DNA from: Micropruina sp.
GTDB taxonomy: Bacteria; Actinomycetota; Actinomycetes; Propionibacteriales; Propionibacteriaceae
DNA: 64,000 bases
Reading direction: 5' to 3'
Assembly (NCBI RefSeq): GCF_047606665.1
Contig: NZ_JASGEF010000047.1
Location: forward strand, 34,172-98,171
In this document: positions 1 through 64,000 of the stretch, in pieces
How the letters are laid out: each line of letters begins with the position of its first letter
Position numbering within the stretch: position 1 is the stretch's first letter
The notes under the pieces: model-generated
Database searches by the model: none
What the model was told of the DNA's origin: nothing
The model's input: only the letters and a program-made list of their open reading frames with translations
Made by a program: the position numbers and the translations under genes

Positions 1-1395
1 GCGATCCGGCGCCAGGCCGTCCCCGGCGGGCTGCTCGACGCGCTGGACGCCCGGCTGCCGTTCGCCCTCACCGACGGCCAGCGCGAGGTCTGCGACACCT
101 TGTTCGCCGAACTCGACCGGGCCCGGCCCATGCAACGCCTGCTGCAGGGCGAGGTGGGTTCGGGCAAGACCGTGGTGGCGCTGCGGGCCATGCTCGCCGT
201 GGTGGACGCCGGCGGCCAGTGCGCGCTGCTGGCACCCACCGAGGTGCTGGCGCAGCAGCACTATGCGACGATCCGGACGCTGATGGGCGACCTGGCCGGT
301 GGCCGGCTGCTGGGCTCCCCGGACGCCGCGACCGATGTCGTCCTGCTCACCGGATCGATGCCGGCGGCGGCCAAGCGGACGGCGCTGCTGCGGGCGGCGT
401 CGGGTGAGGCGGGCATCGTGGTCGGCACCCACGCACTGCTCAACGACAAGGTGCAATTCGCCGATCTGGGGTTCATCGTGATCGACGAACAGCATCGCTT
501 CGGCGTCGAGCAGCGCGGGGCGCTGACCGACAAGGCGTCCGCACGGCCGCATGTGCTGGTGCTTACCGCGACACCGATTCCGCGGTCGGTGGCGATGACG
601 ATCTTCGGCGATCTGGACATCTCGACGCTGGCCGAACTGCCCGCCGGACGCCAGGTCATCGGCACCGTGGTGGTGGACGCCGCACTGCGTCCGGCCTGGG
701 TGGAACGGGCCTGGCAACGGGTCGCCGAAGAGGTCGCCCAGCACCGGCAGGTGTTCATCGTGGTGCCCCGGATCAACAGCAGCGACGAGGGCGTCGGGGT
801 CACCGAACTGGCCGAACGGCTCAGCACCGGGCCGCTGGCCGGCGTCCGGGTCGGGGTGATGCACGGACAACTCAACTCGGACGCCAAAGAGTCCACCATG
901 GCCGCCTTCGTCGCCGGCGAACTGGACGTGCTGGTGGCTACCACGGTGATCGAGGTCGGCGTCGACGTCCCGAACGCGACGATGATGGTGATCTGGGACG
1001 CCGAACGCTTCGGCATCTCGCAGCTGCACCAGCTGCGCGGCCGGATCGGACGCGGCGAGCATCCGGGGGTGTGTCTGCTGATCTCCTCGGCGCTGGCGGA
1101 AGAGACCATCCGGGAACGGCTGCAGGCGGTGGCCGCCACCAACGACGGCTTCGAACTCGCCGAACTCGATCTGCTGCAACGCCGCGAGGGCGACGTGCTG
1201 GGTGCCGAACAGTCCGGCTCCCGCTCCAGCCTGCGGCTGCTCAGCGTCCTGGAACACGCCGACCTGATCGTTCAGGCGAAACAGATCGCGTCGGACGCCG
1301 TCCAGCGTGACCCCGACCGATCCACCCCCGGCTTCGTCGACGCGGTGACCGCGACGGAGCAGCTGATGGCCGGCGACTTCCTCGAACTCAGCTGA
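1..1395 (+). CDS. recG: ATP-dependent DNA helicase RecG, C-terminal ~465 aa (5' end outside window)
   Basis: Frame 1 is open from nt 1 (..LPFALTDGQREVCDTLF..) and continues into ORF 100..1395. Walker A GEVGSGKT, DEQH box VIDEQHRFG and motif VI QLHQLRGRIGRG are present. Confidence 0.95.
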   Translation, partial: AIRRQAVPGGLLDALDARLPFALTDGQREVCDTLFAELDRARPMQRLLQGEVGSGKTVVALRAMLAVVDAGGQCALLAPTEVLAQQHYATIRTLMGDLAGGRLLGSPDAATDVVLLTGSMPAAAKRTALLRAASGEAGIVVGTHALLNDKVQFADLGFIVIDEQHRFGVEQRGALTDKASARPHVLVLTATPIPRSVAMTIFGDLDISTLAELPAGRQVIGTVVVDAALRPAWVERAWQRVAEEVAQHRQVFIVVPRINSSDEGVGVTELAERLSTGPLAGVRVGVMHGQLNSDAKESTMAAFVAGELDVLVATTVIEVGVDVPNATMMVIWDAERFGISQLHQLRGRIGRGEHPGVCLLISSALAEETIRERLQAVAATNDGFELAELDLLQRREGDVLGAEQSGSRSSLRLLSVLEHADLIVQAKQIASDAVQRDPDRSTPGFVDAVTATEQLMAGDFLELS

Positions 1396-1423
1396 CCCTC
1401 GCCCGCTCTGGCACGATGACCCG

Positions 1424-2389
1424 GTGACTCTGATCGCTGCAGCGGACGGCTCCGCCCTCGGCAATCCCGGACCGGCCGGCTGGGCCTGGTACATCGATCC
1501 CGACCGCTGGGCGAGCGGCGGCTGGCCGCACGGCACCAACAACATGGGCGAGCTGACCGCGGTGCTCGACCTGCTCCGGCAGACCGCGGGTGTCGACGAC
1601 GAGCTGCTGGTCTACTGCGACTCGATGTACGTGATCAACTCGCTGACCAAGTGGATGCCGGGTTGGAAGCGGAAGGGCTGGCGCAAGGGCGACGGCAAGC
1701 CGGTGCTCAACGTCGAGATCATGAAAGAACTCGACGCCGCCCTGGCCGGCCGCCGGGTGCGGTTCGAATGGGTGAAGGGCCATGCCGGGCATCCGCTGAA
1801 CGAAGAGGCGGACCGGCTCGCCAACGCCGCCGCCGTCGCCTTCAGCCAGGGACGCCAACCGGACGCCGGTCCTGGCCTGGGCGGGGCGGCCGCGTCCGTC
1901 ACCGAAACGGTCGGCGACAAGGCGACCAGGCCTGCGGATCCGGTGGGGCAGCCGTCGACTACCGGCACCGGGTCGCGCCGGCGAGCCGCTCGCCCGGCGT
2001 CCGAGGAGCCGGACGATCTGTTCTCGGCGATGGCCGATCAGCTCGCACCTGAGCCGTCCGACATCGACCGGGTGATCGTGTTGGAACGGGCTCTGGCAAG
2101 CGATGATGTTCGCGCCGACCCGGCCTCGGTGGCCGCGCTGCTGCACCCGGACTGGTGCGAGATCGGGCGCTCGGGCCGGCTGTGGACCCGTGCTGACTGC
2201 CTGGCCACGATCGGGCCGCTGCTCGAACCTGTCCGGCTCGAGGTGGTTTCCGTCGACCAGGTGGACGCCCGGACCATTCTGCTGATCTGGCGCTCGATCG
2301 GCGCGCAGGATTCGGCCCTGCGCAGCTCGCTGTGGGTCAAGGACGACGACTGGCGGCAACGCTTCCACCAGGGCACTGCCGAACCCTGA
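1424..2389 (+). CDS. Ribonuclease HI domain fused to a C-terminal DUF4440/SnoaL-like domain
   Basis: N-terminal ~140 aa carry RNase HI motifs (AADGSALGNPGPAGWAW, NNMGELTAV, YCDSMYVIN, KGHAGHPLNEEADRLA). A Pro/Gly/Arg-rich linker follows. The C-terminal ~115 aa (ERALASDDV..LHPDWCEIGRSGRLW..) resembles NTF2-like DUF4440; this last point is inference. Confidence 0.85.
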   Translation: MTLIAAADGSALGNPGPAGWAWYIDPDRWASGGWPHGTNNMGELTAVLDLLRQTAGVDDELLVYCDSMYVINSLTKWMPGWKRKGWRKGDGKPVLNVEIMKELDAALAGRRVRFEWVKGHAGHPLNEEADRLANAAAVAFSQGRQPDAGPGLGGAAASVTETVGDKATRPADPVGQPSTTGTGSRRRAARPASEEPDDLFSAMADQLAPEPSDIDRVIVLERALASDDVRADPASVAALLHPDWCEIGRSGRLWTRADCLATIGPLLEPVRLEVVSVDQVDARTILLIWRSIGAQDSALRSSLWVKDDDWRQRFHQGTAEP

Positions 2390-2576
2390 CCGACCCCGTC
2401 CGACTGCCGGCAGGGTGGTGGTCACCGGTCTCGGGTGGTCACCGGTCTCGGGCGGTCACCGATCGCGCGATCGGTGAGTGGTCCGGACGCCGCAATCTCC
2501 CGGTCACCGGAGGTTGCCGCGACGGGCGGCGTCGTCGCGCCAGGATGCGGCGTCCGCATGAGCTAGCGTCAACTCC

Positions 2577-3155
2577 ATGTCGCGGATCATCGCCGGTAGC
2601 CGCAAGGGTCATCGACTGCTCACGCCGCCCGGCGACGGCACCCGGCCCACCTCTGACCGGGTCCGCGAGGCCGCGTTCGGCGTCCTGGCCTCGGAGTTGG
2701 GACGATCCGGGGACGCCGCCGCGATGCTCACTGACCGCTCCTTCCTCGACCTGTACGCCGGGTCGGGCGCAGTCGCGCTGGAGGCGGCGAGTCGCGGCGC
2801 GGCGTCCGCGGTGGCGGTGGAGAACGACCGGCGGGCGGCCGACGTGATCCGCCGCAATGTGCGGGAGACCGGGCTGGACGTCCGGCTGGTGGCGACGAGC
2901 GTCGAGAAGTACCTTGCCGGCCCGCCGACGCCGTTCGACATCTGCTGGCTCGACCCGCCCTACCGACTGTCGAACACCACGGTCGAAGGGGTGCTCGGAC
3001 GCCTTGTCGACGGCTGGCTAGCGCCGGAGGCGATCGTGGTGGTGGAGCGTGCCCGGCGCGATCAGCCGTTCACCTGGCCCGACCGGTTGGGGGATCGCTG
3101 GGAACGTCGATACGGTGAGACGACGCTGTTTCTCGCGACGGAAGGTGGCGAATGA
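2577..3155 (+). CDS. rsmD: 16S rRNA (guanine966-N2)-methyltransferase RsmD
   Basis: MSRIIAGSRKGHRLLTPPGDGTRPTSDRVREAAF, SAM motif LDLYAGSGAVALEAASRG, and DPPY motif. It lies upstream of and overlaps coaD, as in many bacteria. Confidence 0.9.
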   Translation: MSRIIAGSRKGHRLLTPPGDGTRPTSDRVREAAFGVLASELGRSGDAAAMLTDRSFLDLYAGSGAVALEAASRGAASAVAVENDRRAADVIRRNVRETGLDVRLVATSVEKYLAGPPTPFDICWLDPPYRLSNTTVEGVLGRLVDGWLAPEAIVVVERARRDQPFTWPDRLGDRWERRYGETTLFLATEGGE

Positions 3156-3634
3156 GAGCCGTCTGCCCCGGATCGTTCGACCCGATCACGCACGGCCACC
3201 TGGACGTCATCCGGCGGGCCGCGGACCTCTTCGACGAGGTGATCGTGGCCGTCGGCCGGAACTCGGCCAAGAACTACCTGTTCGACAGCGGCGAGCGCGT
3301 CGAGTTGGTGCAGGAATCGATCGAGGGACTGGACGGTGTCCGGGTCGAGGTGCTGTCCGGGCTGCTGGTCGACTTCTGCCGGGCGCAAGGGGCTGAGGTG
3401 GTCGTCAAGGGGCTCCGGTTCGCGTCCGACTTCGACTTCGAGCTGCAGATGGCGCACATCAACCATTCGCTCACCGGCCTGGAGACGGTGCTGCTGCCCG
3501 CCTCGGCGCAGTGGGGGACGCTGTCGTCCACCATGGTCCGCGAGGTCGCCTCGCTGGGTGGCGATGTGAGCGCGTTCGTGCCGCCCCTGGTCTCGGAACG
3601 CATCCAACAGAAGAGGAACCCCCGCCATGGCTGA
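3152..3634 (+). CDS. coaD: Phosphopantetheine adenylyltransferase
   Basis: MRAVCPGSFDPITHGHLDVIRRA signature (T/HxGH nucleotidyltransferase), 160 aa. The ATG overlaps the rsmD stop codon. Confidence 0.95.
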   Translation: MRAVCPGSFDPITHGHLDVIRRAADLFDEVIVAVGRNSAKNYLFDSGERVELVQESIEGLDGVRVEVLSGLLVDFCRAQGAEVVVKGLRFASDFDFELQMAHINHSLTGLETVLLPASAQWGTLSSTMVREVASLGGDVSAFVPPLVSERIQQKRNPRHG

Positions 3635-4097
3635 TTCGACCGCCGACCGATTGGACGCCCTGCAGCAGATGATCGAGCAGGGCAAAGCGGTGCCGATGTC
3701 GGCGTCCTGCATCATCAACCGCACCGACGCGTTGGCGTTGGTCGCCGCCGCCCGATCGGTGCTCGCCGACGAACTGGACGCCGTCCGCGAGGCCGCCGAA
3801 GCCAACCCGTCCGTGCTGGAGCGAGCGAAGCAGGAGGCCGCCGAGGTCGTCCGGAACGCCCAGGAAGAGGCCGCACGGCTGGTGGAGGCCACCGAGGTGG
3901 TGCAAGCCGCCCAGCTCCGTGCCGAAGAGGTCGAGCGGCACGCCGCCGCCGAGGCGGACGCCCTGCGCAAAGAGGCCGACGTCTACGTGGACGGCCGGAT
4001 CGCCGCGATGGAGGCCGGCCTGCAGAAGACCCTCAGCCAGATCCAGACCATGCGCGCCCGGCTCGCCTCCCGCTCTGACCTGGACGCCGGCGAGTAA
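3627..4097 (+). CDS. Conserved Ala/Glu-rich coiled-coil protein of unknown function
   Basis: 156-aa ORF whose ATG overlaps the coaD end. Composition is strongly helical and charged (EEAARLVEATEVVQAAQLRAEEVERHAAAEADALRKEA). Its position between coaD and yceD is typical for actinobacteria; this is from memory. Confidence 0.6.
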   Translation: MADSTADRLDALQQMIEQGKAVPMSASCIINRTDALALVAAARSVLADELDAVREAAEANPSVLERAKQEAAEVVRNAQEEAARLVEATEVVQAAQLRAEEVERHAAAEADALRKEADVYVDGRIAAMEAGLQKTLSQIQTMRARLASRSDLDAGE

Positions 4098-4217
4098 GCC
4101 CCCCGTCGTCCAGCCCCTCCCGTCCGCCCTCCCGAACCAATCGCTCGGGGAGCGCGGGGGTGGGGAAAGGCTCGATTGGCGCCGCGCAAGCCCGCCAGGT
4201 AAGGTTGCTCCTCGGTC

Positions 4218-4802
4218 ATGACCATGTCACATCGCCATCTGAATCCCCGCTCCGGGCTCGTCATCGATACCCACGAGCTGGGCCGACGAGTCGGCGCCAT
4301 GAAGGAGATCCAACGGGTCGCCGAGGCTCCGGACGGCGTGGGCACGGACGTGATCGGGGTACCACCCGGATCCCCCGTCGATCTCGAGATTCGTCTCGAA
4401 TCGGTGGTGGAGGGGGTGCTGGTCACCGGAGCCGCCGAGGTTACGTTGACGGGGCAGTGCGGACGCTGCCTGGAACCGATCTCCTTCGATGAAGAGATCG
4501 ACCTCCAGGAGTTGTACCTCTACCCCGACAAGGAGCCTGACGACGACGAGGCCAGCCGTCTCGAGGACGATCTGCTCGACCTCGAGCCTCTGCTGCGAGA
4601 CATGGTGGTGCTCGACCTGCCGTACACGCCACTGTGCCGGCCGGACTGCGCAGGCTTGTGTCCCGACTGTGGGGCCAACCTGAACGCCGATCCCGACCAC
4701 GCACACGACGACCGGATCGACCCGCGCTGGGCCGGCCTGTCGGGCTGGGCGGCGAAACCTGACGACGAAGATGAGGCCTCTATGGCCGGAAGCAAGGAGT
4801 GA
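4218..4802 (+). CDS. YceD/DUF177 family ribosome-maturation-associated protein
   Basis: [20 protein letters not shown] ... [24 protein letters not shown] (Cys-rich DUF177 signature). It lies directly upstream of rpmF, and its last codons supply the AAGGAG ribosome-binding site for rpmF. Confidence 0.85.
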
Positions 4803-4805
4803 GCC

Positions 4806-4997
4806 GTGGCCGTTCCCAAGCGGAAGATGTCCCGGAGCAACACGAGGCACCGCCGTTCCCAGTGGAAGGCGTCCGTGCCCACCCTGGTCACCTGCGCCAA
4901 CGCGGCCTGCCGGGCCAAGCACCTGCCGCACACCGCGTGCCCGGAGTGCGGTCAGTACGGCCCTCGTGCCGCCCGCCGTCAGATCCTCGAACCCTGA
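4806..4997 (+). CDS. rpmF: 50S ribosomal protein L32
   Basis: (M)[21 protein letters not shown] ... CPECG, GTG start, 63 aa. Confidence 0.95.
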
Positions 4998-5008
4998 CAC
5001 CGGCGGCG

Positions 5009-5689
5009 ATGAGCCGCATCCACGACCTTCTCGACGAGCTGGGGATCACGATCGATCCCCAGCTTTTCGGGCTTGCCCTGGTGCATCGGAGCTTCTCCTA
5101 CGAGAACGGCGCGATCCCGCACAACGAGCGGCTGGAGTTCCTGGGCGACGCCGTCCTCGGCGTGGTGATCACCGAGCACCTGTATCTGCGCTTCCCTGAC
5201 CTTCCCGAGGGACGCCTGGCGAAGCTGCGCGCAGCCGTCGTCAACGCGCATGCCCTGGCCGACGTCGCCCGCGGCCTCGAGCTGGGATCGCTGATCCGGC
5301 TCGGCAAGGGTGAACTCGCCACCGGCGGTGCTGACAAGTCGTCCATCCTCGCCGACGCCTTCGAGGCGGTGCTGGGCGCCCTGTTCCTCTCCGCCGGACG
5401 GGACGCCGCCGACGCCTTCGTGCACACCCTGTTCGACCCGCTGGTCGAATCGGCCAACAGCCTCGGCGCCGGCCTGGACTGGAAGACCAGCCTCCAGGAG
5501 CTCTGCTCGCTGCGCGACCTGGGCGCCCCGGCCTATCTCATCACCGAGTCCGGACCCGACCACGACAAGCGGTTTCAGGCCGTCGCCGTGATCGGTGACA
5601 GCAGCTACCCGTCCGCGCCGGGCCGCTCCAAGAAGCAGGCCGAACAGGGCGCGGCCAAGGCGGCCTTCGAGTCCCTGCACGATGCCTGA
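5009..5689 (+). CDS. rnc: Ribonuclease III
   Basis: ATG at 5009 within ORF 4799..5689. RNase III signature [12 protein letters not shown], plus a C-terminal dsRBD ([31 protein letters not shown]). Confidence 0.95.
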
Positions 5690-6560
5690 GCTGCCCGAGG
5701 TCGAGACCGTCCGGGCCGGGTTGGCGTCCATCGTCGCCGGACGCCGCATCGATACGGTGACCGTGCTGCACCCGCGTCCGGTACGCCGGCATCCGGGTGG
5801 CCCGGACGACTTCGCCGCCACCCTCGCCGGCCGAACCTTCGCCGAGCCCCGGCGTCGCGGCAAGTACCTGTGGCTGCCGTTCGCCGACGGCGACGCGCTG
5901 CTGGCGCACCTCGGGATGAGCGGACAGTTCCGGCTGGACGTCCCCGGCGCGCCGCTGCTGCCCAACACGCGAGTGCTGTTCGACCTGGTGGACGACGCAG
6001 CCCCCTCCTCGTCATCCCGGCGAACGCCGGGATCTCCCAGCCAGCTCCGCTTCATCGACCAGCGGATGTTCGGCGGCCTGTCGCTCAGTTCGGGCGGCGC
6101 CGAACTGCCCGCCGAACTCGCCCACATCGGACGCGACCCGTTCGATCCCGCCTTCGACCTGGCCGCCGCGGTGCGGAAGATCCGCGGCAAGCGCAGCGCC
6201 GTCAAGCGGGTGCTGCTCGACCAGACGGTGGTCTCCGGCATCGGCAACATCTACGCAGACGAGGCGCTGTGGCGGGCCCGGCTGCACTACGACCGTCCGG
6301 CCGATACCCTCACCGCCGCGAAGGCACGGGAACTGCTCGGCCACGCCCGCGACGTGATGGCCGAGGCACTCGAGCAGGGCGGCACCTCGTTCGACGCCCT
6401 CTACGTGAACGTCAACGGCAGCTCCGGGTACTTCGAGCGGGCACTGGCTGCCTACGGACGCGAGGGCCTGCCCTGCCAGCGCTGTGGACGTCCGATCAAA
6501 CGCGAGCCGTTCATGAACCGATCCTCGTTCCGCTGCCCGTCCTGCCAGCGAAAACGATGA
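5682..6560 (+). CDS. mutM: Formamidopyrimidine-DNA glycosylase (Fpg/MutM)
   Basis: [15 protein letters not shown]-terminus (ATG 5682, 8-nt overlap with rnc). H2TH region and C-terminal zinc finger CQRCG..CPSCQ are present. Confidence 0.95.
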
Positions 6561-6626
6561 TCTGTCGGACCGGGGCCTCTGCACCGAGCCGGTGCGTATA
6601 GACCGCGCAAGGTCTAACCTCGTTGT

Positions 6627-6982
6627 ATGTGGAGCGTGGACGTCGGGCTGATCGAGGACTGGCTCAACTCGCTCGACAGGGCGTCGTGGAAGCAGGTGAT
6701 GGCGGCCATTGAGGTGCTTCGTGAGTTCGGTCCGCAGTTGGGCCGTCCGCTCGTGGACTCGTTGACCGCGTCCAGGCACCGGAACATGAAGGAGCTCAGG
6801 CCGGGATCGTCGGGCCGCAGCGAACTCAGGGTCCTGTTCGCCTTCGACCCGAGCGCCGGGCGATCATGCTGGTGGCCGGCGACAAGGCCGGGAACTGGAC
6901 GCGGTGGTACAAGAAGAACCTCCCGGTGGCCGACGACCTGTTCGACGACCACCTACACAGACTGAGGACCGGCAGAGACTGA
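6627..6982 (+). pseudogene. HigB/RelE-superfamily (Gp49/DUF891-like) toxin, frameshifted
   Basis: ORF 6627.. reads ..KELRPGSSGRSELRVLFAFDPS and then nonsense. Shifting frame near 6848-6860 gives RRAIMLVAGDKAGNWTRWYKKNLPVADDLFDDHLHRL, ending at TGA 6980-6982. That is the expected family C-terminus. Confidence 0.7.
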
Positions 6983-6989
6983 GAGGAGA

Positions 6990-7313
6990 GTGATCGAGAT
7001 GGCACTGAGCTACGAGGAGTACCTGGCCAAGCACCCCGTCGACGCCGCGGACCGGGCGGAGATCGACGCACACAAGGAGCGGATGCTCGCCGAGGTGCGG
7101 GCCTACCGCCTTCGCGAGCTGCGCGAGCAGGCCGGCCTCACCCAGGCGCAGTTGGCCGAGCGCATCGGCGTCGGGCAGCGGCAAGTCTCGAAGATCGAGC
7201 GTGGAGATCTCGACAGCGCCAAGGTTGGCACGATCCGCAGGTATCTTGAGGCCGTCGGCGGTGGCCTTGCCGTCGAGTACGTGATGGGCGACGAGCGCAT
7301 CCAGGTCGGCTGA
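6990..7313 (+). CDS. XRE-family HTH antitoxin (HigA-like)
   Basis: HTH core LRELREQAGLTQAQLAERIGVGQRQVSKIERGD. It lies directly downstream of the HigB-like remnant. ATG 6999 is an alternative start with better spacing from GAGGAG. Confidence 0.8.
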   Translation: MIEMALSYEEYLAKHPVDAADRAEIDAHKERMLAEVRAYRLRELREQAGLTQAQLAERIGVGQRQVSKIERGDLDSAKVGTIRRYLEAVGGGLAVEYVMGDERIQVG

Positions 7314-7404
7314 TCGTGACCCGGGCGGCCACCAACTTCAATGTGCGAACCGCCTTGATACTGGGCCTACTGTAGGCATACCCATCGGCGATCGGGGGTG
7401 CTCC

Positions 7405-7655
7405 GTGGGTACGACCATCACCAGCCGCGACTTCAACCGTGACGTCTCCGCGGCCAAGCGTGCCGCCGAGCAGGGGCCGGTCACGATCACCGATCACGGC
7501 CGCCCCTCGCGCGTTCTGCTGACCGCGGCGGAGTTCGACCGGCTCTCCGGCAACCAGGAGTTGATGGGGAACCCTCTCTGGAGGAGCCAGGATCCGAGCA
7601 TCGACCTGCTCTGCCGGAGCGCCGTGTCGAGCCTGAGCGCGAGATGGACCTGTGA
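7405..7655 (+). pseudogene. Phd/VapB-type antitoxin with a C-terminal frameshift
   Basis: (M)GTTITSRDFNRDVSAAKRAAEQGPVTITDHGRPSRVLLTAAEFDRL is a typical antitoxin N-terminus. The expected C-terminus LPERRVEPEREMDL* (TGA 7653-7655, GTGA overlap with the vapC start) lies in another frame from about nt 7612. Confidence 0.65.
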
Positions 7656-7880
7656 GGTACCTGCTCGACACGAACGTTCTCAGCGATGCGCGCAGGCAGG
7701 CTCGACCGGAGCTCAACGTCTGGCTGCCGGTCAGCCGGGAGCAGACCTCGCGATCAGTGTCATCACGCTCCTGGAGATCGAACGGGCGTCCTGCTGACGC
7801 ACGAACTCACCGTCGTCACCCGCAATGTGAAGGACTTCCAGCGCACTGGCGTGGATGTGATCGACTCCTGGGAGTTGTGA
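7652..7880 (+). pseudogene. vapC: VapC (PIN domain) toxin remnant: two frame changes and an internal deletion of roughly 60 aa
   Basis: Three frames give MRYLLDTNVLSDARRQARPELNVWL / AAGQPGADLAISVITLLEIER / VLLTHELTVVTRNVKDFQRTGVDVIDSWEL*. Total length is only 229 nt, against about 400 nt for an intact PIN toxin. Confidence 0.7.
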
Positions 7881-8093
7881 GCGTCGCGGGGCCCCATCCT
7901 TCGAGCACCAGGGGCCCGGCCGGTTGCACATCTTGGTCCTTCACCCCGGGTCCGCCGCCACGCCTGCCGCACCACAAGTCTGGAGCACACCCGTTGCGGC
8001 GCGGTACCCCAGCGGTGTCAGAGCTGATCGGTAGCGTAGGCCGCGTCCTGAGTGAACAGCTGACGACGCGCCTCGGCGCAGGAGACGAACCAC

Positions 8094-9659
8094 ATGGCAC
8101 CGACCACCAAAGAGGCCCAGCGCGCCGAGCTGCACAAGACGATCTGGCGGATCGCGAACGACCTGCGCGGCAGCGTCGACGGGTGGGACTTCAAGACCTA
8201 CGTGCTCGGCACCCTGTTCTACCGGTTCATCTCGGAGAACCTCACCTCCTACGTCAACCGGGGCGAGCACGAGGCGGGCAACCTCGAGTTCGACTATCCG
8301 CTCTTGTCCAACCGAGAGGCCGAGGTGGCTCGCACGGAACTGGTGGCGGAGAAGGGCTTCTTCATCTACCCGTCCGAGTTGTTCCAGAACGTGCGTGAGC
8401 GAGCGCCGCGGGACGCGAATCTCAACGAGACGCTGGAGCGGGTCTTCAACAACATCGAGGCATCGGCGGTCGGCACGGACAGCGAGGACGATCTGAAGGG
8501 CCTGTTCGACGACCTCGACGTCAACAGTTCCAAGCTCGGCAACACGGTCGCCAGGCGCAACGAGAAGCTCGTGAAGCTGCTGGATGCGATCGGCGATCTG
8601 CCGCTGGGAGACTTCGAAGACAACGCGATCGACCTGTTCGGTGACGCCTACGAATACCTGATGCAGATGTACGCCTCACAGGCAGGTAAGTCCGGCGGCG
8701 AGTACTACACACCTCAGGAAGTCTCCGAGGTGCTCGCGAAGATCACCGTTGTCGGCAAGACCCGGGTGAATAAGGTCTATGACCCAGCCGCCGGATCGGG
8801 GTCGCTGCTGCTGAAGTTTGCGAAGGTGCTCGGACGCGACAACGTGGGCGGCTTCTTTGGGCAGGAGATCAACCTGACCACCTACAACCTCGCCCGCATC
8901 AACATGTTCCTGCACGACGTGAACTACGAGAAGTTCAACATCGCGCACGGCGACACGCTCACCGATCCGCAGCACTGGGACGACGAGCCGTTCGAGGCGA
9001 TCGTCTCCAACCCGCCTTACTCGATCAAATGGGAGGGTGACGCGAACCCGCTGCTGATCAACGACGAGCGTTACGCACCGGCTGGTGTGCTGGCGCCGAA
9101 GTCGAAGGCCGACCTGGCCTTCACGATGCACATCCTCTCGTGGCTGGCCGTGAACGGTACGGCCGCGATCGTCGAGTTCCCCGGCGTGCTGTACCGGGGC
9201 GGCGCGGAGCGGAAGATCCGCCAGTACCTGATCGACAACAACTACGTGGACGCCGTGATCCAGCTGCCCCCGGATCTGTTCTTCGGCACGACGATCGCGA
9301 CCTGCATCATCGTGCTGAAGAAGTCGAAGACCGACAACGCGGTGCTGTTCATCGACGCCTCGGCCGAGTTCACCCGGGTCGGCAACAAGAACAAGCTGCT
9401 GCCCCGGCACCAGCAGCACATCCTCGACACGTTCACCACGCGGGAGGACGTCGACCACGTCGCCACGCTCGTGCCGAACGAGGACATCGCCGCGAACGAC
9501 TACAACATCGCCGTGTCCTCTTATGTCGTACGGGAGGACACCCGCGAGGTGATCGACATCCGAGCGCTGAACGCCGAGATCGCGCGCATCGTCGCCCGCC
9601 AAGCCGAGTTGCGCACCTCGATCGACGCGATCGTGGCCGACCTTGAGGGCACCGCGTAG
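8094..9659 (+). CDS. hsdM: Type I restriction-modification system, DNA methyltransferase subunit M
   Basis: 521 aa. HsdM N-terminal domain ([36 protein letters not shown]), SAM motif [13 protein letters not shown], and catalytic NPPYSIKW (N6-adenine MTase). Confidence 0.95.
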
Positions 9660-9687
9660 TGTCGGCGGGCGTGAGTAGGGTGCGGCT

Positions 9688-10275
9688 ATGAGTGAGGGCG
9701 AACAGTCGGACGAGCGCCGGGCGCTCGTTCGATCGTCGGCGGCGGAGTACCTGACCTTCGTTGCCGCCACGGGCGACGGCGGTGGTGCGGTCGAGCTGCG
9801 CTACGAGGACGAGAACATCTGGCTGACTCAGAAGCTGATGGCTGAGCTGTATGGAGTCTCGGTCCAGATGGTAAGTAAGCACCTCCAGACGCTGTTCGAG
9901 AGTGGCGAGCTGCAGCCGGAGTCAGTTATCAAGCGATACTTGATAACTGCCGCCGACGGGAAGAACTACAACACGCAGCACTGCAGCCAGTTCTTGAACC
10001 GCCTCGTCTCGATGTACCTCGACTTCGCAGAGTTCCAGGCGATGCGCAAGGTCCCCATGTCGATTCAGGACTTGGCCGCCCGGCTCGACGGCTTCCTCGA
10101 GTTCAATGGCACCGAGATCCTGGTCGGCCCCGGCAGAGTCTCAGCGGAGCAGGCAAAGCTGCACGCCGAAACAGAATTCGAGCGGCACCGGACCGTCCAA
10201 GATCGGCTGTTCAGTAGTGACTTCGACCGCTTCCTCGAAGCTTCGGACGTGAGTGACAAGGAGACGGCGCAATGA
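9688..10275 (+). CDS. RhuM-family-like protein, short form (195 aa)
   Basis: The N-terminal part (VELRYEDENIWLTQKLMAELYGVSVQMVSKHLQTLFESGELQPESVIKRYLITAADGKNYNTQH) and C-terminal part (NRLVSMYLDFAEFQAMRKVPMSIQDLAARLDGFLEFNGTEIL) match my recollection of the two ends of ~330-aa RhuM proteins. The central region is absent. Confidence 0.6.
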   Translation: MSEGEQSDERRALVRSSAAEYLTFVAATGDGGGAVELRYEDENIWLTQKLMAELYGVSVQMVSKHLQTLFESGELQPESVIKRYLITAADGKNYNTQHCSQFLNRLVSMYLDFAEFQAMRKVPMSIQDLAARLDGFLEFNGTEILVGPGRVSAEQAKLHAETEFERHRTVQDRLFSSDFDRFLEASDVSDKETAQ

Positions 10276-11519
10276 GTCGCATCGACGAACTGACCGCCGA
10301 GTTGTGCCCGAATGGTGTCGATTTCAGAACATTGGCCTCCGTTGGACGGTGGTACGGAGGGGGGACGCCATCTAAAGGCAAGGTCGAGTATTGGGAGAAT
10401 GGAACAATTCCGTGGGTGTCTCCGAAGGACATGGGGAGGCGGGTTGTTGATTCAGCTATCGATTCCATCACTGAAGCTGCAGTGCATGGATCGGCGACGA
10501 AGCTAGTGCCGCCAGGGTCAGTTGCGATGGTCGTTAGGTCGAGTATTCTTGACCACACTTTCCCCACTGCGCTCGTGCCCGTTGCTGTCGCTTTAAATCA
10601 GGACATGAAGGCTATTGTGCCATTTGGCGGAGTCCTCCCTGGTTATCTAGCGCATCTGCTGAACTCGCGTGGACAGGATATTCTGCGAGTCGCTAGAAAG
10701 ACCGGCGGATCCGTTGCTTCTATCGAGACCTCCAAGCTCTTCAATTTCCGAATCCCCGTGCCGCCGCTCGAGGTGCAGCGAGAAATCGTGAGAGTGCTGG
10801 ATCAGTTCACTCAGTTGGAGACGGAGCTGGCGGCGGAGTTGAAGGCGGAGCTGGAGGCGCGACGCCAGCAGTATTTCTACTACCGAGACCAACTGTTGTC
10901 CTTCCGCGAGACAGGAGGGGTCCGGTGGATTCCGATTGGTGAGGTCGGAACGATCTTCCGGGGCAAGAGATTCACGAAGGATGATTACGTCGTCGAGGGT
11001 GGCATCGGCGTCATCCACTATGGGGAGATTTATACAGAATATGGCGTATCGGCGTCTCGCGTGAAATCGAGGGTGCGCAGTGAGATGGGCCCTTCGCTGC
11101 GGTACGCAACGAAAGGCGACGTTGTGCTGACCGACGTTGGCGAGACGGTGGTTGACGTCGGTAAGGCTGTTGCGTGGCTTGGTGAGGAGGACGTAGCCAT
11201 CCACGACCACTGCTATGTGATCCGGTCTGATGTTGACGCTACTTACCTTGCGTATGTAATGCAGACAAGTGCATTCACCAGAGAGAAAGGAAAGCACATC
11301 GCGCGAACGAAGGTGAAGACGTTGTTGCTCAACGGGCTGAAGCGGATCGTCGTCCCCGTCCCGCCGCTGGAAGAACAGCGTCGGATCGTCGCGATCCTCG
11401 ACAAGTTCGACGCCCTCGTCAACGACCTGAGTGTGGGTCTTCCTGCCGAACTCAACGCGCGCCGAAAGCAGTACGAGTACTACCGCGACAAGCTGCTGAC
11501 TTTCCGCGAGGCGGCATGA
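10272..11519 (+). CDS. hsdS: Type I restriction-modification system, specificity subunit S
   Basis: 415 aa with two target-recognition halves. Each ends in a conserved coiled-coil repeat (LEVQREIVRVLDQFTQLETELAAELKAELEARRQQYFYYRDQLLSF and LEEQRRIVAILDKFDALVNDLSVGLPAELNARRKQYEYYRDKLLTF). GC looks lower than the surroundings by eye. ATGA overlap with the preceding ORF. Confidence 0.93.
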   Translation: MSRIDELTAELCPNGVDFRTLASVGRWYGGGTPSKGKVEYWENGTIPWVSPKDMGRRVVDSAIDSITEAAVHGSATKLVPPGSVAMVVRSSILDHTFPTALVPVAVALNQDMKAIVPFGGVLPGYLAHLLNSRGQDILRVARKTGGSVASIETSKLFNFRIPVPPLEVQREIVRVLDQFTQLETELAAELKAELEARRQQYFYYRDQLLSFRETGGVRWIPIGEVGTIFRGKRFTKDDYVVEGGIGVIHYGEIYTEYGVSASRVKSRVRSEMGPSLRYATKGDVVLTDVGETVVDVGKAVAWLGEEDVAIHDHCYVIRSDVDATYLAYVMQTSAFTREKGKHIARTKVKTLLLNGLKRIVVPVPPLEEQRRIVAILDKFDALVNDLSVGLPAELNARRKQYEYYRDKLLTFREAA

Positions 11520-12532
11520 TCCCTGCCTTCTTCATCCCGAACCCGCAGTGGCGCGAGCAGATCGACGCGATCGTCGAACTGGTCGGGCGCATCGGCGTCT
11601 TGGAGCAGCTCTCTGCGGGTGTGTTGGAACTGCGGCGGCGCAACCGGGTGCTGGCGGTGAGCAGTTCGACGGCGATCGAAGGCAACACGCTGTCGCTCGC
11701 GCAGGTGGAGGCGATCGCGAAAGGTGAACCTGTCTTCGCGGCGCCGCGTGAGGTGCTGGAGAACCAGAACGCGCTCGCGGCGTACGCCGCCCTCGACGAC
11801 CTGGATCCGTGGAGCGTGCCCGACCTGCTGCGCGCGCACGCCATCCTCACCGGTGGGCTCGTAACCGAGTCCGGAGCCTTCCGCACAGTTGGTGTGGACA
11901 TTGTGAACCCGAAGGGTGAGGTGCTGCACAGCGGCTCGCGCCCAGCGAAGGTGCCCCGCCTGGTGGCGGAGCTGTTGGATTGGGGCCGGACGTCGAACCA
12001 TCACCCGCTCGTGGTGTCCAGCGCCGTCCACTACCTGATCGAGCACATCCATCCCTTCCGTGACGGCAACGGACGCATCGGTCGACTCTGGCAGACGCTG
12101 ATCCTCAGCAGATGGCGACCGCTGTTCGCGTCGGTGCCGGTCGAATCGCTGATCCGCGACAACCAAGCCGGGTACTACCTGGCCCTCCAGGCGTCCCACG
12201 AGCCCGAGATCGACGCTGCGCCGTTCATCGACTACATGCTCGCCATCATCACGCAGACGCTCACCGAGTACGAGCGCCAGGTCCAACGAAGCACGTCGCC
12301 TGACGAGGTAAATGACGAGGCAAGTGACGACCTAAACCAGCGTCTGCTCGCGGTGCTGCGCCAGCACCCGCAGTGGAGCGCGGAGCGGATCGGCCGGCAC
12401 CTGGGTGTGAGCACGCGCACGGTGCAGCGTCACCGCAACCAGCTTCGCGACGCAGGCCGCGTCCGGCACGTCGGCCCGGCGAAGACGGGCCACTGGGAGG
12501 TGATCGATGCAGATCGAGCAGGAGAGCAATGA
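11516..12532 (+). CDS. Fic/DOC family protein with C-terminal winged-HTH
   Basis: Fic motif HPFRDGNGRIGRLW. N-terminal inhibitory-helix-type motif STAIEGN, i.e. (S/T)xxxE(G/N). C-terminal HTH-like segment RIGRHLGVSTRTVQRHRNQLRDAGRVRHVG. ATGA overlap with the hsdS stop. Confidence 0.9.
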   Translation: MIPAFFIPNPQWREQIDAIVELVGRIGVLEQLSAGVLELRRRNRVLAVSSSTAIEGNTLSLAQVEAIAKGEPVFAAPREVLENQNALAAYAALDDLDPWSVPDLLRAHAILTGGLVTESGAFRTVGVDIVNPKGEVLHSGSRPAKVPRLVAELLDWGRTSNHHPLVVSSAVHYLIEHIHPFRDGNGRIGRLWQTLILSRWRPLFASVPVESLIRDNQAGYYLALQASHEPEIDAAPFIDYMLAIITQTLTEYERQVQRSTSPDEVNDEASDDLNQRLLAVLRQHPQWSAERIGRHLGVSTRTVQRHRNQLRDAGRVRHVGPAKTGHWEVIDADRAGEQ

Positions 12533-12622
12533 CTGTCGAGCAGGAGATGCAAGCGACTGCCGCTCACGGGCTGAGTCTGTGACCGGCTGGCTGATGTGCG
12601 AGGGTGCCTCTCGACGCTGCCG

Positions 12623-12648
12623 TAGCATCAGGTAGATCTCTCATCTAC
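12623..12648 (+). promoter_or_regulatory. Candidate internal promoter/operator for phd-vapC-hsdR
   Basis: -10-like TAGCAT (12623-12628) is followed by the inverted repeat GTAGAT-CTCTC-ATCTAC (12632-12648), 10 nt before the phd ATG. It lies in the only sizeable gap (125 nt) of the operon. Confidence 0.4.
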
Positions 12649-12657
12649 TCTTGGGCC

Positions 12658-12912
12658 ATGAACGCCATTTCGGTCGCCGAACTGCGACAGAACCCCACTG
12701 AAGCGCTGGCGCGCGCCGAGGCCGGCGAGACTGTCATCATCACCCGTCACCGTCACCCCATCGCCAAGATCGTCCCGCTGGACGCGCCGGGCGTCGCCCT
12801 CATCCCCGCGCGTAAGCGGGGGCGGGCCAACCTCGATGAGCTGCTTGGTCCCCCACGGCGAACCCACGACGAAGTCGAAGCGTTGCTGGCCGAGATGAAA
12901 GAGGATCGGTGA
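12658..12912 (+). CDS. Phd/YefM-type antitoxin
   Basis: MNAISVAELRQNPTEALARAEAGETVIITRHRHPIAKIVPL, a typical Phd/YefM N-terminal fold sequence. 84 aa. Its stop overlaps the vapC GTG (GTGA). Confidence 0.85.
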   Translation: MNAISVAELRQNPTEALARAEAGETVIITRHRHPIAKIVPLDAPGVALIPARKRGRANLDELLGPPRRTHDEVEALLAEMKEDR

Positions 12913-13310
12913 ATCGCTACTACCTCGACAGTTCGGTGGCGGCGCACGCGATCCTCGCCGGTGGTCACGCACGGGAGTGGCTAGCCGGTGTCACGGGTGA
13001 CGACGGTGCGGAACTGATGTCCTCGCGACTACTGCAGACCGAACTCACTCGCACGCTCCGCCGGGAGGGGATCCCCGTCGCCGAGCGGGGCGCGGTTCTC
13101 GACTACGTCGCCCTGATCCCGATCACCGAGTCGATCCTGGCCGCCGCCGAGGCGATCACCGAACACACCAAGACACTCGACGCCATCCATCTCGCCAGCG
13201 CGCTGGCCATGGGAGGAGACCTCGAACTCGCCACCCACGACATGAACATGCGTCGCCTCGCAGAACTGCTGGGGCTGCGAGTCATCGACCCGGTTGCTGG
13301 AACGTCGTGA
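12909..13310 (+). CDS. vapC: VapC (PIN domain) ribonuclease toxin
   Basis: 133 aa. N-terminal YYLDSSV (first acidic PIN residue), DAIHLASAL and a THD segment. Paired with the upstream Phd-type antitoxin. Confidence 0.85.
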   Translation: MNRYYLDSSVAAHAILAGGHAREWLAGVTGDDGAELMSSRLLQTELTRTLRREGIPVAERGAVLDYVALIPITESILAAAEAITEHTKTLDAIHLASALAMGGDLELATHDMNMRRLAELLGLRVIDPVAGTS

Positions 13311-16300
13311 CCGACGTACCTGCCCGTCGCTACGACCCGATCGCGGTGTCCGCGGAAAGCACCGTCGTGGCCGAGTACGTCCCCGAGGCGGTGGCAGAGG
13401 CCGCCTACCAGTCGGAGGCCGGGCTGGAGCGGGAGTTCATCCGACTACTGCAGTCGCAGGCGTACGAGTACCTGCCGATCACGTCCGAGGAGCAGCTGGT
13501 CGCGAACCTCCGCAACCAGCTGGAAGCGCTGAACCAGATCACCTTCTCCGACTCGGAGTGGCGGGACTTCTTCGAGAACACGATTGCCGGCAAGAACGAC
13601 GGCATCGCCGAGAAGACCGTACGCATCCAAGAGGATCACGTTCAGCTTCTCAAGCGCGACGACGGTTCGACGAAGAACATCACACTGCTGGACAAGCAGA
13701 ACATCCACAACAACCGGCTGCAGGTGATCAACCAGTACACCAACGAAGGCCGAGTGCAGTCGGACGGAGTCCGAACTGCTGAGGCCGAGGCAGGTGTCGA
13801 CGAGCGTAGCGAGGAACATGAGGTCGACCGAGCCGACCCGGCCGACGAGGGCAGTGCGAGCGGGCGCTACGGGAACCGCTACGACGTGACGGTGCTGGTG
13901 AACGGTCTGCCGATGGTGCACATCGAACTCAAGCGGCGCGGTGTGGACATCCGTGAGGCGTTCAACCAGATCGACCGCTACCAGCGCGACAGCTTCTGGG
14001 CGGGCTCCGGTCTGTTCGAGTACGTGCAGCTGTTCGTCATCAGCAACGGCACGCTGACGAAGTACTACTCGAACACGACCCGCAGCCAGCACCTCAAGGA
14101 AGGTCAGGTGTCGGCACGCTCAGCCAGTGGTCGCAACCGCAAGACGTCGAACAGCTTCGAGTTCACGTCGTGGTGGGCGGACGCGCAGAACAGGCCGATC
14201 CAAGACCTGACCTCGTTCGCGAGGACGTTCTTCGCCAAGCATGCGCTGCTGAACATCCTGACCCGCTATTGCGTGCTCACCGCCGACCGGATGCTGCTGG
14301 TGATGCGGCCGTACCAGATCGTGGCGACGGAGCGGATTCTGCAGCGCATCGAGATCGCCACCAACTACAAGCGTCTCGGTACGATCGCCGCCGGCGGCTA
14401 CGTGTGGCATACCACCGGTTCGGGCAAGACCCTCACCAGCTTCAAGACCGCACAGCTTGCGTCGGCGTTGCCGAGTGTGGACAAGGTGCTGTTCGTCGTG
14501 GACCGCAAGGATCTCGACTACCAGACGATGCGCGAGTACGACCGCTTCCAGAAGGGCGCGGCCAACTCCAACACCTCCACGGCTGTGCTGAAGCGTCAGC
14601 TGGAAGACCCCGCCGCGCGGATCATCATCACCACGATCCAGAAGCTATCGATGTTCATCAAGGCGAACAAAGGGCATATGGTCTACGACCATCATGTGGT
14701 GATCATCTTCGACGAGTGTCACCGCTCGCAGTTCGGTGACATGCACACCGACATCACCCGCTCGTTCAAGCGGTACAACCTGTTCGGCTTCACCGGGACG
14801 CCGATCTTCGCCGCCAACAGCGGCAGCGGTGGCAACCCGCAGTTCAAGACCACCGAGCAGGCGTTCGGAGAGAAGCTGCACACCTACACGATCGTGGACG
14901 CGATCACCGACAAGAACGTGCTGCCCTTCCGCATCGACTACGTGAACACCGTCAAAGTCGGCACCGTCACCGACAAGCAGGTCTCCGCGATCGACGCGGA
15001 GAAAGCTCTCCTGGACCCGAAGCGGATCGGCGAGATCGTCAAGTACACGCTGGAGCACTTCGACCAGAAGACCAAGCGGGCCTCCAGCTACGAGCACTCC
15101 GTCGTCACCAACGTCGCCGAGGCTGCGCGCACGCGACGCCAGGAGGCCGTGCGCCAGCGCAAGCGGGTGCGCGGGTTCAACGCGATCTTCGCGACCGCCT
15201 CGATCGATGCCGCGCGCCGGTACTACAACCACTTCCACGTCCAGCAGCGCGAACTGCCACCGGACAAGCGGCTGAAGATCGGTCTCATCTACTCCTACGG
15301 CGCGAACGACGCCACCGATGACGGCATCCTCGACGACGAGGCCTTCGACACCGACGCCCTGTCGATAGATGCTCGCGGCTTCCTGGAGGATGCGATCCAG
15401 GACTACAACGACCTGTTCGGCACGAGCTACGACACCAGCGCGGAACGGTTCCAGAACTACTACAAAGATCTCTCGCAGCGACTGAAGAACCGCGAACTCG
15501 ACCTGGTGATCGTGGTCAACATGTTTCTCACCGGCTTCGACGCCACCACGCTGAACACCCTGTTCGTTGACAAGAACCTGCGCGCCCACGGCCTGATTCA
15601 GGCCTACTCGCGGACGAACCGCATCCTCAACTCCGTGAAGACCTACGGCAACATCGTCGCGTTCCGCGACCTCGAGGACGAGACCAACGCCGCGCTGGAA
15701 CTCTTCGGCAACAAGGACGCCCGCGGCGTCGTCCTACTGAAACCCTACGGCGACTACTACGGCGAGTACGCCGAGAAGGTACAGGAGTTGCTGAGCAGGT
15801 TCCCGCTCGGGCAGCCGATCATCGGGGAGCGCGCGCAGAAGGAGTTCATCCAGCTGTTCGGCGCGATCCTGCGGCTGGAGAACATCCTCACCTCCTTCGA
15901 CGACTTCGCCGGCAACGAGATCCTCACCGAACGCCAGGGGCAGGACTACCGCAGCGTCTACCTCGACCTGTACGCGGAGTTCCGCAAGGACAGAACCGCC
16001 GAGAAGGAGTTCATCAACGACGACGTGGTCTTCGAGATCGAACTCATCAAGCAGGTCGAGATCAACGTCGACTACATCCTGATGCTCGTCGCCAAGTACC
16101 GGGAGCAGTTCGGCGACGGCCAGGACAAGGAGATCCGCTCCGAGATCAGCCGCGCCGTCGACGCGAGCCCGACCCTGCGCAACAAGAAGGACCTCATCGA
16201 AGCGTTCGTGGATTCTGTTTCGGTCGACGGTGCGATCGACGAGGAATGGCAGGCGTTCATCGCAGCCAAACGAGAAGCGGAGCTGACGGCGATCATCGAG

Positions 16301-16519
16301 GAGGAGAACCTTCGCGCCGAGGAGACCCGCGCGTTCGTCGAGACCGCGTTCCGAGACGGCGCACTCCGTGCCACCGGAACTGCGATCACGAAAGTACTCC
16401 CGCCCACCTCCCGCTTCGCGGCCGGCGGAAGCCACGGCGAGAAGAAGCAGCGCGTGATCCAGAAGCTCGGCGCGTTTTTCGACCGGTTCTTCGGACTCGG
16501 TGCGGCAGGAGCTGGCTAG
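13307..16519 (+). CDS. hsdR: Type I restriction enzyme, endonuclease/translocase subunit R (EcoR124I-like)
   Basis: 1070 aa. Nuclease core NRYDVTVLVNGLPMVHIELKRRG, helicase motif I TTGSGKTLTSF, DEAH-type FDECHRSQ, motif VI QAYSRTNR. The GTG start overlaps the vapC TGA (13307-13310). Confidence 0.95.
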   Translation: MTDVPARRYDPIAVSAESTVVAEYVPEAVAEAAYQSEAGLEREFIRLLQSQAYEYLPITSEEQLVANLRNQLEALNQITFSDSEWRDFFENTIAGKNDGIAEKTVRIQEDHVQLLKRDDGSTKNITLLDKQNIHNNRLQVINQYTNEGRVQSDGVRTAEAEAGVDERSEEHEVDRADPADEGSASGRYGNRYDVTVLVNGLPMVHIELKRRGVDIREAFNQIDRYQRDSFWAGSGLFEYVQLFVISNGTLTKYYSNTTRSQHLKEGQVSARSASGRNRKTSNSFEFTSWWADAQNRPIQDLTSFARTFFAKHALLNILTRYCVLTADRMLLVMRPYQIVATERILQRIEIATNYKRLGTIAAGGYVWHTTGSGKTLTSFKTAQLASALPSVDKVLFVVDRKDLDYQTMREYDRFQKGAANSNTSTAVLKRQLEDPAARIIITTIQKLSMFIKANKGHMVYDHHVVIIFDECHRSQFGDMHTDITRSFKRYNLFGFTGTPIFAANSGSGGNPQFKTTEQAFGEKLHTYTIVDAITDKNVLPFRIDYVNTVKVGTVTDKQVSAIDAEKALLDPKRIGEIVKYTLEHFDQKTKRASSYEHSVVTNVAEAARTRRQEAVRQRKRVRGFNAIFATASIDAARRYYNHFHVQQRELPPDKRLKIGLIYSYGANDATDDGILDDEAFDTDALSIDARGFLEDAIQDYNDLFGTSYDTSAERFQNYYKDLSQRLKNRELDLVIVVNMFLTGFDATTLNTLFVDKNLRAHGLIQAYSRTNRILNSVKTYGNIVAFRDLEDETNAALELFGNKDARGVVLLKPYGDYYGEYAEKVQELLSRFPLGQPIIGERAQKEFIQLFGAILRLENILTSFDDFAGNEILTERQGQDYRSVYLDLYAEFRKDRTAEKEFINDDVVFEIELIKQVEINVDYILMLVAKYREQFGDGQDKEIRSEISRAVDASPTLRNKKDLIEAFVDSVSVDGAIDEEWQAFIAAKREAELTAIIEEENLRAEETRAFVETAFRDGALRATGTAITKVLPPTSRFAAGGSHGEKKQRVIQKLGAFFDRFFGLGAAGAG

Positions 16520-16579
16520 AGCACCGTCGTTGCCGAGTATGTCCCCGATACGACGGCGGAGGCCGCATGTCGGTCGGAG
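16520..16579 (+). pseudogene. Remnant of a second hsdR 5' end
   Basis: The 60 nt directly after the hsdR TAG match hsdR codons 18-37 (13358-13417) at 49/60 nt by my hand alignment. Translations are STVVAEYVPDTTAEAACRSE versus STVVAEYVPEAVAEAAYQSE. Confidence 0.6.
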
Positions 16580-16695
16580 CAGCTGACTGATGCTGGGCTC
16601 TCGTCTTCCGTCTCTCGCACCACCCCGACAGGAATGTCGGTGGTCGCAGCCACGTCGTTGTGGGGCTCGCGGCGGCCCGTCGGTACTCTGGGCGC

Positions 16696-17025
16696 ATGTC
16701 GAGCAACGCCGTGACGCCTGAGACGCTCGCTCTGCGCGGGCTTATTGACGCGCACCACGACGAGTTCCACGCGCTCCTGGCCAAGTACTCGGCGACGAAG
16801 CCGAAGCTGTTCGGCTCGGTCGCCCGTGGTGCCGCGCATGAGGGCAGTGACATCGACATCCTCGTCGAGATGGATCCCGCGGACGGGAATCTGCTGATGC
16901 GGGCATCGGGACTCATGGAAGAGACCAGAGAGTTGTTCGGCCGCGACGACATCGACGTGTTTCCGGTGCAGCTGCTCAAACAGCCTATCTCGCAGTCGGC
17001 GATCGAGGACGCGGTCGCACTGTGA
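16696..17025 (+). CDS. Nucleotidyltransferase-domain antitoxin (MntA-like)
   Basis: LFGSVARGAAHEGSDIDILVEM (GSxxRG..SDxDxLV minimal NTase motif). ATG 16696 lies inside ORF 16660..17025. Overlaps the HEPN gene start. Confidence 0.85.
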   Translation: MSSNAVTPETLALRGLIDAHHDEFHALLAKYSATKPKLFGSVARGAAHEGSDIDILVEMDPADGNLLMRASGLMEETRELFGRDDIDVFPVQLLKQPISQSAIEDAVAL

Positions 17026-17687
17026 TCCGCAGCACCGACAGGAGGATCGCCGACATCCTGCAGGCGATCGAGCGATGCCAGAGGTATGTTGGCGCGCTCA
17101 GCGACGATGGCGAAGCAAATCTCGTCGATATGGCTGAGGACGCTATTGAGCGGAATCTCCAGGTCATCGGCGAGGCAGCGAACTATTTGCCGGCGGAGCT
17201 CACCGAAGCGTGTCCGGAGATCCCGTGGCCGCAGATCCGAGGCTTCCGAAACATCCTGGTCCACCAGTACTTCGGAGTCGATTCCAACATCGTCCGTGAC
17301 GTCGTCGAAACGCATCTACCGCCACTCGCGGAGGCGCTGCGCCAACGTGCTGGGGGAGATTCGGGGCGGCACCCCCTAACTAATGTGGGCGAGTCGTCAT
17401 CGGTCGTACACATCGGGGCGATGACCAAGGGTGACGACCACGACGAGCAACCTGCCGTCTTCGACGGTGTAGATGATCCGGTAGTCGTCGACGCGGATCC
17501 GCAGGGCGTCACGCCTGCGCAGGGCTTTCGCTCCCGGTGGCCGAGGGCCGACTGTGAGCAAGGCGATCGCTCCCCGGATCCGGGCATGGTCCTGGCGGTC
17601 GATCCTCTTCAACGCCCGCAGGGCGGCGGAGCGCACCTCGATCTCGTAGACCATGCTCCTGGGTTCACCAACCCAGGTCAGCTTTGA
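17022..17687 (+). CDS. HEPN/DUF86 (HepT-like) toxin; the literal ORF reads through about 100 codons beyond the conserved domain
   Basis: Rx4HxY motif RGFRNILVHQY. The conserved domain ends near nt 17360. TAA codons at 17377 and 17381 lie in the two other frames, directly after a C5 run. The in-frame stop is only at 17687, antisense to the convergent relE gene. Confidence 0.75.
   Translation: MIRSTDRRIADILQAIERCQRYVGALSDDGEANLVDMAEDAIERNLQVIGEAANYLPAELTEACPEIPWPQIRGFRNILVHQYFGVDSNIVRDVVETHLPPLAEALRQRAGGDSGRHPLTNVGESSSVVHIGAMTKGDDHDEQPAVFDGVDDPVVVDADPQGVTPAQGFRSRWPRADCEQGDRSPDPGMVLAVDPLQRPQGGGAHLDLVDHAPGFTNPGQL
17397..17654 (-). CDS. RelE/ParE family toxin
   Basis: MVYEIEVRSAALRALKRIDRQDHARIRGAIALL..ALRIRVDDYRIIYTVEDGRLLVVVVTLGHRPDVY. 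Internal ATG of ORF 17397..17759. Confidence 0.85.
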   Translation of the reverse strand: MVYEIEVRSAALRALKRIDRQDHARIRGAIALLTVGPRPPGAKALRRRDALRIRVDDYRIIYTVEDGRLLVVVVTLGHRPDVYDR

Positions 17688-17910
17688 CCTGCGCCCAGGG
17701 GATGTTCGGGCCCTCCTCGGCCATCGCGGCGTCGAACGCGGCGACGTCCTCGACCTCATCGGCGGCCTCTCGGAGCCGTCCGTACTCCGCGGGGGAGAGG
17801 ATCACGGCCTGGGGCTCGCCGCGGCGCTCGACGATCACGGCCTCGCGCTGGGCGGTCTCGATGACGGCGGCAAAGCTCTTACGTACCTCGGAAACGGTGA
17901 TGGTCGACAT
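17665..17910 (-). CDS. Phd/YefM family antitoxin
   Basis: MSTITVSEVRKSFAAVIETAQREAVIVERRGEPQAVILSPAEYGRL. It lies 10 nt upstream of the RelE/ParE gene. Confidence 0.85.
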   Translation of the reverse strand: MSTITVSEVRKSFAAVIETAQREAVIVERRGEPQAVILSPAEYGRLREAADEVEDVAAFDAAMAEEGPNIPWAQVKADLGW

Positions 17911-18061
17911 CGCTCGATTGTACAAGAATGAGACTAAAAGGTACGTTTCGGCACTGCCCGGCGGCCCATGCCGTCGCCAGCCGGCCGTCACGCCGCAGGT
18001 CCGTCCTGGGTCGCGGCCGGCTTGGGCTAACGAACTGTCCGTCGAAATCAGGGTTCACTAG

Positions 18062-18601
18062 GTGCTTCGCGAACTCGACTCGGCGGACGCGGGAGACCTC
18101 TTCGTGTTCCGCAGCGACGACGATGCGCAGCGCTACAACGATGCGCCGTTGCGGGAGCCCGCCGAGGCTATGGCGTTGATCGAGCGGGTGCGGGCGGAAT
18201 TCGCTGCCGGCGAGGGCGTCTACTGGGCTTTGGCGGTGCCCGACGACCCCCGCGCGATCGGCCTGTTCGGGCTTGGCGGTTGGGATCGGTACCACCGCCG
18301 AGCCGAGATCGGCTACAACGTGCACCGCGATCACTGGGGCCAAGGGCTCGCCACCGAGGCGGTCCGCGGCATCCTGGAGTTCGCATTCACCACGATGAAC
18401 CTCAATCGCATCGAGGCGCTGATCATCGCCGACAACCATCCGTCGGTCCGGCTTGTCGAGCGCGTCGGATTCGTCCGCGAAGGCACGAGGCGAGCGTGCT
18501 CGTGGGAAGAAGACGGCGTCTTCCATGACAGTGCGATCTACGGTCTGCTCCAGCGTGAATACCAGGCGACCGGCGTCCGACCCAGCCCACGTCGAGCGTG
18601 A
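18062..18601 (+). CDS. GNAT family N-acetyltransferase (RimJ/RimL-like)
   Basis: 179 aa. RAEIGYNVHRDHWGQGLATEAVRGILEFAF..LNRIEALIIADNHPSVRLVERVGFVREG matches the acetyl-CoA-binding GNAT core. Confidence 0.85.
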   Translation: MLRELDSADAGDLFVFRSDDDAQRYNDAPLREPAEAMALIERVRAEFAAGEGVYWALAVPDDPRAIGLFGLGGWDRYHRRAEIGYNVHRDHWGQGLATEAVRGILEFAFTTMNLNRIEALIIADNHPSVRLVERVGFVREGTRRACSWEEDGVFHDSAIYGLLQREYQATGVRPSPRRA

Positions 18602-18628
18602 CTTGAGAAGGTCGCCTGAATCGCCCGC

Positions 18629-18656
18629 ATGTATGCATTGTCTACAATGCATACAT
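18629..18656. promoter_or_regulatory. 28-bp AT-rich palindromic operator candidate overlapping the copG-type antitoxin start
   Basis: ATGTATGCATTGT-CT-ACAATGCATACAT has 13-nt perfect arms. The start codon ATG (18655-18657) lies within the right arm. Confidence 0.6.
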
Positions 18657-18942
18657 GAGCTCCACGGCACCGCTTGGACGACCCATCTCGGTCCGCCTTC
18701 CGGAGGATCTTCGCAGGCGCATCGAAGCACTGGCACGCGCCACCCGGCGTAGCCAGGGCGACGTCGTCCGCGAGGTGCTTGAGCGCGACTTGGCGAGGCT
18801 GGAGTGGGAGCAGCGAATCGCCGCTCGTGCGGCAGATCTGCGTGCGGGCCGGGTGCAGGCCGTACCCCTCGACGAAGTCGAGCGTGAACTGGGCCTGGAC
18901 GGAGTCGTTATCGACCCGCGCATCGTGGATGACATCGAGTGA
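18655..18942 (+). CDS. Ribbon-helix-helix (CopG/RelB-like) antitoxin
   Basis: RPISVRLPEDLRRRIEALARATRRSQGDVVREVLERDL is an RHH signature. The stop overlaps the toxin GTG. Confidence 0.8.
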   Translation: MSSTAPLGRPISVRLPEDLRRRIEALARATRRSQGDVVREVLERDLARLEWEQRIAARAADLRAGRVQAVPLDEVERELGLDGVVIDPRIVDDIE

Positions 18943-19202
18943 GTTGGCAGGTGGCTCTGTCGCCCGAGGCGGCGAAGTGGCTTCGCAAGGCCGATCCGCA
19001 GGTCGCACGACGCATTCGCGACGCGCTCCGCGTGGTGGCGGCGCTGGACGACCCGCGCAGCAGGGGCAAAGGCCTCACCGCGGGATTGGCCGGCCTATGG
19101 AGGTATCGGGTCGGCGACTATCGCGTGATCTGCGACATCCGGGATCGCGAACTGGTGATCCTTGCCCTCGACGTGGGCAAGCGCGACGAGATCTACGGAT
19201 AG
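18939..19202 (+). CDS. RelE/ParE family toxin
   Basis: 87 aa. ..GLWRYRVGDYRVICDIRDRELVILALDVGKRDEIY is a typical RelE/ParE C-terminus. Confidence 0.85.
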   Translation: MSWQVALSPEAAKWLRKADPQVARRIRDALRVVAALDDPRSRGKGLTAGLAGLWRYRVGDYRVICDIRDRELVILALDVGKRDEIYG

Positions 19203-19357
19203 TCGACCGACGCCCCGCACTCCGGTCGCCAAGAGCCTTGGGTGTCGCAGGACAGGCACGGTACGCGGGTAGCGCCGTCTGCGCGATCCCGGCGCGACTC
19301 GTCCGCTGCCCGCCGCGCCAGCGCCGTCGTCGAGGGCAAGCCGTATAAGGTGCCCTG

Positions 19358-19924
19358 GTGACATCTGCCGGCTCGTTCCTCCGCCGCTACGCCCACGTCG
19401 GCCGGCAGTTTCTGAAGTTCGGCGCCGTGGGCGGCGCCGGGGTCGTGGTCAACATGCTGGTGGCCATCGTCATGAACAAGGCCAACGGCGGCACCGTCAA
19501 CGCCCAGAACATCCTGTTCAGCATTCCCGGCACGCCGTTCAACTTCCGCTTCACGATCTTGGTCTGGATCGTCGGCTTCCTGGTGGCGAACCTGTTCAAC
19601 TTCCAGTTGAACCGGCACTGGACGTTCCGGCACGGGCAGAAGGCCCCCTGGATGAAGGAGTTCCTGCCGTTCCTGGCGGTCGGCAGCGCGGCCGCACTGG
19701 TCGGCATCTTCATCAAGATCGGCTTCACCAACCCGACCTCGCCGCTCTATCTGCCCGAGCCGTGGTTCCACGAGAACGCCGGACTGCAATCCCGCGAGTA
19801 CTGGGCGCAACTGCTCACCATCGTGATCACCACGCCGATCAACTTCCTGGTCAACAAGCTGTGGACGTTCCGGCACGTCCGCCGGCGGCACGCCGAGACC
19901 GAGACCCCCACCGCCGTCCGGTAG
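19358..19924 (+). CDS. GtrA-family membrane protein
   Basis: Four hydrophobic segments. Repeated NFQLNRHWTFRH and NFLVNKLWTFRH motifs are typical of GtrA-like proteins. Confidence 0.8.
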   Translation: MTSAGSFLRRYAHVGRQFLKFGAVGGAGVVVNMLVAIVMNKANGGTVNAQNILFSIPGTPFNFRFTILVWIVGFLVANLFNFQLNRHWTFRHGQKAPWMKEFLPFLAVGSAAALVGIFIKIGFTNPTSPLYLPEPWFHENAGLQSREYWAQLLTIVITTPINFLVNKLWTFRHVRRRHAETETPTAVR

Positions 19925-19928
19925 GCCC

Positions 19929-22900
19929 ATGCATCTGAAGTCACTGACCCTGCGCGGCTTCAAGTCGTTCGCGTCCACCACCACCCTCGCCTTCGAACCC
20001 GGTATCACCTGCGTGGTCGGGCCGAACGGCTCGGGCAAGTCGAACGTCGTGGACGCCCTCAGCTGGGTGATGGGCGAGCAGGGCGCGAAGTCGCTGCGCG
20101 GCGGCAAGATGGAGGACGTCATCTTCGCCGGCACCTCCGGACGCGCGCCGTTGGGCCGGGCCGAGGTCACCCTCACCATCGACAACACCGACGGTGCGCT
20201 GCCGATCGAGTACACCGAGGTGACGATCAGCCGGACGATGTTCCGCTCCGGTGGCTCCGAATACCGGATCAACGGCAGTACCGCGCGCCTGCTCGACGTC
20301 CAGGAGCTGCTCTCCGATTCCGGCATCGGACGCGAGATGCACGTCATCGTCGGGCAGGGCCAGCTGGATTCGATCCTGCAGGCCACCCCCGAGATCCGCC
20401 GCGGCTTCATCGAAGAGGCGGCCGGCGTCCTGAAGCACCGCAAGCGCAAAGAGAAGGCGCTGCGCAAGCTGGAGGCGACCGGTACCAACCTGAACCGGCT
20501 GACCGATCTGCTGGCCGAGATCCGTCGCCAGCTGAAACCGCTCGGACGCCAGGCCGAGGTGGCCCGCAAGGCCGCGGTGATCCAGGCCGAACTGCGCGAC
20601 GCCAAGGCCCGGCTGATCGCCGACGACTACATCATGGCCACCCTGGCGCTGCAATCGGACCTGGCCGTCGAGGCCGATCTGAAGGCCCGTCGCGCTTCGG
20701 TCGAGGCCGCCCTGGACGCCGCTCGCGCCGCCGAGACCGACGCCGAAGCCGCTGCCCGTGAGGCGTTGCCCCGGCTCAACGCTGCCCAGGAGACCTGGTA
20801 CGGACTGGCCGGGCTGCGGGAACGGCTGGCGTCCACGATGACGATCGCCGGCGAACGCGTCCGGAACGCCGAGAACGCCGGCGACGGCGACCGGCCGGGA
20901 CGCGATCCGGAGCTGATCGAGCGCGAGGCCGCCGAGATGCGCAAGGCCGAGGAGGCGCTCAACGTCGAGGTGGCGCAGGCCGCGCAGGCGTTGACCGACG
21001 CGACCGCGGCCCTGAAGCAGACCGAGGCCGCCCATGAGCAGGCGGAGCGCAGCTACGCCGCGCACTTGCGGGCGATCGCCGACCGCCGCGAGGGTCTCGC
21101 CCGGCTGACCGGCGAGGTCAACACGTTGCGCAGCCGCACCGAGGCCGCCGGTGCCGAGATCGAACGGCTCAGCTCCGCCCGCGATGACGCGCTGGCCCGC
21201 GCCAGCGCCGCGACCCGCTCGTTCGCCGCGTTGGAGACCCGGATCGCCGGGGTCAGCGACGGCGAGTCCGGCCTGGACGCCGCCTACGAATCCGCCGCCG
21301 CCGAGGTGGAACGGATCGAGGCCGGGCTGGCCGACGTCCGGCGCGCCGAGGCGAAGGCGCAGACCGAGCGGGCCACCCTGGCCGCCCGGCTGGACGCGTT
21401 GGCGTTGGGCCTGGAACGCAAGGACGCCTCCGCGGCCCTGCTCGCCGCCGGCGACGCGGTGGGCGGGCTGCTCGGCTCGGTGGCGACCCTGATCGGGGTC
21501 GAACCCGGTTGTGAAGTGGCGATTTCGGCGGCTCTCGGGTCGGCCGCGGACGCCGTCGCGGTCGCCGGGCTGGACGCCGCCGTGGGCGCGTTCGGGCATC
21601 TGAAAGCCGAGGATCTGGGCCGTGCCGGACTGTTGCTGGGCGGCTCGGCCCATCCGGACGCCGACTGCTGGCCGACGTTGCCGGGCGGGGCGCGCTGGGC
21701 GATCGACGCGGTGACCTGCACCGACCAGGTGAGGCCCGCGCTGGCCCGGCTGTTGCTGAAAGTCGCCGTGGTGGACGATCTGCCGGCCGCCCGCGCACTG
21801 GTCGCCGACCTGCCCGACGTCACTGCGGTGACCCGCGACGGCGACGTGCTCAGCCAGTGGTTCGCCGCCGGCGGATCGTCGGCGAAACCGTCGCTGATCG
21901 AGGTGCAGGCCGCCGTCGACGAGACCGAGTCGCGGCTGGCCGGCGTCCAGGCCGACCTGGAACGGGCCCGGTTCGCGCTCGCCCAGCACGAGGCCGAGCT
22001 GGCCCAGGCGCGCGAGCGGGCCGAGGCGGCGCTGGCCCGGCTGCACGAATCGGACGCCGAACATGCCGCACTGGCCGAAGAGCTGGCCACGCTCAGCCAG
22101 ACCACCCGTGCCGCGCAGGCGGAGGCCGAGCGGCTGGCGGCGTCCATCGCGGCGGCGCAAGCCACCCGCGAGCAGAACCGCACTGCGCTGGCGGCGTTGG
22201 AGCAGCGCCTCGAACTGGCCTCGGCGCAGACCGAGGTGACCGAGGCCGACCCGTCCGAACGCGACCGGCTGAGCGTGCTGGAGCGTGCGGCCCGCGGTGC
22301 CGAGATGGAGGCCCGGCTGGCGCTGCGCACCATCGAGGAGCGCGCCCGTGCGCTGGCCGGACGTGCCGACTCGCTGACCCGTGCCGCCGCCGCGGAACGT
22401 CAGGCGCGAGCACGGGCAGCCGCCCGTCGCGAACAGCTGCGCCGCGAGGCTGCCGACGCGCGTGCGGTCAGCGAGGCCGCGATCTGGCTGCTCGGCCGGG
22501 TCGAGGCGTCCCAAGAGCTGGCCGCCGCCGAACGGTCCGCGGCGGAGGCCGCCCGGCTGGCCGCCGAGAACACGCTCACCGAGGCGCGGCGTCGCGGCCG
22601 GGAGTTGGCCAAGGAGTTCGAGGACCTGGTCGCCCACGTCCATCGCGACGAGCTGGCCCGGGCCGAGCAGCGGCTGCGGGTCGAAGCGCTCGCCGAGCGG
22701 GCCCTGGTCGAGCTGGGCCTGGACGCCGACGTGCTGGTCGCCGAATACGGCCCCGACCAGCTGATCCCCGTGCTGACCAGGGCCGATGGTTCCGCGCTCG
22801 GGCCGGACGAGCGTCCCGAACCGGTGCCGTTCGTCCGGGCCGAGCAAGAGAAGCGGCTCCGGACGGCGGAACGCAACCTCGGCGTCCTGGGCAAGGTGAA

Positions 22901-23483
22901 CCCGCTGGCCCTGGAGGAGTTCGACGCGCTGCAGGAACGGCACGCCTTCCTCGCCGAGCAACTGGACGACCTGCGCAAGACCCGCGCCGACCTGAGCGAG
23001 ATCATCGAGCAGGTCGACGCACGAGTGCAGGAGGTGTTCGCCGCCGCCTACGCCGACGTCGAAAAGGCCTTCGAGCACTCCTTCGCGCGGCTCTTCCCCG
23101 GTGGCGAGGGACGCCTGGTGCTGACCGAGCCGGGGGAGTGGCTGACCACCGGCGTGGACGTCGAGGCGCGTCCGGCCGGCAAGAAGGTGAAGCGGCTGTC
23201 GCTGCTCTCCGGTGGTGAACGCTCGCTGGTCGCGGTCGCGTTCCTGGTCGCGCTGTTCAAGGCCCGGCCCAGCCCCTTCTACATCCTCGACGAGGTCGAG
23301 GCCGCCCTGGACGATGTCAACCTCGGCCGGCTGCTGGAGATCTACGAGGAACTGCGCGAGAACTCGCAGCTGCTGGTGATCACCCACCAGAAACGCACCA
23401 TGGAGATCGCCGACGCCCTGTACGGCGTCACGATGCGCTCCGACGGTGTCTCCGCGGTGATCAGCCAGCGGCTCCGCGACTGA
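19929..23483 (+). CDS. smc: Chromosome segregation protein SMC
   Basis: 1184 aa. N-terminal Walker A GPNGSGKSN, long Ala/Glu/Arg coiled coils, a hinge, C-terminal signature LSGGERSLVAVAFL and Walker B FYILDEVEAALD. Confidence 0.97.
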   Translation: MHLKSLTLRGFKSFASTTTLAFEPGITCVVGPNGSGKSNVVDALSWVMGEQGAKSLRGGKMEDVIFAGTSGRAPLGRAEVTLTIDNTDGALPIEYTEVTISRTMFRSGGSEYRINGSTARLLDVQELLSDSGIGREMHVIVGQGQLDSILQATPEIRRGFIEEAAGVLKHRKRKEKALRKLEATGTNLNRLTDLLAEIRRQLKPLGRQAEVARKAAVIQAELRDAKARLIADDYIMATLALQSDLAVEADLKARRASVEAALDAARAAETDAEAAAREALPRLNAAQETWYGLAGLRERLASTMTIAGERVRNAENAGDGDRPGRDPELIEREAAEMRKAEEALNVEVAQAAQALTDATAALKQTEAAHEQAERSYAAHLRAIADRREGLARLTGEVNTLRSRTEAAGAEIERLSSARDDALARASAATRSFAALETRIAGVSDGESGLDAAYESAAAEVERIEAGLADVRRAEAKAQTERATLAARLDALALGLERKDASAALLAAGDAVGGLLGSVATLIGVEPGCEVAISAALGSAADAVAVAGLDAAVGAFGHLKAEDLGRAGLLLGGSAHPDADCWPTLPGGARWAIDAVTCTDQVRPALARLLLKVAVVDDLPAARALVADLPDVTAVTRDGDVLSQWFAAGGSSAKPSLIEVQAAVDETESRLAGVQADLERARFALAQHEAELAQARERAEAALARLHESDAEHAALAEELATLSQTTRAAQAEAERLAASIAAAQATREQNRTALAALEQRLELASAQTEVTEADPSERDRLSVLERAARGAEMEARLALRTIEERARALAGRADSLTRAAAAERQARARAAARREQLRREAADARAVSEAAIWLLGRVEASQELAAAERSAAEAARLAAENTLTEARRRGRELAKEFEDLVAHVHRDELARAEQRLRVEALAERALVELGLDADVLVAEYGPDQLIPVLTRADGSALGPDERPEPVPFVRAEQEKRLRTAERNLGVLGKVNPLALEEFDALQERHAFLAEQLDDLRKTRADLSEIIEQVDARVQEVFAAAYADVEKAFEHSFARLFPGGEGRLVLTEPGEWLTTGVDVEARPAGKKVKRLSLLSGGERSLVAVAFLVALFKARPSPFYILDEVEAALDDVNLGRLLEIYEELRENSQLLVITHQKRTMEIADALYGVTMRSDGVSAVISQRLRD

Positions 23484-23706
23484 GTAGCCGGGGCCGCTGC
23501 GCGGCCATCGTGGGTTCGGGAAGAGTTCGGGTTGGTGCGGTTGGTCGCGGGGCAGGACCGTGGCGGTGTGGATCGTGGTCGACCTCGGTTTACCTTTCGT
23601 GCTGGTGACCGACTACCCAATCGGCCAGTTGACCACCCAGTCGGCTAGTCGGGCTGCCGTACTAGCGCGCACATCGAGAGGGACTTGGCGGGTGATGTAA
23701 AGTGTG

Positions 23707-23723
23707 GCCATTCCTGGAATGGC
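23707..23723. promoter_or_regulatory. 17-bp palindrome upstream of the SdpI-like ORF
   Basis: GCCATTCC-T-GGAATGGC has perfect 8-nt arms and ends 4 nt before ATG 23727. It sits in a patch that looks lower in GC. Confidence 0.35.
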
Positions 23724-23726
23724 TAA

Positions 23727-24129
23727 ATGTCGAGAAAGGGCGAGTCTGTGACGGAGTTCTCGATCCTGTGTGTGGCCATCACGGGGTTCCTGGTTGTATT
23801 GAGCATTCTCATGCTAATTCTTATCCGCAAGGTCAGGGATGGGACCCTCCAGCGTCCTGATGGTATGTTTAGCGGTTTTGGCCTCCGAACTCCGGCAACT
23901 TTGGCCAGTGATGAGGCCTGGCAGGCAGGGCATCATGCCATTCTTCCTTGGGCTTGGGTAACCGTCGTGGCGGGGTTCGCGGGAGCCTGTGCCGCCCTGG
24001 GCGGCCTGGTGTTGGGAGATGATCGGACCGGCTTCGCGATTTGCGATGGTTGGAGTTGCCGCGGTCATTGCAATATCCGTGGTCATCGCACTCGTCGGCA
24101 GCGCCGCGGCCGCGAAAGTGGGCAGATGA
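23727..24129 (+). pseudogene. SdpI/YhfL-like membrane protein, frameshifted
   Basis: TM1 (FSILCVAITGFLVVLSILMLILI), conserved GLRTPATLASDEAWQAGHH, and TM2. After ..GGLVLG the frame degenerates into Arg/Cys-rich sequence. The +1 frame gives a third TM, MIGPASRFAMVGVAAVIAISVVIALVGSAAAAKVGR*, ending at TGA 24127-24129. Confidence 0.5.
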
Positions 24130-24412
24130 TCGATCGTCCGAGAGTTCAGGTCGTCCCTATCCGAGCGAATGAACTCTCGAAATATGGGGTTTCCGACCTG
24201 ACCTCGGTGTGCGCACGCTATAGGTGGGGAAACGAACTTGGCAAGAGAGGAGGCGGCGGGGTGGAAGCATCCGCCCGCGGCTGCTCCTTGCCGTCGCATC
24301 CAAGGTGGCAGAGGTTGGCGGCTCCAACGCTGCGGCGTTTGACTGTCGGCGCCAGGAACTTCCGGCCACGATGCGGCATACTGGGCACCACCCGTCCGGA
24401 AGGTTCATAAAC

Positions 24413-24664
24413 GTGGCTGTCGCACTGCTGGTGATGGTGGTGATCCTGGCCGTGGCCATCGGCATCGTCGCCGTGGTCGCCATGGGAATCCAGGGCGCCG
24501 GTCGCGAGCGGGCACCCGAACTCGCCAACGTGATGGCCGAGACGGCCAGGCACCTCAACGGCGACGCCGAACCTCCGCAGGGACTGGTCGGGTTCTTCGA
24601 GGAGATCCCCGATATGCGCAAGGGCTCGGACGGCGCCGCCAAGTCCGAGCCGTCCGCCAAGTAG
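24413..24664 (+). CDS. Small membrane protein of unknown function
   Basis: GTG 24413 is preceded by GGAAGG at a suitable distance. One TM (VAVALLVMVVILAVAIGIVAVVAMGI) is followed by an acidic tail. No family recognised. Confidence 0.35.
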   Translation: MAVALLVMVVILAVAIGIVAVVAMGIQGAGRERAPELANVMAETARHLNGDAEPPQGLVGFFEEIPDMRKGSDGAAKSEPSAK

Positions 24665-24764
24665 CAGAACAAGCACCGATTTCGCCGGACGGGCTTGTCG
24701 AGCCCGGAACGGCCCGCTGCTGACAAGGTGTTTCGGCAGACTCAACCCGCCTTGGTCGCGCTTC

Positions 24765-25874
24765 TTAGTGCGGCGCGATGTCGAGTTGTAGCTCGTTCCA
24801 GACCACCGCACCGAGCCGGCGGACGCCGTCCGCGAGCCGGTGGGACGGCGCCGGTCCGGCCTCCGCGAACCACGACACCATGACGGTGTGTGCGTGGGGC
24901 CGCCACGTGCCACAGACCTGGCCGTCGCGGATGATGGCGTTGCCCCCATTGGTGATCAGCGCTCGCCGTGCCGGGGTCACGATGAGGGGGTCGGCGGTAC
25001 CGGGACCGAGCATCCACGGGTCGTATCCGGGCAGCAGGACGACCGCGTCCGACGGTTCCGTGGCGGCCATCTCGTCCAGGTCTGCGGTCAGCGCCAGGCA
25101 GGGGAGTCCGTCCATGCTCACTGCGGTGACCACGTCCGCCAGTTCGGCGAGCCAGCCTGCGAGCCGACGAGTGGGGACCCCGAGGCCCTCGCTGAGCCAG
25201 TACTGAAGATTGGCCTCGGTGGCCGGCCCGTAGGCATGCAGATAGTGGACGATCGCACGGCGCCCGGCGTCCTCCACGTCCGGCAACCCCGGCCAGTGGG
25301 GATCGCCGCGGAGCAAGCGGAAGGTGGCCTGTCTGCCTCGGGCCGGGCCGAAGCAGATGTCGCCCCACCAGTGCAGCGGCTTGTAGAGGGTGTCGGCACC
25401 CGCGCCGGTGGCGGCCGCGTCGGCCAGCCGCCGCAGCGTCGGCGACCGCCGCAGGTGTTCGGCGATCTCGTCGCGAGTCAACGGACCGTCGGCCAGCGCC
25501 GTGCGGATCGCGTCGCGAACCGGCTCCCAGTCGTCCACGACGATGTCGCCCTGGCGCTGCCACCGGTCGGTTCGCCAGATCGCGGTGACGGTGCGGACGG
25601 CGAGCAGCACGGCGCCGATCTCGGGGGCGAACACGTACGACCCGCCTCGGAACGCGTAGCTGCGGATCAACTCGCCGACCTCCACCGCACGCGGAACCAC
25701 ATCTGGAACGGGCTCGGCCAACCGGACCCCGAACGCCAGGTCGGCGGTCCGGTCGGGCCAGCCGCGCACCGCCAGGACGCGCTCGGCGACGTCGGTCGCG
25801 TCCGTCCCGGACGCCGGATCGAGGCCGTGCCGGCGGAGCCGCCAGGCCAGCGCGCGTCTCCCGTCCAGTTGCAT
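24765..25874 (-). CDS. Winged-helix DNA-binding domain protein, AlkZ/YcaQ-like (DUF1006) DNA glycosylase family
   Basis: 369 aa. N-terminus MQLDGRRALAWRLRRHGLDP..VAERVLAVRGWP and overall pattern resemble AlkZ-like proteins; this is from memory. Confidence 0.7.
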   Translation of the reverse strand: MQLDGRRALAWRLRRHGLDPASGTDATDVAERVLAVRGWPDRTADLAFGVRLAEPVPDVVPRAVEVGELIRSYAFRGGSYVFAPEIGAVLLAVRTVTAIWRTDRWQRQGDIVVDDWEPVRDAIRTALADGPLTRDEIAEHLRRSPTLRRLADAAATGAGADTLYKPLHWWGDICFGPARGRQATFRLLRGDPHWPGLPDVEDAGRRAIVHYLHAYGPATEANLQYWLSEGLGVPTRRLAGWLAELADVVTAVSMDGLPCLALTADLDEMAATEPSDAVVLLPGYDPWMLGPGTADPLIVTPARRALITNGGNAIIRDGQVCGTWRPHAHTVMVSWFAEAGPAPSHRLADGVRRLGAVVWNELQLDIAPH

Positions 25875-25960
25875 ACGCCGACGGTATCCCGCGACCGCCG
25901 GGCGGACTCGACCGACGAACCGGGCGCTCGCCGCCCCCGCGGCACCCGTAGCATGAGCCG

Positions 25961-27088
25961 GTGGATTGGATCTCCTGGCTCATCGTCGGCGTCCTGGCCC
26001 TCGCGGTCGTGGTCGCCGGCATCGTTGTCATTGCTCGCCGCAGGTCGCTGCCGCCGGCGCCTCGGCGTCCGGTATTGCCCAGCGAGCCCGAGACCTCCGC
26101 CGGTCCGGACGCCGGCGCCGCCGAGCCGGAGACGTCCACCGGAACCGCCACACTGGAGCGCCCCGAGGCGCCGTCCACCCGGATGGCCAGGCTGCGCCGC
26201 CGGCTGGCCGGCAGCAACAATCCGCTGGCCCGCGGCCTGCTGTCGATCCTGTCGTCCGATCGGCTGGACGCCGACGTCTGGGACGACTTCGAGGCCACTC
26301 TGATCACCTCCGACCTCGGCGTCGGCCCCACACAGGAGCTGACCGAGGCGCTGCGTCGCGAACTCGCCGTCGACGGGGTCAGCGATCCGGCCCACGCGAG
26401 GGCTGTGCTGCGGCACGAACTGCTCAGCCTGGTCGGTCCCGGCGTGGACCGCTCGCTCAACCTGCACGGCGCCGACGGCAAGCCGGCCGTGGTCCTGGTG
26501 GTGGGCGTCAACGGCACCGGCAAGACCACCACGATCGGCAAACTGGCCCGGGTCCTGGTGGCTGAGGAGAAGTCGGTGGTGCTGGGCGCCGCGGACACGT
26601 TCCGGGCCGCCGCCGCGGAGCAGCTGCAGACCTGGGGTGACCGGGTCGGCGTCCCCACCGTCCGCGGCCCCGAGGGTGGCGATCCGGCAGCTGTTGCCTA
26701 CCAGGCCGTCCAGCGCGGCATCGACGAGGGTGCCGACGTGGTGATCGTCGACACCGCCGGACGCCTGCACACCAAGACCGGCCTGATGGACGAACTCGGC
26801 AAGATCAAGCGGGTCATCGAGAAGCTGGCCCCGGTCACCGAGGTGCTGCTGCTGCTCGATGCCACCACCGGACAGAACGGGCTGATCCAAGCTCGGGTGT
26901 TCGCCGAGGTGGTGCAGATCACCGGCATCGTGCTGAGCAAACTGGACGGCTCCGCCAAGGGCGGCATCGTCGTCCAGGTCCAGCGCGAGCTCGGCGTCCC
27001 GGTGAAGCTGATCGGTCTCGGCGAGGGCGTGGACGACCTGGTCCCGTTCGAGGCCGAGCAATTCGTGGACGCTCTGCTCACCGACTGA
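25961..27088 (+). CDS. ftsY: Signal recognition particle receptor FtsY
   Basis: N-terminal TM anchor, acidic/Pro linker, and NG domain with GVNGTGKTTTIGKLA, DTAGRLH and TKLDGSAKGG. Confidence 0.95.
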   Translation: MDWISWLIVGVLALAVVVAGIVVIARRRSLPPAPRRPVLPSEPETSAGPDAGAAEPETSTGTATLERPEAPSTRMARLRRRLAGSNNPLARGLLSILSSDRLDADVWDDFEATLITSDLGVGPTQELTEALRRELAVDGVSDPAHARAVLRHELLSLVGPGVDRSLNLHGADGKPAVVLVVGVNGTGKTTTIGKLARVLVAEEKSVVLGAADTFRAAAAEQLQTWGDRVGVPTVRGPEGGDPAAVAYQAVQRGIDEGADVVIVDTAGRLHTKTGLMDELGKIKRVIEKLAPVTEVLLLLDATTGQNGLIQARVFAEVVQITGIVLSKLDGSAKGGIVVQVQRELGVPVKLIGLGEGVDDLVPFEAEQFVDALLTD

Positions 27089-27182
27089 GCGCCGCGACGG
27101 GCACCCGTCCGAGCCGGTCGCGACGGCGTTCGGTGGGCTACCGGTACGATGTCCGGGATACCCGACTGCGTGAGGAAGCCCG

Positions 27183-28766
27183 TTGTTCGACACCCTGCAA
27201 GACCGCCTCTCCGAGGTCTTCAAGAACCTGCGCGGCAAGAGCCGGCTGTCCGAGGCCGACATCGACGCGACCGCGCGCGAGATCCGGCTGGCGCTGCTCG
27301 AGGCCGACGTCAACCTGGGCGTGGTCAAGGAGTTCATCGCCAACCTGAAGTCGCGCGCCCTCGGTGCCGAGATTCACAAGGCGCTCAACCCGAGTCAGCA
27401 GATCATCAAGTTGGTCAACGAGGAACTGATCGCGATCCTCGGCGGCGAGACCCGTCCGCTGCGGTTCGCCAAGCGTCCGCCGACGGTGATCATGCTGGCC
27501 GGTCTGCAGGGCTCCGGTAAGACCACGCTCGCCGGCAAGCTCGGCCTGTGGCTCAAGGGGCAGGGACATTCGCCGCTGCTGGTGGCGGCGGACCTGCAGC
27601 GTCCGAACGCGGTCAACCAGCTGCAGGTGGTCGGCGAGCGCGCCGGCGTCCACGTCTTCGCGCCCGAGCCGGGCAACGGCGTCGGCGACCCGGTGCAGGT
27701 GGCCCGGACGTCGATCCTGCACGCGATGAGCAAGCTCTACGACGTGGTGATCGTCGACACCGCCGGCCGGTTGGGCATCGACGCCGAGCTGATGCAGCAG
27801 GCGTCCGATATTCGCAGCGCGGTGAACCCGACCGAAGTGCTGTTCGTGGTCGACGCGATGATCGGCCAGGACGCGGTGAACACTGCCAACGCGTTCGCCG
27901 AGGGCGTCGGCTTCGACGGCGTGGTGCTGACCAAGCTGGACGGCGACGCCCGCGGTGGTGCCGCGCTGTCGATCGCCAAGGTGATCGGCAAGCCGATCAT
28001 GTTCGCCTCCAACGGCGAGGGCTTGAAGGACTTCGACGCCTTCCACCCCGACCGGATGGCGTCCCGCATCCTCGGCATGGGCGATGTGCTCACCCTGATC
28101 GAGCAGGCCGAGAAGACCTTCGACGCCGAGCAGACCCAGAAGGCGGCCGAGAAGCTGCTGGGCGGACGCGGCGAGTTCGGCCTGGACGACTTCCTGCAGC
28201 AGATGCAGGCCGTGCGGCGGATGGGTCCGCTGTCCAAGATCCTCGGGATGATGCCCGGCATGGGCGCCATGAAGGACCAGATCAACAACATCGACGAGCG
28301 CGAGATCGACCGTCTCGAGGCGATCATCAAGTCGATGACCCCGGCCGAGCGGGCCAACCCGAAAATCCTGGACGGCTCTCGCCGCACCCGGATCGCGAAG
28401 GGTTCCGGAACCACGGTCACCGACGTGAACAGCCTGGTCAACCGGTTCTTCGACGCCCGCAAGATGATGCAGCAGCTGGGTGGCCAGATGGGCGGCATGC
28501 CCGGTCTGCCCGGCGGACGCCGCCAGCCGCAGCGTCAGGCGGCCCGGCCGAAGCGCGGCAAGGGCGTCTCCGGCAATCCGGCCAAGCGGGCGGCCGGTCC
28601 GGCCGCCGTGCCCGCCGCGCAGCAGCAGCCCGAGTGGAACCCGGCGGACGCCTTCGGGCTGGGCGCCAAGCCGTCGGACGCCGATCTGGCGAAGGCGCTC
28701 GGCGACTTCCAGCTGCCCCCCGATCTGCAGAAGATGTTCAACCAGAAGAACCAGGGCCCCCGCTGA
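27183..28766 (+). CDS. ffh: Signal recognition particle protein Ffh
   Basis: (M)FDTLQDRLSEVFKNLRGK (TTG start), GLQGSGKTT, DTAGRL, TKLDGDARGGAALS, and a Met-rich M domain (ILGMMPGMGAMK). Confidence 0.97.
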   Translation: MFDTLQDRLSEVFKNLRGKSRLSEADIDATAREIRLALLEADVNLGVVKEFIANLKSRALGAEIHKALNPSQQIIKLVNEELIAILGGETRPLRFAKRPPTVIMLAGLQGSGKTTLAGKLGLWLKGQGHSPLLVAADLQRPNAVNQLQVVGERAGVHVFAPEPGNGVGDPVQVARTSILHAMSKLYDVVIVDTAGRLGIDAELMQQASDIRSAVNPTEVLFVVDAMIGQDAVNTANAFAEGVGFDGVVLTKLDGDARGGAALSIAKVIGKPIMFASNGEGLKDFDAFHPDRMASRILGMGDVLTLIEQAEKTFDAEQTQKAAEKLLGGRGEFGLDDFLQQMQAVRRMGPLSKILGMMPGMGAMKDQINNIDEREIDRLEAIIKSMTPAERANPKILDGSRRTRIAKGSGTTVTDVNSLVNRFFDARKMMQQLGGQMGGMPGLPGGRRQPQRQAARPKRGKGVSGNPAKRAAGPAAVPAAQQQPEWNPADAFGLGAKPSDADLAKALGDFQLPPDLQKMFNQKNQGPR

Positions 28767-28781
28767 CCCTCACCCACGCGG

Positions 28782-28812
28782 TGGTCGAGCTTGTCGAGAC
28801 CCTGCGGCGCCG
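28782..28812. repeat. Dispersed intergenic repeat, copy 1 (20-nt core TGGTCGAGCTTGTCGAGACC)
   Basis: The 20-nt core is identical to 45144-45163 and is followed by similar GC-rich sequence (CTGCGGCGCCG versus TCGCGGCGTCCG). Both copies lie within about 20 nt of a plus-strand gene stop. Confidence 0.6.
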
Positions 28813-28860
28813 TCTGGTGAACTTCAACCGGCGACGCGACCGCAGTGACAGGATCGGATC

Positions 28861-30057
28861 ATGACCCACAGCCATGACATGCCTCCCGGTTTGGGGCCGC
28901 TCACCTCGCTGACCCACACCCACGACGGGCACACCCATACCCACGTCCGCAGCGAGGTTCCGGTCGGACCACCGCAGCGGCTGCATCTGCGGGGCGTCGT
29001 CCTGCCCGACGGGGAGGAGCGCGATCTGTGGCTGCACGACGGGGTGATCGGCTTCGAACCGCTGGCGGACGCCATCACCATCGCCACCGAGGGCTGGATC
29101 ATGCCGGGCCTGGTGGACGCCCACTGCCATGTCGGTCTGGAATCACACGGGGCGGTCAGTGAGGAGCGCGCGGAGGAGCATGCGATCATCGATCGTGAGG
29201 CGGGTGCGCTGCTGCTGCGCGACGCCGGTTCGCCGCTGGACACCCGGTTCTTGCAGGACCGTGAGGACCTGCCGAAGATCATCCGGGCCGGACGGCACAT
29301 CGCCCGGCCGAAGCGCTACTCCCGCAATTTCGCCGAAGAGGTGGAACCCGACGAGCTCGTCGACGAGGTGGTCACCCAGGCCGAACGCGGTGACGGCTGG
29401 GTCAAGATCGTCGGCGACTGGATCGACCGGGACGCCGGCGATCTGACCCCGTTGTGGCCCAAGGAGGTCGCGAAAGAGGCGATCGAGGCCGCCCACGCGC
29501 ATGGGGCGCGAGTCACCGCGCACTGCTTCGACGAACGCTCGGTCGCCGAACTGGTGGACGCCGGAATCGACGGCATCGAGCACGGCACCGGCCTCGACGA
29601 CGAGACCATTGCCGCCATGGCCGAACGTCAGGTCTCGCTGGTGCCCACCATGGTGAACCTGGAGAACTTCCCGAAATTTGCCGCCGCCGGCGAGGCCAAA
29701 TTCCCCCGCTACGCCGCCCATATCCGGGCGCTGCACGCCCGGCGGTTCGAGACCATCGGCAAGGCGGTGGACGCCGGCGTCGGCGTCTATGCCGGCACCG
29801 ACGCCGGCGGCGTCCACGGGCACGGGCTGATCGCGTCCGAGATCGAGCTGCTGGCTCAGGTCGGCGGCAACGACTTCGCCCTCGGTGCGGCGTCCTGGAA
29901 CGCGCGCCGTTGGCTCGGTCACCCTGGTATCGAGGAGGGCGCACCCGCCGACATCGTGGTGTTCGCCGAGGATCCGCGGGTGACGATCTCCGTGGTGCGC
30001 GAGCCGGTGCTGATCATCCTCAACGGACGCGTGGTGGGTGGGTCTGCGGCGGCCTGA
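28861..30057 (+). CDS. Amidohydrolase family protein (metal-dependent hydrolase)
   Basis: GWIMPGLVDAHCHVGL (HxH metal motif). 398 aa with a His-rich N-terminus THTHDGHTHTH. An amidohydrolase downstream of ffh is also seen in mycobacteria; this is from memory. Confidence 0.85.
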   Translation: MTHSHDMPPGLGPLTSLTHTHDGHTHTHVRSEVPVGPPQRLHLRGVVLPDGEERDLWLHDGVIGFEPLADAITIATEGWIMPGLVDAHCHVGLESHGAVSEERAEEHAIIDREAGALLLRDAGSPLDTRFLQDREDLPKIIRAGRHIARPKRYSRNFAEEVEPDELVDEVVTQAERGDGWVKIVGDWIDRDAGDLTPLWPKEVAKEAIEAAHAHGARVTAHCFDERSVAELVDAGIDGIEHGTGLDDETIAAMAERQVSLVPTMVNLENFPKFAAAGEAKFPRYAAHIRALHARRFETIGKAVDAGVGVYAGTDAGGVHGHGLIASEIELLAQVGGNDFALGAASWNARRWLGHPGIEEGAPADIVVFAEDPRVTISVVREPVLIILNGRVVGGSAAA

Positions 30058-30192
30058 GATCCCGGCGTTCGCCGGGATGACGAGGGTCGGGACGCGGGGG
30101 TGCGAGCCCCGTCATCCCGTGCTCGACACGGGATCTCAATGCGGGACGGCCGGGTGGGCATGTCACGCGCCGTCCGGGACTACTGTCCGGAC

Positions 30193-31305
30193 ATGGAACC
30201 GCATCGGCTGAGCCGGCAGGACGCCCGCCGCATCGCCGTCCGGGCTCAGCTGCTCGACGCCGACCGTCCCGCCCTGGTCGCCGAGGTCGTCGATGAGCTC
30301 ACGGTGCTCAATATCGACCCCACCGAGGCCATCGCCCCTAGCGAAGACCACATTCTGTGGTCGAGGCTGGGTGGCGGCTACGAGCACGCGCAGTTGCAGG
30401 AGTCCGTCGAGACCGACCGGACCGTGTTCGAATACGACGGCATGTACCGGGCGATCGCCGACCTGCCGCTGTACCGGGCGCTGATGCGGCGTCCGTTGCG
30501 TTACCAGAAGCCGGCCGACTGGCTGGCCGCCAACGACCGCTTCCGCGGCGACGTGCTTGCCCTCTTGCGAGAGCGGGGCCCGCTGCGGACCGGCGAGATT
30601 CCGGACACCGCCCAGCAGCCCTGGGGTTCGACCGGCTGGACCAACGATCGAAACGTCACCATCCTGCTGGAGCTGCTGGTGCGGTTGGGAGAGGTGGCGA
30701 TCGTCGGCCGTACCGGGCGCGAGCGCCGCTGGGATCTGGCCGAGCGCTGGTACCCGGCCGATCTGCCCGAGGTGCCCGACGCCGAGGTGGACGCGCGACG
30801 CGACGAGCGGCGGCTGCAATCCCTGGGCATCGCGCGCGCGAAGCAGACCGCGGTGCCGTTGGAGCGGATGGACGTCGGCGCCGCCGGCGAACCCGCGGTG
30901 GTGGACGGGGTGGCGGGCCTCTGGCGAGTCGATCCGGTCGGCCTGGACGACCTGGCCCGCCCCTTCGAAGGCCGGACGGCGCTGCTGTCGCCCTTCGACC
31001 GCCTGGTCTTCGATCGGGCCAGAGCGATGGCCCTGTTCGGCTTCGAGTACGCCCTCGAGATGTACAAGCCGGCCGCCAAACGCCGATGGGGCTATTTCGC
31101 CCTGCCGATCCTGCAGGGCGATGCGCTGATCGGAAAGCTGGACGCCAAAGCGGACCGGCGGGCCGGGGTCTTGCGGGTATTCCGCGTCCATGCCGACGGC
31201 GACTGGACGTCCGAGACCGCCGAAGCGGTCCGAGCCGAGATCGGTGCCCTGGCCGAGTGGCTCGGCCTGGAGATCGACGAATCCGAGGCGGCAGCCGAAC
31301 GGTGA
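30193..31305 (+). CDS. YcaQ/AlkZ-like winged-helix protein (DUF1006, crosslink-repair glycosylase family)
   Basis: MEPHRLSRQDARRIAVRAQLLD.. ; ..DHILWSRLGGGYEHAQL.., ..GWTNDRNVTILLELLVRLGEVAIVGR.., ..RRWGYFALPIL.. are typical YcaQ family segments. Confidence 0.75.
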   Translation: MEPHRLSRQDARRIAVRAQLLDADRPALVAEVVDELTVLNIDPTEAIAPSEDHILWSRLGGGYEHAQLQESVETDRTVFEYDGMYRAIADLPLYRALMRRPLRYQKPADWLAANDRFRGDVLALLRERGPLRTGEIPDTAQQPWGSTGWTNDRNVTILLELLVRLGEVAIVGRTGRERRWDLAERWYPADLPEVPDAEVDARRDERRLQSLGIARAKQTAVPLERMDVGAAGEPAVVDGVAGLWRVDPVGLDDLARPFEGRTALLSPFDRLVFDRARAMALFGFEYALEMYKPAAKRRWGYFALPILQGDALIGKLDAKADRRAGVLRVFRVHADGDWTSETAEAVRAEIGALAEWLGLEIDESEAAAER

Positions 31306-31380
31306 GACCGGGCGTCTCGTTCCGGCGCGAATCGCGCGAACCGGCTGCGGCGGCCGGCGGTGCGCCGGGAGAATGACCTT

Positions 31381-31908
31381 GTGACCAAGGACATCTTCAC
31401 CGACCGCGATATTGCCGACGGCACGGTCCGCGCGGCCCTCACCGAGCTCGTCCGGCGTCCGCTCTCCTGGGTGACGACCACGTCACCGGACGGCGAACCG
31501 TGCGTCGCCGCGCAGAGTTTCGTCACTCTGGTCTCGGTCGATCCGCCGATGGTCGGGGTCAGCCTGTTCGGCGAGCAGCAGACCCTGGCCAACATCGAGC
31601 GCAGCAACGAATTCGTGGTGTCCCTGGCCACCGCGGAGAGCGTGCGGCGGGCGACCTTGATCGCCGGCGGCCTGCACCCCGACATCGACGAGTTCACCGC
31701 GGGACTGCCGTTGGAGACCGCCGACACCGTGGGCGTGCAACGGCCGTCCGATTCGTCGGTGCACCTGGAATGCGGGCTGCAGACCGTGCTGAACTTCGGC
31801 AACGGGCACCTGGTGATCGGACGCCTGACCGCGCTGGTGGTCGACGGCGACACCGCACGCGACGGCGTCCAGTTGGTGGCCGACAGCCTCGCCGGCGTCG
31901 GCGGCTGA
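31381..31908 (+). CDS. Flavin reductase-like (FMN-binding split-barrel) domain protein
   Basis: ..RPLSWVTTTSPDGEPCVAAQSFVTLVSVDPPMVGVSL.. is typical of the flavin reductase domain. GTG 31381 has GGGAGAA 8 nt upstream; GTG 31360 is an alternative start. Confidence 0.7.
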   Translation: MTKDIFTDRDIADGTVRAALTELVRRPLSWVTTTSPDGEPCVAAQSFVTLVSVDPPMVGVSLFGEQQTLANIERSNEFVVSLATAESVRRATLIAGGLHPDIDEFTAGLPLETADTVGVQRPSDSSVHLECGLQTVLNFGNGHLVIGRLTALVVDGDTARDGVQLVADSLAGVGG

Positions 31909-32159
31909 GATCGGCAGAGAGCGGCTCCGAACCGGGAGCGCCGGCTTCACCCGACAAGGTGCGGACGCCGGCGTCGCGGTTCGCGGTTTCGGTGAGCGAT
32001 CTGGCACAATATGGGGCGCGTCGTCCGCGCCGGTGCCCTCTCACCTCCGGTTCGGTCGGTCCACCCGAGACTCGCGTTCATTCCCCACAATGAGCGTCGG
32101 CCTCACCCGTCCAGCCTGGCAGACGTTGTCCAGGCTTTCCCACAGGAGAAACCACACAC

Positions 32160-32579
32160 GTGGCTGTCAAGATTCGTTTGAAGCGGCTCGGCAAGATCCG
32201 CTCGCCGCACTACCGCATCGTCGTCATGGACTCGCGCACCAAGCGCGACGGCCGTGCGATCGAGGAGATCGGCCTCTACCAGCCGAAGAACGACCCTTCG
32301 GTGATCAAGGTCAACTCCGAACGGGCGCAGTACTGGCTCGGCGTCGGCGCCCAGCCGACCGAGGCCGTCGTCACCATCTTCAAGCGCAGTGGTGACTGGC
32401 AGAAGTTCACCGGCGACTCCTCGGAGTCGGGCATCGCCCCGCAGGCCGAGAAGGCCGACAAGGTCGCCCGGTTCAACGCCGCGCTGGCCGAGGCCGACGA
32501 CGCGCCGGCCGCCGGGGCGATCAGCACCGGCAAGAAGCGGGCCGCCGAGTCGGACGCCGCTGACGCCGACGAGGCCTGA
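32160..32579 (+). CDS. rpsP: 30S ribosomal protein S16
   Basis: (M)[41 protein letters not shown] with an Ala/Asp-rich C-terminal extension. Confidence 0.97.
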
Positions 32580-32581
32580 TC

Positions 32582-32839
32582 GTGCTCGCCGACGCCCTGG
32601 AGCATCTGGTGCGCGGCCTTGTCGCGAACCCCGATGAGGTGCGCGTCTCCGATTCCGACCGGCGTCATCCGCGCACCCTCGAGGTCCGGGTTCATCCCGA
32701 GGACATCGGCAAGGTGATCGGACGCCAGGGCCGCACCGCCGGTGCCCTGCGCACCGTGGTCAGCGCTCTGGCCGGCCGCGAGACGGTCCGGGTCGACTTC
32801 GTCGACGTCGACCGGCGGCAACGCCAGCGTCGCCGCTGA
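32582..32839 (+). CDS. KH-domain RNA-binding protein (YlqC/UPF0109)
   Basis: ..LEVRVHPEDIGKVIGRQGRTAGALRTVV.. (GxxG KH motif). Conserved position between rpsP and rimM. Confidence 0.9.
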   Translation: MLADALEHLVRGLVANPDEVRVSDSDRRHPRTLEVRVHPEDIGKVIGRQGRTAGALRTVVSALAGRETVRVDFVDVDRRQRQRRR

Positions 32840-32862
32840 TCATCGGCGACTACAACCATACC

Positions 32863-32890
32863 GACGCCCCTGAGCCTGCTCAGGGGCGTC
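32863..32890 (+). terminator. Strong hairpin between the KH-protein gene and rimM (attenuator/terminator candidate)
   Basis: GACGCCCCTGAGC-CT-GCTCAGGGGCGTC has perfect 13-nt arms and is followed by TATGAGTCTG, a weak U-tract. Confidence 0.45.
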
Positions 32891-32942
32891 TATGAGTCTG
32901 CGCAACACCCCGTTTCGGCAGGCTCTCCGGCTTTCGGGAGGA

Positions 32943-33494
32943 ATGATGGCGTCCACCGTCGAGGTGGTGGTCGGCACCGTCGGACGCGCCCACGGGCTGC
33001 GCGGCGAGGTGACCATCCGGCTGCTCAGCGACTTCCCCGAGGAGCGGTTCGCGCCCGGCGTCGTGCTGCACGCCGGGCAGCCCGCAGGCCGCGGGCTCGA
33101 GGTGGCCACCAGCCGCTGGCAAGGCGACATGCTGCTGGTCGCTTTCCGCGGATATACCGACCGGTCGCGTGCCGAGACGCTGCGTGGCACCGAACTGTGG
33201 GCACAGGTCGAGGCGGGCGAGGACGACGAGGGCGACTTCCACGATGCCGCACTGACCGGTCTGGAGGTCCGCACCGGCACTGTCGTCCGCGGCCGGATCG
33301 CCTCGATCGTGCACAACCCCGGCCAGGATCTGCTGGTGGTCCGTTCCGCCACGGGCGAGCATCTGGTGCCGTTCGTCACCGAGCTGGTGCCGACGGTCGA
33401 CCTGGCGGCGGGTTTCGTCGAGGTGGTCGACCTGCCGGGTTTGTTCGGCGAACCTGAAGTCGCCGGCGAGTCCGAGGCGGAGGAGGTCCGATGA
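32943..33494 (+). CDS. rimM: Ribosome maturation factor RimM
   Basis: [29 protein letters not shown].. is the RimM N-terminal signature, with a PRC-barrel C-terminus. ATG 32943 lies within ORF 32892..33494. Confidence 0.92.
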
Positions 33495-34192
33495 GGCTCG
33501 ATATCGTCACGATCTTCCCCGAATACTTTGCACCGTTGCAGCTGTCCCTGGTCGGCAAGGCGATCCGCGCCGGCACGGTGGACGTCGCCGTCCACGATCT
33601 GCGCCGCTGGACCCACGACCGGCACCGCACCGTCGACGACACCCCGTACGGCGGCGGTGCCGGCATGGTGATGAAGCCCGAGCCGTGGGGCGAAGCACTG
33701 GACGAGCTGCTCGCCCTGCCGGATCACCAATCCGATGAGCCGGTGCTGATCGTGCCCACGCCGTCCGGGACGCCGTTCACCCAGCAGATCGCGCACGAGT
33801 GGGCCGCGGAGAAGCGGCTGGTCTTCGCCTGCGGACGCTACGAGGGCATCGACGCTCGGGTCGTCGAACATGCTGCCACCCGGATGCGAACCGCCGAGGT
33901 CAGCCTCGGCGACTACGTGCTGAACGGGGGAGAGGTCGCCGCGCTGGCGATCGTCGAGGCCGTCGTCCGGCTGCTGCCCGGGGTGCTGGGCAATCCGGCG
34001 TCCCTGATCGAGGAATCGCACGCGCCCGGCCACGACAACCTGCTGGAGTACCCGACCTACACCAAGCCGGAGACCTGGCGCGGGCTGAGCGTGCCGGAGG
34101 TGCTGCTGTCCGGCCATCACGGTGAAGTGGCGAAGTGGCGCCGGGCGCAGGCCGTGGAGCGGACTCGCGAATGGCGTCCGGACCTGCTCTGA
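33491..34192 (+). CDS. trmD: tRNA (guanine37-N1)-methyltransferase
   Basis: [16 protein letters not shown].., ..[18 protein letters not shown].., ..[12 protein letters not shown].., ..[11 protein letters not shown].. are TrmD signatures. ATGA overlap with rimM. Confidence 0.97.
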
Positions 34193-34418
34193 GCGGCGTG
34201 GGAGATCCTCGGCGGGTGGCGTTCACTGGTCCGGTGATTGCTTCCCCGTAACGCCCCCGATCGCCTTCGCCTGTGGTCTCGCCCTGCTGCTCGCCGGCCG
34301 TGCCGCGCCCCTGCCCTGCAACCTGGACGCCGGTCGGCACCCGACCGACTCACGAGACCCTTCGTCTCAACCGGGGCGACTTTCCGGTGGCGTCCAACAT
34401 GGCCGTCGCAAGGGGAAT

Positions 34419-35131
34419 ATGGTGACTCTCGTGGCGACGACAACTCTTTCCCCACGCGCTCAGGCGGTCCGCTCCTCGGTGGCCATAAAGGTCCTGATGG
34501 CGATCACCGGTCTGATCATGATCGGGTTCCTGCTGATGCACATGTACGGCAACCTGAAGGTCTTCTTCGGTGCCGAATCCTTCGATCACTACGCCGAGTG
34601 GCTCAAGGGGGACATCCTCTACCCGCTGGCGCCGAAGGGTTGGTTCATCTGGATCTTCCGGACGTTCCTGCTGGCGGCGATCGTGCTGCACATCTGGTCG
34701 GCGGCCACTCTGACCCTGCGCGCCCGTCGCGCCCGCGGCACCAAGTACGTCAACTCCAAGCCGATCCAACAGACCTACTCGGCCCGCACCATGCGCTGGG
34801 GCGGCGTGATCCTGGCCGGCTTCCTGGTCTTCCACATCCTCCAGTTCACCTCCCGCACGATCAAGACCGGCTTCGCCGCGGACGCCGGGGCGTACGACAT
34901 GTTCGTGGCCTCGTTCCAGTACTGGTGGCTGGTGCTGGCCTACGCGCTGTGGATGGTGACGGTCTGCATGCACATCCGGCACGGCTTCTGGAGCGCGTTC
35001 GCGACGCTCGGCGCAAACACCTCGGCGAAGGCCCGCACATGGTTCAACATCGTTGCCTACGCGGTCGCCATTCTGTTGTATGTCGGATTCATGGTGGCAC
35101 CACTGGCGGTGCTGTTCGGAGCGGTGAAGTG

Positions 35132-35132
<1 letters not shown>
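34419..35132 (+). CDS. sdhC: Succinate dehydrogenase/fumarate reductase cytochrome b subunit (single-subunit b558-type anchor)
   Basis: 5-TM protein with [29 protein letters not shown] and further His-bearing helices. ATG 34419 follows AAGGGGA. It lies directly upstream of sdhA. Confidence 0.85.
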
Positions 35133-37143
<2,011 letters not shown>

Positions 37144-37147
<4 letters not shown>

Positions 37148-37902
37148 ACATCACTTTGCGGGTCTGGCGGCAGGCGAACGCCGACGCCAAGGGGGCCATG
37201 CAGACCTACCAGCTGGCCGATGTCAGCCCGGACATGTCGTTCCTGGAGATGCTCGATCTGCTCAATGAGCAACTCACCATCGAGGGCGGCGAGCCGGTCG
37301 CCTTCGACCACGACTGCCGCGAAGGCATCTGCGGCATGTGCGGCGTGGTGATCAACGGTTCGGCGCACGGACGGGGCTCGTCCCCGGTGCCGACCACTAC
37401 CTGCCAGCTGCACATGCGCTCGTTCGCGGATGGCGCCACCATCGACGTCGAGCCGTGGCGGGCCGGCGGCTTCCCGGTGATCAAAGACCTGGTCGTGGAC
37501 CGCAGCGCCTTCGACCGGATCATCCAGGCCGGCGGCTACATCTCGGTCAACACCGGCGCCGCACAGGACGCCAACGCCCTTCCGGTGCCCAAGGTGGACG
37601 CCGACCGCGCGTTCGACGCCGCCACCTGCATCGGCTGCGGCGCCTGCGTGGCGGCCTGTCCGAACGGTTCGGCGATGCTGTTCACCTCGGCCAAGATCAC
37701 CCACCTGGCGATGCTGCCGCAGGGCCAGCCGGAACGCTGGTCGCGGGTCAAGGGCATGGTGGCCCAGCACGACGCCGAGGGCTTCGGCGGCTGCACCAAC
37801 ATCGGCGAGTGCGCGGCGGTCTGCCCCAAGGGCATCCCGCTGGACACCATCAGCCAGCTGAACCGCGACCTGATGCACGCCCTGTTCAAGAAGGACAAGT
37901 AG
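37144..37902 (+). CDS. sdhB: Succinate dehydrogenase/fumarate reductase iron-sulfur subunit
   Basis: 2Fe-2S motif [10 protein letters not shown]; 4Fe-4S and 3Fe-4S motifs [12 protein letters not shown] and [12 protein letters not shown]. The GTG overlaps the sdhA TGA. Confidence 0.95.
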
Positions 37903-38136
37903 GTCCCCCCAGCCTCCGCGCTCGTCCCACTCGTCACGGCTCGCTGAACTCGGCGAGCATCAGGTAGGCGAGCGGCCGGGGTCGGACAACGGATCTCGTC
38001 CGATTTCGGGCTGGGGAGGGGGTATGGCAGACTTGATCCTCGGTGCCGAAACGCCCCTGCCACAGGGGGGAAGGCGTCCGCACTCCGGTCCTGATCAAAC
38101 CACGAGGTGTCCTGTGGCACCGGCGAGGAAATCGAC

Positions 38137-38487
38137 ATGAACAAGCTCGTTGCCGAGGTCACTGCGGCCTCCCTACGCTCCGACATCCCCGAGTTTCGCC
38201 CCGGCGACTCCGTGCGGGTGCACGTGAAGGTGGTCGAGGGCAACCGCTCCCGGATCCAGGTCTTCGCCGGCGCGGTGATCTCCCGCACCGGCAGCGGTAT
38301 CGGCGAGTCGTTCACCGTCCGCAAGGTCAGCTTCGGCACCGGTGTCGAGCGGACGTTCCCGCTGCACTCCCCGATCATCGACAAGATCGAGGTCGAGCGC
38401 CGTGGCGACGTCCGGCGGGCCAAGCTGTACTACCTGCGCGGTCTGCGCGGCAAGGCGGCCAAGATCAAGGAAAAGCGGGACCGCTGA
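38137..38487 (+). CDS. rplS: 50S ribosomal protein L19
   Basis: [62 protein letters not shown]. Confidence 0.97.
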
Positions 38488-38531
38488 GTCCGCCCGATGG
38501 GGACGCCGAACACAGGGGCAGGAGCCGCGCG

Positions 38532-39293
38532 GTGAGCGAGTCAGCCCCGAGCGAGAAGAGCGAGAAGCCCTCGGCCGGCCGGGTGGCCGGCATGTGGGCC
38601 AAAGAGATCGCCATCGTAGTGATCGGCGCGCTGGTCGCGTCCACGCTGCTGCGGTTGTTCATCGCCCAGATGTTCGTCATCCCGTCCGGATCGATGGAGA
38701 ACACACTGCTGATCCGCGACCGGGTCATGGTGCAGAAGGTCGCCGGCTGGTCACGCGGCGACGTCGTGGTGTTCCGCGACACCCAGGGCTGGCTCGCCGA
38801 CCCCGAGGAAGAGACCGATCCCGTTCGCAAGGCGTTGATCTTCATCGGCCTGGCGCCCGACGAGAGTTCGAACCACCTGATCAAACGGGTGATCGGGCTG
38901 CCCGGCGATCACGTCAAGTGCTGCGATTCGCAGGGCCGGATCACGGTGAACGACGACCCGCTGGACGAGACCAGCTATCTGTACTCCAGCAATGGCGAGA
39001 CGGTCGAGCCGTCCGCGATGTCGTTCGACGTGGTGGTGCCGAAAGACCGGATCTGGGTGATGGGCGACCATCGCAACGATTCCCAGGATTCCCGTTGCCA
39101 CCTCACCGAGGGCACCGGCGGCATGGCGGCGTTCGTGCCGATCGCGGACGTAGTGGGATCGGCCGTGGCGGTGGTGTTCCCCTTCGACCGATGGCGCGGA
39201 CTGTCCCGTCCGGACACCTTCGCCCAGGTCCCGGAGCCGGCCTCGCCGGCACCCGATCGGCCGGTGATCGCCGGGCAGACACCGGTCTGCTGA
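38532..39293 (+). CDS. lepB: Signal peptidase I
   Basis: TM anchor followed by the catalytic Ser box IPSGSMENTL, Lys box GDHVKC..(KRVIGLPGD), and GDHRNDSQDSR. GTG 38532 lies inside ORF 38043..39293. Confidence 0.92.
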   Translation: MSESAPSEKSEKPSAGRVAGMWAKEIAIVVIGALVASTLLRLFIAQMFVIPSGSMENTLLIRDRVMVQKVAGWSRGDVVVFRDTQGWLADPEEETDPVRKALIFIGLAPDESSNHLIKRVIGLPGDHVKCCDSQGRITVNDDPLDETSYLYSSNGETVEPSAMSFDVVVPKDRIWVMGDHRNDSQDSRCHLTEGTGGMAAFVPIADVVGSAVAVVFPFDRWRGLSRPDTFAQVPEPASPAPDRPVIAGQTPVC

Positions 39294-39300
39294 GATCGCC

Positions 39301-40032
39301 ATGGCGTTCGTGTTGCGTCGGGACGCGGGCCTGTACGGCTACGAGCGGGCACTCCGCCGGGCCGGTTTCGGGCTGATCGCCGGTGCCGACGAGGCCGGAC
39401 GTGGGGCCTGCGCCGGTCCGTTGGTCGCGGCGGCGGCGATTCTGGGCAGTACGCCGGGCGCGCAGGTGGCCGGTTTGAGGGACTCCAAACTGCTCAGCCC
39501 GGCGCAACGCGAGCGCTGCTACGACGAGATCATGGCCAAGGCCGTGGCCTGGTCGGCGGTGCTGATCGAACCCGGCGAATGCGACCGGCTGGGCATGCAT
39601 GTGGCGAACATCCAGGCGTTGCGCCGGGCGGTCTGGCGGCTCGGCGTCGCCCCTCATTTCGTGCTGACCGACGGCTTCGGCGTCGACGGATTGGGCGTGC
39701 CGTCGCTGGCGGTGTGGAAGGGGGACGCCGTGGCGGGCTGTGTGGCGGCGGCGTCCGTGATCGCCAAGGTCACCCGGGATCGGCTGATGAAAGCCGCGCA
39801 CGAGCAGTGGCCGCACTACCGTTTCGACGTTCACAAGGGCTATTGCACGCCTCTGCATCAAGAACACCTGGACGTCCACGGGCCCTGTGAGATCCATCGG
39901 TTCCGGTTCGAGAACGTCCGTCGGGCAGCGGCGACCGTGGCGGCGCGCACGCACGGTTCGGGATCGGCCCTGACGCCCCCACCGGGGTTGCCGAGCGACG
40001 TCCGCAATAGAGATAGAGTGGCCACGCTATGA
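39301..40032 (+). CDS. rnhB: Ribonuclease HII
   Basis: ..IAGADEAGRGACAGPLVAAA.. (DEAGRG catalytic motif), ..DSKLLS.., ..HKGY.. . Confidence 0.93.
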   Translation: MAFVLRRDAGLYGYERALRRAGFGLIAGADEAGRGACAGPLVAAAAILGSTPGAQVAGLRDSKLLSPAQRERCYDEIMAKAVAWSAVLIEPGECDRLGMHVANIQALRRAVWRLGVAPHFVLTDGFGVDGLGVPSLAVWKGDAVAGCVAAASVIAKVTRDRLMKAAHEQWPHYRFDVHKGYCTPLHQEHLDVHGPCEIHRFRFENVRRAAATVAARTHGSGSALTPPPGLPSDVRNRDRVATL

Positions 40033-40340
40033 GCGCCGAAGATCTTGAACAGTACGAGAGCGAACTCGAACTCCAGTTGTACCGGGAGTACAAGGACGTG
40101 GTCGGGATCTTCACCTACGCGGTGGAGACGGAGCGGCGTTTCTACCTGTGCAACGCCGTTGATCTGAAGGTGCGCACCGAGGCTGGCGACGTCTACTACG
40201 AGGTGTCCATGGGCGACGCCTGGGTGTGGGACATGTACCGTCCGGCCCGGTTCGTGAAGTCCGCCAAGGTGCTCACCTTCCGCGACGTCTCCATCGAAGA
40301 GATCGCCCACAGCGAGTTGAAGGTGCCGGACAGCCTCTGA
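40029..40340 (+). CDS. DUF2469 domain protein
   Basis: MSAEDLEQYESELELQLYREYKDVVGIFTYAVETERRFYLCN..GDAWVWDMYRPARFV is a highly conserved actinobacterial family located downstream of rnhB. Confidence 0.88.
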   Translation: MSAEDLEQYESELELQLYREYKDVVGIFTYAVETERRFYLCNAVDLKVRTEAGDVYYEVSMGDAWVWDMYRPARFVKSAKVLTFRDVSIEEIAHSELKVPDSL

Positions 40341-40426
40341 GGTTCCCCAGCGGACCTCGCGCCCGTTTATCCACAGCCGCCCGACGACTTTGAACACTTT
40401 CGTATCCGGGTGCCCATGCTGAGGGC

Positions 40427-40792
40427 ATGGAACGACAAGCGGTGGGGCGAGCGGGCGAGGTGGCGGCCGTTCAGCATCTGGTGCGCCGGGGCTGGACGAT
40501 CATCGAACGCAACTGGCGATGTTCGCTGGGCGAGGTCGACATCATCGCTCACACGGCGGAACCCGATCCGGTGCTGGTCTTCTGTGAGGTCAAATGCCGT
40601 AGTGGCACCGGGTTCGGCGATCCGCTCGAGGCGATCACCGCCGAGAAGCTGGCTCGGCTGCGCCGGCTGGCGCTGACCTGGCTCGGCGAGCAGAGCAGGT
40701 GGGTGCCGCACTACCGGCTGGACGCCATCGGCGTCCTGCTGCCTCGCGACGGACGTCCCCGCATCGCCCATCTGGAAGGAATCGGCGAATGA
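40427..40792 (+). CDS. YraN family (UPF0102) endonuclease-like protein
   Basis: GRAGEVAAVQHLVRRGWTIIERNWRCSLGEVDIIAH..LVFCEVKCR is the typical YraN core. Confidence 0.88.
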   Translation: MERQAVGRAGEVAAVQHLVRRGWTIIERNWRCSLGEVDIIAHTAEPDPVLVFCEVKCRSGTGFGDPLEAITAEKLARLRRLALTWLGEQSRWVPHYRLDAIGVLLPRDGRPRIAHLEGIGE

Positions 40793-42327
40793 CCCCGGCA
40801 CGGGCCTTCTCGGTCGCCCTGGTCGGGGTCGAGGGCACGATCGTCGAGGTGGAGGCCGCCATCGGGGGCGGGTTGCCGCGGATGGTGATCGTCGGATTGG
40901 CGGACGCCGCACTCGGCGAGGCACGCGAACGTTGCCGGGCCGCCGTGCATGCCCAGGGCCTGGGCTGGCCGGCGCAGCTGGTGACCGTCAACCTGTCGCC
41001 GGCGACCTTGCCGAAGGCGGGTTCGCATTTCGATCTGGCGATCGTGGCCGCGGTCGAGGCGGCTGCCGAGAAGTTCGACCGGGCCGTGCTGGAACGCATG
41101 GTGCTGTTCGGCGAGTTGGGCCTCGACGGACGCGTCCGGCCGGTGCGCGGGCTGCTGCCGGCGCTGCTCGCCGCGGTCACGGCCGGGTTCAGCACCGCCG
41201 TCGTGCCCGCCGCGCAACTGCGCGAGGCAGAGCTGGTCGAAGGGCTCACCCTATGGGGCGTGAACGACCTGCTCGACCTGGTGGCGGTGCTGCTCGGCGA
41301 ACCACCCAAGCCTCCGCCGGAGGTGCCGCCGACGGCCGCCGCCGAGACCTCACCCGTCAAAGACCTGAGCGATGTGGTGGGTCAGTTGGAGGCCAAGTGG
41401 GTGATCGAGGTGGCGGCAGCCGGACGCCATCACCTCTACCTGCACGGGCCGCCGGGGGTGGGCAAGACGCTGCTGGCCGAACGCCTGCCCGGCATCCTTC
41501 CCGACCTGGAGACCGCTGAGGCGCTGGAGGTGTCGGCGATCCATTCGCTGGCCGGTCTGCCGCTGGAGGGCGGCCTGATCCGGCGTCCGCCCTATGCCGA
41601 TCCGCACCACACGGCGTCGCTGGCCAGCATCGTCGGTGGCGGCGCCCGGATCGCCCAACCCGGCAGCATCAGCCGGGCTCACAACGGGATTCTGTTCTTG
41701 GACGAGGCTCCGGAATTTTCGCCGCGGGTGTTGGAGGCGCTTCGGGTGCCGTTGGAGTCGGGCCGGGTGGTGCTGGGCCGGGCGGCGGCGCAGGCCAGCT
41801 ACCCGGCCAGCTTTCAACTGGTCCTCGCCGCGAATCCCTGTCCGTGCGGCAACGCCGCCACGCCCGGCGCGCACTGTACCTGTGCACCGATGGCGATCCG
41901 GCGCTACGGCGACCGCATCTCGGGGCCGATCCTCGACCGGATCGACATCCGGCACTACCTGCGGCCGATGTCGCAGAGCTATCTGAAGGCGGCCGTCGGC
42001 AGGGGGGAGCCGTCGGCGGCGGTGGCCGCGCGGGTGGCCGAGGCACGCGAGCGGCAACGGCATCGACTCGCCCCGCACGGCTGGCGGACCAACGGCGAGG
42101 TGCCCGGCCCCGCGTTGCGGCGCCGGCTGCCGCTGCCGCAGGGCAGCGAACTGCTCGACGAGGCGGTGGCCCGCGGACGCCTCTCGGCCCGCGGCGTCGA
42201 CAAGGTGATCCGGCTGTCCTGGACGGTCGCCGACCTGGCCGGCGTCGACCGGCCGCGACGCGAACATCTGCACACCGCCCTGGCGATGCGTCACGGGCGC
42301 GATCTGGCGGAGGTGGGAAGTGGATGA
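40789..42327 (+). CDS. YifB/ComM family Mg-chelatase-like AAA+ ATPase
   Basis: Lon-protease-like N-domain, Walker A LHGPPGVGKTL, NGILFLDEAPEF, and C-terminal Mg-chelatase subunit ChlI-like region. ATGA overlap with yraN. Confidence 0.9.
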   Translation: MTPARAFSVALVGVEGTIVEVEAAIGGGLPRMVIVGLADAALGEARERCRAAVHAQGLGWPAQLVTVNLSPATLPKAGSHFDLAIVAAVEAAAEKFDRAVLERMVLFGELGLDGRVRPVRGLLPALLAAVTAGFSTAVVPAAQLREAELVEGLTLWGVNDLLDLVAVLLGEPPKPPPEVPPTAAAETSPVKDLSDVVGQLEAKWVIEVAAAGRHHLYLHGPPGVGKTLLAERLPGILPDLETAEALEVSAIHSLAGLPLEGGLIRRPPYADPHHTASLASIVGGGARIAQPGSISRAHNGILFLDEAPEFSPRVLEALRVPLESGRVVLGRAAAQASYPASFQLVLAANPCPCGNAATPGAHCTCAPMAIRRYGDRISGPILDRIDIRHYLRPMSQSYLKAAVGRGEPSAAVAARVAEARERQRHRLAPHGWRTNGEVPGPALRRRLPLPQGSELLDEAVARGRLSARGVDKVIRLSWTVADLAGVDRPRREHLHTALAMRHGRDLAEVGSG

Positions 42328-43441
42328 GCGTGACGCCCGGATGGCCCTGTGCTGCGCGGTCGAACCGGGCAATCGCGCGGTGACGGCGGCGGTGGCCGAA
42401 TACGGCCCCGCGGCGGTGTTCGCCAGCCTGTGCAAACCGTCGTCGCGTTCCCGCTGGGAGCGGCGGGCCAAGGCGGTCGACCTGACGGTGGTGCGCCGGG
42501 CGGCGGACCGCAACCGGCTGCGGTTCGTGATTCCCGGCGACGACGAGTGGCCGGAGGCCCTCGACGATCTGGCCACCGGCGAACCGGTCCAAGAGATGGG
42601 TGGCGTCCCGTTCGGGCTCTGGCTGAAAGGGGACGCCGACCTCGCCCAGGCGGCCGCACGGGCCATCGCCATCGTCGGCTCCCGTGCCGCGACGCCGTAC
42701 GGCCGGTCGGTGGCGTCCGATCTGGCGGCCGGCCTGGGCAGCCACGGCATCGCGGTCGTCAGCGGCGGCGCCTATGGCATCGACGCCGCCGCGCACGAGG
42801 GTGCGCTCGCCACCTCGGTGCCGACCATCGCCGTGATGGCCGGCGGCCTGGACAGCCCGTATCCGCCGGGCAATGCGGCGCTGCTGCAGCGAGTGGCCGG
42901 GCAGGGCCTGTTGGTCAGCGAACTGCCGCCGGGGGAGCATCCCACCAGGTCCCGGTTCCTGGCGCGCAACCGGCTGATCGCGGCCTTGTCGCGGGCCACG
43001 GTCATCGTCGAGGCCGCCTGGCGCAGCGGCGCGCGGAACACGGTCAGCTGGGCGAGCGCCTGCGGACGGGTCGTGCTGGCGGTACCCGGTCCGGTGCACA
43101 GTGCGACCTCGACCACCCCGCACCGGCTGATCCGCGATGCCGAGGCGGTGCTGTGCACCGGCGTCCCGGACGTCCTGGAACTCGTCGGCCCGCTCGGGCG
43201 GCAGCCACCCGGCCGGCCCGATCAGCACCGTCTGCTCGACGAGCTCAACGCCGACGAACTGGCCGTCTACGAGGCGTTTCCGGCGCGCGGCGAAATCGAT
43301 GCCGGCGAGGTGTCGCTACGCGCCGGCCTCGCGCTGGGCAACTGCCTGGCGATCCTCGACCGTATCTCTGAACGCGGTCTCATCGAGTACGGCGCGGCCG
43401 GCTGGAAACTGACCCGGCCTGTCACTCGCACGGGTGACTGA
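42320..43441 (+). CDS. dprA: DNA-processing protein DprA
   Basis: ..IAIVGSRAATPYG..VVSGGAYGIDAAAHEGAL...TIAVMAGGLD..YP..N..L is the Rossmann-type DprA core, with a C-terminal winged-helix. Confidence 0.92.
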   Translation: MDERDARMALCCAVEPGNRAVTAAVAEYGPAAVFASLCKPSSRSRWERRAKAVDLTVVRRAADRNRLRFVIPGDDEWPEALDDLATGEPVQEMGGVPFGLWLKGDADLAQAAARAIAIVGSRAATPYGRSVASDLAAGLGSHGIAVVSGGAYGIDAAAHEGALATSVPTIAVMAGGLDSPYPPGNAALLQRVAGQGLLVSELPPGEHPTRSRFLARNRLIAALSRATVIVEAAWRSGARNTVSWASACGRVVLAVPGPVHSATSTTPHRLIRDAEAVLCTGVPDVLELVGPLGRQPPGRPDQHRLLDELNADELAVYEAFPARGEIDAGEVSLRAGLALGNCLAILDRISERGLIEYGAAGWKLTRPVTRTGD

Positions 43442-43561
43442 CGTGGCAGCTAACGATCTATAAAGTTGTCCATGTCGGGGGGACATAGAAGTACTGTTGA
43501 CCGGATCGCACTAGTTCGGGGGGAGTGGGGCGATTCGGCCAGCGGTTCTTCCAGCTACTTT

Positions 43562-43596
43562 CCGCCCGCAGGCGACCCAGCGTCGCCTGCGGGCGG
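43562..43596. other. Perfect 15-bp stem hairpin (terminator-like, no U-tract)
   Basis: CCGCCCGCAGGCGAC-CCAGC-GTCGCCTGCGGGCGG lies 120 nt after the dprA stop and 60 nt before the DUF1272 ATG. Confidence 0.4.
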
Positions 43597-43656
43597 AGTG
43601 CTTGCGATCGCGCCTTCCGGTGTCTGATATCGGCCGGCGTGAGAGGACAAGAAGCC

Positions 43657-43905
43657 ATGTTGGAGTACCGCCGCAGGTGCGAGCGTTGCGGCCGCGACCT
43701 TGCTGTCGACGACCATCGGGTCTACATCTGCTCCTTCGAATGCACCTGGTGCGCCGATTGCGCGGCCACCTTCCCGGCGGGACACTGCCCCAACTGCGGC
43801 GGCAACCTCGAACTGCGTCCGATCCAGCCACGTCACCTGGCCCGGCACACGCCACGGTTCCAGCCGCACTCCGACATGCTGCAGCTGCTCGCGCCCAGCG
43901 TCTGA
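43657..43905 (+). CDS. DUF1272 domain protein (Cys-rich)
   Basis: MLEYRRRCERCGRDLAVDDHRVYICSFECTWCADCAATFPAGHCPNCGGNLELRP matches the DUF1272 pattern. Confidence 0.8.
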   Translation: MLEYRRRCERCGRDLAVDDHRVYICSFECTWCADCAATFPAGHCPNCGGNLELRPIQPRHLARHTPRFQPHSDMLQLLAPSV

Positions 43906-43947
43906 GCACACGCCACGTCGCTCGCGGCAGTGCCGTGAGGGACGTCT

Positions 43948-45125
43948 ATGCTGACCGCCATGAGTCGCGGACCGATGAACCGGGCACTGAGCGGTTTCAC
44001 CTCCACGATCTTCGCCGAGATGTCCGCGTTGGCGTCCCGCACCTCGTCGGTCAACCTCGGTCAGGGCTTCCCCGACTTCGACGGACCGGCGAGCATGCTC
44101 GATCGGGCCCGCCAGGCGATCGCCGATGGCGTCAATCAATACCCGCCTGGACCGGGGAGTCCGGAACTGCGGGCCGCCGTGGCAGCCCATCAGCGACGGT
44201 TCTACGGCCTTCCACTCGACCCGGACGCCCAGGTGCTGGTCACCGCGGGGGCAACCGAAGGAATCGCCGCCGCCATGCTCGGTCTGCTCGAACCCGGCGA
44301 CGAGGTCGTTCTGCTCGAGCCCTACTACGACTCCTACGCCGCAACCATCGCGCTGGCAGGCGGCGTCCGGCGTCCGGTCCGCCTCGAACCACCGGATTTC
44401 GTGCTCCCCCGCGAGGCGTTCGCCTCGGCGATCGGGCCACGAACCCGGCTGCTGCTGATCAACTCGCCACACAACCCGACCGGTGCCGTACTGAGCCGTG
44501 GCGACCTGACCTTTATCGCGAGTTAGCCGTTCGCCACGACCTGATCGTCGTCACCGACGAGGTCTACGAGCACCTCACCTACGACGGAACCGAGCATCTG
44601 CCGCTGAGCACCTTGCCTGGGATGGCCGACCGGACCATTACCTTGTCATCGGCCGGAAAGACCTTCTCCGCGACTGGCTGGAAGATCGGCTGGGCCACCG
44701 GGCCGGCCGAACTGGTCGCCGCCGTCCGGGCCGCCAAGCAGTTCCTCACCTACGTGAACGGGGCGCCCTTCCAGCCGGCGATCGCCGAAGCCCTGCAGCT
44801 GCCGAACAGCTACTTCCGCGATTTCCGGACGTCCCTGCAAGACAAGCGGGACCGGCTCATCGACGGACTGACGAGCGCCGGCATCGCGACTTTCCGGCCG
44901 TCCGGCACCTACTTCGTGGTCGCGGACGCCCGCAGCCTCGGCTTCGACGACGGCTACCAGCTGTGCCGGGAGCTGCCCGCCCTCTGCGGCGTGGTCGCCG
45001 TGCCGATGCAGGTGTTCTACGACAATCCGGACGGCGCCCGTCACCTGGTCCGGTTCGCCTACTGCAAACGCGACGAGGTGCTCGACGAAGCCGTCCGCCG
45101 GCTTGGTTTCCTGCGCTCCGGCTAG
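43948..45125 (+). pseudogene. Class I/II PLP-dependent aminotransferase (YbdL/DapC-like), split by a 1-nt frameshift near 44520
   Basis: The first ORF ends ..LLINSPHNPTGAVLSRGDLTFIAS* (TAG 44524-44526). The next frame continues ELAVRHDLIVVTDEVYEHLTYDG...SSAGKTFSATGWKIGW (PLP-Lys motif) to 45125. Restoring one G in GCG-GAG gives a continuous protein. Confidence 0.8.
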
Positions 45126-45143
45126 CAGAGTCGCCGATTTCGT

Positions 45144-45175
45144 TGGTCGAGCTTGTCGAGACCTCGCGGCGTCCG
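45144..45175. repeat. Dispersed intergenic repeat, copy 2 (20-nt core TGGTCGAGCTTGTCGAGACC)
   Basis: The core is identical to 28782-28801. It lies between the convergent aminotransferase and HAD gene ends. Confidence 0.6.
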
Positions 45176-45997
45176 CTATTCAGTGAGGCCCAGTCGGGCG
45201 AATGCCTCGACCAGACCGGCCTGCTCCGGCGGCGGCACGACCAGATCGGCCAGCGCCAGCAACGGTTCGGGCGATCCCTCGATCACCACCGCGGTGGCTG
45301 CGTCGGTGAGCATCTCCAAATCGTTGTAGCCGTCGCCGATGGCCACGATGTCTGCGTGGTCCGCGCCGAAGTGCTCCACGGCCATCATCATCCCGACCGA
45401 CTTGTTTACCTCGGCCAGATAGAGCTCGCCGGCGCGATCGCCGAGCGTCGCCATCGAGCTCGGCACGAAGCCGACCTCCGGCTGGAGTTGGTTCGCCACC
45501 TCGCTCATCGGCGCGTTCGCGTCGAAGTTGGCTACCTTGCTGAACGACACCGTGCTCAGGTCGTCGCTCACCCGAAGGGCGTCGACGATGTCGCCACCGG
45601 TGGTGCTGGTCGGCGAACCGTCGTCCTGCCCCACGTGCATCAGGGACGCGATCCGCGCCGGCGTCGTCGGGCGCGCGTGCACGGCGTCCGGGGTCTCGAG
45701 AATGTAGGCCGCGTCGTGGGCGTCCAGGAGTGCCCGGACGCGGTCGCCCAACTCGGCCGGGAAACGGCGATCGAGAAGTACCTCGCCGTCCACCTCCAGA
45801 TAGGCGCCGGCGGCGCCGACCATGCCGTCGAAGAGCACTCGGACCTCGTCGCTGACCAGTGAGCGCGGACGGCCGGTGCAGAGCAGGATGCGGTGTCCTC
45901 GGCTACGGGCCTCGCGGATGACCTCCGCATGCGGCGGCGGCACCACACCCCGGTCGGCCAGCGTTCCGTCGAAGTCGATGAACACGATCTTGCCCAC
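45176..45997 (-). CDS. HAD-superfamily hydrolase (Cof/IIB-like)
   Basis: Motif I FIDFDGTL, LCTGRP, and motif IV IGDGYNDLEM. GTG 45997 follows AGGAG. The longest ORF would start at TTG 46030. Confidence 0.8.
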   Translation of the reverse strand: MGKIVFIDFDGTLADRGVVPPPHAEVIREARSRGHRILLCTGRPRSLVSDEVRVLFDGMVGAAGAYLEVDGEVLLDRRFPAELGDRVRALLDAHDAAYILETPDAVHARPTTPARIASLMHVGQDDGSPTSTTGGDIVDALRVSDDLSTVSFSKVANFDANAPMSEVANQLQPEVGFVPSSMATLGDRAGELYLAEVNKSVGMMMAVEHFGADHADIVAIGDGYNDLEMLTDAATAVVIEGSPEPLLALADLVVPPPEQAGLVEAFARLGLTE

Positions 45998-46088
45998 GGG
46001 CGAAGCAACTCCTGAAATTAGATGTTTCAACTAAAAGGCAGTCTATGCCGGGTGGCCTGCGTCGCCCCAATCGACGTCCGGGGGGCGC

Positions 46089-47262
<1,174 letters not shown>

Positions 47263-47268
47263 AATGGT

Positions 47269-49425
47269 TCACAGCGCGCAGCTGACGCAGCCCTCGACCT
47301 CGGTGCCCTCCAGGGCGAGCTGCCGCAGCCGGATGTAGTACAGCGTCTTGATGCCCTTCTTCCAGGCGTAGATCTGGGCCCGGTTGAGGTCGCGGGTGGT
47401 GACGTTGTCGGGGAAGAACAGGGTCAGCGACAGGCCCTGATCCACATGCTTGGTCGCCTCGGCGTAGGTGTCGATGATCGCCTCGGGGCCGATCTCGTAC
47501 GCGTCCCGGTAATACTCCAGGTTGTCGTTGGTCAGGTACGGCGCCGGGTAGTAGACCCGTCCGATCTTGCCCTCTTTGCGGATCTCGACCTTCGCGACGA
47601 TCGGGTGGATCGAGGACGTCGAATGGTTGATGTAGCTGATCGAACCGGTCGGCGGAATGGCCTGCAGGTTCTGGTTGTACATCCCGTATTCGGCCACCTC
47701 GGCGGCCAGCGCACGCCAGTCGTCCGGGGTGGGCAGTGCGATCCCGGCGTCGCTGAACAGCCCGGCCACCTTCGCGGTGCGCGGCGTCCAGTCGCCCTCG
47801 ATGTAGCGGACGAAGTACTCGCCCGAGGCGTACTTCGAACGCTCGAATCCGTCGAAGGTCTGGCCGCGTTCACGGGCGATCCGGCAGGACGCCGCGATCG
47901 CATGGAAGGTCACCGTGTAGAAGTACATATTGGTGAAGTCCAGGCCCTCGTCCGAGCCGTAGTGGATGGACTCCCGGGCCAGGTAGCCGTGCAGGTTCAT
48001 CGCGCCCAGGCCGATCGCGTGGCTCATCGCGTTGCCGCGTTCGATGCTCGGCGCGCAGGCGATGTTCGACTGGTCCGACACCGCGGTCAGCGCTCGGATC
48101 GCGGTCTCCACCGTGACGCCGAAGTTCGGCGAGTCCATCGCCTTGGCGATGTTCAGCGACCCGAGATTGCAGGAGATGTCCTTTCCGATCTCGGCGAACG
48201 ACAGGTCCTCGTTGTAGCTGGACGCCGTCGAGACCTGCAGGATCTCCGAGCACAGATTGCTCATGGTGATCCGGCCGTCGATCGGGTTGGCCCGGTTCAC
48301 GGTGTCCTCGAAGACGATGTACGGGTAGCCCGATTCGAACTGGATCTCGGCCAGGGTCTGGAAGAATTTGCGGGCGTTCATCTTCGACTTGGTGATCCGG
48401 CGGTCGTCGACCAGTTCCCGGTATTTCTCCGTGATCGAGATCTCGGTGAACGGCACCCCGTAGACCCGCTCGATGTCGTAGGGGCTGAACAGGTACATGT
48501 CCTCGTTGTCGCGGGCCAGTTGGAAGGTGATGTCGGGAATCACCACGCCCAGCGACAGCGTCTTGATCCGGATCTTCTCGTCGGCGTTCTCGCGCTTGGT
48601 GTCCAGGAACCGCATGATGTCGGGATGGTGGGCGTGCAGGTACACCGCACCGGCGCCCTGCCGCGCTCCCAGCTGGTTGGCGTAGGAGAACGAATCCTCC
48701 AGCAGCTTCATCACCGGGATGACACCGGAGGACTGGTTCTTGATCTTCTTGATCGGCGCGCCGGCCTCACGAATGTTGGTCAGTGACAGCGCCACCCCGC
48801 CGCCCCGCTTGGACAGCTGCAGCGAGGAGTTGATCGCCCGGGCGATCGACTCCATATTGTCCTCGACCCGCAGCAGGAAGCACGAGACCAGCTCGCCGCG
48901 CTGCGCCTTGCCGGCGTTCAGGAAGGTCGGCGTGGCCGGCTGGAAACGTCCGGCCATGATCTCGTCGGCCAGGCTCTCGGCCATCCGCCGGTCGCCGGCG
49001 GCCAGGGTGAGCGCCACCATGCAGACCCGGTCCTCGAAGCGCTCCAGGTAGCGCGAACCGTCGAACGTCTTCAACGTGTACGAGGTGTAGTACTTGAACG
49101 CACCCATGAAGGTCGGGAACCGGAACCTCACCGCGTAGGCCCGCCTGAACAGCGACTTCACGAAATCGAAGTCGTAGAGGTCGAGCACTTGCTGCTCGTA
49201 GTAGCCCTGCTCGACCAGGTAGTCGAGCTTCTCCTTCAGCGAATGGAAGAAGACCGTGTTGGTGTTGACGTGCTGCAGGAAGTACTGATGGGCGGCCTTG
49301 CGATCGGCCTCGAACTGGATCTTGCCGTCCACGTCGTACAGATTCAGCAGCGCGTTGAGTGCGTGATAGTCGACCTCGGACGAGACGGCCTCTAGGCCGG
49401 TGTCGGTGAGCACAGTGGTTGCCAT
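47269..49425 (-). CDS. nrdE: Class Ib ribonucleotide reductase alpha subunit
   Basis: [21 protein letters not shown].. (NrdE N-terminus). Catalytic segments ..SNLCSEI.., ..[12 protein letters not shown].. and C-terminal ..CVSCAL. ATG 49425 lies inside ORF ..49509. Confidence 0.95.
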
Positions 49426-49811
49426 AGTGAAATGAGTCCTTCGCGGACGGCCTCGACGTCGTCGGGCGTCCCCATGAGTTCGAACTGGTACAGGTGGGGC
49501 ACGCCGCATTTGCGTGCCACGATGTCGCCGGCGATGCAGTACGCCGCGCCGAAGTTGGTGTTGCCGGCCGCGATCACACCCAGCATCAGTGCTCGGTTGG
49601 CCGGATCGTTGAGGAAGCGGATCACCTGCTTGGGGATCGCCCCTTCGCCGTTGCCGCCCCCGTAGGTGGGCAGGATCAGGACGAAGGGACGGTCGACGCG
49701 CAGGTGCGGATCGCTGGTCCGCAGCGGGATGCGCTCGGCCTCGAAACCGAGCTTGGTCACAAAGCGGTGGGTGTTCTCCGAAACGGAGGAGAAGTACACG
49801 ACGTGCACCAT
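49392..49811 (-). CDS. nrdI: Flavodoxin-like protein NrdI
   Basis: [52 protein letters not shown] is the NrdI signature. Overlaps the nrdE start by 34 nt. Confidence 0.93.
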
Positions 49812-49944
49812 GGTTCTCTCCGTTCGGCTGGGGCGGTGAGGGTGGCAGGCCGATCGAATCGGTCGTGGCTGCCCGGGATCTGCTGTCGCTCCATGCTGCG
49901 TTGTTCGCGGCGCTTGGACAACCCCGGGCGGGAGTGCGGGTGGG

Positions 49945-50184
49945 TCAGGCCGCCTGGACGCGGGCCGCGGTCGCCTTGATCCGGTCTGGACGGAACCCGG
50001 CCCAATGCTCGTCGTCGGCGAAGACCACCGGGGCCTGCTGGTACCCGAGCTCCATCACCTGGGCGAGCGCCTGCTCGTCGGCCGACAGGTCGACGACATC
50101 GTAGGACAGGCCGGCCCGGTCGAGCGCGCGGTAGGTGGCGGTGCACTGCACGCACGAGGGCTTGCTGTAGACGGTGATCGTCAT
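49945..50184 (-). CDS. nrdH: Glutaredoxin-like protein NrdH
   Basis: [22 protein letters not shown].. (CVQC redox motif) ..WAGFRPD. 79 aa. Confidence 0.93.
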
Positions 50185-50246
50185 GGCTGCGGGTCCTTCC
50201 GGGGCTGTGTGTTACATCGGTGTAGTTCCATCGATGTCAGTCACGG

Positions 50247-50294
50247 ACACTACACATATGGGTCAGCTCGCGCAAGAACCACTAGATCTTGTGT
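50247..50294 (-). promoter_or_regulatory. Tandem NrdR boxes overlapping a proximal nrdH promoter
   Basis: In the minus-strand sense, ACACAAGATCTAGTGG (50279-50294) matches 13/16 of the remembered consensus acaCwAtATaTwGtgt, and CCCATATGTGTAGTGT (50247-50262) matches 11/16. Centres are 32 bp apart. -35 TTGCGC (50270-50275), a 17-nt spacer and -10 TAGTGT (50247-50252) fit a promoter. Confidence 0.55.
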
Positions 50295-50631
50295 TGCGTG
50301 TCGTCGCCTACCGTTGTGTGGGCATGGCGGAGCCCCGCCCGACCGGGTGGCGGCCGGCGACGCGAGGAGTGCCTAGCGAGGCCTGGATGCCGTGGATCGG
50401 CGGTGATGAGTGGGGAAGGATGTGCCGGTTTCAGGCCGGGAGCGACGCTCCCTTTCGATGCTCCGGACGGGGTGGCGCGGAGCGCAGCGGTCGCCACATC
50501 GTGGTCATCAACTCTCCTTCGCGAGTTGCTCCCGGCCCGCGGTGAGCGGGGCCGCCTTCGACCCGAGCCGAAGCTCTGGCCGTCCGGCGGAACCGTCGTG
50601 GCGGACGTTCTCCCGGCCCGCGGTCGTCGGG

Positions 50632-50815
50632 CCGGACGCTGGCAGGTCTTCGGACTCTCGGGCTCGGATCGTCCGATCCACCTACTGTCCGTCGCTTCCC
50701 AGGCCGTCGGCCCAGTGCTCGAGACGGAGGTCGTTCCCGATGACCGCTGCGGGGCAGTCCCGGATTCTCACCGGGTTCCCTCTTGCCTCTCCGTCGCCGA
50801 GACGGCGGAGAACCA
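50632..50815 (-). promoter_or_regulatory. Cobalamin (B12) riboswitch aptamer
   Basis: The minus strand reads AAGAGGGAACCCGGTGAGAATCCGGGACTGCCCCGCAGCGGTCATCGGGAACGACC...GAGCACTGGGCC..CCTGGGAAGCGACGG...GAGAGTCCGAAGACCTGCCAGCG. It contains the conserved GGGAA-GGTG-AA-CC core, GCACTG, GGGAAG and the B12 box AGTCCGAAGACCTGCC (50641-50656). Confidence 0.85.
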
Positions 50816-50895
50816 GTCGCGGGCCCGACTCTACGACAGCCGGACGCGGCGACACGATTGGTCGGCGTGTCGCGGCGTGGCGGGCGAGCGATCTA

Positions 50896-50922
50896 TCTTG
50901 CTACGCAAGGTACCTGGTAATA
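50896..50922. promoter_or_regulatory. Small inverted repeats in the padR upstream region (operator candidate)
   Basis: CTTGC-TAC-GCAAG (50896-50908) is followed by GGTACC / TACC-T-GGTA. This is an AT-richer stretch 10-35 nt before the padR ATG. Confidence 0.25.
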
Positions 50923-50932
50923 CGATGGACGC

Positions 50933-51274
50933 ATGTCCGGTGATCCAGGCCACTGGGGGTCGCAGTTGCGCAAGGGCGTGCTCGAGCTGGCGGTCCTCGG
51001 GCTGCTGGCCAAAGAGCAGCGCTACGGCTCCAGCCTGGTCGACGACCTCGGCGACCGTCCGGGCCTGGCGCTCACCGCGGGCACCGTCTACCCGCTGTTG
51101 GCCCGGCTGGCCAAGGCCGGCCTGGTCAGCGCCAGCTGGCAGGAATCGCCGGTCGGCCCGCCACGCAAGTACTACACGCTGACCGCCGCCGGCCGGCGCC
51201 GGCTGGACGCCATGGCCCAGGAGTTCGCCGCGGTGGCGGCGGCACTGGGCGACATTCTGAAGGGGGAGTCATGA
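50933..51274 (+). CDS. PadR family transcriptional regulator
   Basis: ..LRKGVLELAVLGLLAKEQRYGSSLVDDL......TAGTVYPLLARLAKAGLVSASW..SPVGPPRKYYTLTAAG is the classic PadR wHTH. Confidence 0.92.
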   Translation: MSGDPGHWGSQLRKGVLELAVLGLLAKEQRYGSSLVDDLGDRPGLALTAGTVYPLLARLAKAGLVSASWQESPVGPPRKYYTLTAAGRRRLDAMAQEFAAVAAALGDILKGES

Positions 51275-52119
51275 TCCGCACCATCGACGAACTGCGTCCC
51301 GACGCACGGGCGGTCGCTCAGGGCTTCCTGGACGCCGCGACCGAGGCCACCCGGCGCGGCCTGCGCTCCGACGTCCGCGCCGATCTGACCGCCCACCTGT
51401 GCGAGCGGCTAAGGTCGAGCGCGACCCTGGCCGACGTCGAGGAGGTCCTGGCTGGGTTGCGTCCCGACGACCTCGCCGCACGTGCGGGCCTCGGGTGGCC
51501 GTCCGGACTGCGACCGCGCGGGCTGCTCACCCGGATCGCCAAGATCTGGTGGCGGCCCAGCGATCCGCGATTGCTGTTGCCCCGCGCCGTCGGTCTGGGC
51601 TGGGACGTCAACCTCGGGGCGGTCGCCGTCCGGCTCCAGCTGATCGAACCGGACGCCGAGGCGGTGCCCTTCACCTCCACGCGGGAGGCCGCTTTCCGGC
51701 TGGCGGCCGCACTCCCGGTCGCGCTCGCCGGTGCCACGGCGCTGCACTACGCCGTCCGCGGACGCTCCTTGCCGCCGCGCCTGGCGTCGCACTGGGATGC
51801 CGGCGGACGTCCGGACCGGTGGGTGTCCAAGGAGCGCGCCGCGCTGATCGACATCGGGGCGACGGCCGGCGCTGCGGCGTTGGCCGGATGGGCCGCCGTC
51901 ACCGCTAGCGTCGGACCCACTCGAGCCGCCGCACTGGCCGGCGCGACGATGGCGGCCACCCTCGGCGCGAGCGTGACGGTCGCCCGTCCGGCCCGTGGCG
52001 GGGTCTGGCTGAACCCGGCGATGCTGACCGCCCTGGGCGCCGGCGTGGGCGGGGTGCTGCTGGGCCTGGCCCGCGCCGGACGCCGGGTTGAGATCGACCG
52101 CGACCTCGGGAACCGCTGA
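51271..52119 (+). CDS. Membrane protein with DUF1700-like N-terminus and DUF1648-like segment (PadR-associated)
   Basis: The ATG overlaps the padR stop. Segments: ..FLDAATEATRRGLRSDVRADLTAHLCERL.. (HAAS/DUF1700-like), ..LGWDVNLGA.., ..SHWDAGGRPDRWVSK.. (DUF1648-like), and several TM segments. Domain names are from memory. Confidence 0.65.
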   Translation: MIRTIDELRPDARAVAQGFLDAATEATRRGLRSDVRADLTAHLCERLRSSATLADVEEVLAGLRPDDLAARAGLGWPSGLRPRGLLTRIAKIWWRPSDPRLLLPRAVGLGWDVNLGAVAVRLQLIEPDAEAVPFTSTREAAFRLAAALPVALAGATALHYAVRGRSLPPRLASHWDAGGRPDRWVSKERAALIDIGATAGAAALAGWAAVTASVGPTRAAALAGATMAATLGASVTVARPARGGVWLNPAMLTALGAGVGGVLLGLARAGRRVEIDRDLGNR

Positions 52120-52187
52120 CCATGTCCTGCCTGAGGCCCCCTGGTGGTGCCCGAGTCCGGATGAGTCCGCGCTGAGGCCGGTATCGG

Positions 52188-52547
52188 TCAGGTAGCCGTG
52201 CAGCACCCGCCGCCTGGTTGATTCGAGGGTCGCGCACGCCGTAGAGCAGCGTCACCGGCGCGTGCTCGCGGCCGATCTCGCGCAGCATCTCGACAGCTGC
52301 GTTGGCGTCCAGCTCGGCCCGATAGCGGGCGGTGAACTCGGCGAGCCGATCCGGGTCGTGGTTCCACCACTTCCGGGCTCCGGACTCGGCGCCACCTCGG
52401 ACGGCCGCCGATCGAGGGCGGCGGCGTCCTTCGAGACTCCCCGCGGCCACAGCCGGTCGACCAGGATGCGGTAGCCGTCCGACGGCTCGACCGGCTCGTA
52501 GACCGCTTGCTGCGGAAGGTGTCCGCAGCGTGGCCAGGTTTGGTCAT
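52188..52547 (-). pseudogene. DUF488 family protein disrupted by at least three frame changes
   Basis: ATG 52547 follows AAAGGGG. Family segments lie in different frames: MTKPGHAADTFRSKR / VYEPVEPSDGYRILVDRLWPRGVSKDAAALD / RKWWNHDPDRLAEFTARYRAELDANAAVEMLREIGREHAPVTLLYGVRDPRINQAA / VLHGY. Frame changes are near 52503, 52375 and 52208. Confidence 0.7.
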
Positions 52548-52570
52548 CGCCCCTTTGGTACGGCACAGGT

Positions 52571-52597
52571 GATTTTACAATTGGATTGTGAAAAATC
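52571..52597. promoter_or_regulatory. AT-rich imperfect palindrome in a divergent intergenic region
   Basis: GATTTTACAAT-TGG-ATTGTGAAAAATC lies between the DUF488 remnant (minus) and the small membrane protein gene (plus). It stands out in a GC-rich context. Confidence 0.35.
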
Positions 52598-52683
52598 GAG
52601 ACTCCGGTCAACCCCTTGGCCGGGCCGTTCCGCAGGTAGGGCGACCAGGCTGTTCGTGCTGACCGACGAAAGGAGGAATCGCG

Positions 52684-52962
52684 ATGCGTACCGGCAAAGA
52701 GTCGTTCGCCCGGCAGCAGGAGGCCGTCCGCTCGGTGTTGAAGAGGTGGTGGTGGGCCGGCGTGGTAGCTGTGCTGGTGGCCTATGCGGTCGCCTTGGCC
52801 GGCGTGCTGTCAGAGAACGGAGTGCTGGGCATGCCGCACCCGCTGTGCGGATTCCTGTCCGCGATGGCGGCGCTGGGTGGCATGGGTCTGGCGATCTGGC
52901 GCGGCTTCATGGAGGCGGATCGGTCCACGATCCAACGGACGCCGTCCGGCGCCCGGCGCTGA
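52684..52962 (+). CDS. Small two-TM membrane protein of unknown function
   Basis: Strong RBS AAAGGAGGA lies 6 nt before the ATG. Two hydrophobic helices are present (WWWAGVVAVLVAYAVALAGVL and LCGFLSAMAALGGMGLAIW). Confidence 0.5.
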   Translation: MRTGKESFARQQEAVRSVLKRWWWAGVVAVLVAYAVALAGVLSENGVLGMPHPLCGFLSAMAALGGMGLAIWRGFMEADRSTIQRTPSGARR

Positions 52963-53091
52963 CGAATCGAGCGCGGGACTCGCTCGTCAAAGCCCCTCCA
53001 TCGTCATCACGGACCTGCTCCGGGATCTCTCCCGCCTGGGATCCCGGATCATTCCCGGGATACGTGAATGATCAGCGTTTCACTGAGAGGC

Positions 53092-54219
53092 TCAGGGTGC
53101 GGACAGCGCCTGGATCCCGCCTTCGAGGACCCGGACGTCGGCGTAGCCGCGCGCGCGGAGACCGGCGGCGGCGATCTCGGCACGGCCGCCGCTGCGGCAG
53201 ATCACCAGGATTGCACCGTCGTCCGGGACGCCGTCGAGGGCGCCCTCCAGGAGTGCCGGCAGGGGAATGTTCACCGAGCCGCGAATCCGCTCGGCGGCGA
53301 ACTCGTCCGGCCCGCGCACGTCGAGCAGGAACGCCGACCCCGGCTCCGGCAACGTTAAGACCCGGACACCGCCGTCCGCCTCGGCCGGGGGAGTGGCCGC
53401 ACCGCGCGCGGCGGCAGGGGTGACGGCCGGCTCGGCTGCCGACGGGCCGGGGTTCGCGCGGCGCACCGGTACCTCGTCCCAGCGTCCGGCAAGCACGTCG
53501 ATGACCAGGACGCGGCCCAGCAGCGGGCGTCCGATGCCGGTGATCAGCTTGATCGCCTCCATCGCCATCACCGAGCCGGCCTGCGCGCACACCGCGCCGA
53601 CCACGCCCGCCTCGGCGCACGACGGCACGGTGCCGGCCGGCGGCGGCTCGGGGAACACGTCCCGCAGCTGGACGCCACGGCCGTCCGGGGCGGCGTCCCA
53701 GAACACGGCGACCTGGGCGGCGAACCCCAGCACCGACCCCCACACCAACGGCTTTCCAGCTGCCACGCAGGCATCGTTGACCAGGTAGCGGGTGGGGAAA
53801 TTGTCGGTACCGTCGATCACCAGGTCGTAGTCGGCCACCAGTCCGGCGATCGTGCCAGGGTCGACCCGGAGGCCGTGCCGCCGGATGGTCACGGTCGGGT
53901 TCAGGGCGGCCACGGCGTCCGCGGCCGAGTCGACCTTGGGACGTCCAATGCCGGCATCGGTGTGGATCACCTGCCGATGCAGATTGGACAGCTCGACCCG
54001 ATCGGAGTCGACCACTCCGATCGTGCCGACGCCCGCCGCGGCCAGATACAGCAACACGGGGGCGCCGAGGCCGCCGGCCCCGATCACCAGGACCCGCGCC
54101 GCGGCCAGCCGGCGCTGCCCGTCGACGCCGACCTCGCTCAGGATCATCTGCCGCGAATAGCGCGCCAGCGCATCGGCGTCCAAGGTGCCGGTCGGCGGCA
54201 CCAGCGGCGGCAATGTCAT
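53092..54219 (-). CDS. moeZ: MoeB/ThiF-family adenylyltransferase with C-terminal rhodanese domain (MoeZ-type sulfur-carrier activating enzyme)
   Basis: RYSRQMILSEVGVDGQRRLAAARVLVIGAGGLGAPVLLYLAAAGVGTIGVVDSDRVELSNLHRQ, and a rhodanese active-site loop ILVICRSGGRA. Confidence 0.88.
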   Translation of the reverse strand: MTLPPLVPPTGTLDADALARYSRQMILSEVGVDGQRRLAAARVLVIGAGGLGAPVLLYLAAAGVGTIGVVDSDRVELSNLHRQVIHTDAGIGRPKVDSAADAVAALNPTVTIRRHGLRVDPGTIAGLVADYDLVIDGTDNFPTRYLVNDACVAAGKPLVWGSVLGFAAQVAVFWDAAPDGRGVQLRDVFPEPPPAGTVPSCAEAGVVGAVCAQAGSVMAMEAIKLITGIGRPLLGRVLVIDVLAGRWDEVPVRRANPGPSAAEPAVTPAAARGAATPPAEADGGVRVLTLPEPGSAFLLDVRGPDEFAAERIRGSVNIPLPALLEGALDGVPDDGAILVICRSGGRAEIAAAGLRARGYADVRVLEGGIQALSAP

Positions 54220-54252
54220 GGATTAACCCTAGAAGATCGGTGGAACCCTTCG

Positions 54253-54717
54253 ATGTCTGACAACATCCGCGTCGTCCGGACCGCATCGAGGCTCGCCGTC
54301 CGGTGCCGCCCGGAGACGACCCCGCGACGGCGTCCGCGACGCGGGGGGTCCGATGGCGGTGGGAGAGGCATCAGCATCCTGCGCGTGGAGGCGCTGCCCA
54401 AGCAGATCGCCTCAGTCGCCGATCAGGTCCAAGAGTGGGTGTGGGACGAGTTGTGGGGCCGGCAGGCGCCGACCAACTGGCCTGTTTGCCCCAGGCATCC
54501 CGATAGTCACCCGATGAAGGCCACCGCGCAGGGGGCCGCCGGGGTGTGGGCATGCCCGAACGATGACGCCGTCATCAACGCCACAACGGCTGCTGAGCGC
54601 ATCGGGCTGCGTGCGCTCATCGTCGATGCACTCGACGGCAAGGCCGCGGCGTTCTATGCGCGACACGGGTTCAAACCGTTCACCGGCAAACCTCTGCGCC
54701 TGTTCCACCGCCTGTAG
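54253..54717 (+). CDS. Chimeric ORF: small Cys/His-containing protein fused to the C-terminal ~45 aa of a TacT-like GNAT toxin
   Basis: The middle part reads ..QVQEWVWDELWGRQAPTNWPVCPRHPDSHPMKA..GVWACPNDDAVI. The C-terminus AERIGLRALIVDALDGKAAAFYARHGFKPFTGKPLRLFHRL resembles the last helices of DUF1778-associated GNAT toxins; this is from memory. No N-terminal GNAT part is present. Confidence 0.4.
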   Translation: MSDNIRVVRTASRLAVRCRPETTPRRRPRRGGSDGGGRGISILRVEALPKQIASVADQVQEWVWDELWGRQAPTNWPVCPRHPDSHPMKATAQGAAGVWACPNDDAVINATTAAERIGLRALIVDALDGKAAAFYARHGFKPFTGKPLRLFHRL

Positions 54718-54952
54718 CCAAGCCTGCGCCCCTCCCAGCGTCGCGAGGCTCCCAGGCACTTAACCGTGATGCCCCGGTGTGGGGCGGCCTGACTGGGCGG
54801 TCCTATTGACCGGGTTTATGACGGTCAGTTCGGGAACGGTGGCGAAGTCGCGTTCGTTTCGGTTGCGAGTCGCCCGCCTTGGGTAGGCAGATCTGGGACC
54901 GCCCGGCACGTGTAGTCCGAATCTGGCACATAGCTGGCACGAAATGATTCGA

Positions 54953-54988
54953 CCCCTAGCCAATGAGCACTTGACTAGGGGTTTCTCT
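54953..54988. terminator. Hairpin abutting the tRNA-Leu 3' end (bidirectional terminator candidate)
   Basis: CCCCTAG-(15 nt)-CTAGGGG is followed by TTTCTCT on the plus strand. On the minus strand it lies directly downstream of the tRNA. Confidence 0.45.
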
Positions 54989-55076
54989 GGTGTCCGAGAG
55001 AGGACTTGAACCTCCACGCCCTGCAAAGGGCACTAGCACCTCAAGCTAGCGCGTCTACCTATTCCGCCACCCGGAC
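54988..55076 (-). tRNA. tRNA-Leu (anticodon GAG)
   Basis: The minus strand reads GTCCGGGTGGCGGAATAGGTAGACGCGCTAGCTTGAGGTGCTAGTGCCCTTTGCAGGGCGTGGAGGTTCAAGTCCTCTCTCGGACACCA. It has a 7-bp acceptor stem (one G-U), anticodon stem CTAGC/GCTAG with loop TTGAGGT, a long variable arm, a T-loop TTCAAGT, and an encoded CCA. Confidence 0.93.
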
Positions 55077-55819
55077 AGGGTGCTCCCGGCTGGCCCGGGC
55101 AACTACGTCAGCATATCTGTGCGGCGGGTGCCTGCTCAACTTGGCGGCCGGTGCGGACGCCACCGCTGGTCCGGGGCCCACGCGGACGGGTGTGCGGGTT
55201 GCCGATCCTGCGAGCAGAGGTCCCGCTCCCTCCGTGGACGAGCCTGGCGGTCGAGGGCGAGGCCACGCCGCGCGTCCGGTCGGTCCGGCGTCCTGAGGCG
55301 ACCGGATCGGCGAGATCTGTCACAGCGACGACTGCAATCTGCCATTTGGGGGCTAATCTATTCGGCGTCCGCGACCGCGGGACGAGGGCGTGACCCTTGA
55401 CAGTCAGGAAAGCTCGTGCGGTCCGAAACCGCTTCTCTCCAGCGTCGGATCGACACGGAAATTCTCCTGGTCGTCTTTCCGAGAAATTTGGACGGCCGTC
55501 CGCACCTCTCCGCGCCGGACCTGCGGGGCATCCGACCGCTCCCGTGCACTTGCTATGCATACCGAGGGCGGCGTTCACCGAAGGGCGCGGCGTTCCCGAA
55601 GTCAACTGTGGACCATTGCGGTCTGCGGAGCGAGCCTCGAAGGCCGGCGCTGACGCCGATCGACGAGGTTGCCCAGCAGCCCAAACCGATCCGATAGCCC
55701 CTACCGCGACCCTCGTCCGCTGTCGATTGCGGCCGTCATTCGACGCGCCTTTTCGACACCGTCGTCGTGACGTAACACTGCTGTAGCAGCCGGCTGGGCA
55801 TAATCGGCCGGACAAATCT

Positions 55820-57070
55820 GTGACGGAAGAGAGACGGCAAGTGAGCAGTTCGAGCATCGCCGACAAGACCCAGGTGCTGAAGCGGCGGGTCGCTGAGGAT
55901 GTGGAGCGTCGCCGGGAGCAGTTGCTGGAGTTGAGTCGTGCGATCCATGCCAATCCGGAACTGTCCTGGAAGGAGTACGAGGCGTCCGCGCGGATCGCGG
56001 AGATCATGCGCGAGGCGGGCTTCGCCTCCGAGTTGGGCGCTTATGGCGTGGAGACCGCGGTCGAGGCGGTGATCGGCGACGGCGATCTCACGGTGGCGAT
56101 CTGCGCCGAGTACGACGCCCTGCCGGGCATTGGTCATGGCTGCGGCCACAACGTGATCGCCACCGCCGGCGTGGGTGCCGCGCTGGCCCTGGCGCCGGTG
56201 GCGCAGGAGGCCGGCCTGCGGGTCAAGCTGCTGGGCACCCCGGCCGAGGAGCACGGCGGTGGCAAGGTCGCCCTGCTCAAGGCCGGGGCCTGGGAGGACG
56301 TCGACTTCTCGATGATGGTGCACGGCATGACCGGCCAGGACGTCAGTGCCGCCGGCATGGCGTCCACCGCCGTGGATCGCTTCGAGGTGGTCTTCCACGG
56401 CCTCACCGCGCACGCCGCCGCGATGCCCGAACAGGGCATCAACGCCGCCTCTGCGGCGACGCTGGCACTGACCGCCATCGGACTGCTGCGCCAGACCGTC
56501 CCGAAGTCGACCAATATGAACGCGTTCGTCTCCCTCGGCGGCGAGGCCACCAACGTGATCCCCGACAAGGCGGTCGTCCAGGTGGAGTTGCGCGCCTTCG
56601 AGATCGACATCTGGCGAGCGCTGAAAAAGCGGGTACTGGCCTGCTTCGAGGGCGCCGCGATCGCCACCGGCTGCACCTGGGAGTGGGCGCCCACCGAGTT
56701 TCCCTATGCACCGGTGGACTCCGATCCGGCGCTGGCCGCGTTCTGGGACAGCAATCTGGTCGCCCGCGGACGAACAATCGCCCAGGTGTCAGGCGTCAGC
56801 GGCGGCTCCACCGACATGGGCAACGTCTCCCAGGTGCTGCCGGCCATCCACCCGATGATCGCCTTCCTCGGCGAGACCGGACCGGCCCACAACCCGAACT
56901 TCACCATCTCGGCCGCGACCCCGGCCGCCGACGACGCGGCCCTCGACGGCGCCGTCCTGCTCGCCTGGACGAGCCTGGACGCTGCGCTCGACCCGGACGT
57001 CCGCGCCGATCTGAAGCGACGCCGCGCCGAGCGGCCCGCCGGATCCACCCAGATCACCCTCGAAGCCTGA
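55820..57070 (+). CDS. M20 family metallopeptidase / amidohydrolase
   Basis: ..LSRAIHANPELSWKEYEASARIAEIMREAGF.., ..GHGCGHNVIA.., ..PAEEHGGGK.. are typical M20D (AbgB/aminoacylase-like) motifs. Confidence 0.88.
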   Translation: MTEERRQVSSSSIADKTQVLKRRVAEDVERRREQLLELSRAIHANPELSWKEYEASARIAEIMREAGFASELGAYGVETAVEAVIGDGDLTVAICAEYDALPGIGHGCGHNVIATAGVGAALALAPVAQEAGLRVKLLGTPAEEHGGGKVALLKAGAWEDVDFSMMVHGMTGQDVSAAGMASTAVDRFEVVFHGLTAHAAAMPEQGINAASAATLALTAIGLLRQTVPKSTNMNAFVSLGGEATNVIPDKAVVQVELRAFEIDIWRALKKRVLACFEGAAIATGCTWEWAPTEFPYAPVDSDPALAAFWDSNLVARGRTIAQVSGVSGGSTDMGNVSQVLPAIHPMIAFLGETGPAHNPNFTISAATPAADDAALDGAVLLAWTSLDAALDPDVRADLKRRRAERPAGSTQITLEA

Positions 57071-57095
57071 CCTCCGACCAACACGGGAGCCCGAA

Positions 57096-58442
57096 ATGTC
57101 CTCTGAACCTGCCGTCGGCGAGGCGCCGACGCACGCTACGAAGGCCTTGATGACCCTCCGCGACAAGCGGCTGTGGATCATCGTCGGCCTGGCCATCGTC
57201 ATCGCCTGCATCGCTCAGGCGATCGGACCGGCCGTGATCCCGCTGGGCATCGCCTCGGTGACCCTGCTGCCGATGATCTGGGGCCTTCTCCTCGCCGGCT
57301 CCATCTCCGGGCAGACCTGGCGTCCTCTCGGCCGGAACCTGCAGGACGCCGCCACCTCGATCATGGGCGTCGCCGTGCTGTTCCTCGGTGCCCGGCTGTC
57401 GCTGGAGATCGGTCCCAGCATCCCGCTGCTGCTGCAGGCCGGTCCGGCGCTGCTGCTGCAGGAGCTCGGGCACTTGTTCGGCACGCTGCTGCTGGCCCTG
57501 CCGCTGGCCGTCCTGCTGCGGATGGGTCCGGCAACCGTCGGTGCCACCTTCTCGATCGACCGCGAGGGTTCCTTCGCCATGGTCAGCGAGCGCTACGGGT
57601 CGGACTCGCCCCAGTACCGTGGCGTTCTGTCGATGTACGTCTTCGGCACGGTGTTCGGTGCCATCATCGTCAGCCTGATCGCGTCGCTGGCCACCTCGCT
57701 GGGGATCTTCGACCCCCTTGCTCTGGCGATGGGTGCCGGCGTCGGCTCCGGTTCGATGATGGCGGCAGCCGCCTCGGTGATCATCGCCCAGCATCCCGAG
57801 ATGCAGCAGCAGGTGCTGGCGCTGTCGGCGGCCTCGAACCTGATCACCAACGTGCTCGGCCTGTACGTCGGCGTCTGGGTGGCGCTGCCGGCGGCCGACA
57901 AGATGTACAAGGCGCTCTCCAAGCGCTGGAAGCAGCCGGAGGAGAAGGCCGGGAACGCCGCCGAGATGGAGGCGGCCACCGCCAGCCTGCTGGAGACCCG
58001 GACCTCGGTGCCGCTGGGCACGTCGCTGCTGATCTTCAGCGGGGCCGGCCTGCTGGTCGCGATGATCGCCAAGAAGACCTTCTCGTTCGACATGGTCATC
58101 ACCTTCGTCCTGCTGTCCGCGCTGGTCGCGATCAGCATCTGGCTGAGCAACATCACCAAGCACCGGATCCCGGCGATCGTCTCCGGGATGACCCTCGGAG
58201 CGCTGGCGACCTCGCCGATCTCGCCGATCGGGACCTGGGTGTCGCACACCGCCGAGAGCGTCAACTTCCTGTCCATCATCACCGCGATGCTGACCATCGC
58301 CGGCCTCGGCATCGGCAAGGACCTTCCGCTGCTGAAGAACATCGGTTGGAAGATCATCCCGACCGGCGTGGTGGCGATCGCCGCCTCGTTCATCCTGTCC
58401 GCCGTGGTCGCCGAGTTCGCGCTCGGAGCCTGGGGTCGCTGA
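57096..58442 (+). CDS. Polytopic membrane protein, DUF3100-like
   Basis: 448 aa with at least 10 hydrophobic helices. It lies 25 nt downstream of the M20 gene. The DUF3100 assignment is from memory of the M20-DUF3100 gene pairing. Confidence 0.6.
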   Translation: MSSEPAVGEAPTHATKALMTLRDKRLWIIVGLAIVIACIAQAIGPAVIPLGIASVTLLPMIWGLLLAGSISGQTWRPLGRNLQDAATSIMGVAVLFLGARLSLEIGPSIPLLLQAGPALLLQELGHLFGTLLLALPLAVLLRMGPATVGATFSIDREGSFAMVSERYGSDSPQYRGVLSMYVFGTVFGAIIVSLIASLATSLGIFDPLALAMGAGVGSGSMMAAAASVIIAQHPEMQQQVLALSAASNLITNVLGLYVGVWVALPAADKMYKALSKRWKQPEEKAGNAAEMEAATASLLETRTSVPLGTSLLIFSGAGLLVAMIAKKTFSFDMVITFVLLSALVAISIWLSNITKHRIPAIVSGMTLGALATSPISPIGTWVSHTAESVNFLSIITAMLTIAGLGIGKDLPLLKNIGWKIIPTGVVAIAASFILSAVVAEFALGAWGR

Positions 58443-58688
58443 GCCTGAGTTGTCCCGCCCGGCCCGGCGCCCGTCCTCGGGTGCCGGGCCGAGTTCGTCT
58501 CCAGATCTCGGGACGTCCGGCGTCCGCCTTCCAGGCTGGCGCGGCCGTGGGGCGCTGGGGTGTGGGCCGCCGTCGCCGGTGCGGCAGGATGACTTCCTGA
58601 CCGTACTGGACCGCTTCCTCGACCAGGGCTGAGCCGGTCCGCGGTACTGGGGGTGGTGGCTGGTGCGGCAAGCCCTAGGGTTGGCCCC

Positions 58689-59654
58689 ATGGATCGTCGT
58701 GCCGTCGGGGACAGCGGGCTGCGGGTGTCTCGGCTCGGGCTCGGCACCCTGACCTGGGGCCGCGACATTCCACCGGTGCAGGCGCGAGCCCTGCTGAACC
58801 GATTTGTCGAGGTCGGCGGCACCCTGGTCGACACGGCCGCCGCCTACGGCAACGGGGACGCGGAGCGCATCATCGGCCGGGCGATCCACACCGACTTGAC
58901 CCGCGACGACCTGGTGATCGCCACCAAGGGTGGCTTCGGCGTCCGTCACGGACAGCGGGTCGTCGACACGTCGCGCACCGCGCTGCTGGACGATCTGGCC
59001 GGCTCGCTGCGACGTCTGCATACCGACCATGTCGACCTGTGGCAGCTGCACGCCTGGGGGACCGCGCCCCTGGAGGAGTCGCTGGCCGCCATCGACCATG
59101 CGGTGTCGATGGGCATGGTGCGCTACGCCGGGGTGTCGAACTTCGTCGGCTGGCAGACCGCGCAGGCTGCCACCTGGCAGTCGGCGTTCCCCGGACGCGC
59201 GCCGGTGGTGAGCGTACAGGTGGAGTATTCGCTGCTGGCCCGCCGCGCCGAGGTCGAGGTGATTCCGGCCGCGCGAGCGTTCCGCCTTGGCCTTTTCGCC
59301 TGGTCGCCGTTGGGCCGGGGCGTCCTCGCCGGCCGCTATCGCACCGGCATCCCGCGCGATTCACGGGGAGGCCAAGCGCACTTCTCCTGGTTCATCGAGC
59401 CCTACCTGGAGGCCCGCCCCCGTTCGGTGGTGGCGGCGGTGGCGACGGCTGCTGCCGGCCTTGAACTGAGTTGCGCGCAGGTGGCACTGCTGTGGACGCG
59501 GGACGCCCCCGGTGTGTCCGCGCCGCTGATCGGCCCACGCACCGTCGAGCAGCTGGACCATCTGCTCGAGACCGAGCAAATGAAGTTGCCAGCCGAGATC
59601 GTGGCCGCACTGGACGACGTCAGCGGCGGGCCCAATGCTGGCCGAACCCCCTAG
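58689..59654 (+). CDS. Aldo/keto reductase
   Basis: MDRRAVGDSGLRVSRLGLGTLTWG.., ..GGTLVDTAAAYGNGDAERIIG.., ..HVDLWQLHAW.., ..GVSNF.. . ATG 58689 lies inside ORF 58653..59654. Confidence 0.9.
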   Translation: MDRRAVGDSGLRVSRLGLGTLTWGRDIPPVQARALLNRFVEVGGTLVDTAAAYGNGDAERIIGRAIHTDLTRDDLVIATKGGFGVRHGQRVVDTSRTALLDDLAGSLRRLHTDHVDLWQLHAWGTAPLEESLAAIDHAVSMGMVRYAGVSNFVGWQTAQAATWQSAFPGRAPVVSVQVEYSLLARRAEVEVIPAARAFRLGLFAWSPLGRGVLAGRYRTGIPRDSRGGQAHFSWFIEPYLEARPRSVVAAVATAAAGLELSCAQVALLWTRDAPGVSAPLIGPRTVEQLDHLLETEQMKLPAEIVAALDDVSGGPNAGRTP

Positions 59655-59712
59655 CCACCGCGGATCGGCACGGGCGGTGCGGAGGGTGAGCCCTCCGTGC
59701 GCACCGCCCGGA

Positions 59713-60549
59713 TCAGGTGGCGCTGATCACTTGGGTGGCCAACAGCAGCACGATCATCGCTGCCAGGACCACCCGGTAAACGATGAACCAGGTGAAGTTG
59801 TTCTTCGAGACGTACCGCAGCAGCCAGGCGATGGACACGTAGGCGACTACACCCGACACCGCGGTGCCGAGCAGCGTGGACGCCCAGCCGACGCCGTCCG
59901 CGACATGCTTCGCCTCTTTCACGGCCTGGTAGAGCCCGGACGCCACCAGCGTCGGAATGCCCAGGAAGAAGCTCATCCGGGTGGCGGTCACCCGGTCGAG
60001 GCCTAGCAGCAGGCCGCCGGTGATCGTGGCGCCCGAGCGGGAGACGCCGGGCACCAGCGCCAGCGACTGCAGGGTGCCGAGAATGATGCCGTCGCGGACG
60101 GTGATCGAGTCCTCGCCGCGGGTCTGCTTGCCGAACCGGTCGCCGATGAGCATCGCCACCGACCATCCCACCAGCCCGGCCACGACGGCCCACATGCTGC
60201 GCAGCGGACCGGTGATCAGCGGTTCGGCGAGCAGCGCGATCACCGCGGTCGGGATGAAGCCGGCGATGATCGCCCAGCCCATCCGGTAGTCGGAGCCACG
60301 CCGCGAGGCGTCCCTCAATCCCGTGAACCAGGCGCCGGCGAACCGCACGATGTCCGACCAGAAGTAGACGATCGAGGCGATCATCGCGCCCACCTGGATG
60401 ATTGCGGTGTAGGCGGTCACGCTCGGGTCGTCGATCGGCAGACCCATCAGTTTCTCGGTCACGGTCAGGTGACCGGTCGATGAGATGGGCAGGAATTCGG
60501 TGATGCCCTCGATGATTCCGAGCACGATCGATTGCCACCAGTTGATCAT
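59713..60549 (-). CDS. uppP: Undecaprenyl-diphosphate phosphatase
   Basis: MINWWQSIVLGIIEGITEFLPISSTGH.. (UppP/BacA signature) and ..PGVSRSGATI.. . ATG 60549 follows GAAGGGAAA. Confidence 0.93.
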   Translation of the reverse strand: MINWWQSIVLGIIEGITEFLPISSTGHLTVTEKLMGLPIDDPSVTAYTAIIQVGAMIASIVYFWSDIVRFAGAWFTGLRDASRRGSDYRMGWAIIAGFIPTAVIALLAEPLITGPLRSMWAVVAGLVGWSVAMLIGDRFGKQTRGEDSITVRDGIILGTLQSLALVPGVSRSGATITGGLLLGLDRVTATRMSFFLGIPTLVASGLYQAVKEAKHVADGVGWASTLLGTAVSGVVAYVSIAWLLRYVSKNNFTWFIVYRVVLAAMIVLLLATQVISAT

Positions 60550-60866
60550 GGATTTCCCTTCGGGCGAGACTGCCGCGGGCCAGCTTAGCTGGCCCCGTGA
60601 GAAGCCCGGTGACACTGTTCGGGACAAGGGACGCCGGACGCCGTCCGAAGCCCCGGCCTTCTGCCGCCGATCGCGGAAGACGCCGAGAATGCCGCCGACG
60701 GAATAGCGCGGCTATGGAATGCGCGGCGGGCCGGCGAAGTTGAGGTGCGCAGTGACCGCTGCGTGGAGCAGTGGCCGGCGCCGGGTGGCGTCGGCGAACC
60801 GTGGTGGCGGTCCGGCGATACCCTGGCGTCCGGCCCATGGGGTCGTGCCTACGAGGAGGAATTTCG

Positions 60867-62093
60867 GTGAGAGCCTGGACCGCGCCCGACCTACCCACCC
60901 TGGACGGCAGCGGCGGCCGGCTGCGGGTCCACGACACCGCGCTCGACGAGCTGGTCGACGTCGAACCGGACAACAACGAGGCGCGGTTCTACGTGTGCGG
61001 CATCACCCCGTACGACGCCACCCATCTCGGGCACGCCAACACCTACGTCGCCTACGACCTGATGTACCGGGCCCTCGCGGACTGCGGGCATCGCGTCGTC
61101 TACACCCAGAACGTCACCGACGTGGACGATCCGCTGCTGGAGCGGGCCGAGCAGACCGGGGTCGACTGGGAGGAACTCGCCGAAGACCAGGTGAGTCTCT
61201 TCCGGGACGACATGACCGCGCTGCGGGTGCTGCCGCCGCAGCACTACGTGGGCGCAGTCGAGGCGATCCCGTCGGTGGTCGAGCTGATCGAGTCGCTCCG
61301 GCTGACCGGAGCGATCTACCAGGTGGACGACCCCGACTACCCGGACTGGTACTTCGAGGTGCGCCGCGCCCCCGGTTTCGGGCGGCTCGCCAAGCTGAGC
61401 GACTCCGAGGCGCTGGCGATCTTCGGCGAGCGCGGCGGCGATCCGGAACGACGCGGCAAGAAGGATCCACTGGACTGCCTGGTGTGGCGGATGGCCAGGC
61501 CGGGGGAGCCGTCCTGGGAATCCCGGCTGGGCCGGGGGCGTCCGGGCTGGCACATCGAGTGCACCGCGATCGCCCTGCAGCATCTCGGCGCGGCGTTCGA
61601 CGTCCAGGGTGGCGGTTCCGACCTGGTCTTTCCGCATCACGAGATGTGTGCCGCGGAGGGCGCGATGGCCACCCGCCAGCCGTTCGCGAAGGCGTATGTG
61701 CATTCCGGCATGGTCGGCCTGCACGGCGAGAAGATGAGCAAATCGCGCGGCAACCTGGTGCTGGTCAGCCGGCTTCGGGCGTCCGGCGCCGACCCGATGG
61801 CGATCCGGCTCGGACTGCTCGCCCGGCATTACCGCACCGACTGGGAATGGACGGCCGACTCGCTGCGGGAGGCCCAGCGTCGTCTCGATCGCTGGCGGGA
61901 CGCCGTGGCGCGTCCGTCCGCGCCCCCCGCCGAACCCCTGGTGGCTGCCTTGCGGACGGCGCTCCGCACCGACCTGGATGCCCCCGCGGCCCTCTCGGCG
62001 ATGGACGCCTGGGCGGACGCCCCCGGCAATGACCCGGACGCCGCTGCGTCCGCGGCGCAGGCGATCGACGCCCTGCTCGGCGTCCGGCTCTAG
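60867..62093 (+). CDS. mshC: Cysteine:1D-myo-inosityl 2-amino-2-deoxy-alpha-D-glucopyranoside ligase (mycothiol ligase)
   Basis: ..[81 protein letters not shown] follows the CysRS-paralog pattern matching MshC. GTG 60867 follows GAGGAGGA. Confidence 0.9.
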
Positions 62094-62100
62094 AACGATC

Positions 62101-62311
62101 GGGGACGGTTCTTCGGGAACGATCGGGGAACGATCGGGGACGGTTCTTCGGTGTGCGAGTTTCGCATGTCCCGGGGACGGTTCTTCGGCGTGCGAGATTC
62201 GCACGTTCGGGGGACGGTTCTCAAGGGCCCCGGTGTCCGAAGGAACCGTCCCTGGCGACCGGGAGAACCGTCCCCACGTGTGCGAGATTCGAACGTCGAA
62301 GAACCGTCCCC
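62101..62311. repeat. Second array of the ~36-bp composite repeat family, between convergent mshC and the enolase-superfamily gene
   Basis: Motif A occurs at 62101, 62136, 62173 and 62209. Its reverse complement occurs at 62239, 62263 and 62298. Motif B (GTGCGAG(T/A)TTCG) occurs at 62153, 62190 and 62280, all in one orientation. Confidence 0.85.
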
Positions 62312-62326
62312 GACGTTGAACGGTGT

Positions 62327-63442
62327 TCAGAGGGTGAGGGTGGTGGACTCCACGGTGAACTCCTCGACGTCGTCCAGGTCGACTTCGACACCGATCCCTG
62401 GGCCGGACGGCGCGGTCAGACAGCCGTCGGCGTCCAGCTCGAACGAGGGGCCGATGTCGGCGGCGTAGTACCGGGAGGTCGCGGAGATGTCGCCGGGCAG
62501 GGTGAACCCGGGAAGGGTTGCCAAAGCCAGGTTGGCGGCGCGTCCGACCGCGGTCTCCAGGGTGCCGCCGCAGAACACCGGGACGCCGTTGGCCAGACAG
62601 ACGTCGTGGATCTGCCGGGCGTTTATATACCCGCCGACCCGGCTGGGCTTGATGTTGATCACGTCGGCGGCGCCCATTCGGATCGTCGTCATCGCATCGT
62701 CCAGGGACAGCACCGACTCGTCCAGGCACACCGGGGTGCCGTGTCGCGCGGCCAGCTTGGCGTGCGCCAACAGCTCATGCCGGGCGAACGGCTGCTCGAT
62801 CAGCACCAGTCCGAACCCGTCCAGCCTGCTCAGCAGCGGAATGTCCGCGGCGGTGTAGGCCTGGTTGGCGTCCACCTGCAGCGGCAGATCGTCGCCGAAC
62901 GCCTCCCGGACGGTGTGTACCGGCTCCAGATCCCACCCCGGTTGGATCTTCAGCTTGACCCGCCGGTAGCCGTCCTCCAGATACCCCGCCACCCACGACA
63001 GCAGCGTGTCGATGTCGCCGGGAATGCCGACCGACACCCCGACCCGAATCGGACGCCGGGTCGAGCACAGGAAGTCCACGAACGGCATCCCTCGGCGCCG
63101 CAGCTCGGCGTCCAGCACCGCCGTCTCAAGCAGCCCGCGGGCCAGCGGATTGCCGGGCACCTCGGCGAACGCCGTCCGCAGTGCGCCGGTGGTCATCGGC
63201 TCCCCAGACGCCGACGCCAACAACGGCAGCAGCACCTGCTCGACGGTCGACCGGACGCCGTCGATGTACTCCGGGAAGTAGGTCGGTTCGGGATCGGCGG
63301 CCGACTCGGCCCACCCGGTCACCCCGTCGGGGCCCGTCCAGGACGCCACCAGCACCTGCCGGACGGTCTCCTCGCCCTTGCTGGTGCGGAACGGACGCAC
63401 CAGCGGCATCTCCAGCCGGCGCAATTCGAGGGTGGTGGACAT
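62327..63442 (-). CDS. Enolase-superfamily enzyme, o-succinylbenzoate synthase / N-acylamino acid racemase subgroup
   Basis: MSTTLELRRLEMPLVRPFRTSKGEE.., ..YRRVKLKIQPGWD.., ..LQVDANQAYT.., ..LIEQP.., ..CLDESV.. give the metal-ligand and KxK pattern of the MLE/OSBS subgroup. Confidence 0.85.
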   Translation of the reverse strand: MSTTLELRRLEMPLVRPFRTSKGEETVRQVLVASWTGPDGVTGWAESAADPEPTYFPEYIDGVRSTVEQVLLPLLASASGEPMTTGALRTAFAEVPGNPLARGLLETAVLDAELRRRGMPFVDFLCSTRRPIRVGVSVGIPGDIDTLLSWVAGYLEDGYRRVKLKIQPGWDLEPVHTVREAFGDDLPLQVDANQAYTAADIPLLSRLDGFGLVLIEQPFARHELLAHAKLAARHGTPVCLDESVLSLDDAMTTIRMGAADVINIKPSRVGGYINARQIHDVCLANGVPVFCGGTLETAVGRAANLALATLPGFTLPGDISATSRYYAADIGPSFELDADGCLTAPSGPGIGVEVDLDDVEEFTVESTTLTL

Positions 63443-63447
63443 CGGGT

Positions 63448-64000
63448 TCAGGCACCTTTCACAAAGACGTAATGACCATCGGGGTCAATCCCGACCGGAC
63501 GCAGCCCGCCTGCGAACAGGGTGCCGAAGACCTCCCGCGCGGCCAGCCGCCAGCGGCGTCCGAGGGCCGGATCGCCGCCCCGCAGACCTTCGATGTCGGA
63601 CGGCACCCAGGCTCGCACGATCCCCGCCCCGCCACTCCCTCGGACAGCCTCCGCCAGCTCGGCGTGCCTGACCTCCGGCGCGTCCGCGACCACCGACAGC
63701 ACCACGGGCGATTCCGGGGAGCCGTCGGGCAGCGGATGTCCGTCCGGCTCGTCGGCCAGCGTCCATTCGACGACGAACCGGTCGGGCAGATCGCCGGCGT
63801 TCACCGCGTCCAGCATCGGCGGGTAGTAGTCGCGGACGAAGTCGGTCACCCGACCGCCCAGCCGGTTCAGGTTGAAATGGCCGTTGCGGCGGATCAGCGG
63901 ATCGTAGGTCCAGGTCAGGGTCGCCGCGCCGCGGGCCAGCGCCCAGTCGCGTTGGGCCAGCTTCAGCCGGCGTCCGAGGCCACGGCCGGCGAATGAGGCG
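63448..64000 (-). CDS. GNAT-like acyltransferase, C-terminal part (5' end outside window)
   Basis: The frame is open to the window edge. It reads ..FAGRGLGRRLKLAQRDWALARGAATLTWTYDPLIRRNGHFNLNRLGGRVTDFVRDYY.. . The stop lies 5 nt before the start of the downstream enolase-superfamily gene. Confidence 0.7.
   Translation of the reverse strand, partial: ASFAGRGLGRRLKLAQRDWALARGAATLTWTYDPLIRRNGHFNLNRLGGRVTDFVRDYYPPMLDAVNAGDLPDRFVVEWTLADEPDGHPLPDGSPESPVVLSVVADAPEVRHAELAEAVRGSGGAGIVRAWVPSDIEGLRGGDPALGRRWRLAAREVFGTLFAGGLRPVGIDPDGHYVFVKGA

Follow-up and report, generated by a model that had tools for sequence, protein, structure and literature searches.

The locus described here raises the question of whether a Type I restriction-modification (R-M) operon with toxin-like genes between its hsd genes is one composite defence machine, or an R-M operon into which independent cassettes have been inserted. 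It is located in a 64,000-nt stretch of DNA from Micropruina sp. (contig NZ_JASGEF010000047.1), here termed the window. The sequence-only reading took it for a candidate composite restriction/abortive-infection system, and this interpretation is upheld in part only. The locus exemplifies an arrangement already known, in which defence genes reside inside Type I R-M operons, and does not represent a novel integrated system. The explanation we consider probable is a Type I R-M operon whose two junctions, hsdM to hsdS (slot 1) and hsdS to hsdR (slot 2), serve repeatedly as insertion sites for self-contained defence/toxin cassettes. In the window, slot 1 would hold a RhuM/PDC-S05 remnant and slot 2 two cassettes, Fic and Phd-VapC.

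Seven co-oriented genes, hsdM, the RhuM gene, hsdS, fic, phd, vapC and hsdR, are present on the plus strand at positions 8094–16519 (Table 1). The open reading frames, gaps and 4-nt overlaps lie exactly where they had first been placed, and matches to Pfam, NCBIfam and PADLOC profiles, used for gene identification, agree with the seven identities proposed. Antisense open reading frames of the region display no family matches and no Rfam families were found in the region. All seven genes are probably co-transcribed, since they share one strand, have coupled stop/start codons, and no terminator-like sites were found on the plus strand inside the operon.

The operon is located in a low-GC islet of toxin–antitoxin (TA) and defence genes between mutM and gtrA-smc. 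Five further TA-type modules surround it, none of which is present in a second Micropruina genome (L035), and a degraded Phd/PIN pair is found directly upstream of hsdM.

Table 1. Features of the hsd operon and their positions in the window.
Feature	Position	Strand	Evidence
hsdM, Type I R-M N6-adenine methyltransferase subunit, 521 aa	8094..9659	+	TIGR00497 719 bits; N6_Mtase 4.9e-110; HsdM_N
28-nt gap, hsdM to RhuM gene	9660-9687	+	read off sequence
RhuM/PDC-S05 remnant, 195 aa	9688..10275	+	PDC-S05 profile positions 3-95 and 239-336 only; Pfam RhuM 168-248 of 252
ATGA junction, RhuM gene/hsdS	10272-10275	+	read off sequence
hsdS, specificity subunit, two target-recognition domains (TRD), 415 aa	10272..11519	+	Methylase_S, two stretches; PADLOC Specificity_I 2.1e-99, residues 1-411
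ATGA junction, hsdS/fic	11516-11519	+	read off sequence
fic, Class II Fic AMPylase-type protein with C-terminal winged HTH, SoFic-like, 338 aa	11516..12532	+	Fic 6e-18; HTH_11 1.1e-6; PADLOC SoFic 4.6e-43
125-nt gap, fic to phd	12533-12657	+	read off sequence
Promoter/operator-like element of phd-vapC	12623..12652	+	sequence layout; predicted function
TAGCAT	12623-12628	+	
Inverted repeat GTAGAT-N5-ATCTAC	12632-12648	+	inverted repeat scan
TANNNT-type hexamer TACTCT	12647-12652	+	ends 6 nt before phd ATG
phd, Phd/YefM-family antitoxin, 84 aa	12658..12912	+	PhdYeFM_antitox 3e-10; TIGR01552
GTGA junction, phd/vapC	12909-12912	+	read off sequence
vapC, PIN-domain toxin, 133 aa	12909..13310	+	PIN 1.2e-10
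GTGA junction, vapC/hsdR	13307-13310	+	read off sequence
hsdR, Type I restriction subunit, EcoR124-like domain set, 1070 aa	13307..16519	+	TIGR00348 539 bits; EcoR124_C 1.6e-75; HSDR_N, SWI2_SNF2, T1R_D3-like

A motif check of the operon proteins shows intact catalytic motifs. HsdM has DPAAGSG at 230 and NPPY at residue 306, and HsdR displays D193...E207-x-K209, GSGKT at 371, DECH at 469 and QAYSRTNR at 765. The hsdM and hsdR genes have 98% and 95% identity to the L035 copies, with dN/dS values of 0.08 and 0.11 (all dN/dS values given here compare the window gene with its L035 copy). The first TRD of HsdS cannot be aligned with that of L035, thus specificity has been swapped. As part of the explanation given above and with the same likelihood, hsdM-hsdS-hsdR would constitute an intact Type I R-M operon, EcoR124-like, in a Micropruina-like actinobacterium.

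The junctions were compared in about 80 close HsdR relatives (67%–85% identity), slot 1 being scored in 60 loci and slot 2 in 73. The default operon is hsdM-hsdS-hsdR with a 4-nt overlap at each junction. An hsdS/hsdR overlap of exactly 4 nt, with no passenger, is found in 42 of 73 loci, and hsdR starts with (A/G)TGA irrespective of the gene upstream. The 4-nt overlaps are thus generic. They had been read as a “stoichiometric coupling” indicative of a composite machine, but the same overlaps join bare hsd genes and every other type of cassette. Slot 1 is empty in 36/60 loci, contains RhuM in 12/60 and other genes in 12/60; slot 2 is empty in 50/73, and Phd-VapC of the window type is present in only 4/73. 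Slot occupants are exchangeable cassettes of known or candidate defence genes and comprise PrrC (slot 2 of the sister operons L122 and L146), Mrr type IV REase, PD-Lambda-3_A, PDC-S14, PDC-M05A/B, PDC-S02, PDC-S01, RhuM, Fic and Phd-VapC; in the relatives most are recognised defence genes.

Recurrence of the architecture had been anticipated and is observed: hsdM-rhuM-hsdS in the 12 loci above, hsdS-fic-hsdR in several phyla and phd-vapC-hsdR in five lineages. Nor is the arrangement limited to one strain; the full seven-gene order is also found in L035, and hsdS-fic-phd-vapC-hsdR in L111.

The claim that this is not a described system finds no support for the kind of locus, which three publications cover. 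Genes embedded in Type I R-M have been surveyed systematically (“guilt-by-embedding”, Payne et al. 2024, bioRxiv 10.1101/2024.01.29.577857); PADLOC includes the PDC families. As in that survey, the window passengers are flanked by hsd genes and share their orientation. RhuM matches PDC-S05, Fic matches SoFic and PDC-S04, and further PDC or known systems fill these slots in sister operons. The window differs in its three-cassette stack, of which no description was found in the literature, and in Phd-VapC, for which PADLOC has no model. In 2013, multilevel defence was put forward for R-M operons that include Fic/Doc and RhuM toxins (Anantharaman et al., PMC3710099). RhuM-like and Fic-family genes inside an R-M operon are common to both, and relative L125 shows a RhuM-Doc fusion; however, those operons include PrrC-like HEPN proteins, whereas the window has no PrrC/HEPN partner, a core-deleted RhuM, and as its RNA-targeting arm a PIN toxin paired with a dedicated antitoxin. 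DarTG2 is a published TA system between hsdS and hsdR (PMC12255303), also in a seven-ORF island, at a site proposed as a recombination hotspot. There the TA family is DarTG and not Phd-VapC; the window has no RptR-type regulator upstream, and its TA pair comes with an operator and is linked to hsdR by translational coupling. Further precedents are available (PMC11411939, PMC7517352).

The L035 locus occupies the same chromosomal site as the window operon, and their lesions are reciprocal. In L035 rhuM is intact and fic is a frameshifted pseudogene that has lost 298 nt; in the window fic is intact with all its motifs and rhuM has lost its core. The passengers are, judging from these sequences, dispensable.

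The “RhuM-like” gene does belong to the RhuM/PDC-S05 family, but in an internally deleted form. Both ends of the protein remain, the N-terminal one being HTH-like, and the conserved core between them, some 158 residues, was lost in frame, as is visible in an alignment with four full-length homologues. The core region is 123 nt in the window and 597 nt in L035, i.e. 474 nt are missing. Independent in-frame core deletions are found in L096 and L115/L125. The remnant is most likely inactive. The low dN/dS of its retained parts (0.07–0.18) makes a residual role conceivable, e.g. DNA binding via the N-terminal HTH; the frame was probably kept since hsdS translation is coupled to the RhuM gene. The proposal of three effectors finds no support in the state of RhuM in the window or of fic in the sister genome.

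These lesions, together with the TA-type modules around the operon that L035 lacks and the degraded Phd/PIN pair, would fit passengers that are selfish or decaying cargo without present benefit, piling up at a permissive recombination hotspot and heading for loss. This is very improbable: the window fic retains all its motifs, purifying selection on phd and vapC is strong (dN/dS 0.02 and 0.12), slot occupants in relatives are mostly defence genes, and anti-phage activity has been reported for SoFic-type Fic proteins (PMC12249575).

The Fic protein has the motif HPFRDGNGRIGR at residue 179 and the inhibitory motif STAIEG (alpha-inh) at 51, and it also matches PDC-S04. With SoFic, a single-gene defence (PMC12249575), it shares the N-terminal (S/T)xxxE(G/N) inhibitory motif, a canonical Fic motif, a C-terminal domain and the PADLOC match. 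SoFic proper is, however, a distant relative (PDB 3eqx/3zcn, ~1e-6). The nearest solved structure is 4rgl (6e-63), with FICD and SoFic farther off; the protein scores 41 bits on the NCBIfam SoFic model against a cut-off of 550, and there is no space downstream for an AS1-like small open reading frame. The protein is intact and probably auto-inhibited, and would serve as an abortive-infection AMPylase. Among relatives of this Fic, HsdS is the upstream neighbour in only 5/63 and HsdR the downstream neighbour in only 4/59; the rest have unrelated genes.

The longest open reading frame of phd begins at GTG 12604, but ATG 12658 is taken as the start because every homologue is 84 aa. VapC is 100% identical to a protein of a Micropruina sp. 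MAG, and in 12 homologues E45, D91, D111 and D127 show no variation and D7 almost none. The promoter/operator-like element suspected in the 125-nt gap is present. The operator block is shared with L035, where its 5′ flank is unalignable, and the layout TAGAY-N5-TAGAY-N5-RTCTAC plus TACNNT, with constant spacing to the ATG, is conserved in eight lineages including stand-alone cassettes. A scan for E. coli-type promoters found none; the element is predicted to function as a promoter/operator, probably a leaderless, autoregulated one.

Phd-VapC is an intact type II TA cassette and an autonomous one. Of 10 VapC relatives sampled, two are embedded in hsd loci and eight stand alone. One chromosomal hotspot holds the TA pair alone in L171, and hsd genes plus TA in L086. 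Identities of TA and HsdR are incongruent: L091 has 86% for HsdR but 58% for VapC, and the stand-alone VapC of L084 has 71%.

Phd-VapC may instead serve hsdR, its autorepressed internal promoter giving hsdR a second transcription input responsive to antitoxin turnover and its toxin penalising loss of the segment next to hsdR. In that case regulation or stabilisation, and not independent phage defence, would be the main reason why the cassette is kept 5′ of hsdR. Its position immediately before hsdR is repeated in five lineages that differ in their TA alleles, with a vapC/hsdR stop/start overlap in four of these (L081 has an insertion of ~590 nt between vapC and most of hsdR), and it is the hsdR-nearest cassette even in shared slots (L091/92, L111, window). 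The operator/-10 layout is conserved just ahead of phd in all lineages, and bare-operon hsdR has no room for its own promoter owing to the 4-nt overlap with hsdS. At the hotspot where L171 has no hsd genes, the TA pair is still present, which would agree with this reading. In the Mycobacterium tuberculosis hsd locus, where vapBC21/vapBC42 lie beside hsdS.1/hsdM, deletion of vapC21 alters transcript levels of adjacent hsdS.1 and hsdM (PMC7517352). That locus is likewise an actinobacterial Type I locus with a VapBC-type TA, but it has no functional HsdR (PMC7591249), its antitoxin is VapB and not Phd, and the operon position is another. A service to hsdR nevertheless appears unlikely, as most related operons have no insert and few carry this TA, the family mostly stands alone, and an unrepressed TA promoter, once in another host, would bring HsdR up early, seemingly to the detriment of establishment of the system.

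It had also been suggested that hsd-embedded genes can be second-line defences, which is correct, and that R-M inhibition may release a toxin. In such a guard, HsdMS(R) would sense phage anti-restriction proteins and release or activate Fic and/or VapC, leading to abortive infection. Effectors caged by R-M components are known, PrrC with EcoprrI and RonA with Ronin HsdMS (bioRxiv 10.1101/2023.04.06.535777); there too the effector gene lies within or beside hsd genes. The occurrence of PrrC in this slot, the multilevel-defence proposal (PMC3710099), Fic beside hsdS/hsdR in several phyla and the repeated position of phd-vapC would agree with a guard. However, relatives of Fic and VapC are mostly unlinked to hsd genes, while PrrC is reported as almost exclusively embedded. 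Both toxins have inhibitors of their own (alpha-inh, Phd), thus masking by HsdMS is not needed, and the passengers do not appear dependent on R-M. Moreover, the passengers decayed reciprocally while the hsd genes remained intact, and TA alleles were exchanged independently of HsdR. A guard is accordingly quite unlikely.

As a counterpoint, the recurrence of Phd-VapC next to hsdR, hsdS-fic-hsdR across phyla and fic with phd-vapC in L111 could mean a functional link; PrrC, known to be restrained by a Type I enzyme, fills the same slot in two sister operons.

In the explanation preferred here, a Type I R-M operon with self-contained cassettes in its slots, each module would act by its own mechanism. 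R-M would cut unmodified DNA, Fic would modify a host or phage protein after displacement of its inhibitory helix, and VapC would cleave RNA upon depletion of Phd, with hsdR additionally transcribed from the TA promoter. Layering of defence would then come about only by co-location and co-expression, with no physical complex between R-M and toxins.

Simple ORF calling places hsdM, rhuM, hsdS, fic, phd, vapC and hsdR in this order at window positions 8094–16519, all on the + strand. Reading of the sequence gives a gap of 28 nt 3′ of hsdM, a gap of 125 nt 3′ of fic, and 4-nt overlaps at four junctions (see the table). The coordinates, gaps and overlaps proposed in the sequence-only reading are all confirmed by these calls, and family scans confirm its gene identities (hsdM, RhuM-like, hsdS, fic, phd, vapC and hsdR). 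The four passenger genes (the rhuM remnant, fic, phd and vapC) are all on the + strand with hsdM before and hsdR after them, and are thus embedded in the sense of Payne et al. 2024. Long antisense open reading frames of the operon region show no family matches and are treated as spurious, and an Rfam scan of this region yielded no match.

Features of the hsd operon and its surroundings (window positions)
Feature	Position	Strand	Remarks
mutM	5595–6560		flank of the operon
HigB/Gp49-like toxin gene	6627–6965		upstream of the operon
HTH_3 antitoxin-like gene	6990–7313		upstream of the operon, follows the HigB/Gp49-like gene
Phd/YefM-type ORF and broken PIN-like tail	from 7405, tail ending 7880		just upstream of hsdM; tail (...VVTRNVKDFQRTGVDVIDSWEL, then stop) in another frame
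rhuM/hsdS junction	10272–10275	+	ATGA overlap
hsdS/fic junction	11516–11519	+	ATGA overlap
phd	12658–12912	+	
phd/vapC junction	12909–12912	+	GTGA overlap
vapC	12909–13310	+	
vapC/hsdR junction	13307–13310	+	GTGA overlap
MNT-HepT	16660–17687		downstream of hsdR; MNT 16660–17025, HepT 17022–17687
GNAT acetyltransferase gene	18062–18601		downstream of hsdR
RHH-ParE pair	18655–19202		downstream of hsdR
gtrA-smc	19358–23483		flank of the operon

HsdM matches TIGR00497 (719 bits) and has the AdoMet-binding motif DPAAGSG at position 230 and NPPY at 306, as in N6-adenine methyltransferases. HsdS has two target-recognition domains (TRDs): it displays two Methylase_S stretches, and the PADLOC Specificity_I model spans residues 1–411 of 415. 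HsdR (TIGR00348, 539 bits) has HSDR_N, SWI2_SNF2, T1R_D3-like and EcoR124_C domains together with nuclease and SF2 helicase motifs (D193...E207-x-K209, GSGKT at 371, DECH at 469 and QxxSRxxR at 765). The assignment to Type IC (EcoR124-like) is by HsdR domains (EcoR124_C, 1.6e-75; T1R_D3-like, 2.4e-58). By these motifs the Type I enzyme is intact, and it would restrict unmodified DNA.

The best-supported reading is that the operon is probably a product of modular accretion, in which this enzyme is accompanied by Fic, Phd-VapC and an inactivated RhuM, all co-oriented. The seven genes are probably co-expressed, because they are co-oriented and no + strand terminator-like sites were detected in the operon, although the terminator scan is uninformative in a high-GC actinobacterium, as is the E. 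coli sigma-70 consensus with which 0 promoters were found.

HsdR relatives were surveyed in 80 listed metagenome loci (HsdR 67–85% identical); near-duplicates are included and the counts are of loci, not lineages. The default arrangement among them is hsdM, hsdS and hsdR joined by 4-nt overlaps. Passengers are found at the hsdM-hsdS junction (slot 1) and the hsdS-hsdR junction (slot 2). Slot 1 is empty in 36 of 60 evaluable listed loci and is occupied by RhuM in 12 and by other genes in 12. Slot 2, evaluable in 73 listed loci, is empty in 50 (42 with the exact 4-nt overlap) and holds phd-vapC in 4, fic without a toxin-antitoxin (TA) pair in 2 and other genes in 17. Other occupants of the slots are PrrC, Mrr-type IV REase, PD-Lambda-3_A, and the candidate families PDC-S14 (DUF4357), PDC-M05A/B, PDC-S02 (YhcG) and PDC-S01. 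In nearly all listed loci hsdR starts with (A/G)TG-A.., and the preceding gene, whatever its kind, ends in the overlapping TGA.

The 4-nt overlaps had been taken to suggest a candidate composite restriction/abortive-infection system. That argument was rejected, since bare operons and every other cassette use the same overlaps. Of that interpretation the embedding of toxins stands as real and recurrent, but neither the composite machine nor an intact RhuM is supported. The seven-gene order is found again in the sister Micropruina locus L035, the order hsdS-fic-phd-vapC-hsdR in the related locus L111, and a TA pair 5′ of hsdR in five lineages. The operon is a clear, well-resolved example of a Type I R-M system as a landing pad for interchangeable defence and toxin cassettes; in this one HsdR clade the pad has two slots, about ten cassette types, and junctions rebuilt as 4-nt stop/start overlaps.

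Two matches indicate Micropruina as the source: VapC shares 100% identity with a protein from a Micropruina sp. MAG, and the window is syntenic with the Micropruina sp. MAG contig L035, where the operon occupies the same chromosomal site. Identities between the two are 98% for hsdM, 95% for hsdR, 98% for Phd and 88% for VapC; HsdS shows 53%, with TRD1 replaced. The dN/dS values are 0.08 (hsdM), 0.11 (hsdR), 0.02 (phd) and 0.12 (vapC). Synonymous divergence is 0.13 for hsdM, 0.24 for hsdR, 0.51 for the N-terminal part of rhuM, 0.63 for phd/vapC and ~1.5 for hsdS. Such several-fold differences between adjacent genes indicate segmental exchange and a recombinant history within one operon. TRD1 of hsdS (window 10327–10751, L035 8899–9239) is not alignable, and the remaining hsdS is ~77% identical. 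The TRD swap indicates that the recognition sequences predicted for the two loci differ.

In L035 fic lacks 298 nt and is frameshifted, and in the window rhuM has lost its core. Thus each genome has one passenger that is most likely dead, and in both the hsd genes and TA pair are intact. That the passengers are selfish cargo in the process of decay is considered very improbable.

The RhuM product is 195 aa long. Its PDC-S05 profile match is limited to positions 3–95 and 239–336, and its Pfam RhuM match to positions 168–248 of 252; the Virulence_RhuM domain (~250 aa core) is therefore incomplete. Alignment with four full-length homologues shows that ~158 central residues, among them the blocks most conserved in the family, are missing. 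At the nt level, 123 nt of the window rhuM stand against 597 nt in L035, a net loss of 474 nt with the frame kept, and the L035 RhuM is full length (7.9e-106 over positions 1–249). Other in-frame core deletions are present in the related loci L096 and L115/L125. The possibility that the window RhuM is a conserved short isoform was rejected: these short forms belong to another subfamily (~31% identity) and have different endpoints, and are thus independent deletions. The dN/dS of the remnant is not decisive, as the comparison takes in a lineage with an intact gene. The RhuM core may be costly, which fits the toxin prediction for RhuM (PMC3710099). In-frame deletion would be a tolerated way to inactivate rhuM, because the gene sits translationally coupled between hsdM and hsdS. 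The recurrent in-frame loss is in keeping with a toxin domain that carries a cost and lies where translation is coupled, and offers a testable lead. A second RhuM-type gene at L125:2563–3495 adjoins the core-deleted copy and has a C-terminal Doc-type motif (HPLADGNKR), i.e. it is a RhuM-Doc fusion; such fusions were mentioned by Anantharaman et al. 2013 (PMC3710099).

Fic displays the motif HxFx(D/E)GNGRxxR (HPFRDGNGRIGR at residue 179), which is invariant in 20 homologues. It also has the class II inhibitory helix motif (S/T)xxxE(G/N), STAIEG at positions 51–56, with S51, E55 and G56 invariant, and a C-terminal winged HTH. The PADLOC SoFic model is matched with 4.6e-43. Both motifs are shared with SoFic, a single-gene defence system (PMC12249575); however, the window Fic is under the score of the curated family (NCBIfam ProtAdlyltaseSoFic, 41 bits vs a cut-off of 550), and SoFic structures match it only at ~1e-6. 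As a self-inhibited class II protein, Fic would be a SoFic-like abortive-infection candidate.

The neighbors of fic were evaluated in 80 listed genome loci from many phyla (63 upstream, 59 downstream). The upstream neighbor is HsdS in 5 of 63, HsdR in 1 and RhuM in 1; the downstream neighbor is HsdR in 4 of 59. Among the listed loci no other kind of gene adjoins fic as often as Type I genes do, yet these are a minority, the remainder being unrelated and many of them housekeeping genes. Another testable lead is therefore this SoFic-like Fic clade, which has Type I R-M as its most frequent neighbor, in a minority of loci.

phd lies directly upstream of vapC and overlaps it, the layout of a type II TA system, with family matches to PhdYeFM_antitox (3e-10) and PIN (1.2e-10). 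Among 12 homologues the acidic active-site residues of PIN are conserved: E45, D91, D111 and D127 do not vary, and D7 is nearly invariant. The pair would form a self-contained second toxin arm. L035 shares the 37 nt that precede the ATG of phd, and the sequence just 5′ of these is not alignable. In eight phd lineages, embedded and stand-alone (Phd identity 45% to 98%), the sequence TAGAY-N5-TAGAY-N5-RTCTAC, followed by a TACNNT hexamer ending 6 nt before the ATG, is found at a fixed distance. In actinobacterial promoters a TANNNT −10 at 6–7 nt before the start site is common, and leaderless TA transcripts are common as well. The conserved layout, taken with this spacing and the frequency of leaderless TA transcripts, suggests that the element may be a leaderless, autorepressed promoter.

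Of ten VapC relatives looked up, eight are stand-alone and two are embedded, each with an EcoR124-type hsdR directly 3′ of it. The stand-alone VapC of locus L084 is 71% identical to that of the window. The embedded lineages are window/L035, L081–83, L091/92, L111 and L086–88/L149, and in all five no other cassette lies nearer to hsdR than the TA pair. The HsdR of L091 is the one most similar to that of the window (86%), yet its TA pair is distant (VapC 58%, Phd 54%). The embedded TA pair of L086 has its nearest relative in the stand-alone pair of L171, which is situated in the same chromosomal hotspot (infC-rpmI-rplT / MFS-DUF445) with no hsd genes; the flanks are 94–99% identical and the TA pairs 80%. 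The hotspot is thus seen in two states, phd-vapC alone (L171) and hsdM-hsdS-phd-vapC-hsdR (L086). The idea that L171 arose from L086 simply by deletion was rejected, given flanks of 94–99% and TA pairs of 80% identity. In an HsdR NJ tree (no bootstrap) TA-bearing loci are at several positions, beside bare sisters. Vertical co-inheritance of TA and hsdR as the sole explanation was rejected because of the incongruent identities and this scatter. From the same evidence, the phd-vapC cassette is autonomous and exchangeable, yet it is recurrently at the exact position 5′ of hsdR.

A separate observation concerns L081 (6408–7060, also L082 and L083), where vapC is followed by the first 22 hsdR codons and a ~590-nt insertion, after which hsdR resumes at about codon 8. 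The insertion holds a VapB_antitoxin-like open reading frame, and the 5′ end of hsdR is duplicated around it.

The position of the TA pair, its stop/start coupling to hsdR and the conserved operator-like element, as well as the effect of M. tuberculosis vapC21 on hsd transcripts (PMC7517352), are consistent with a role as promoter or stabiliser for hsdR, an explanation regarded as unlikely. It is likewise doubtful that Phd-VapC is a dedicated partner or control element of this HsdR family, beyond co-residence. If so, the leaderless autorepressed promoter and the coupling to hsdR would tie HsdR output to antitoxin turnover. Shut-off caused by phage, or protease activation, would derepress the cassette and give a burst of HsdR along with free VapC, and the capture of different TA alleles at one position would reflect selection for the control circuit.

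The precedent of PrrC and Ronin, and the presence of PrrC in the same slot of related operons, bring to mind a guard circuit with toxins that are set free by anti-restriction proteins. This appears quite improbable. Effectors of the PrrC/RloC and Ronin type would be expected to be (almost) exclusively hsd-linked, whereas the linkage of fic and vapC to hsd genes is facultative (5/63 and 4/59 of the listed Fic neighbors, 2/10 for VapC). Such effectors would also be silenced by the Hsd complex, but Fic and VapC are predicted to have their own inhibitors (the intramolecular motif and the cognate Phd, respectively). The reciprocal decay of passengers in the window and L035 also speaks against such a circuit. 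Modular accretion remains the preferred explanation.

The operon is in a lower-GC stretch (0.58–0.66 vs ~0.70). The flanking TA-type modules are present in the window and absent from L035. The pair at 7405–7880 looks like a degraded phd-vapC; derivation of the embedded phd-vapC by duplication of this remnant was rejected, as there is no significant similarity. The MNT-HepT, GNAT and RHH-ParE modules beside hsdR place the hsd operon in a dense TA islet. The 2.8-kb stretch from hsdR to gtrA-smc that holds them is missing from L035.

The sequence-only reading did not know the combination as a described system. The kind, however, is already known: R-M operons with Fic/Doc and RhuM-like toxins were described in 2013 and read as multilevel defence (PMC3710099). 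A systematic survey of genes embedded in Type I R-M, BREX and DISARM is the source of the PDC models (bioRxiv 10.1101/2024.01.29.577857), and these match the window RhuM and Fic. Further examples are EPEC DarTG2 between hsdS and hsdR, where a recombination hotspot has been suggested (PMC12255303), and TgvAB, embedded in the Type I system of V. cholerae VPI-2 (PMC11411939). In the literature searched, no description was found of the exact three-cassette stack or of a Phd-VapC family with recurrent coupling to hsdR.

The locus extends the catalogue of embedded cassettes and does not overturn current understanding. The Phd-VapC family, with its conserved operator-like element and repeated position 5′ of hsdR, may add a TA-controlled promoter to a restriction gene. 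In this operon nature offers a case in which to ask if embedding represents co-regulation or mechanistic coupling.

Follow-up and report, generated by a model that had tools for sequence, protein, structure and literature searches.

A Phd–VapC toxin–antitoxin cassette with its own predicted control region as probable passenger cargo at an actinobacterial hsdS–hsdR junction

The Type I restriction–modification locus in the window, that is, the whole 64,000-nucleotide stretch of DNA analysed here, runs on the plus strand in the order hsdM, a RhuM-like gene, hsdS, a Fic gene, a 125-nt gap, phd, vapC and hsdR (Table 1). The system is intact: hsdM, hsdS and hsdR are full-length ORFs with their characteristic domains (Pfam, NCBIfam), and HsdR is of the EcoR124 type. 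Three accessory genes, Fic, phd and vapC, separate hsdS from hsdR and share their strand. The Fic gene, whose stop codon occupies 12530–12532, retains an intact HPFRDGNGRIGR motif, while its counterpart in the closest relative, L001, is broken; the RhuM-like gene lacks an internal segment present in its 353-aa L001 homologue, to which it aligns by tblastn in two blocks.

The genes are tightly packed. RhuM-like/hsdS, hsdS/Fic, phd/vapC and vapC/hsdR are all joined by 4-nt overlaps, the last two through a GTGA common to stop and start at 12909–12912 and 13307–13310, respectively, as an earlier note on this DNA had described. The same note had called the 125 nt before phd the only real gap in the operon; the length is right, and the one other gap between hsdM and hsdR is 28 nt (9660–9687). 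All the sequence features that it named are present, at or within one base of where it had put them, although, as set out below, they do not all play the part assigned to them.

Table 1 Genes, predicted control elements and diverged tract of the locus, in window coordinates
Feature	Position	Strand	Description and support
hsdM, Type I methyltransferase subunit	8094–9659	+	Pfam N6_Mtase E = 4.9e-110, HsdM_N; NCBIfam hsdM equivalog, 719 bits
RhuM-like gene, between hsdM and hsdS	9688–10275	+	Pfam Virulence_RhuM, profile positions 168–248 only
hsdS, specificity subunit	10272–11519	+	Pfam Methylase_S, two stretches; 4-nt overlap with each neighbour
Fic/DOC protein with C-terminal HTH, cargo between hsdS and TA cassette	11516–12532	+	Pfam Fic E = 6e-18, HTH_11
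Intergenic gap, 125 nt	12533–12657	+	Kept with relatives in the last ~36 nt only
Tract more diverged from L001 than its flanks (TA cassette and first ~600 nt of hsdR)	12622–13950	+	Identity 0.79–0.90
Predicted distal operator repeat GTAGCAT, −36 from phd start	12622–12628	+	NTAGAY at −36 ± 1 in 61/70 related loci
Predicted proximal operator repeat GTAGAT, −26; left arm of inverted repeat	12632–12637	+	NTAGAY at −26 ± 1 in 62/70 loci
Right arm of inverted repeat, ATCTAC, overlapping predicted −10	12643–12648	+	TCTA invariant in 14 A3 loci
Predicted −10 hexamer TACTCT (TANNNT), separated from ATG 12658 by six nt	12646–12651	+	TANNNT starts at −12 or −13 in 66/70 loci
phd, Phd/YefM-type antitoxin, 84 aa	12658–12912	+	Pfam PhdYeFM_antitox E = 1.8e-10; NCBIfam phd_fam
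vapC, PIN-domain toxin, 133 aa	12909–13310	+	Pfam PIN E = 1.2e-10; GTG start inside GTGA overlap
hsdR, restriction/translocase subunit, 1070 aa	13307–16519	+	Pfam HSDR_N, SWI2_SNF2/ResIII, T1R_D3-like, EcoR124_C; NCBIfam hsdR

By sequence, phd and vapC are a Phd/YefM–VapC (PIN) type II toxin–antitoxin (TA) cassette with predicted toxicity and neutralisation, the antitoxin gene lying directly upstream of the toxin gene and overlapping it as in VapBC-class systems. The phd start is the ATG at 12658, not 12659; the DNA-binding domain of its product, of the Phd/YefM fold, is covered by PF02604 over residues 1–42 (Pfam), and the N terminus resembles that of M. tuberculosis VapB46 (PDB 6JQY, E = 4.9e-5). 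Searches of the PDB with VapC, by sequence alone and also as a profile, returned no matches. Its acidic residues are well conserved, E45 and D91 being invariant and D7 and D111 kept in at least 90% of 24 homologues, and an AGAGGA Shine–Dalgarno sequence lies upstream of its start. Both genes show strong purifying selection, with dN/dS against L001 of 0.02 for phd and 0.12 for vapC.

hsdR begins with the GTG of its overlap and has a weak Shine–Dalgarno sequence; four HsdR homologues that align from residue 1 support this start (alignment A2). vapC and hsdR are contiguous, too close for a terminator or promoter to fit in between, and the same is true in five or six independent lineages: the vapC/hsdR junctions of other lineages with a TA cassette before hsdR measure −4, −4, +4 and −8 nt, and in one further locus, L160, an ATGA overlap joins onto a 5′ remnant of hsdR. 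A 4-nt stop/start overlap is, moreover, the commonest junction type in the hsd family, whatever gene stands upstream. Because 45 of 74 related hsd loci have hsdS immediately followed by hsdR, mostly joined through NTGA (35 of the 45 cargo-free loci), coupling at the hsdR start is generic to the family and not a property of the TA cassette; from this comparison, the NTGA overlap is ancestral to the hsd family and normally made with hsdS.

Another 27 of the 74 loci carry cargo of various kinds at this junction, 0.45–2.7 kb in size, counting Pfam-supported ORFs only (choosing the longest ORF in GC-rich inserts gave spurious frames): AbiEi/AbiEii, Mrr, DUF4357, AAA_13, AAA_14-DUF4143, DUF1643, 23S_rRNA_IVP, Bro-N, Y1_Tnp-like and Phd–VapC. 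The AAA_13 match of the possibly PrrC-like cargo in two of these loci, L092 and L097, is below threshold (34.7 bits versus a cut-off of 36). Judged by gene content, small defence and addiction genes have repeatedly been inserted or exchanged at the hsdS–hsdR junction in the hsd family, and a TA cassette before hsdR is a real but fairly ordinary case of a known pattern, TA modules between hsdS and hsdR having already been published (DarTG2, PIN-type TA modules, PrrC). The Phd–VapC family itself is mostly free-standing (about 75 of 79 genome loci), with the same promoter/operator. It also recurs before hsdR in at least five lineages, a recurrence that might stem from a functional link and not from passenger status alone.

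The cassette and its surroundings probably differ in history. Homology to L001 resumes exactly at 12622, at the start of the diverged tract; past the end of this tract, identity is mostly 0.91–0.98 to about 16200 and 0.85–0.87 in the last ~300 nt of hsdR. Similarly, dS against L001 is 0.63 for phd and vapC, compared with 0.13 for hsdM and 0.24 for hsdR. The cassette and the hsdR 5′ end are thus probably one recombination unit. In a neighbour-joining tree of these short TA proteins, hsd-linked copies are scattered among free-standing ones, which is suggestive of polyphyly of the hsd-linked copies. This scattered placement, together with a cassette dS above that of the flanking hsd genes, favours cassette exchange and led us to reject a single ancient insertion inherited with hsd.

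The short stretch before phd that relatives retain was compared across about 70 related Phd–VapC loci, with motif counts taken over 70 and an alignment, A3, of 14. The conserved predicted operator has the form NTAGAY-N4-NTAGAY followed by an inverted arm, the two repeats lying 10 bp apart, one helical turn, over the −35 area. In A3, the T and G of the distal repeat are nearly invariant, and TAGA of the proximal repeat and the last T of the predicted −10 are invariant; the arms of the inverted repeat GTAGAT-N5-ATCTAC (12632–12648) are kept across divergent loci, but its 5-nt spacer varies. Elsewhere in the 120 nt upstream, NTAGAY and TANNNT occur almost nowhere in the 70 loci. Bare 6-nt inverted repeats are uninformative, 13 such pairs falling within 361 nt; the 17-nt pattern GTAGAYN5RTCTAC, however, has a single match in the 64-kb window, with 0.05 expected. 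Such conservation of the repeats and the −10 box makes a strong case for a repressor-binding site, and this phylogenetic footprint supports the earlier note, which had picked out the inverted repeat and proposed a TA-type promoter/operator in the gap.

The note had also taken TAGCAT (12623–12628) as the −10 element, which we reject: the homologous position is mostly TAGACA or TAGATC, not TANNNT, and a TANNNT at −12 is nearly universal. Because the same position holds an NTAGAY repeat in relatives, TAGCAT is better read as the distal operator repeat. The most likely −10 is TACTCT, which would give a leaderless phd mRNA. Its predicted position agrees with mapped actinobacterial promoters: in the M. 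tuberculosis start-site map, TANNNT is centred 7–12 bp upstream of starts and 32 of 37 TA pairs are leaderless (PMC3898074), and the map for P. acnes, a propionibacterium, centres TAnnnT at −9 (PMC3848588). Both the window and L001 have GTAGCA as their distal repeat, which departs from NTAGAY and by chance fits TANNNT, so that a second, leadered transcription start may exist near 12635.

Upstream of the cassette we detected nothing that would insulate it. A sigma-70 promoter and terminator scan of 7000–17500 gave no promoter-like sites, a result uninformative for actinobacterial promoters, and only two terminator-like sites, each of them on the minus strand, with none on the plus strand in the gap. 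Folding of the RNA from 12500–12660 likewise gave no structure beyond shuffled controls (z = +0.69), and thus no evidence of an insulating terminator or a structured leader. Actinobacterial terminators often have no U-tract, and a simple scan and fold z-score may miss one. With no terminator or stable hairpin found before the TA promoter, read-through from the hsdM promoter is likely.

The explanation that we favour, and consider likely, is that the Phd–VapC cassette, with its own control region, is passenger cargo at the hsdS–hsdR junction and that hsdR receives both read-through and TA-promoter transcription. The compact control region at 12622–12657 would drive phd, with NTAGAY repeats over the −35 area and ATCTAC over the TANNNT −10, and the first transcribed base is predicted to be the A of the phd start codon, which would leave the mRNA leaderless. 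The repeats are most likely bound by Phd, with or without VapC, in a way that blocks RNA polymerase, so that the cassette would repress itself. Since vapC overlaps hsdR and neither flank of the cassette showed a terminator, the hsdM promoter, by read-through, and the TA promoter probably both contribute to hsdR transcription; and the GTG start and weak Shine–Dalgarno sequence of hsdR make it probable that it is translated largely by ribosomes finishing vapC. The vapC/hsdR overlap would be inherited from the usual hsdS/hsdR junction and travel with the cassette and the hsdR 5′ end. The likely benefit of the TA pair is stabilisation of the locus, perhaps with second-line growth arrest, and probably not the timing of restriction; stabilisation by addiction is a reasonable idea, though a generic one that has been put forward before (PMC5499597). 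In this account the gene anatomy, the sequence conservation, the selection on phd and vapC and the diversity of cargo are observed, whereas the start site, repressor binding, read-through, translational coupling and biological role are predictions.

The arrangement has partial parallels elsewhere. The autoregulated Phd/Doc and YefM/YoeB operons have, as here, an antitoxin gene of the Phd/YefM fold upstream of and overlapping the toxin gene; repeated operator half-sites overlap their promoters, as is predicted for our cassette. M. tuberculosis VapBC modules have leaderless transcripts, again as predicted here. Unlike these systems, our cassette has a predicted operator of NTAGAY repeats specific to this Phd–VapC family, and a 3.2-kb restriction gene attached downstream. 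The vapBC21 and vapBC42 modules of M. tuberculosis presumably lie between hsdM and hsdS, the literature confirming only the identities of the two hsd genes. The DarTG2 TA pair is embedded in a Type I system, between the specificity and endonuclease genes as here, and defends against phage (PMC12255303); its authors call the site a likely defence-gene recombination hotspot, with which our cargo survey agrees. DarTG2 is, however, an ADP-ribosyltransferase pair where ours is Phd–VapC, and in its EPEC island a dedicated repressor, RptR, acts at a promoter upstream of hsdM, whereas here the conserved predicted operator is part of the TA cassette and thus internal to the operon. A 2017 survey of PIN domains (PMC5499597) described PIN toxins in hsdM/hsdS/hsdR operons, usually with other genes and in arrangements that differ between close species; it offered no promoter/operator analysis and no arrangement recurring across several lineages, unlike the present one.

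The earlier note had gone further, proposing that TA autoregulation may set hsdR expression, with R buffered or delayed relative to methylation in a role like that of Type II C-proteins, and that loss of the locus would be toxic. Part of this stands: a predicted TA promoter/operator is present, and is the only promoter-like conserved non-coding element before hsdR; vapC and hsdR are contiguous, with a tight junction in several lineages; and the overlap, GTG start and weak Shine–Dalgarno sequence of hsdR would suit such dependence. Classical Type I hsdR genes also have a promoter of their own, separate from that of hsdMS, as in EcoKI and EcoR124I. Cargo-free relatives, however, couple hsdR to hsdS without a separate promoter, so the hsd family normally expresses hsdR from the operon promoter; the coupling at the hsdR start is generic and the overlap ancestral, unrelated cargo lacking a promoter gap fills the same site, and the search for a terminator before the TA promoter found none. 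Nor does the expected timing fit. Negative autoregulation limits expression and does not delay it, and a repressor-only circuit would be fully open in a naive host, giving an early burst of transcription instead of a delay. C-proteins are HTH activator-repressors that achieve delay through positive feedback at C-boxes; between hsdS and hsdR there is no C-protein gene of the HTH_3 type, the genes being Fic-HTH, Phd and PIN (Pfam), the predicted logic is simple repression, and the operator is of the TA-family type. What is shared is only the idea of a small upstream-encoded DNA-binding protein that influences a restriction gene, and we regard TA autoregulation as the main control of hsdR as unlikely.

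At the other extreme, the cassette could be a purely selfish passenger whose promoter adds nothing meaningful to hsdR, expression coming from hsdM read-through and the overlap being a relic of insertion or recombination. The largely free-standing existence of the TA family with the same promoter/operator, the many kinds of cargo taken by the hsdS–hsdR site, the family-wide overlap and the scatter of hsd-linked copies across the TA tree are all consistent with this. The lack of a terminator after vapC, however, means that transcription from the TA promoter must enter hsdR, making some contribution hard to avoid, and the same TA family occupies the site in at least five lineages; we think this version quite improbable.

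To the same doubtful degree, the TA promoter/operator could be a stress or infection switch, in which loss of Phd would derepress a leaderless phd–vapC–hsdR transcript and raise HsdR together with free VapC. Phd might be degraded or diluted on phage shut-off of host expression, under stress or on entry into a new cell. If such a switch exists, restriction strength would be tied to TA state, and selection, not chance, would explain why at least five lineages have captured this TA family along with the hsdR 5′ end.

Like VapC, a predicted RNase, the PrrC anticodon nuclease of the Type IC EcoprrI system is a latent RNase whose gene lies within a Type I locus that encodes an EcoR124-type HsdR. The EcoprrI gene order is prrA(hsdM)–prrB(hsdS)–prrC–prrD(hsdR), the slot of prrC being that of our TA cassette. 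PrrC has no separate antitoxin and is silenced by the restriction complex. That VapC is a PrrC-like guardian RNase, freed on Type I inhibition or phage shut-off to cause abortive infection behind restriction, would suit this shared position, the possibly PrrC-like AAA_13 cargo of two relatives and the phage defence by Type I-embedded TA modules such as DarTG2 (PMC12255303), but is highly improbable given a dedicated antitoxin, Phd, that makes interaction with Hsd unnecessary, a sequence in which nothing points to contact of VapC or Phd with Hsd subunits, and a TA family that is mostly free-standing.

With the cassette read as passenger cargo under its own control region, the locus becomes a well-documented actinobacterial example of defence or TA cargo between hsdS and hsdR, and it provides three testable items: the predicted NTAGAY operator, the predicted leaderless start at 12658, and the probable joint movement by recombination of the cassette and about 600 nt at the hsdR 5′ end. 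Should part of hsdR expression prove to depend on the TA promoter and so to respond to the antitoxin, an addiction module would have a simple and previously untested way of tuning a restriction enzyme.

Seven genes run on one strand from hsdM to hsdR, as established from the ORF listing and a reading of positions 12300-13600, and all seven identities were upheld by Pfam and NCBIfam. The run is broken only by 28 nt after hsdM and by 125 nt (12533-12657) before phd; at every remaining junction the genes overlap by 4 nt, with GTGA at both phd/vapC and vapC/hsdR. The gap, its TAGCAT and inverted repeat, and both GTGA overlaps were all present as the earlier note had described, with phd starting at 12658. 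HsdR N-termini can be aligned from residue 1 across homologues, in support of GTG 13307 as the hsdR start. VapC conserves the PIN acidic residues D7, E45, D91 and D111.

Genes of the hsd operon and elements of the toxin-antitoxin (TA) control region, in window coordinates
Feature	Position	First base relative to phd start	Identified by
hsdM	8094-9659		Pfam, NCBIfam
RhuM-like gene	9688-10275		Pfam, NCBIfam
hsdS	10272-11519		Pfam, NCBIfam
Fic-HTH gene	11516-12532		Pfam, NCBIfam
Distal repeat GTAGCA	12622	-36	
Proximal repeat GTAGAT	12632	-26	
Predicted -10 box TACTCT	12646-12651	-12	
phd start codon ATG	12658		
phd	12658-12912		Pfam, NCBIfam
vapC	12909-13310		Pfam, NCBIfam
hsdR	13307-16519		Pfam, NCBIfam

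The gap carries TAGCAT at 12623-12628 and GTAGAT-N5-ATCTAC at 12632-12648; 6-nt inverted repeats are common by chance (13 such pairs in 361 nt), and a single one says little. We collected VapC relatives and then 79 genome loci, nearly all of them Actinomycetota Phd-VapC pairs, and lined up 70 upstream regions of 120 nt by their phd start codons. The operator repeat NTAGAY recurs at -36 ± 1 in 61 of the 70 and at -26 ± 1 in 62, and TANNNT begins at -12 or -13 in 66; the rest of these 120-nt regions is nearly free of either motif. In the window's subclade, RTCTAC forms the inverted partner of the proximal repeat and overlaps the -10 box. Across an alignment of 14 control regions the 5-nt spacer varies freely between invariant arms, and the 17-nt pattern occurs once in the 64-kb window against 0.05 matches expected. 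Homology with the closest relative, L001 (a Micropruina MAG), restarts exactly at 12622 after unalignable sequence. Together these observations amount to a clear phylogenetic footprint, from 12622 onward, of a predicted protein-binding operator joined to a promoter, bearing out the proposal of a TA-type promoter/operator in this gap.

The comparison of loci did not favour TAGCAT as the -10 box: it coincides with the distal repeat, and most loci have TAGACA or TAGATC at the homologous position, neither of which matches TANNNT. We therefore read TAGCAT, from sequence, as more likely an operator half-site in the -35 area and reassign the -10 to TACTCT. The 3' end of this box lies six nt before the phd start codon, a spacing that fits a leaderless transcript starting on the A of the ATG; a minor transcript with a leader may also start near 12635. 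Mapped M. tuberculosis start sites have TANNNT centred 7-12 bp before them, and leaderless transcripts account for 32 of 37 TA pairs in that species (PMC3898074); for P. acnes, from the order to which the likely host also belongs, the centre of TAnnnT is at -9 (PMC3848588).

Among genome loci, the order hsdM...hsdS-phd-vapC-hsdR was found only in L001, L005 and L064; a TA pair also precedes hsdR in two metagenome loci (L081 and L129) and in the P0005 lineage (L160-L163). The vapC/hsdR junction is -4 nt in the window, L001 and L005 (identical to L129), +4 nt in L064 and -8 nt in L081; in L160 the vapC stop overlaps, via ATGA, a 22-codon hsdR 5' remnant followed by a small ORF and an intact hsdR. 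An HsdR N-terminus scan gave 80 further loci, 74 of them with both gene ends placeable. In 45 of these 74, hsdS abuts hsdR directly, with NTGA at the hsdR start in 35; the stop/start overlap is therefore the default of the hsd family, normally formed with hsdS. Another 27 of the 74 carry 0.45-2.7 kb of cargo in between, including AbiEi/AbiEii, Mrr, DUF4357, AAA_14-DUF4143, DUF1643, a 23S-IVP protein, Bro-N, Y1-transposase-like genes, Phd-VapC, and a gene, possibly PrrC-like, whose AAA_13 match is weak and below threshold. By its gene content, the hsdS-hsdR junction is a hotspot of insertion or exchange.

The AAA_13 match is to a 355-aa ORF that occupies the slot in L092 (2881-3948) and L097 (3690-4757), overlapping the hsdR start by 4 nt; the L092 copy, the one scanned with Pfam, scored 34.7 bits, below the cut-off of 36. 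Since AAA_13 is the family that includes PrrC and RloC, the two ORFs are possibly anticodon nucleases of the PrrC kind within Type I loci of actinobacteria.

When Phd and VapC are concatenated in a neighbour-joining tree, hsd-linked copies fall at three separate places amid free-standing ones; the window VapC is closer to free-standing L002 (69% identity) and P0004 (71%), its nearest such relatives, than to hsd-linked L005, L064 or L081. The locus diverges from L001 in a mosaic fashion. Per gene, synonymous divergence comes to 0.63 for both phd and vapC, 0.13 for hsdM (96% identical) and 0.24 for hsdR; along the sequence, sliding identity is 0.79-0.90 between 12622 and about 13950, covering the cassette and the initial ~600 nt of hsdR, then mostly 0.91-0.98 as far as about 16200, and 0.85-0.87 over the final ~300 nt of hsdR. 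This pattern, with the hsdR remnant in L160, suggests joint exchange of the cassette and the 5' end of hsdR, as one unit, through recombination between hsd loci. The dN/dS values (0.02 for phd, 0.12 for vapC) indicate that both TA genes are still under selection. The L160 remnant (MTDAPAYHYEPIVVSAESTVVA...; 6408-6480) precedes a 125-aa VapB_antitoxin-like ORF (6663-7040), a layout that points to serial cargo insertion through recombination within the hsdR 5' region; hsdM is split into two ORFs there.

Other cargo and neighbours also vary. Many relatives have a RhuM-like gene between hsdM and hsdS; the window copy, 195 aa against 353 aa in L001 (2739-3800), has apparently lost about 158 aa internally. 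In the window the Fic-HTH gene is whole, motif HPFRDGNGRIGR included, and in L001 (4954-5713) it is broken by a deletion and frameshift; decay has hit different cargo genes in the two otherwise near-identical operons. Directly upstream of hsdM, 7405-7880 holds a second Phd-type antitoxin ORF (PF02604), followed by a PIN toxin split over three frames ('RYLLDTNVLS...', '...ISVITLLEIERA...', '...VVTRNVKDFQRTGVDVIDSWEL') that looks like a decayed vapC pseudogene; just upstream, a Gp49-like (HigB/RelE-type) ORF and an HTH_3 ORF (6627-7313) form a further putative TA pair. TA modules bracket the hsd operon. After hsdR come a nucleotidyltransferase (MNT)-HepT pair (16660-17687) and a GNAT acetyltransferase (18062-18601), within a ~2.8-kb block (16520-19345) missing from L001, which realigns only at 19345. 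A full-length SMC gene (19929-23483; 1184 aa) about 3.4 kb downstream indicates a chromosomal setting for the defence cluster, not a plasmid or phage.

The intact Phd-VapC pair, with its conserved operator/promoter, continues directly into hsdR, and a terminator scan and RNA folding detected no terminator or stable structure in 12533-12657. Phd, with or without VapC, would occupy the -35 and -10 regions by binding the NTAGAY repeats and the inverted arm, repressing a leaderless phd-vapC-hsdR transcript; hsdR would additionally be fed by read-through from the hsdM promoter. Since hsdR has a GTG start and a weak Shine-Dalgarno (GGAAC, versus AAGGAGG in cargo-free relatives), most of its translation probably comes from ribosomes that reach the vapC stop. 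The earlier proposal of TA control over hsdR is partly supported: its promoter/operator and the vapC-hsdR coupling stand, but the TA circuit, a putative regulator of restriction, is not favoured as its main control. A C-protein-like delay of R production, also proposed, is unlikely because an autorepressed promoter is fully open on entry into a naive cell; autorepression usually makes expression climb quickly and then holds it low and buffered.

Earlier work has described TA modules in the hsdS-hsdR interval: in EPEC, DarTG2 occupies the same position as the cassette here, and the site was called a likely hotspot (PMC12255303). The modest novelty lies in the family-wide operator with its predicted leaderless promoter, in the repeated presence of a single TA family at the hsdS-hsdR site, and in the evidence for co-transfer of the cassette with the hsdR 5' end. 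In M. tuberculosis, vapBC21 and vapBC42 presumably lie between hsdM and hsdS, a placement our literature search did not confirm. In the present locus, the TA module would stabilise the locus, with growth arrest as a possible further layer of defence.

Follow-up and report, generated by a model that had tools for sequence, protein, structure and literature searches.

The 233-bp array of short repeats that separates mshC from menC in this Micropruina sp. genome is probably a non-autonomous, REPIN- or MITE-like 'empty TIRtron', namely a set of multi-copy element ends from which the transposase gene is missing, surviving as a relic or as a parasite. TIRtrons are TIRYT genes flanked by inverted repeats that share the motif GGGGWSAS (Di Nocera et al. 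2013, PMC3733652), and in some species these repeats are also dispersed as singles, dimers and clusters (PMC3733652). The kind of system, a RAYT-like Y1 gene with flanking and dispersed inverted repeats, is already known, and the array looks like a known kind of selfish repeat and not a new regulatory device, with a core that is unusually conserved across phyla. Here, we describe the observations from which this reading is built, namely the anatomy of the arrays, their fixed grammar, the family-wide link to a transposase, the presence of a Micropruina transposase gene with the same cores and the polymorphism of the site among relatives, before weighing the alternatives.

The window, by which we mean the whole 64-kb stretch of DNA that was analysed, contains two arrays of the family, and the features of both, with the genes next to the first, are as follows.

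62094 to 62326, unstranded: whole array, 233 bp, with four forward units, a centre and three reverse units
62101 to 62112, plus strand: forward core 1, GGGGACGGTTCT, motif match
62136 to 62147, plus strand: forward core 2, motif match
62173 to 62184, plus strand: forward core 3, motif match
62210 to 62221, plus strand: forward core 4, the innermost, followed by TCA instead of TTC, motif match
62242 to 62253, minus strand: reverse core 1, degenerate, reading GGAACCGTCCCT on the plus strand
62264 to 62275, minus strand: reverse core 2, AGAACCGTCCCC on the plus strand, motif match
62300 to 62311, minus strand: reverse core 3, AGAACCGTCCCC on the plus strand, motif match
62115 to 62140, plus strand: 11-nt tandem repeat GGGAACGATCG between forward cores 1 and 2
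62153 to 62167, unstranded: copy 1 of palindrome B, GTGCGAGTTTCGCAT, an inter-core hairpin
62190 to 62204, unstranded: copy 2 of palindrome B, GTGCGAGATTCGCAC, hairpin z = -3.9
62280 to 62294, unstranded: copy 3 of palindrome B, GTGCGAGATTCGAAC
60771 to 62093, plus strand: mshC, a Cys-tRNA-synthetase-like ligase with a tRNA-synt_1e domain, its stop codon abutting the array
62327 to 63442, minus strand: menC, o-succinylbenzoate synthase of the enolase superfamily, convergent with mshC, its stop codon abutting the array
47082 to 47262, unstranded: second array of the family, with three forward cores followed by three reverse cores

The first-pass annotation had placed the four forward and three reverse cores (its A motifs) and the B motifs at essentially these positions, and its statement that the array occupies the entire intergenic space holds to the nucleotide, as the array starts directly after the stop codon of mshC (last nucleotide 62093) and runs up to that of the convergent menC (62327-62329). 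The true start of mshC is probably later than 60771, since orthologues are 408-423 aa long. The other neighbour had been called an enolase-family gene, which is correct at the level of the superfamily and can now be made specific, as the MR_MLE_C domain and the names of the best homologues identify it as MenC; the protein is 88-89% identical to proteins named Micropruina sp., and an exact-protein lookup returned no identical record. The same architecture recurs, as had also been noticed, in the second array, with forward cores at 47082, 47116 and 47152 and reverse cores at 47183, 47217 and 47251; the genes on either side of it are nrdE and nrdF, part of an nrdH-nrdI-nrdE-nrdF (nrdHIEF) operon that is preceded by a cobalamin riboswitch.

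The forward cores of the mshC-menC array are spaced 35, 37 and 37 nt apart, and Tandem Repeats Finder reports a 37-nt period there and periods of 34-37 nt overall. The 11-nt repeat GGGAACGATCG looks like a partial unit duplication, and GAACGATC is also the upstream flank of cores at a relative's nrdE-nrdF locus (L049) described below. When a 14-mer was searched with up to two mismatches, 12 matches were found in the 64 kb against 0.95 expected, a number reached by 0 of 100 shuffles, and all 12 belong to this array or to 47082-47262; exact 10-mer matches likewise number 12, every one within these two arrays. The two arrays are not a product of chance.

Between the cores lies B, GTGCGAgatTCGCAC, a near-perfect palindrome (GTGCGA-gat-TCGCAC, with a 6-bp stem and a 3-nt loop) that matches both strands. 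Since it is palindromic, its constant orientation is uninformative, and the combination of inverted A with non-inverted B that the first-pass annotation took to be part of the grammar is an artefact of symmetry. As DNA, the whole array folds with z = -8.5, so that a single strand forms one long compound hairpin, and the minimum-free-energy fold pairs the forward cores with the reverse cores. A hairpin with the core in its loop is not significantly stable in this window (z = -1.5), the significantly stable structures here being palindrome B and the whole-array hairpin. Across the family, a perfect stem of at least 5 bp can be formed from the immediate flanks of the core in 37% of 477 distinct units, against 4% when flanks are paired across units, and is missing from the remaining ~63%. 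First, internal and last units are alike in this respect. In many lineages, therefore, the core occupies the loop of a hairpin whose stem is lineage-specific. As the halves of B also flank neighbouring cores, the same sequence can be read either as a core plus hairpin B or as a core in the loop of a hairpin (x-core-x').

A scan of one genome per species, requiring two cores 18-30 nt apart, found arrays of the GGGGACGGTTCT 12-mer in at least 119 loci from several phyla, which confirms that copies exist well beyond the two loci of the window. Among the loci listed, many are from Bacillota (GC 24-60%), those from Actinomycetota comprise Micropruina and others (GC ~69%), and Bacteroidota are represented by Prevotella and Muribaculaceae; single metagenome-assembled genomes (MAGs) in the list are labelled Treponema, Desulfovibrio, Ignavibacteria and Patescibacteria, and four IMG/VR viral contigs also matched. 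The 12-mer is identical everywhere among these listed loci, in genomes of 24% to 72% GC, and the inter-core sequence is lineage-specific. The suggestion of a dispersed intergenic family with a fixed grammar is borne out by the orientation of the cores: among the multi-core clusters of 123 listed loci and the window, 74 run forward then reverse and none reverse then forward, with 97 in a single orientation and two mixed. This asymmetry is real, since both arrangements read identically from either strand. The GGGG end of the core always faces outward, and the grammar is the pattern expected of transposon ends pointing outward, thereby supporting the reading of the blocks as element ends.

The core begins GGGGACGG and has G, not A, at position 7, so that it does not match GGGGWSAS; in some loci, variants of the core start read GGGGACAG. 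It is a sister motif of GGGGWSAS and not the published consensus. A literature search with the core and its sub-strings returned unrelated primer matches only, and the supplements of PMC3733652 and PMC6006769 contain no sequence matching it.

In several loci (L009, L060, L120 and others), the forward and reverse blocks lie 0.8-3.7 kb apart and enclose a protein of ~250 aa, which matches the Y1_Tnp family PF01797 (E = 1e-13 to 1e-17), scores 70-80 bits against REP_Tyr_transpos (NF047646), just under its cut-off of 80, and carries a weak C-terminal helix-turn-helix (HTH). The transposase gene is present, in either orientation relative to the core blocks, in 14 of the 123 array-selected loci, in nine of them at full length, and is mostly no further than ~100 bp from the cores; in L246, L247, L248, L129, L125, L009, L060, L120, L107 and others, it has forward cores at one flank and reverse cores at the opposite one. 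In a reciprocal check on loci selected by protein, the core lies in the flank of all homologues with 230 bits or more to the HMM of the clade and of none of ~90 lower-scoring high-GC Y1 genes. The invariant residues are NHxH (as NHVH), GHxFQxR and Y...NP, and motifs, length and HTH tail together match those of the group known as TIRYT, TnpA-Y1 subclass 2.1 or RAYT group 1, so that the protein is of this type. Subclass 2.1, the largest RAYT-like group, was equated by Quentin et al. (2018, PMC6006769) with TIRYT and with the RAYT group 1 of Bertels et al. (2017, PMC5581495); their survey found no associated repeats, reporting no REP-like sequences beside its genes (PMC6006769).

Neither the 64-kb window nor the Actinomycetota loci fetched first contained a Y1 or TIRYT gene, and a first profile search for homologues returned Bacillota-like proteins only and did not reveal Actinomycetota members. 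Metagenomes were therefore scanned for the GHxFQxRF motif in GC-rich codons, by which the Actinomycetota members were reached. The best-scoring match (L129, 68% GC) is a 256-aa TIRYT whose gene lies between GGGGACGGTTCC and GGAACCGTCCCC, and its homologues include proteins named 'transposase [Micropruina sp.]', '[Propionicimonas sp.]' and '[Propionibacteriaceae bacterium]'. Three Micropruina MAGs have the gene, L246 with 4 forward cores before it and 2 reverse cores after it, L247 with 4 and 3 and L248 with 3 and 3, and one of the three encodes a MenC that is 88% identical to that of the window. Dispersed arrays occur in the same assemblies, JASGHC (L036), JASGDE (L070, L117) and JASGEN (L012, L043, L085), and in JASGDE an unusual alternation of 20-nt and 34-35-nt units is seen both beside the gene and in the dispersed arrays. 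By comparison with these relatives, the genome studied here would be expected to encode a TIRYT as well.

The Micropruina TIRYT matches PF01797 and has an HTH-like C-terminus. In its AlphaFold model (mean pLDDT 85.6), residues 190-251 form a separate helical HTH-like domain. A phmmer search against the PDB gave no match, so profile and fold searches were needed; the best PDB match by fold is 4ER8, the E. coli TnpA-REP with its REP hairpin (E = 1e-8, TM 0.75 on target), followed by the ISDra2, IS200 and IS608 transposases, and the sequence profile also matches 4ER8 (E = 4e-5). Micropruina and Desulforamulus transposases are 36% identical and share the same 12-mer. When plasmids were searched with tblastn, an Acetoanaerobium match with single flanking cores was found, together with a Collinsella homologue of 31% identity whose flanks lack the core and whose gene therefore falls in a different clade.

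Comparison of orthologous sites indicates how these arrays behave over time. Five relatives (L249-L253) have the convergent menC/mshC pair, and the spacers, with that of the window, are as follows.

Window: 233 bp, four forward and three reverse cores
L249: 151 bp, two forward and two reverse cores with different flanks
L250: 243 bp, two forward cores, unrelated sequence, then two forward and two reverse cores
L251 (M. sonneratiae): 72 bp, no core
L252: 130 bp, no core
L253: 24 bp, no core

The nrdE-nrdF spacer gives a similar picture, as in L049 it holds three forward and five reverse cores with inter-core sequence unrelated to that of the window, between genes that are 86-90% identical to the window's. 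The polymorphism of the spacers implies that arrays are gained, lost and rebuilt on short evolutionary scales, with the core preserved. At the mshC-menC spacer no target-site duplication is definable, because the empty sites are too diverged, and the analysis revealed neither a transposition event nor a target-site signature or a cleavage site.

Every unit has the invariant 12-nt core GGGGACGGTTCT with lineage-specific flanks, represented here by palindrome B, and under the empty-TIRtron reading the forward units would be the left end and the reverse units the right end of an element, each with GGGG outward. Since the ends are inverted with GGGG outward, the whole array would form a REPIN-like long hairpin when single-stranded. 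The TIRYT protein would recognise the core, either as single-stranded or hairpin DNA via its HUH domain or as duplex DNA via its C-terminal HTH, and would cut and rejoin at or near it, in the way that the TnpA of IS200/IS605 and the E. coli TnpA-REP act at hairpins, thus seeding forward-reverse pairs in intergenic DNA. Copy number would then drift through local duplication and deletion of units, and further turnover would prefer existing arrays. By homology to TnpA-REP and the IS200/IS605 enzymes, binding, cleavage and mobilisation in trans may be expected. The earlier suggestion of a protein-binding array is upheld, in that this is very probably a protein-recognition array. Any effects on transcripts, for example a 3' hairpin stabilising mRNA or causing pausing, would be secondary. 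Several observations count against the empty-TIRtron reading: the 64 kb contain no TIRYT gene, the ends are inverted where those of IS200/IS605 are not, the core departs from GGGGWSAS, PMC6006769 reports no REP-like sequences beside subclass 2.1 genes, and a perfect flanking stem is missing from most units, with a loop hairpin that is not significantly stable here.

The closest competitor, which we regard as possible but clearly less probable, retains the transposase and changes what the arrays are for. It holds that GGGGACGGTTCT is the recognition or nick site of one pan-bacterial Y1/HUH clade and that the arrays are landing pads through which fixed sites are renewed, the core often being displayed in the loop of a lineage-specific hairpin and the arrays driving repeated replacement of cassette and array at fixed chromosomal positions. 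This would explain one locus at which the TIRYT is just 63% identical while its neighbours are 90-99.6% identical, as well as the unrelated inter-core sequence in orthologous spacers. In Propionibacteriales, the system might further be wired to DnaA, or to the transposase's own DnaA-like HTH, via the conserved promoter-region box TTATCCACA. If true, this would be a distinct, partly domesticated, site-renewing system and not a decaying transposon.

More doubtful is an element that acts at the RNA level and is under selection, serving the convergent mshC and menC transcripts as a bidirectional terminator, an attenuator or a stabiliser of 3' ends. Such a role would fit the fold of 62094-62326 as RNA, which on both strands is far better than that of shuffles (z = -7.9 and -7.6), the precedent of classical REPs, which stabilise upstream mRNA (PMC3733652), and a bias of the arrays towards 3' ends, for which crude gene calls give 19 convergent, 38 tandem and 7 divergent contexts (6, 4 and 0, respectively, in Actinomycetota). 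Terminators are another matter, since 61800-62600 contains no terminator-like site (a GC-rich hairpin with a T run). A scan of the whole window at Rfam gathering scores gave no family relevant to the array, and a scan of the array at E up to 1 returned mir-2232 and ncS037 only, both far below their cut-offs. The sister array separates nrdE from nrdF, two genes that have to be expressed together, and three Micropruina relatives have no array in the mshC-menC spacer, which in one of them is reduced to 24 bp. At orthologous sites the inter-core sequence has been replaced wholesale with the core alone kept, and the same core occurs from 24% to 72% GC tied to a transposase gene. The bidirectional terminator or insulator proposed in the first-pass annotation therefore loses its footing, having no terminator site and no RNA family, lying inside the nrdHIEF operon in its second copy and being absent from three relatives; what the context bias, crude as the gene calls are, leaves possible is a secondary effect on mRNA 3' ends.

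Somewhat less probable again is a platform for a host chromosomal protein unrelated to transposition, whether nucleoid-associated or acting in insulation, partition or replication. Classical REPs and BIMEs bind IHF, gyrase and Pol I, an asymmetric 12-mer repeated at a spacing of 20-37 nt is typical of cooperative binding, and the DnaA-box-like TTATCCACA lies beside arrays in Micropruina TIRtrons. Against these points stand the Y1 transposase, the one gene that accompanies the arrays repeatedly across phyla, the strict outward order of forward then reverse cores (74:0), which is that of element ends, and the polymorphism of the site among close relatives. We know of no host factor of such specificity that is conserved from Patescibacteria to Actinomycetota.

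It is also improbable, to a greater degree, that the array is a MITE of a DDE-type transposon with multi-site ends (Tn7-, Mu- or IS21-like) and that the Y1 link is a coincidence. The resemblance is to ends of the Tn7, Mu and Tn3 type, with direct repeats on the left, inverted copies on the right and GGGG outermost; it is outweighed by nine full elements (from Bacillota, one Prevotella and Micropruina) in which the Y1 protein is the only gene between the blocks, often within 100 bp of the cores, and no DDE transposase emerged beside the arrays, as far as unsystematic inspection shows. Mere noise of tandem repeats (VNTR-like), or a low-complexity feature arisen by chance in a high-GC genome, could account for the variation of copy number between relatives and for the 34-37-nt periods of Tandem Repeats Finder, but is refuted by 12 matches against 0.95 expected, by an identical 12-mer in at least 119 loci of several phyla and four viral contigs, and by two orientations in a fixed order.

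Other known repeat systems were considered and rejected. A CRISPR array, which the first-pass annotation had also discounted, is excluded by the occurrence of both orientations, by inter-core sequence that is itself repeated (B) and by a 35-37-nt period with a 12-nt core. CsrA-type sponge RNAs, type III toxin-antitoxin repeats and tRNA-like T-loop mimicry were set aside in view of the two orientations, the presence in Actinomycetota and the link to a transposase, and CGTC-tagged REPs were rejected on their definition, having an 8-9-bp stem, a 4-5-nt loop and a CCA tail.

The earlier statement that the arrays do not fit REP sequences needs revision, as they are the REP/REPIN analogue of a RAYT-like Y1 clade, bracketing its gene in Bacillota, Bacteroidota and Micropruina. 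Like the REPs, BIMEs and REPINs of E. coli and Pseudomonas, they are extragenic, biased to 3' ends and convergent gene pairs, and built from a short conserved tag with a hairpin, inverted pairs of which form a long hairpin; as in BIMEs and REPtrons, they form clustered mosaic arrays and bracket a Y1 gene, and the closest solved fold is that of TnpA-REP (4ER8). They differ from REPs in having no GT[AG]G tetranucleotide (neither GTAG nor CTAC occurs in 62094-62326, as read directly) and in a 12-mer that is common across phyla where REPs are species-specific, from BIMEs in an orientation of FFF then RRR where BIMEs alternate, and from the RAYTs of REPs in a protein of another subclass with an extra HTH domain.

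With IS200/IS605 elements such as IS608 and ISDra2, the system shares the Y1/HUH catalytic fold, small hairpins in the ends and, by expectation, single-strand DNA chemistry. The ends of those elements are not inverted repeats, and both of their hairpins are read on one strand, so their mechanism is not simply transferable; moreover, iterated cores and an HTH tail are absent from them, and they are autonomous and multi-copy, in many cases carrying tnpB. Bacterial MITEs (RUP, NEMIS/Correia, Nezha and ERIC) are similar in being gene-less end pairs of 100-300 bp that are intergenic, strongly folding and present or absent between relatives, but known MITEs derive from DDE-type insertion sequences and have a single TIR per end, whereas here the partner is a Y1 protein and the ends are iterated.

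The likeness to TIRtrons is the most extensive, and includes a RAYT-like Y1/HUH protein, ~240-260 aa long, that carries the motifs NHVH, FQ and Y---NP and an HTH at its C-terminus, a gene placed between inverted repeats that start with GGGG, dispersal of the repeats as singles, dimers and clusters, and a wide taxonomic spread that includes Clostridia. Unlike in TIRtrons, the first 8 nt of GGGGACGGTTCT depart from GGGGWSAS at position 7, the core spans 12 nt and does not vary between phyla, each end consists of 2-9 cores in tandem in place of a single TIR, and many units place the core between complementary lineage-specific flanks. A transposase class hitherto without a function would in this way acquire a concrete candidate DNA partner, the 12-nt core, which stays identical at 36% protein identity. 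The reading would also account for a class of intergenic repeats that is conspicuous in Micropruina, a genus abundant in wastewater-treatment communities, and annotators would do better to treat such arrays as ends of mobile elements than as regulatory sites or CRISPRs. Should the arrays prove to be hot spots of turnover, they would offer a natural system for studying the persistence of non-autonomous repeats. The TIRtron and subclass 2.1 literature (PMC3733652, PMC6006769, PMC5581495) mentions no example from Actinomycetota (Micropruina), and what is new relative to it is the 12-nt core that is the same in different phyla and departs from GGGGWSAS at position 7, the iterated ends, the complementary lineage-specific flanks and the expansion in Micropruina, where dispersed copies amount to two arrays in the 64 kb studied here and at least several loci per MAG.

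Two Micropruina metagenome-assembled genomes (loci L246 and L247) carry a TIRtron, a TIRYT transposase gene bracketed by inverted core repeats, at the same chromosomal site, in the order leuCD-iclR, TIRtron, ykuD (L246 4001-4783 compared with L247 4001-4762). The two TIRYT proteins share only 63% identity, whereas the neighbouring proteins are 99.6% (IclR), 93% (LeuC) and 90% (LeuD) identical; the disparity suggests either that the cassette at this fixed site has been replaced or that it is evolving very fast.

Upstream of the transposase gene, all four Propionibacteriales-type TIRtrons (those of L246, L247, a third Micropruina locus, L248, and the high-GC metagenome locus L129) have a perfect DnaA-box-like site, TTATCCACA, 72-77 nt from the TIRYT start and embedded in the conserved sequence GTTATCCACAGAT:

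L246 ~3924-3932, DnaA-box-like site
L247 ~3927-3935, DnaA-box-like site
L248 ~122-130, DnaA-box-like site
L129 ~1284-1292, minus strand, DnaA-box-like site

After the site in these elements comes a conserved CTGCTTAGGCTC that may be a -10 element; the Bacillota TIRtrons lack the DnaA-box-like site. A DnaA-C-like C-terminus has been reported for TIRYT (PMC6006769).

In some Bacillota loci, genes other than the transposase lie beside it or in its place between the forward and reverse blocks of cores:

L023 2152-3266, blocks enclosing an unannotated 322-aa ORF
L011 1702-2378, blocks with other genes between
L060 2459-6256, blocks enclosing an alcohol-dehydrogenase-like gene and a truncated second TIRYT

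These may be cargo-carrying composites, or merely adjacent solo ends. Four contigs catalogued as viral (IMG/VR, L001-L004) also carry arrays with the same core, with no TIRYT found within the retrieved stretches; these arrays could mark a route of horizontal spread, or prophage-adjacent DNA could have been wrongly assigned to viruses here.

The first array of the window occupies the nrdE/nrdF gap inside the nrdHIEF operon:

50639-50816, minus strand, cobalamin riboswitch (RF00174, 90 bits)
49945-50184, minus strand, nrdH
49392-49811, minus strand, nrdI
47269-49509, minus strand, nrdE
46089-47063, minus strand, nrdF

This is a class Ib ribonucleotide reductase operon, with the riboswitch ahead of it.

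The mshC-menC spacers of two relatives hold a distinct small palindrome, gtcatcccggc...gccgggatgac (L250 ~2760-2800; L252 ~3640-3680), which has zero copies in the window and may represent a second Micropruina repeat family. Within the window, the longest mshC ORF (60771-62093, plus strand, 440 aa, GTG start) exceeds its orthologues (408-423 aa) by about 30 aa, and the true start probably lies downstream of 60771. A tRNA gene lies at 54991-55076 on the minus strand (Rfam RF00005, 51.5 bits).
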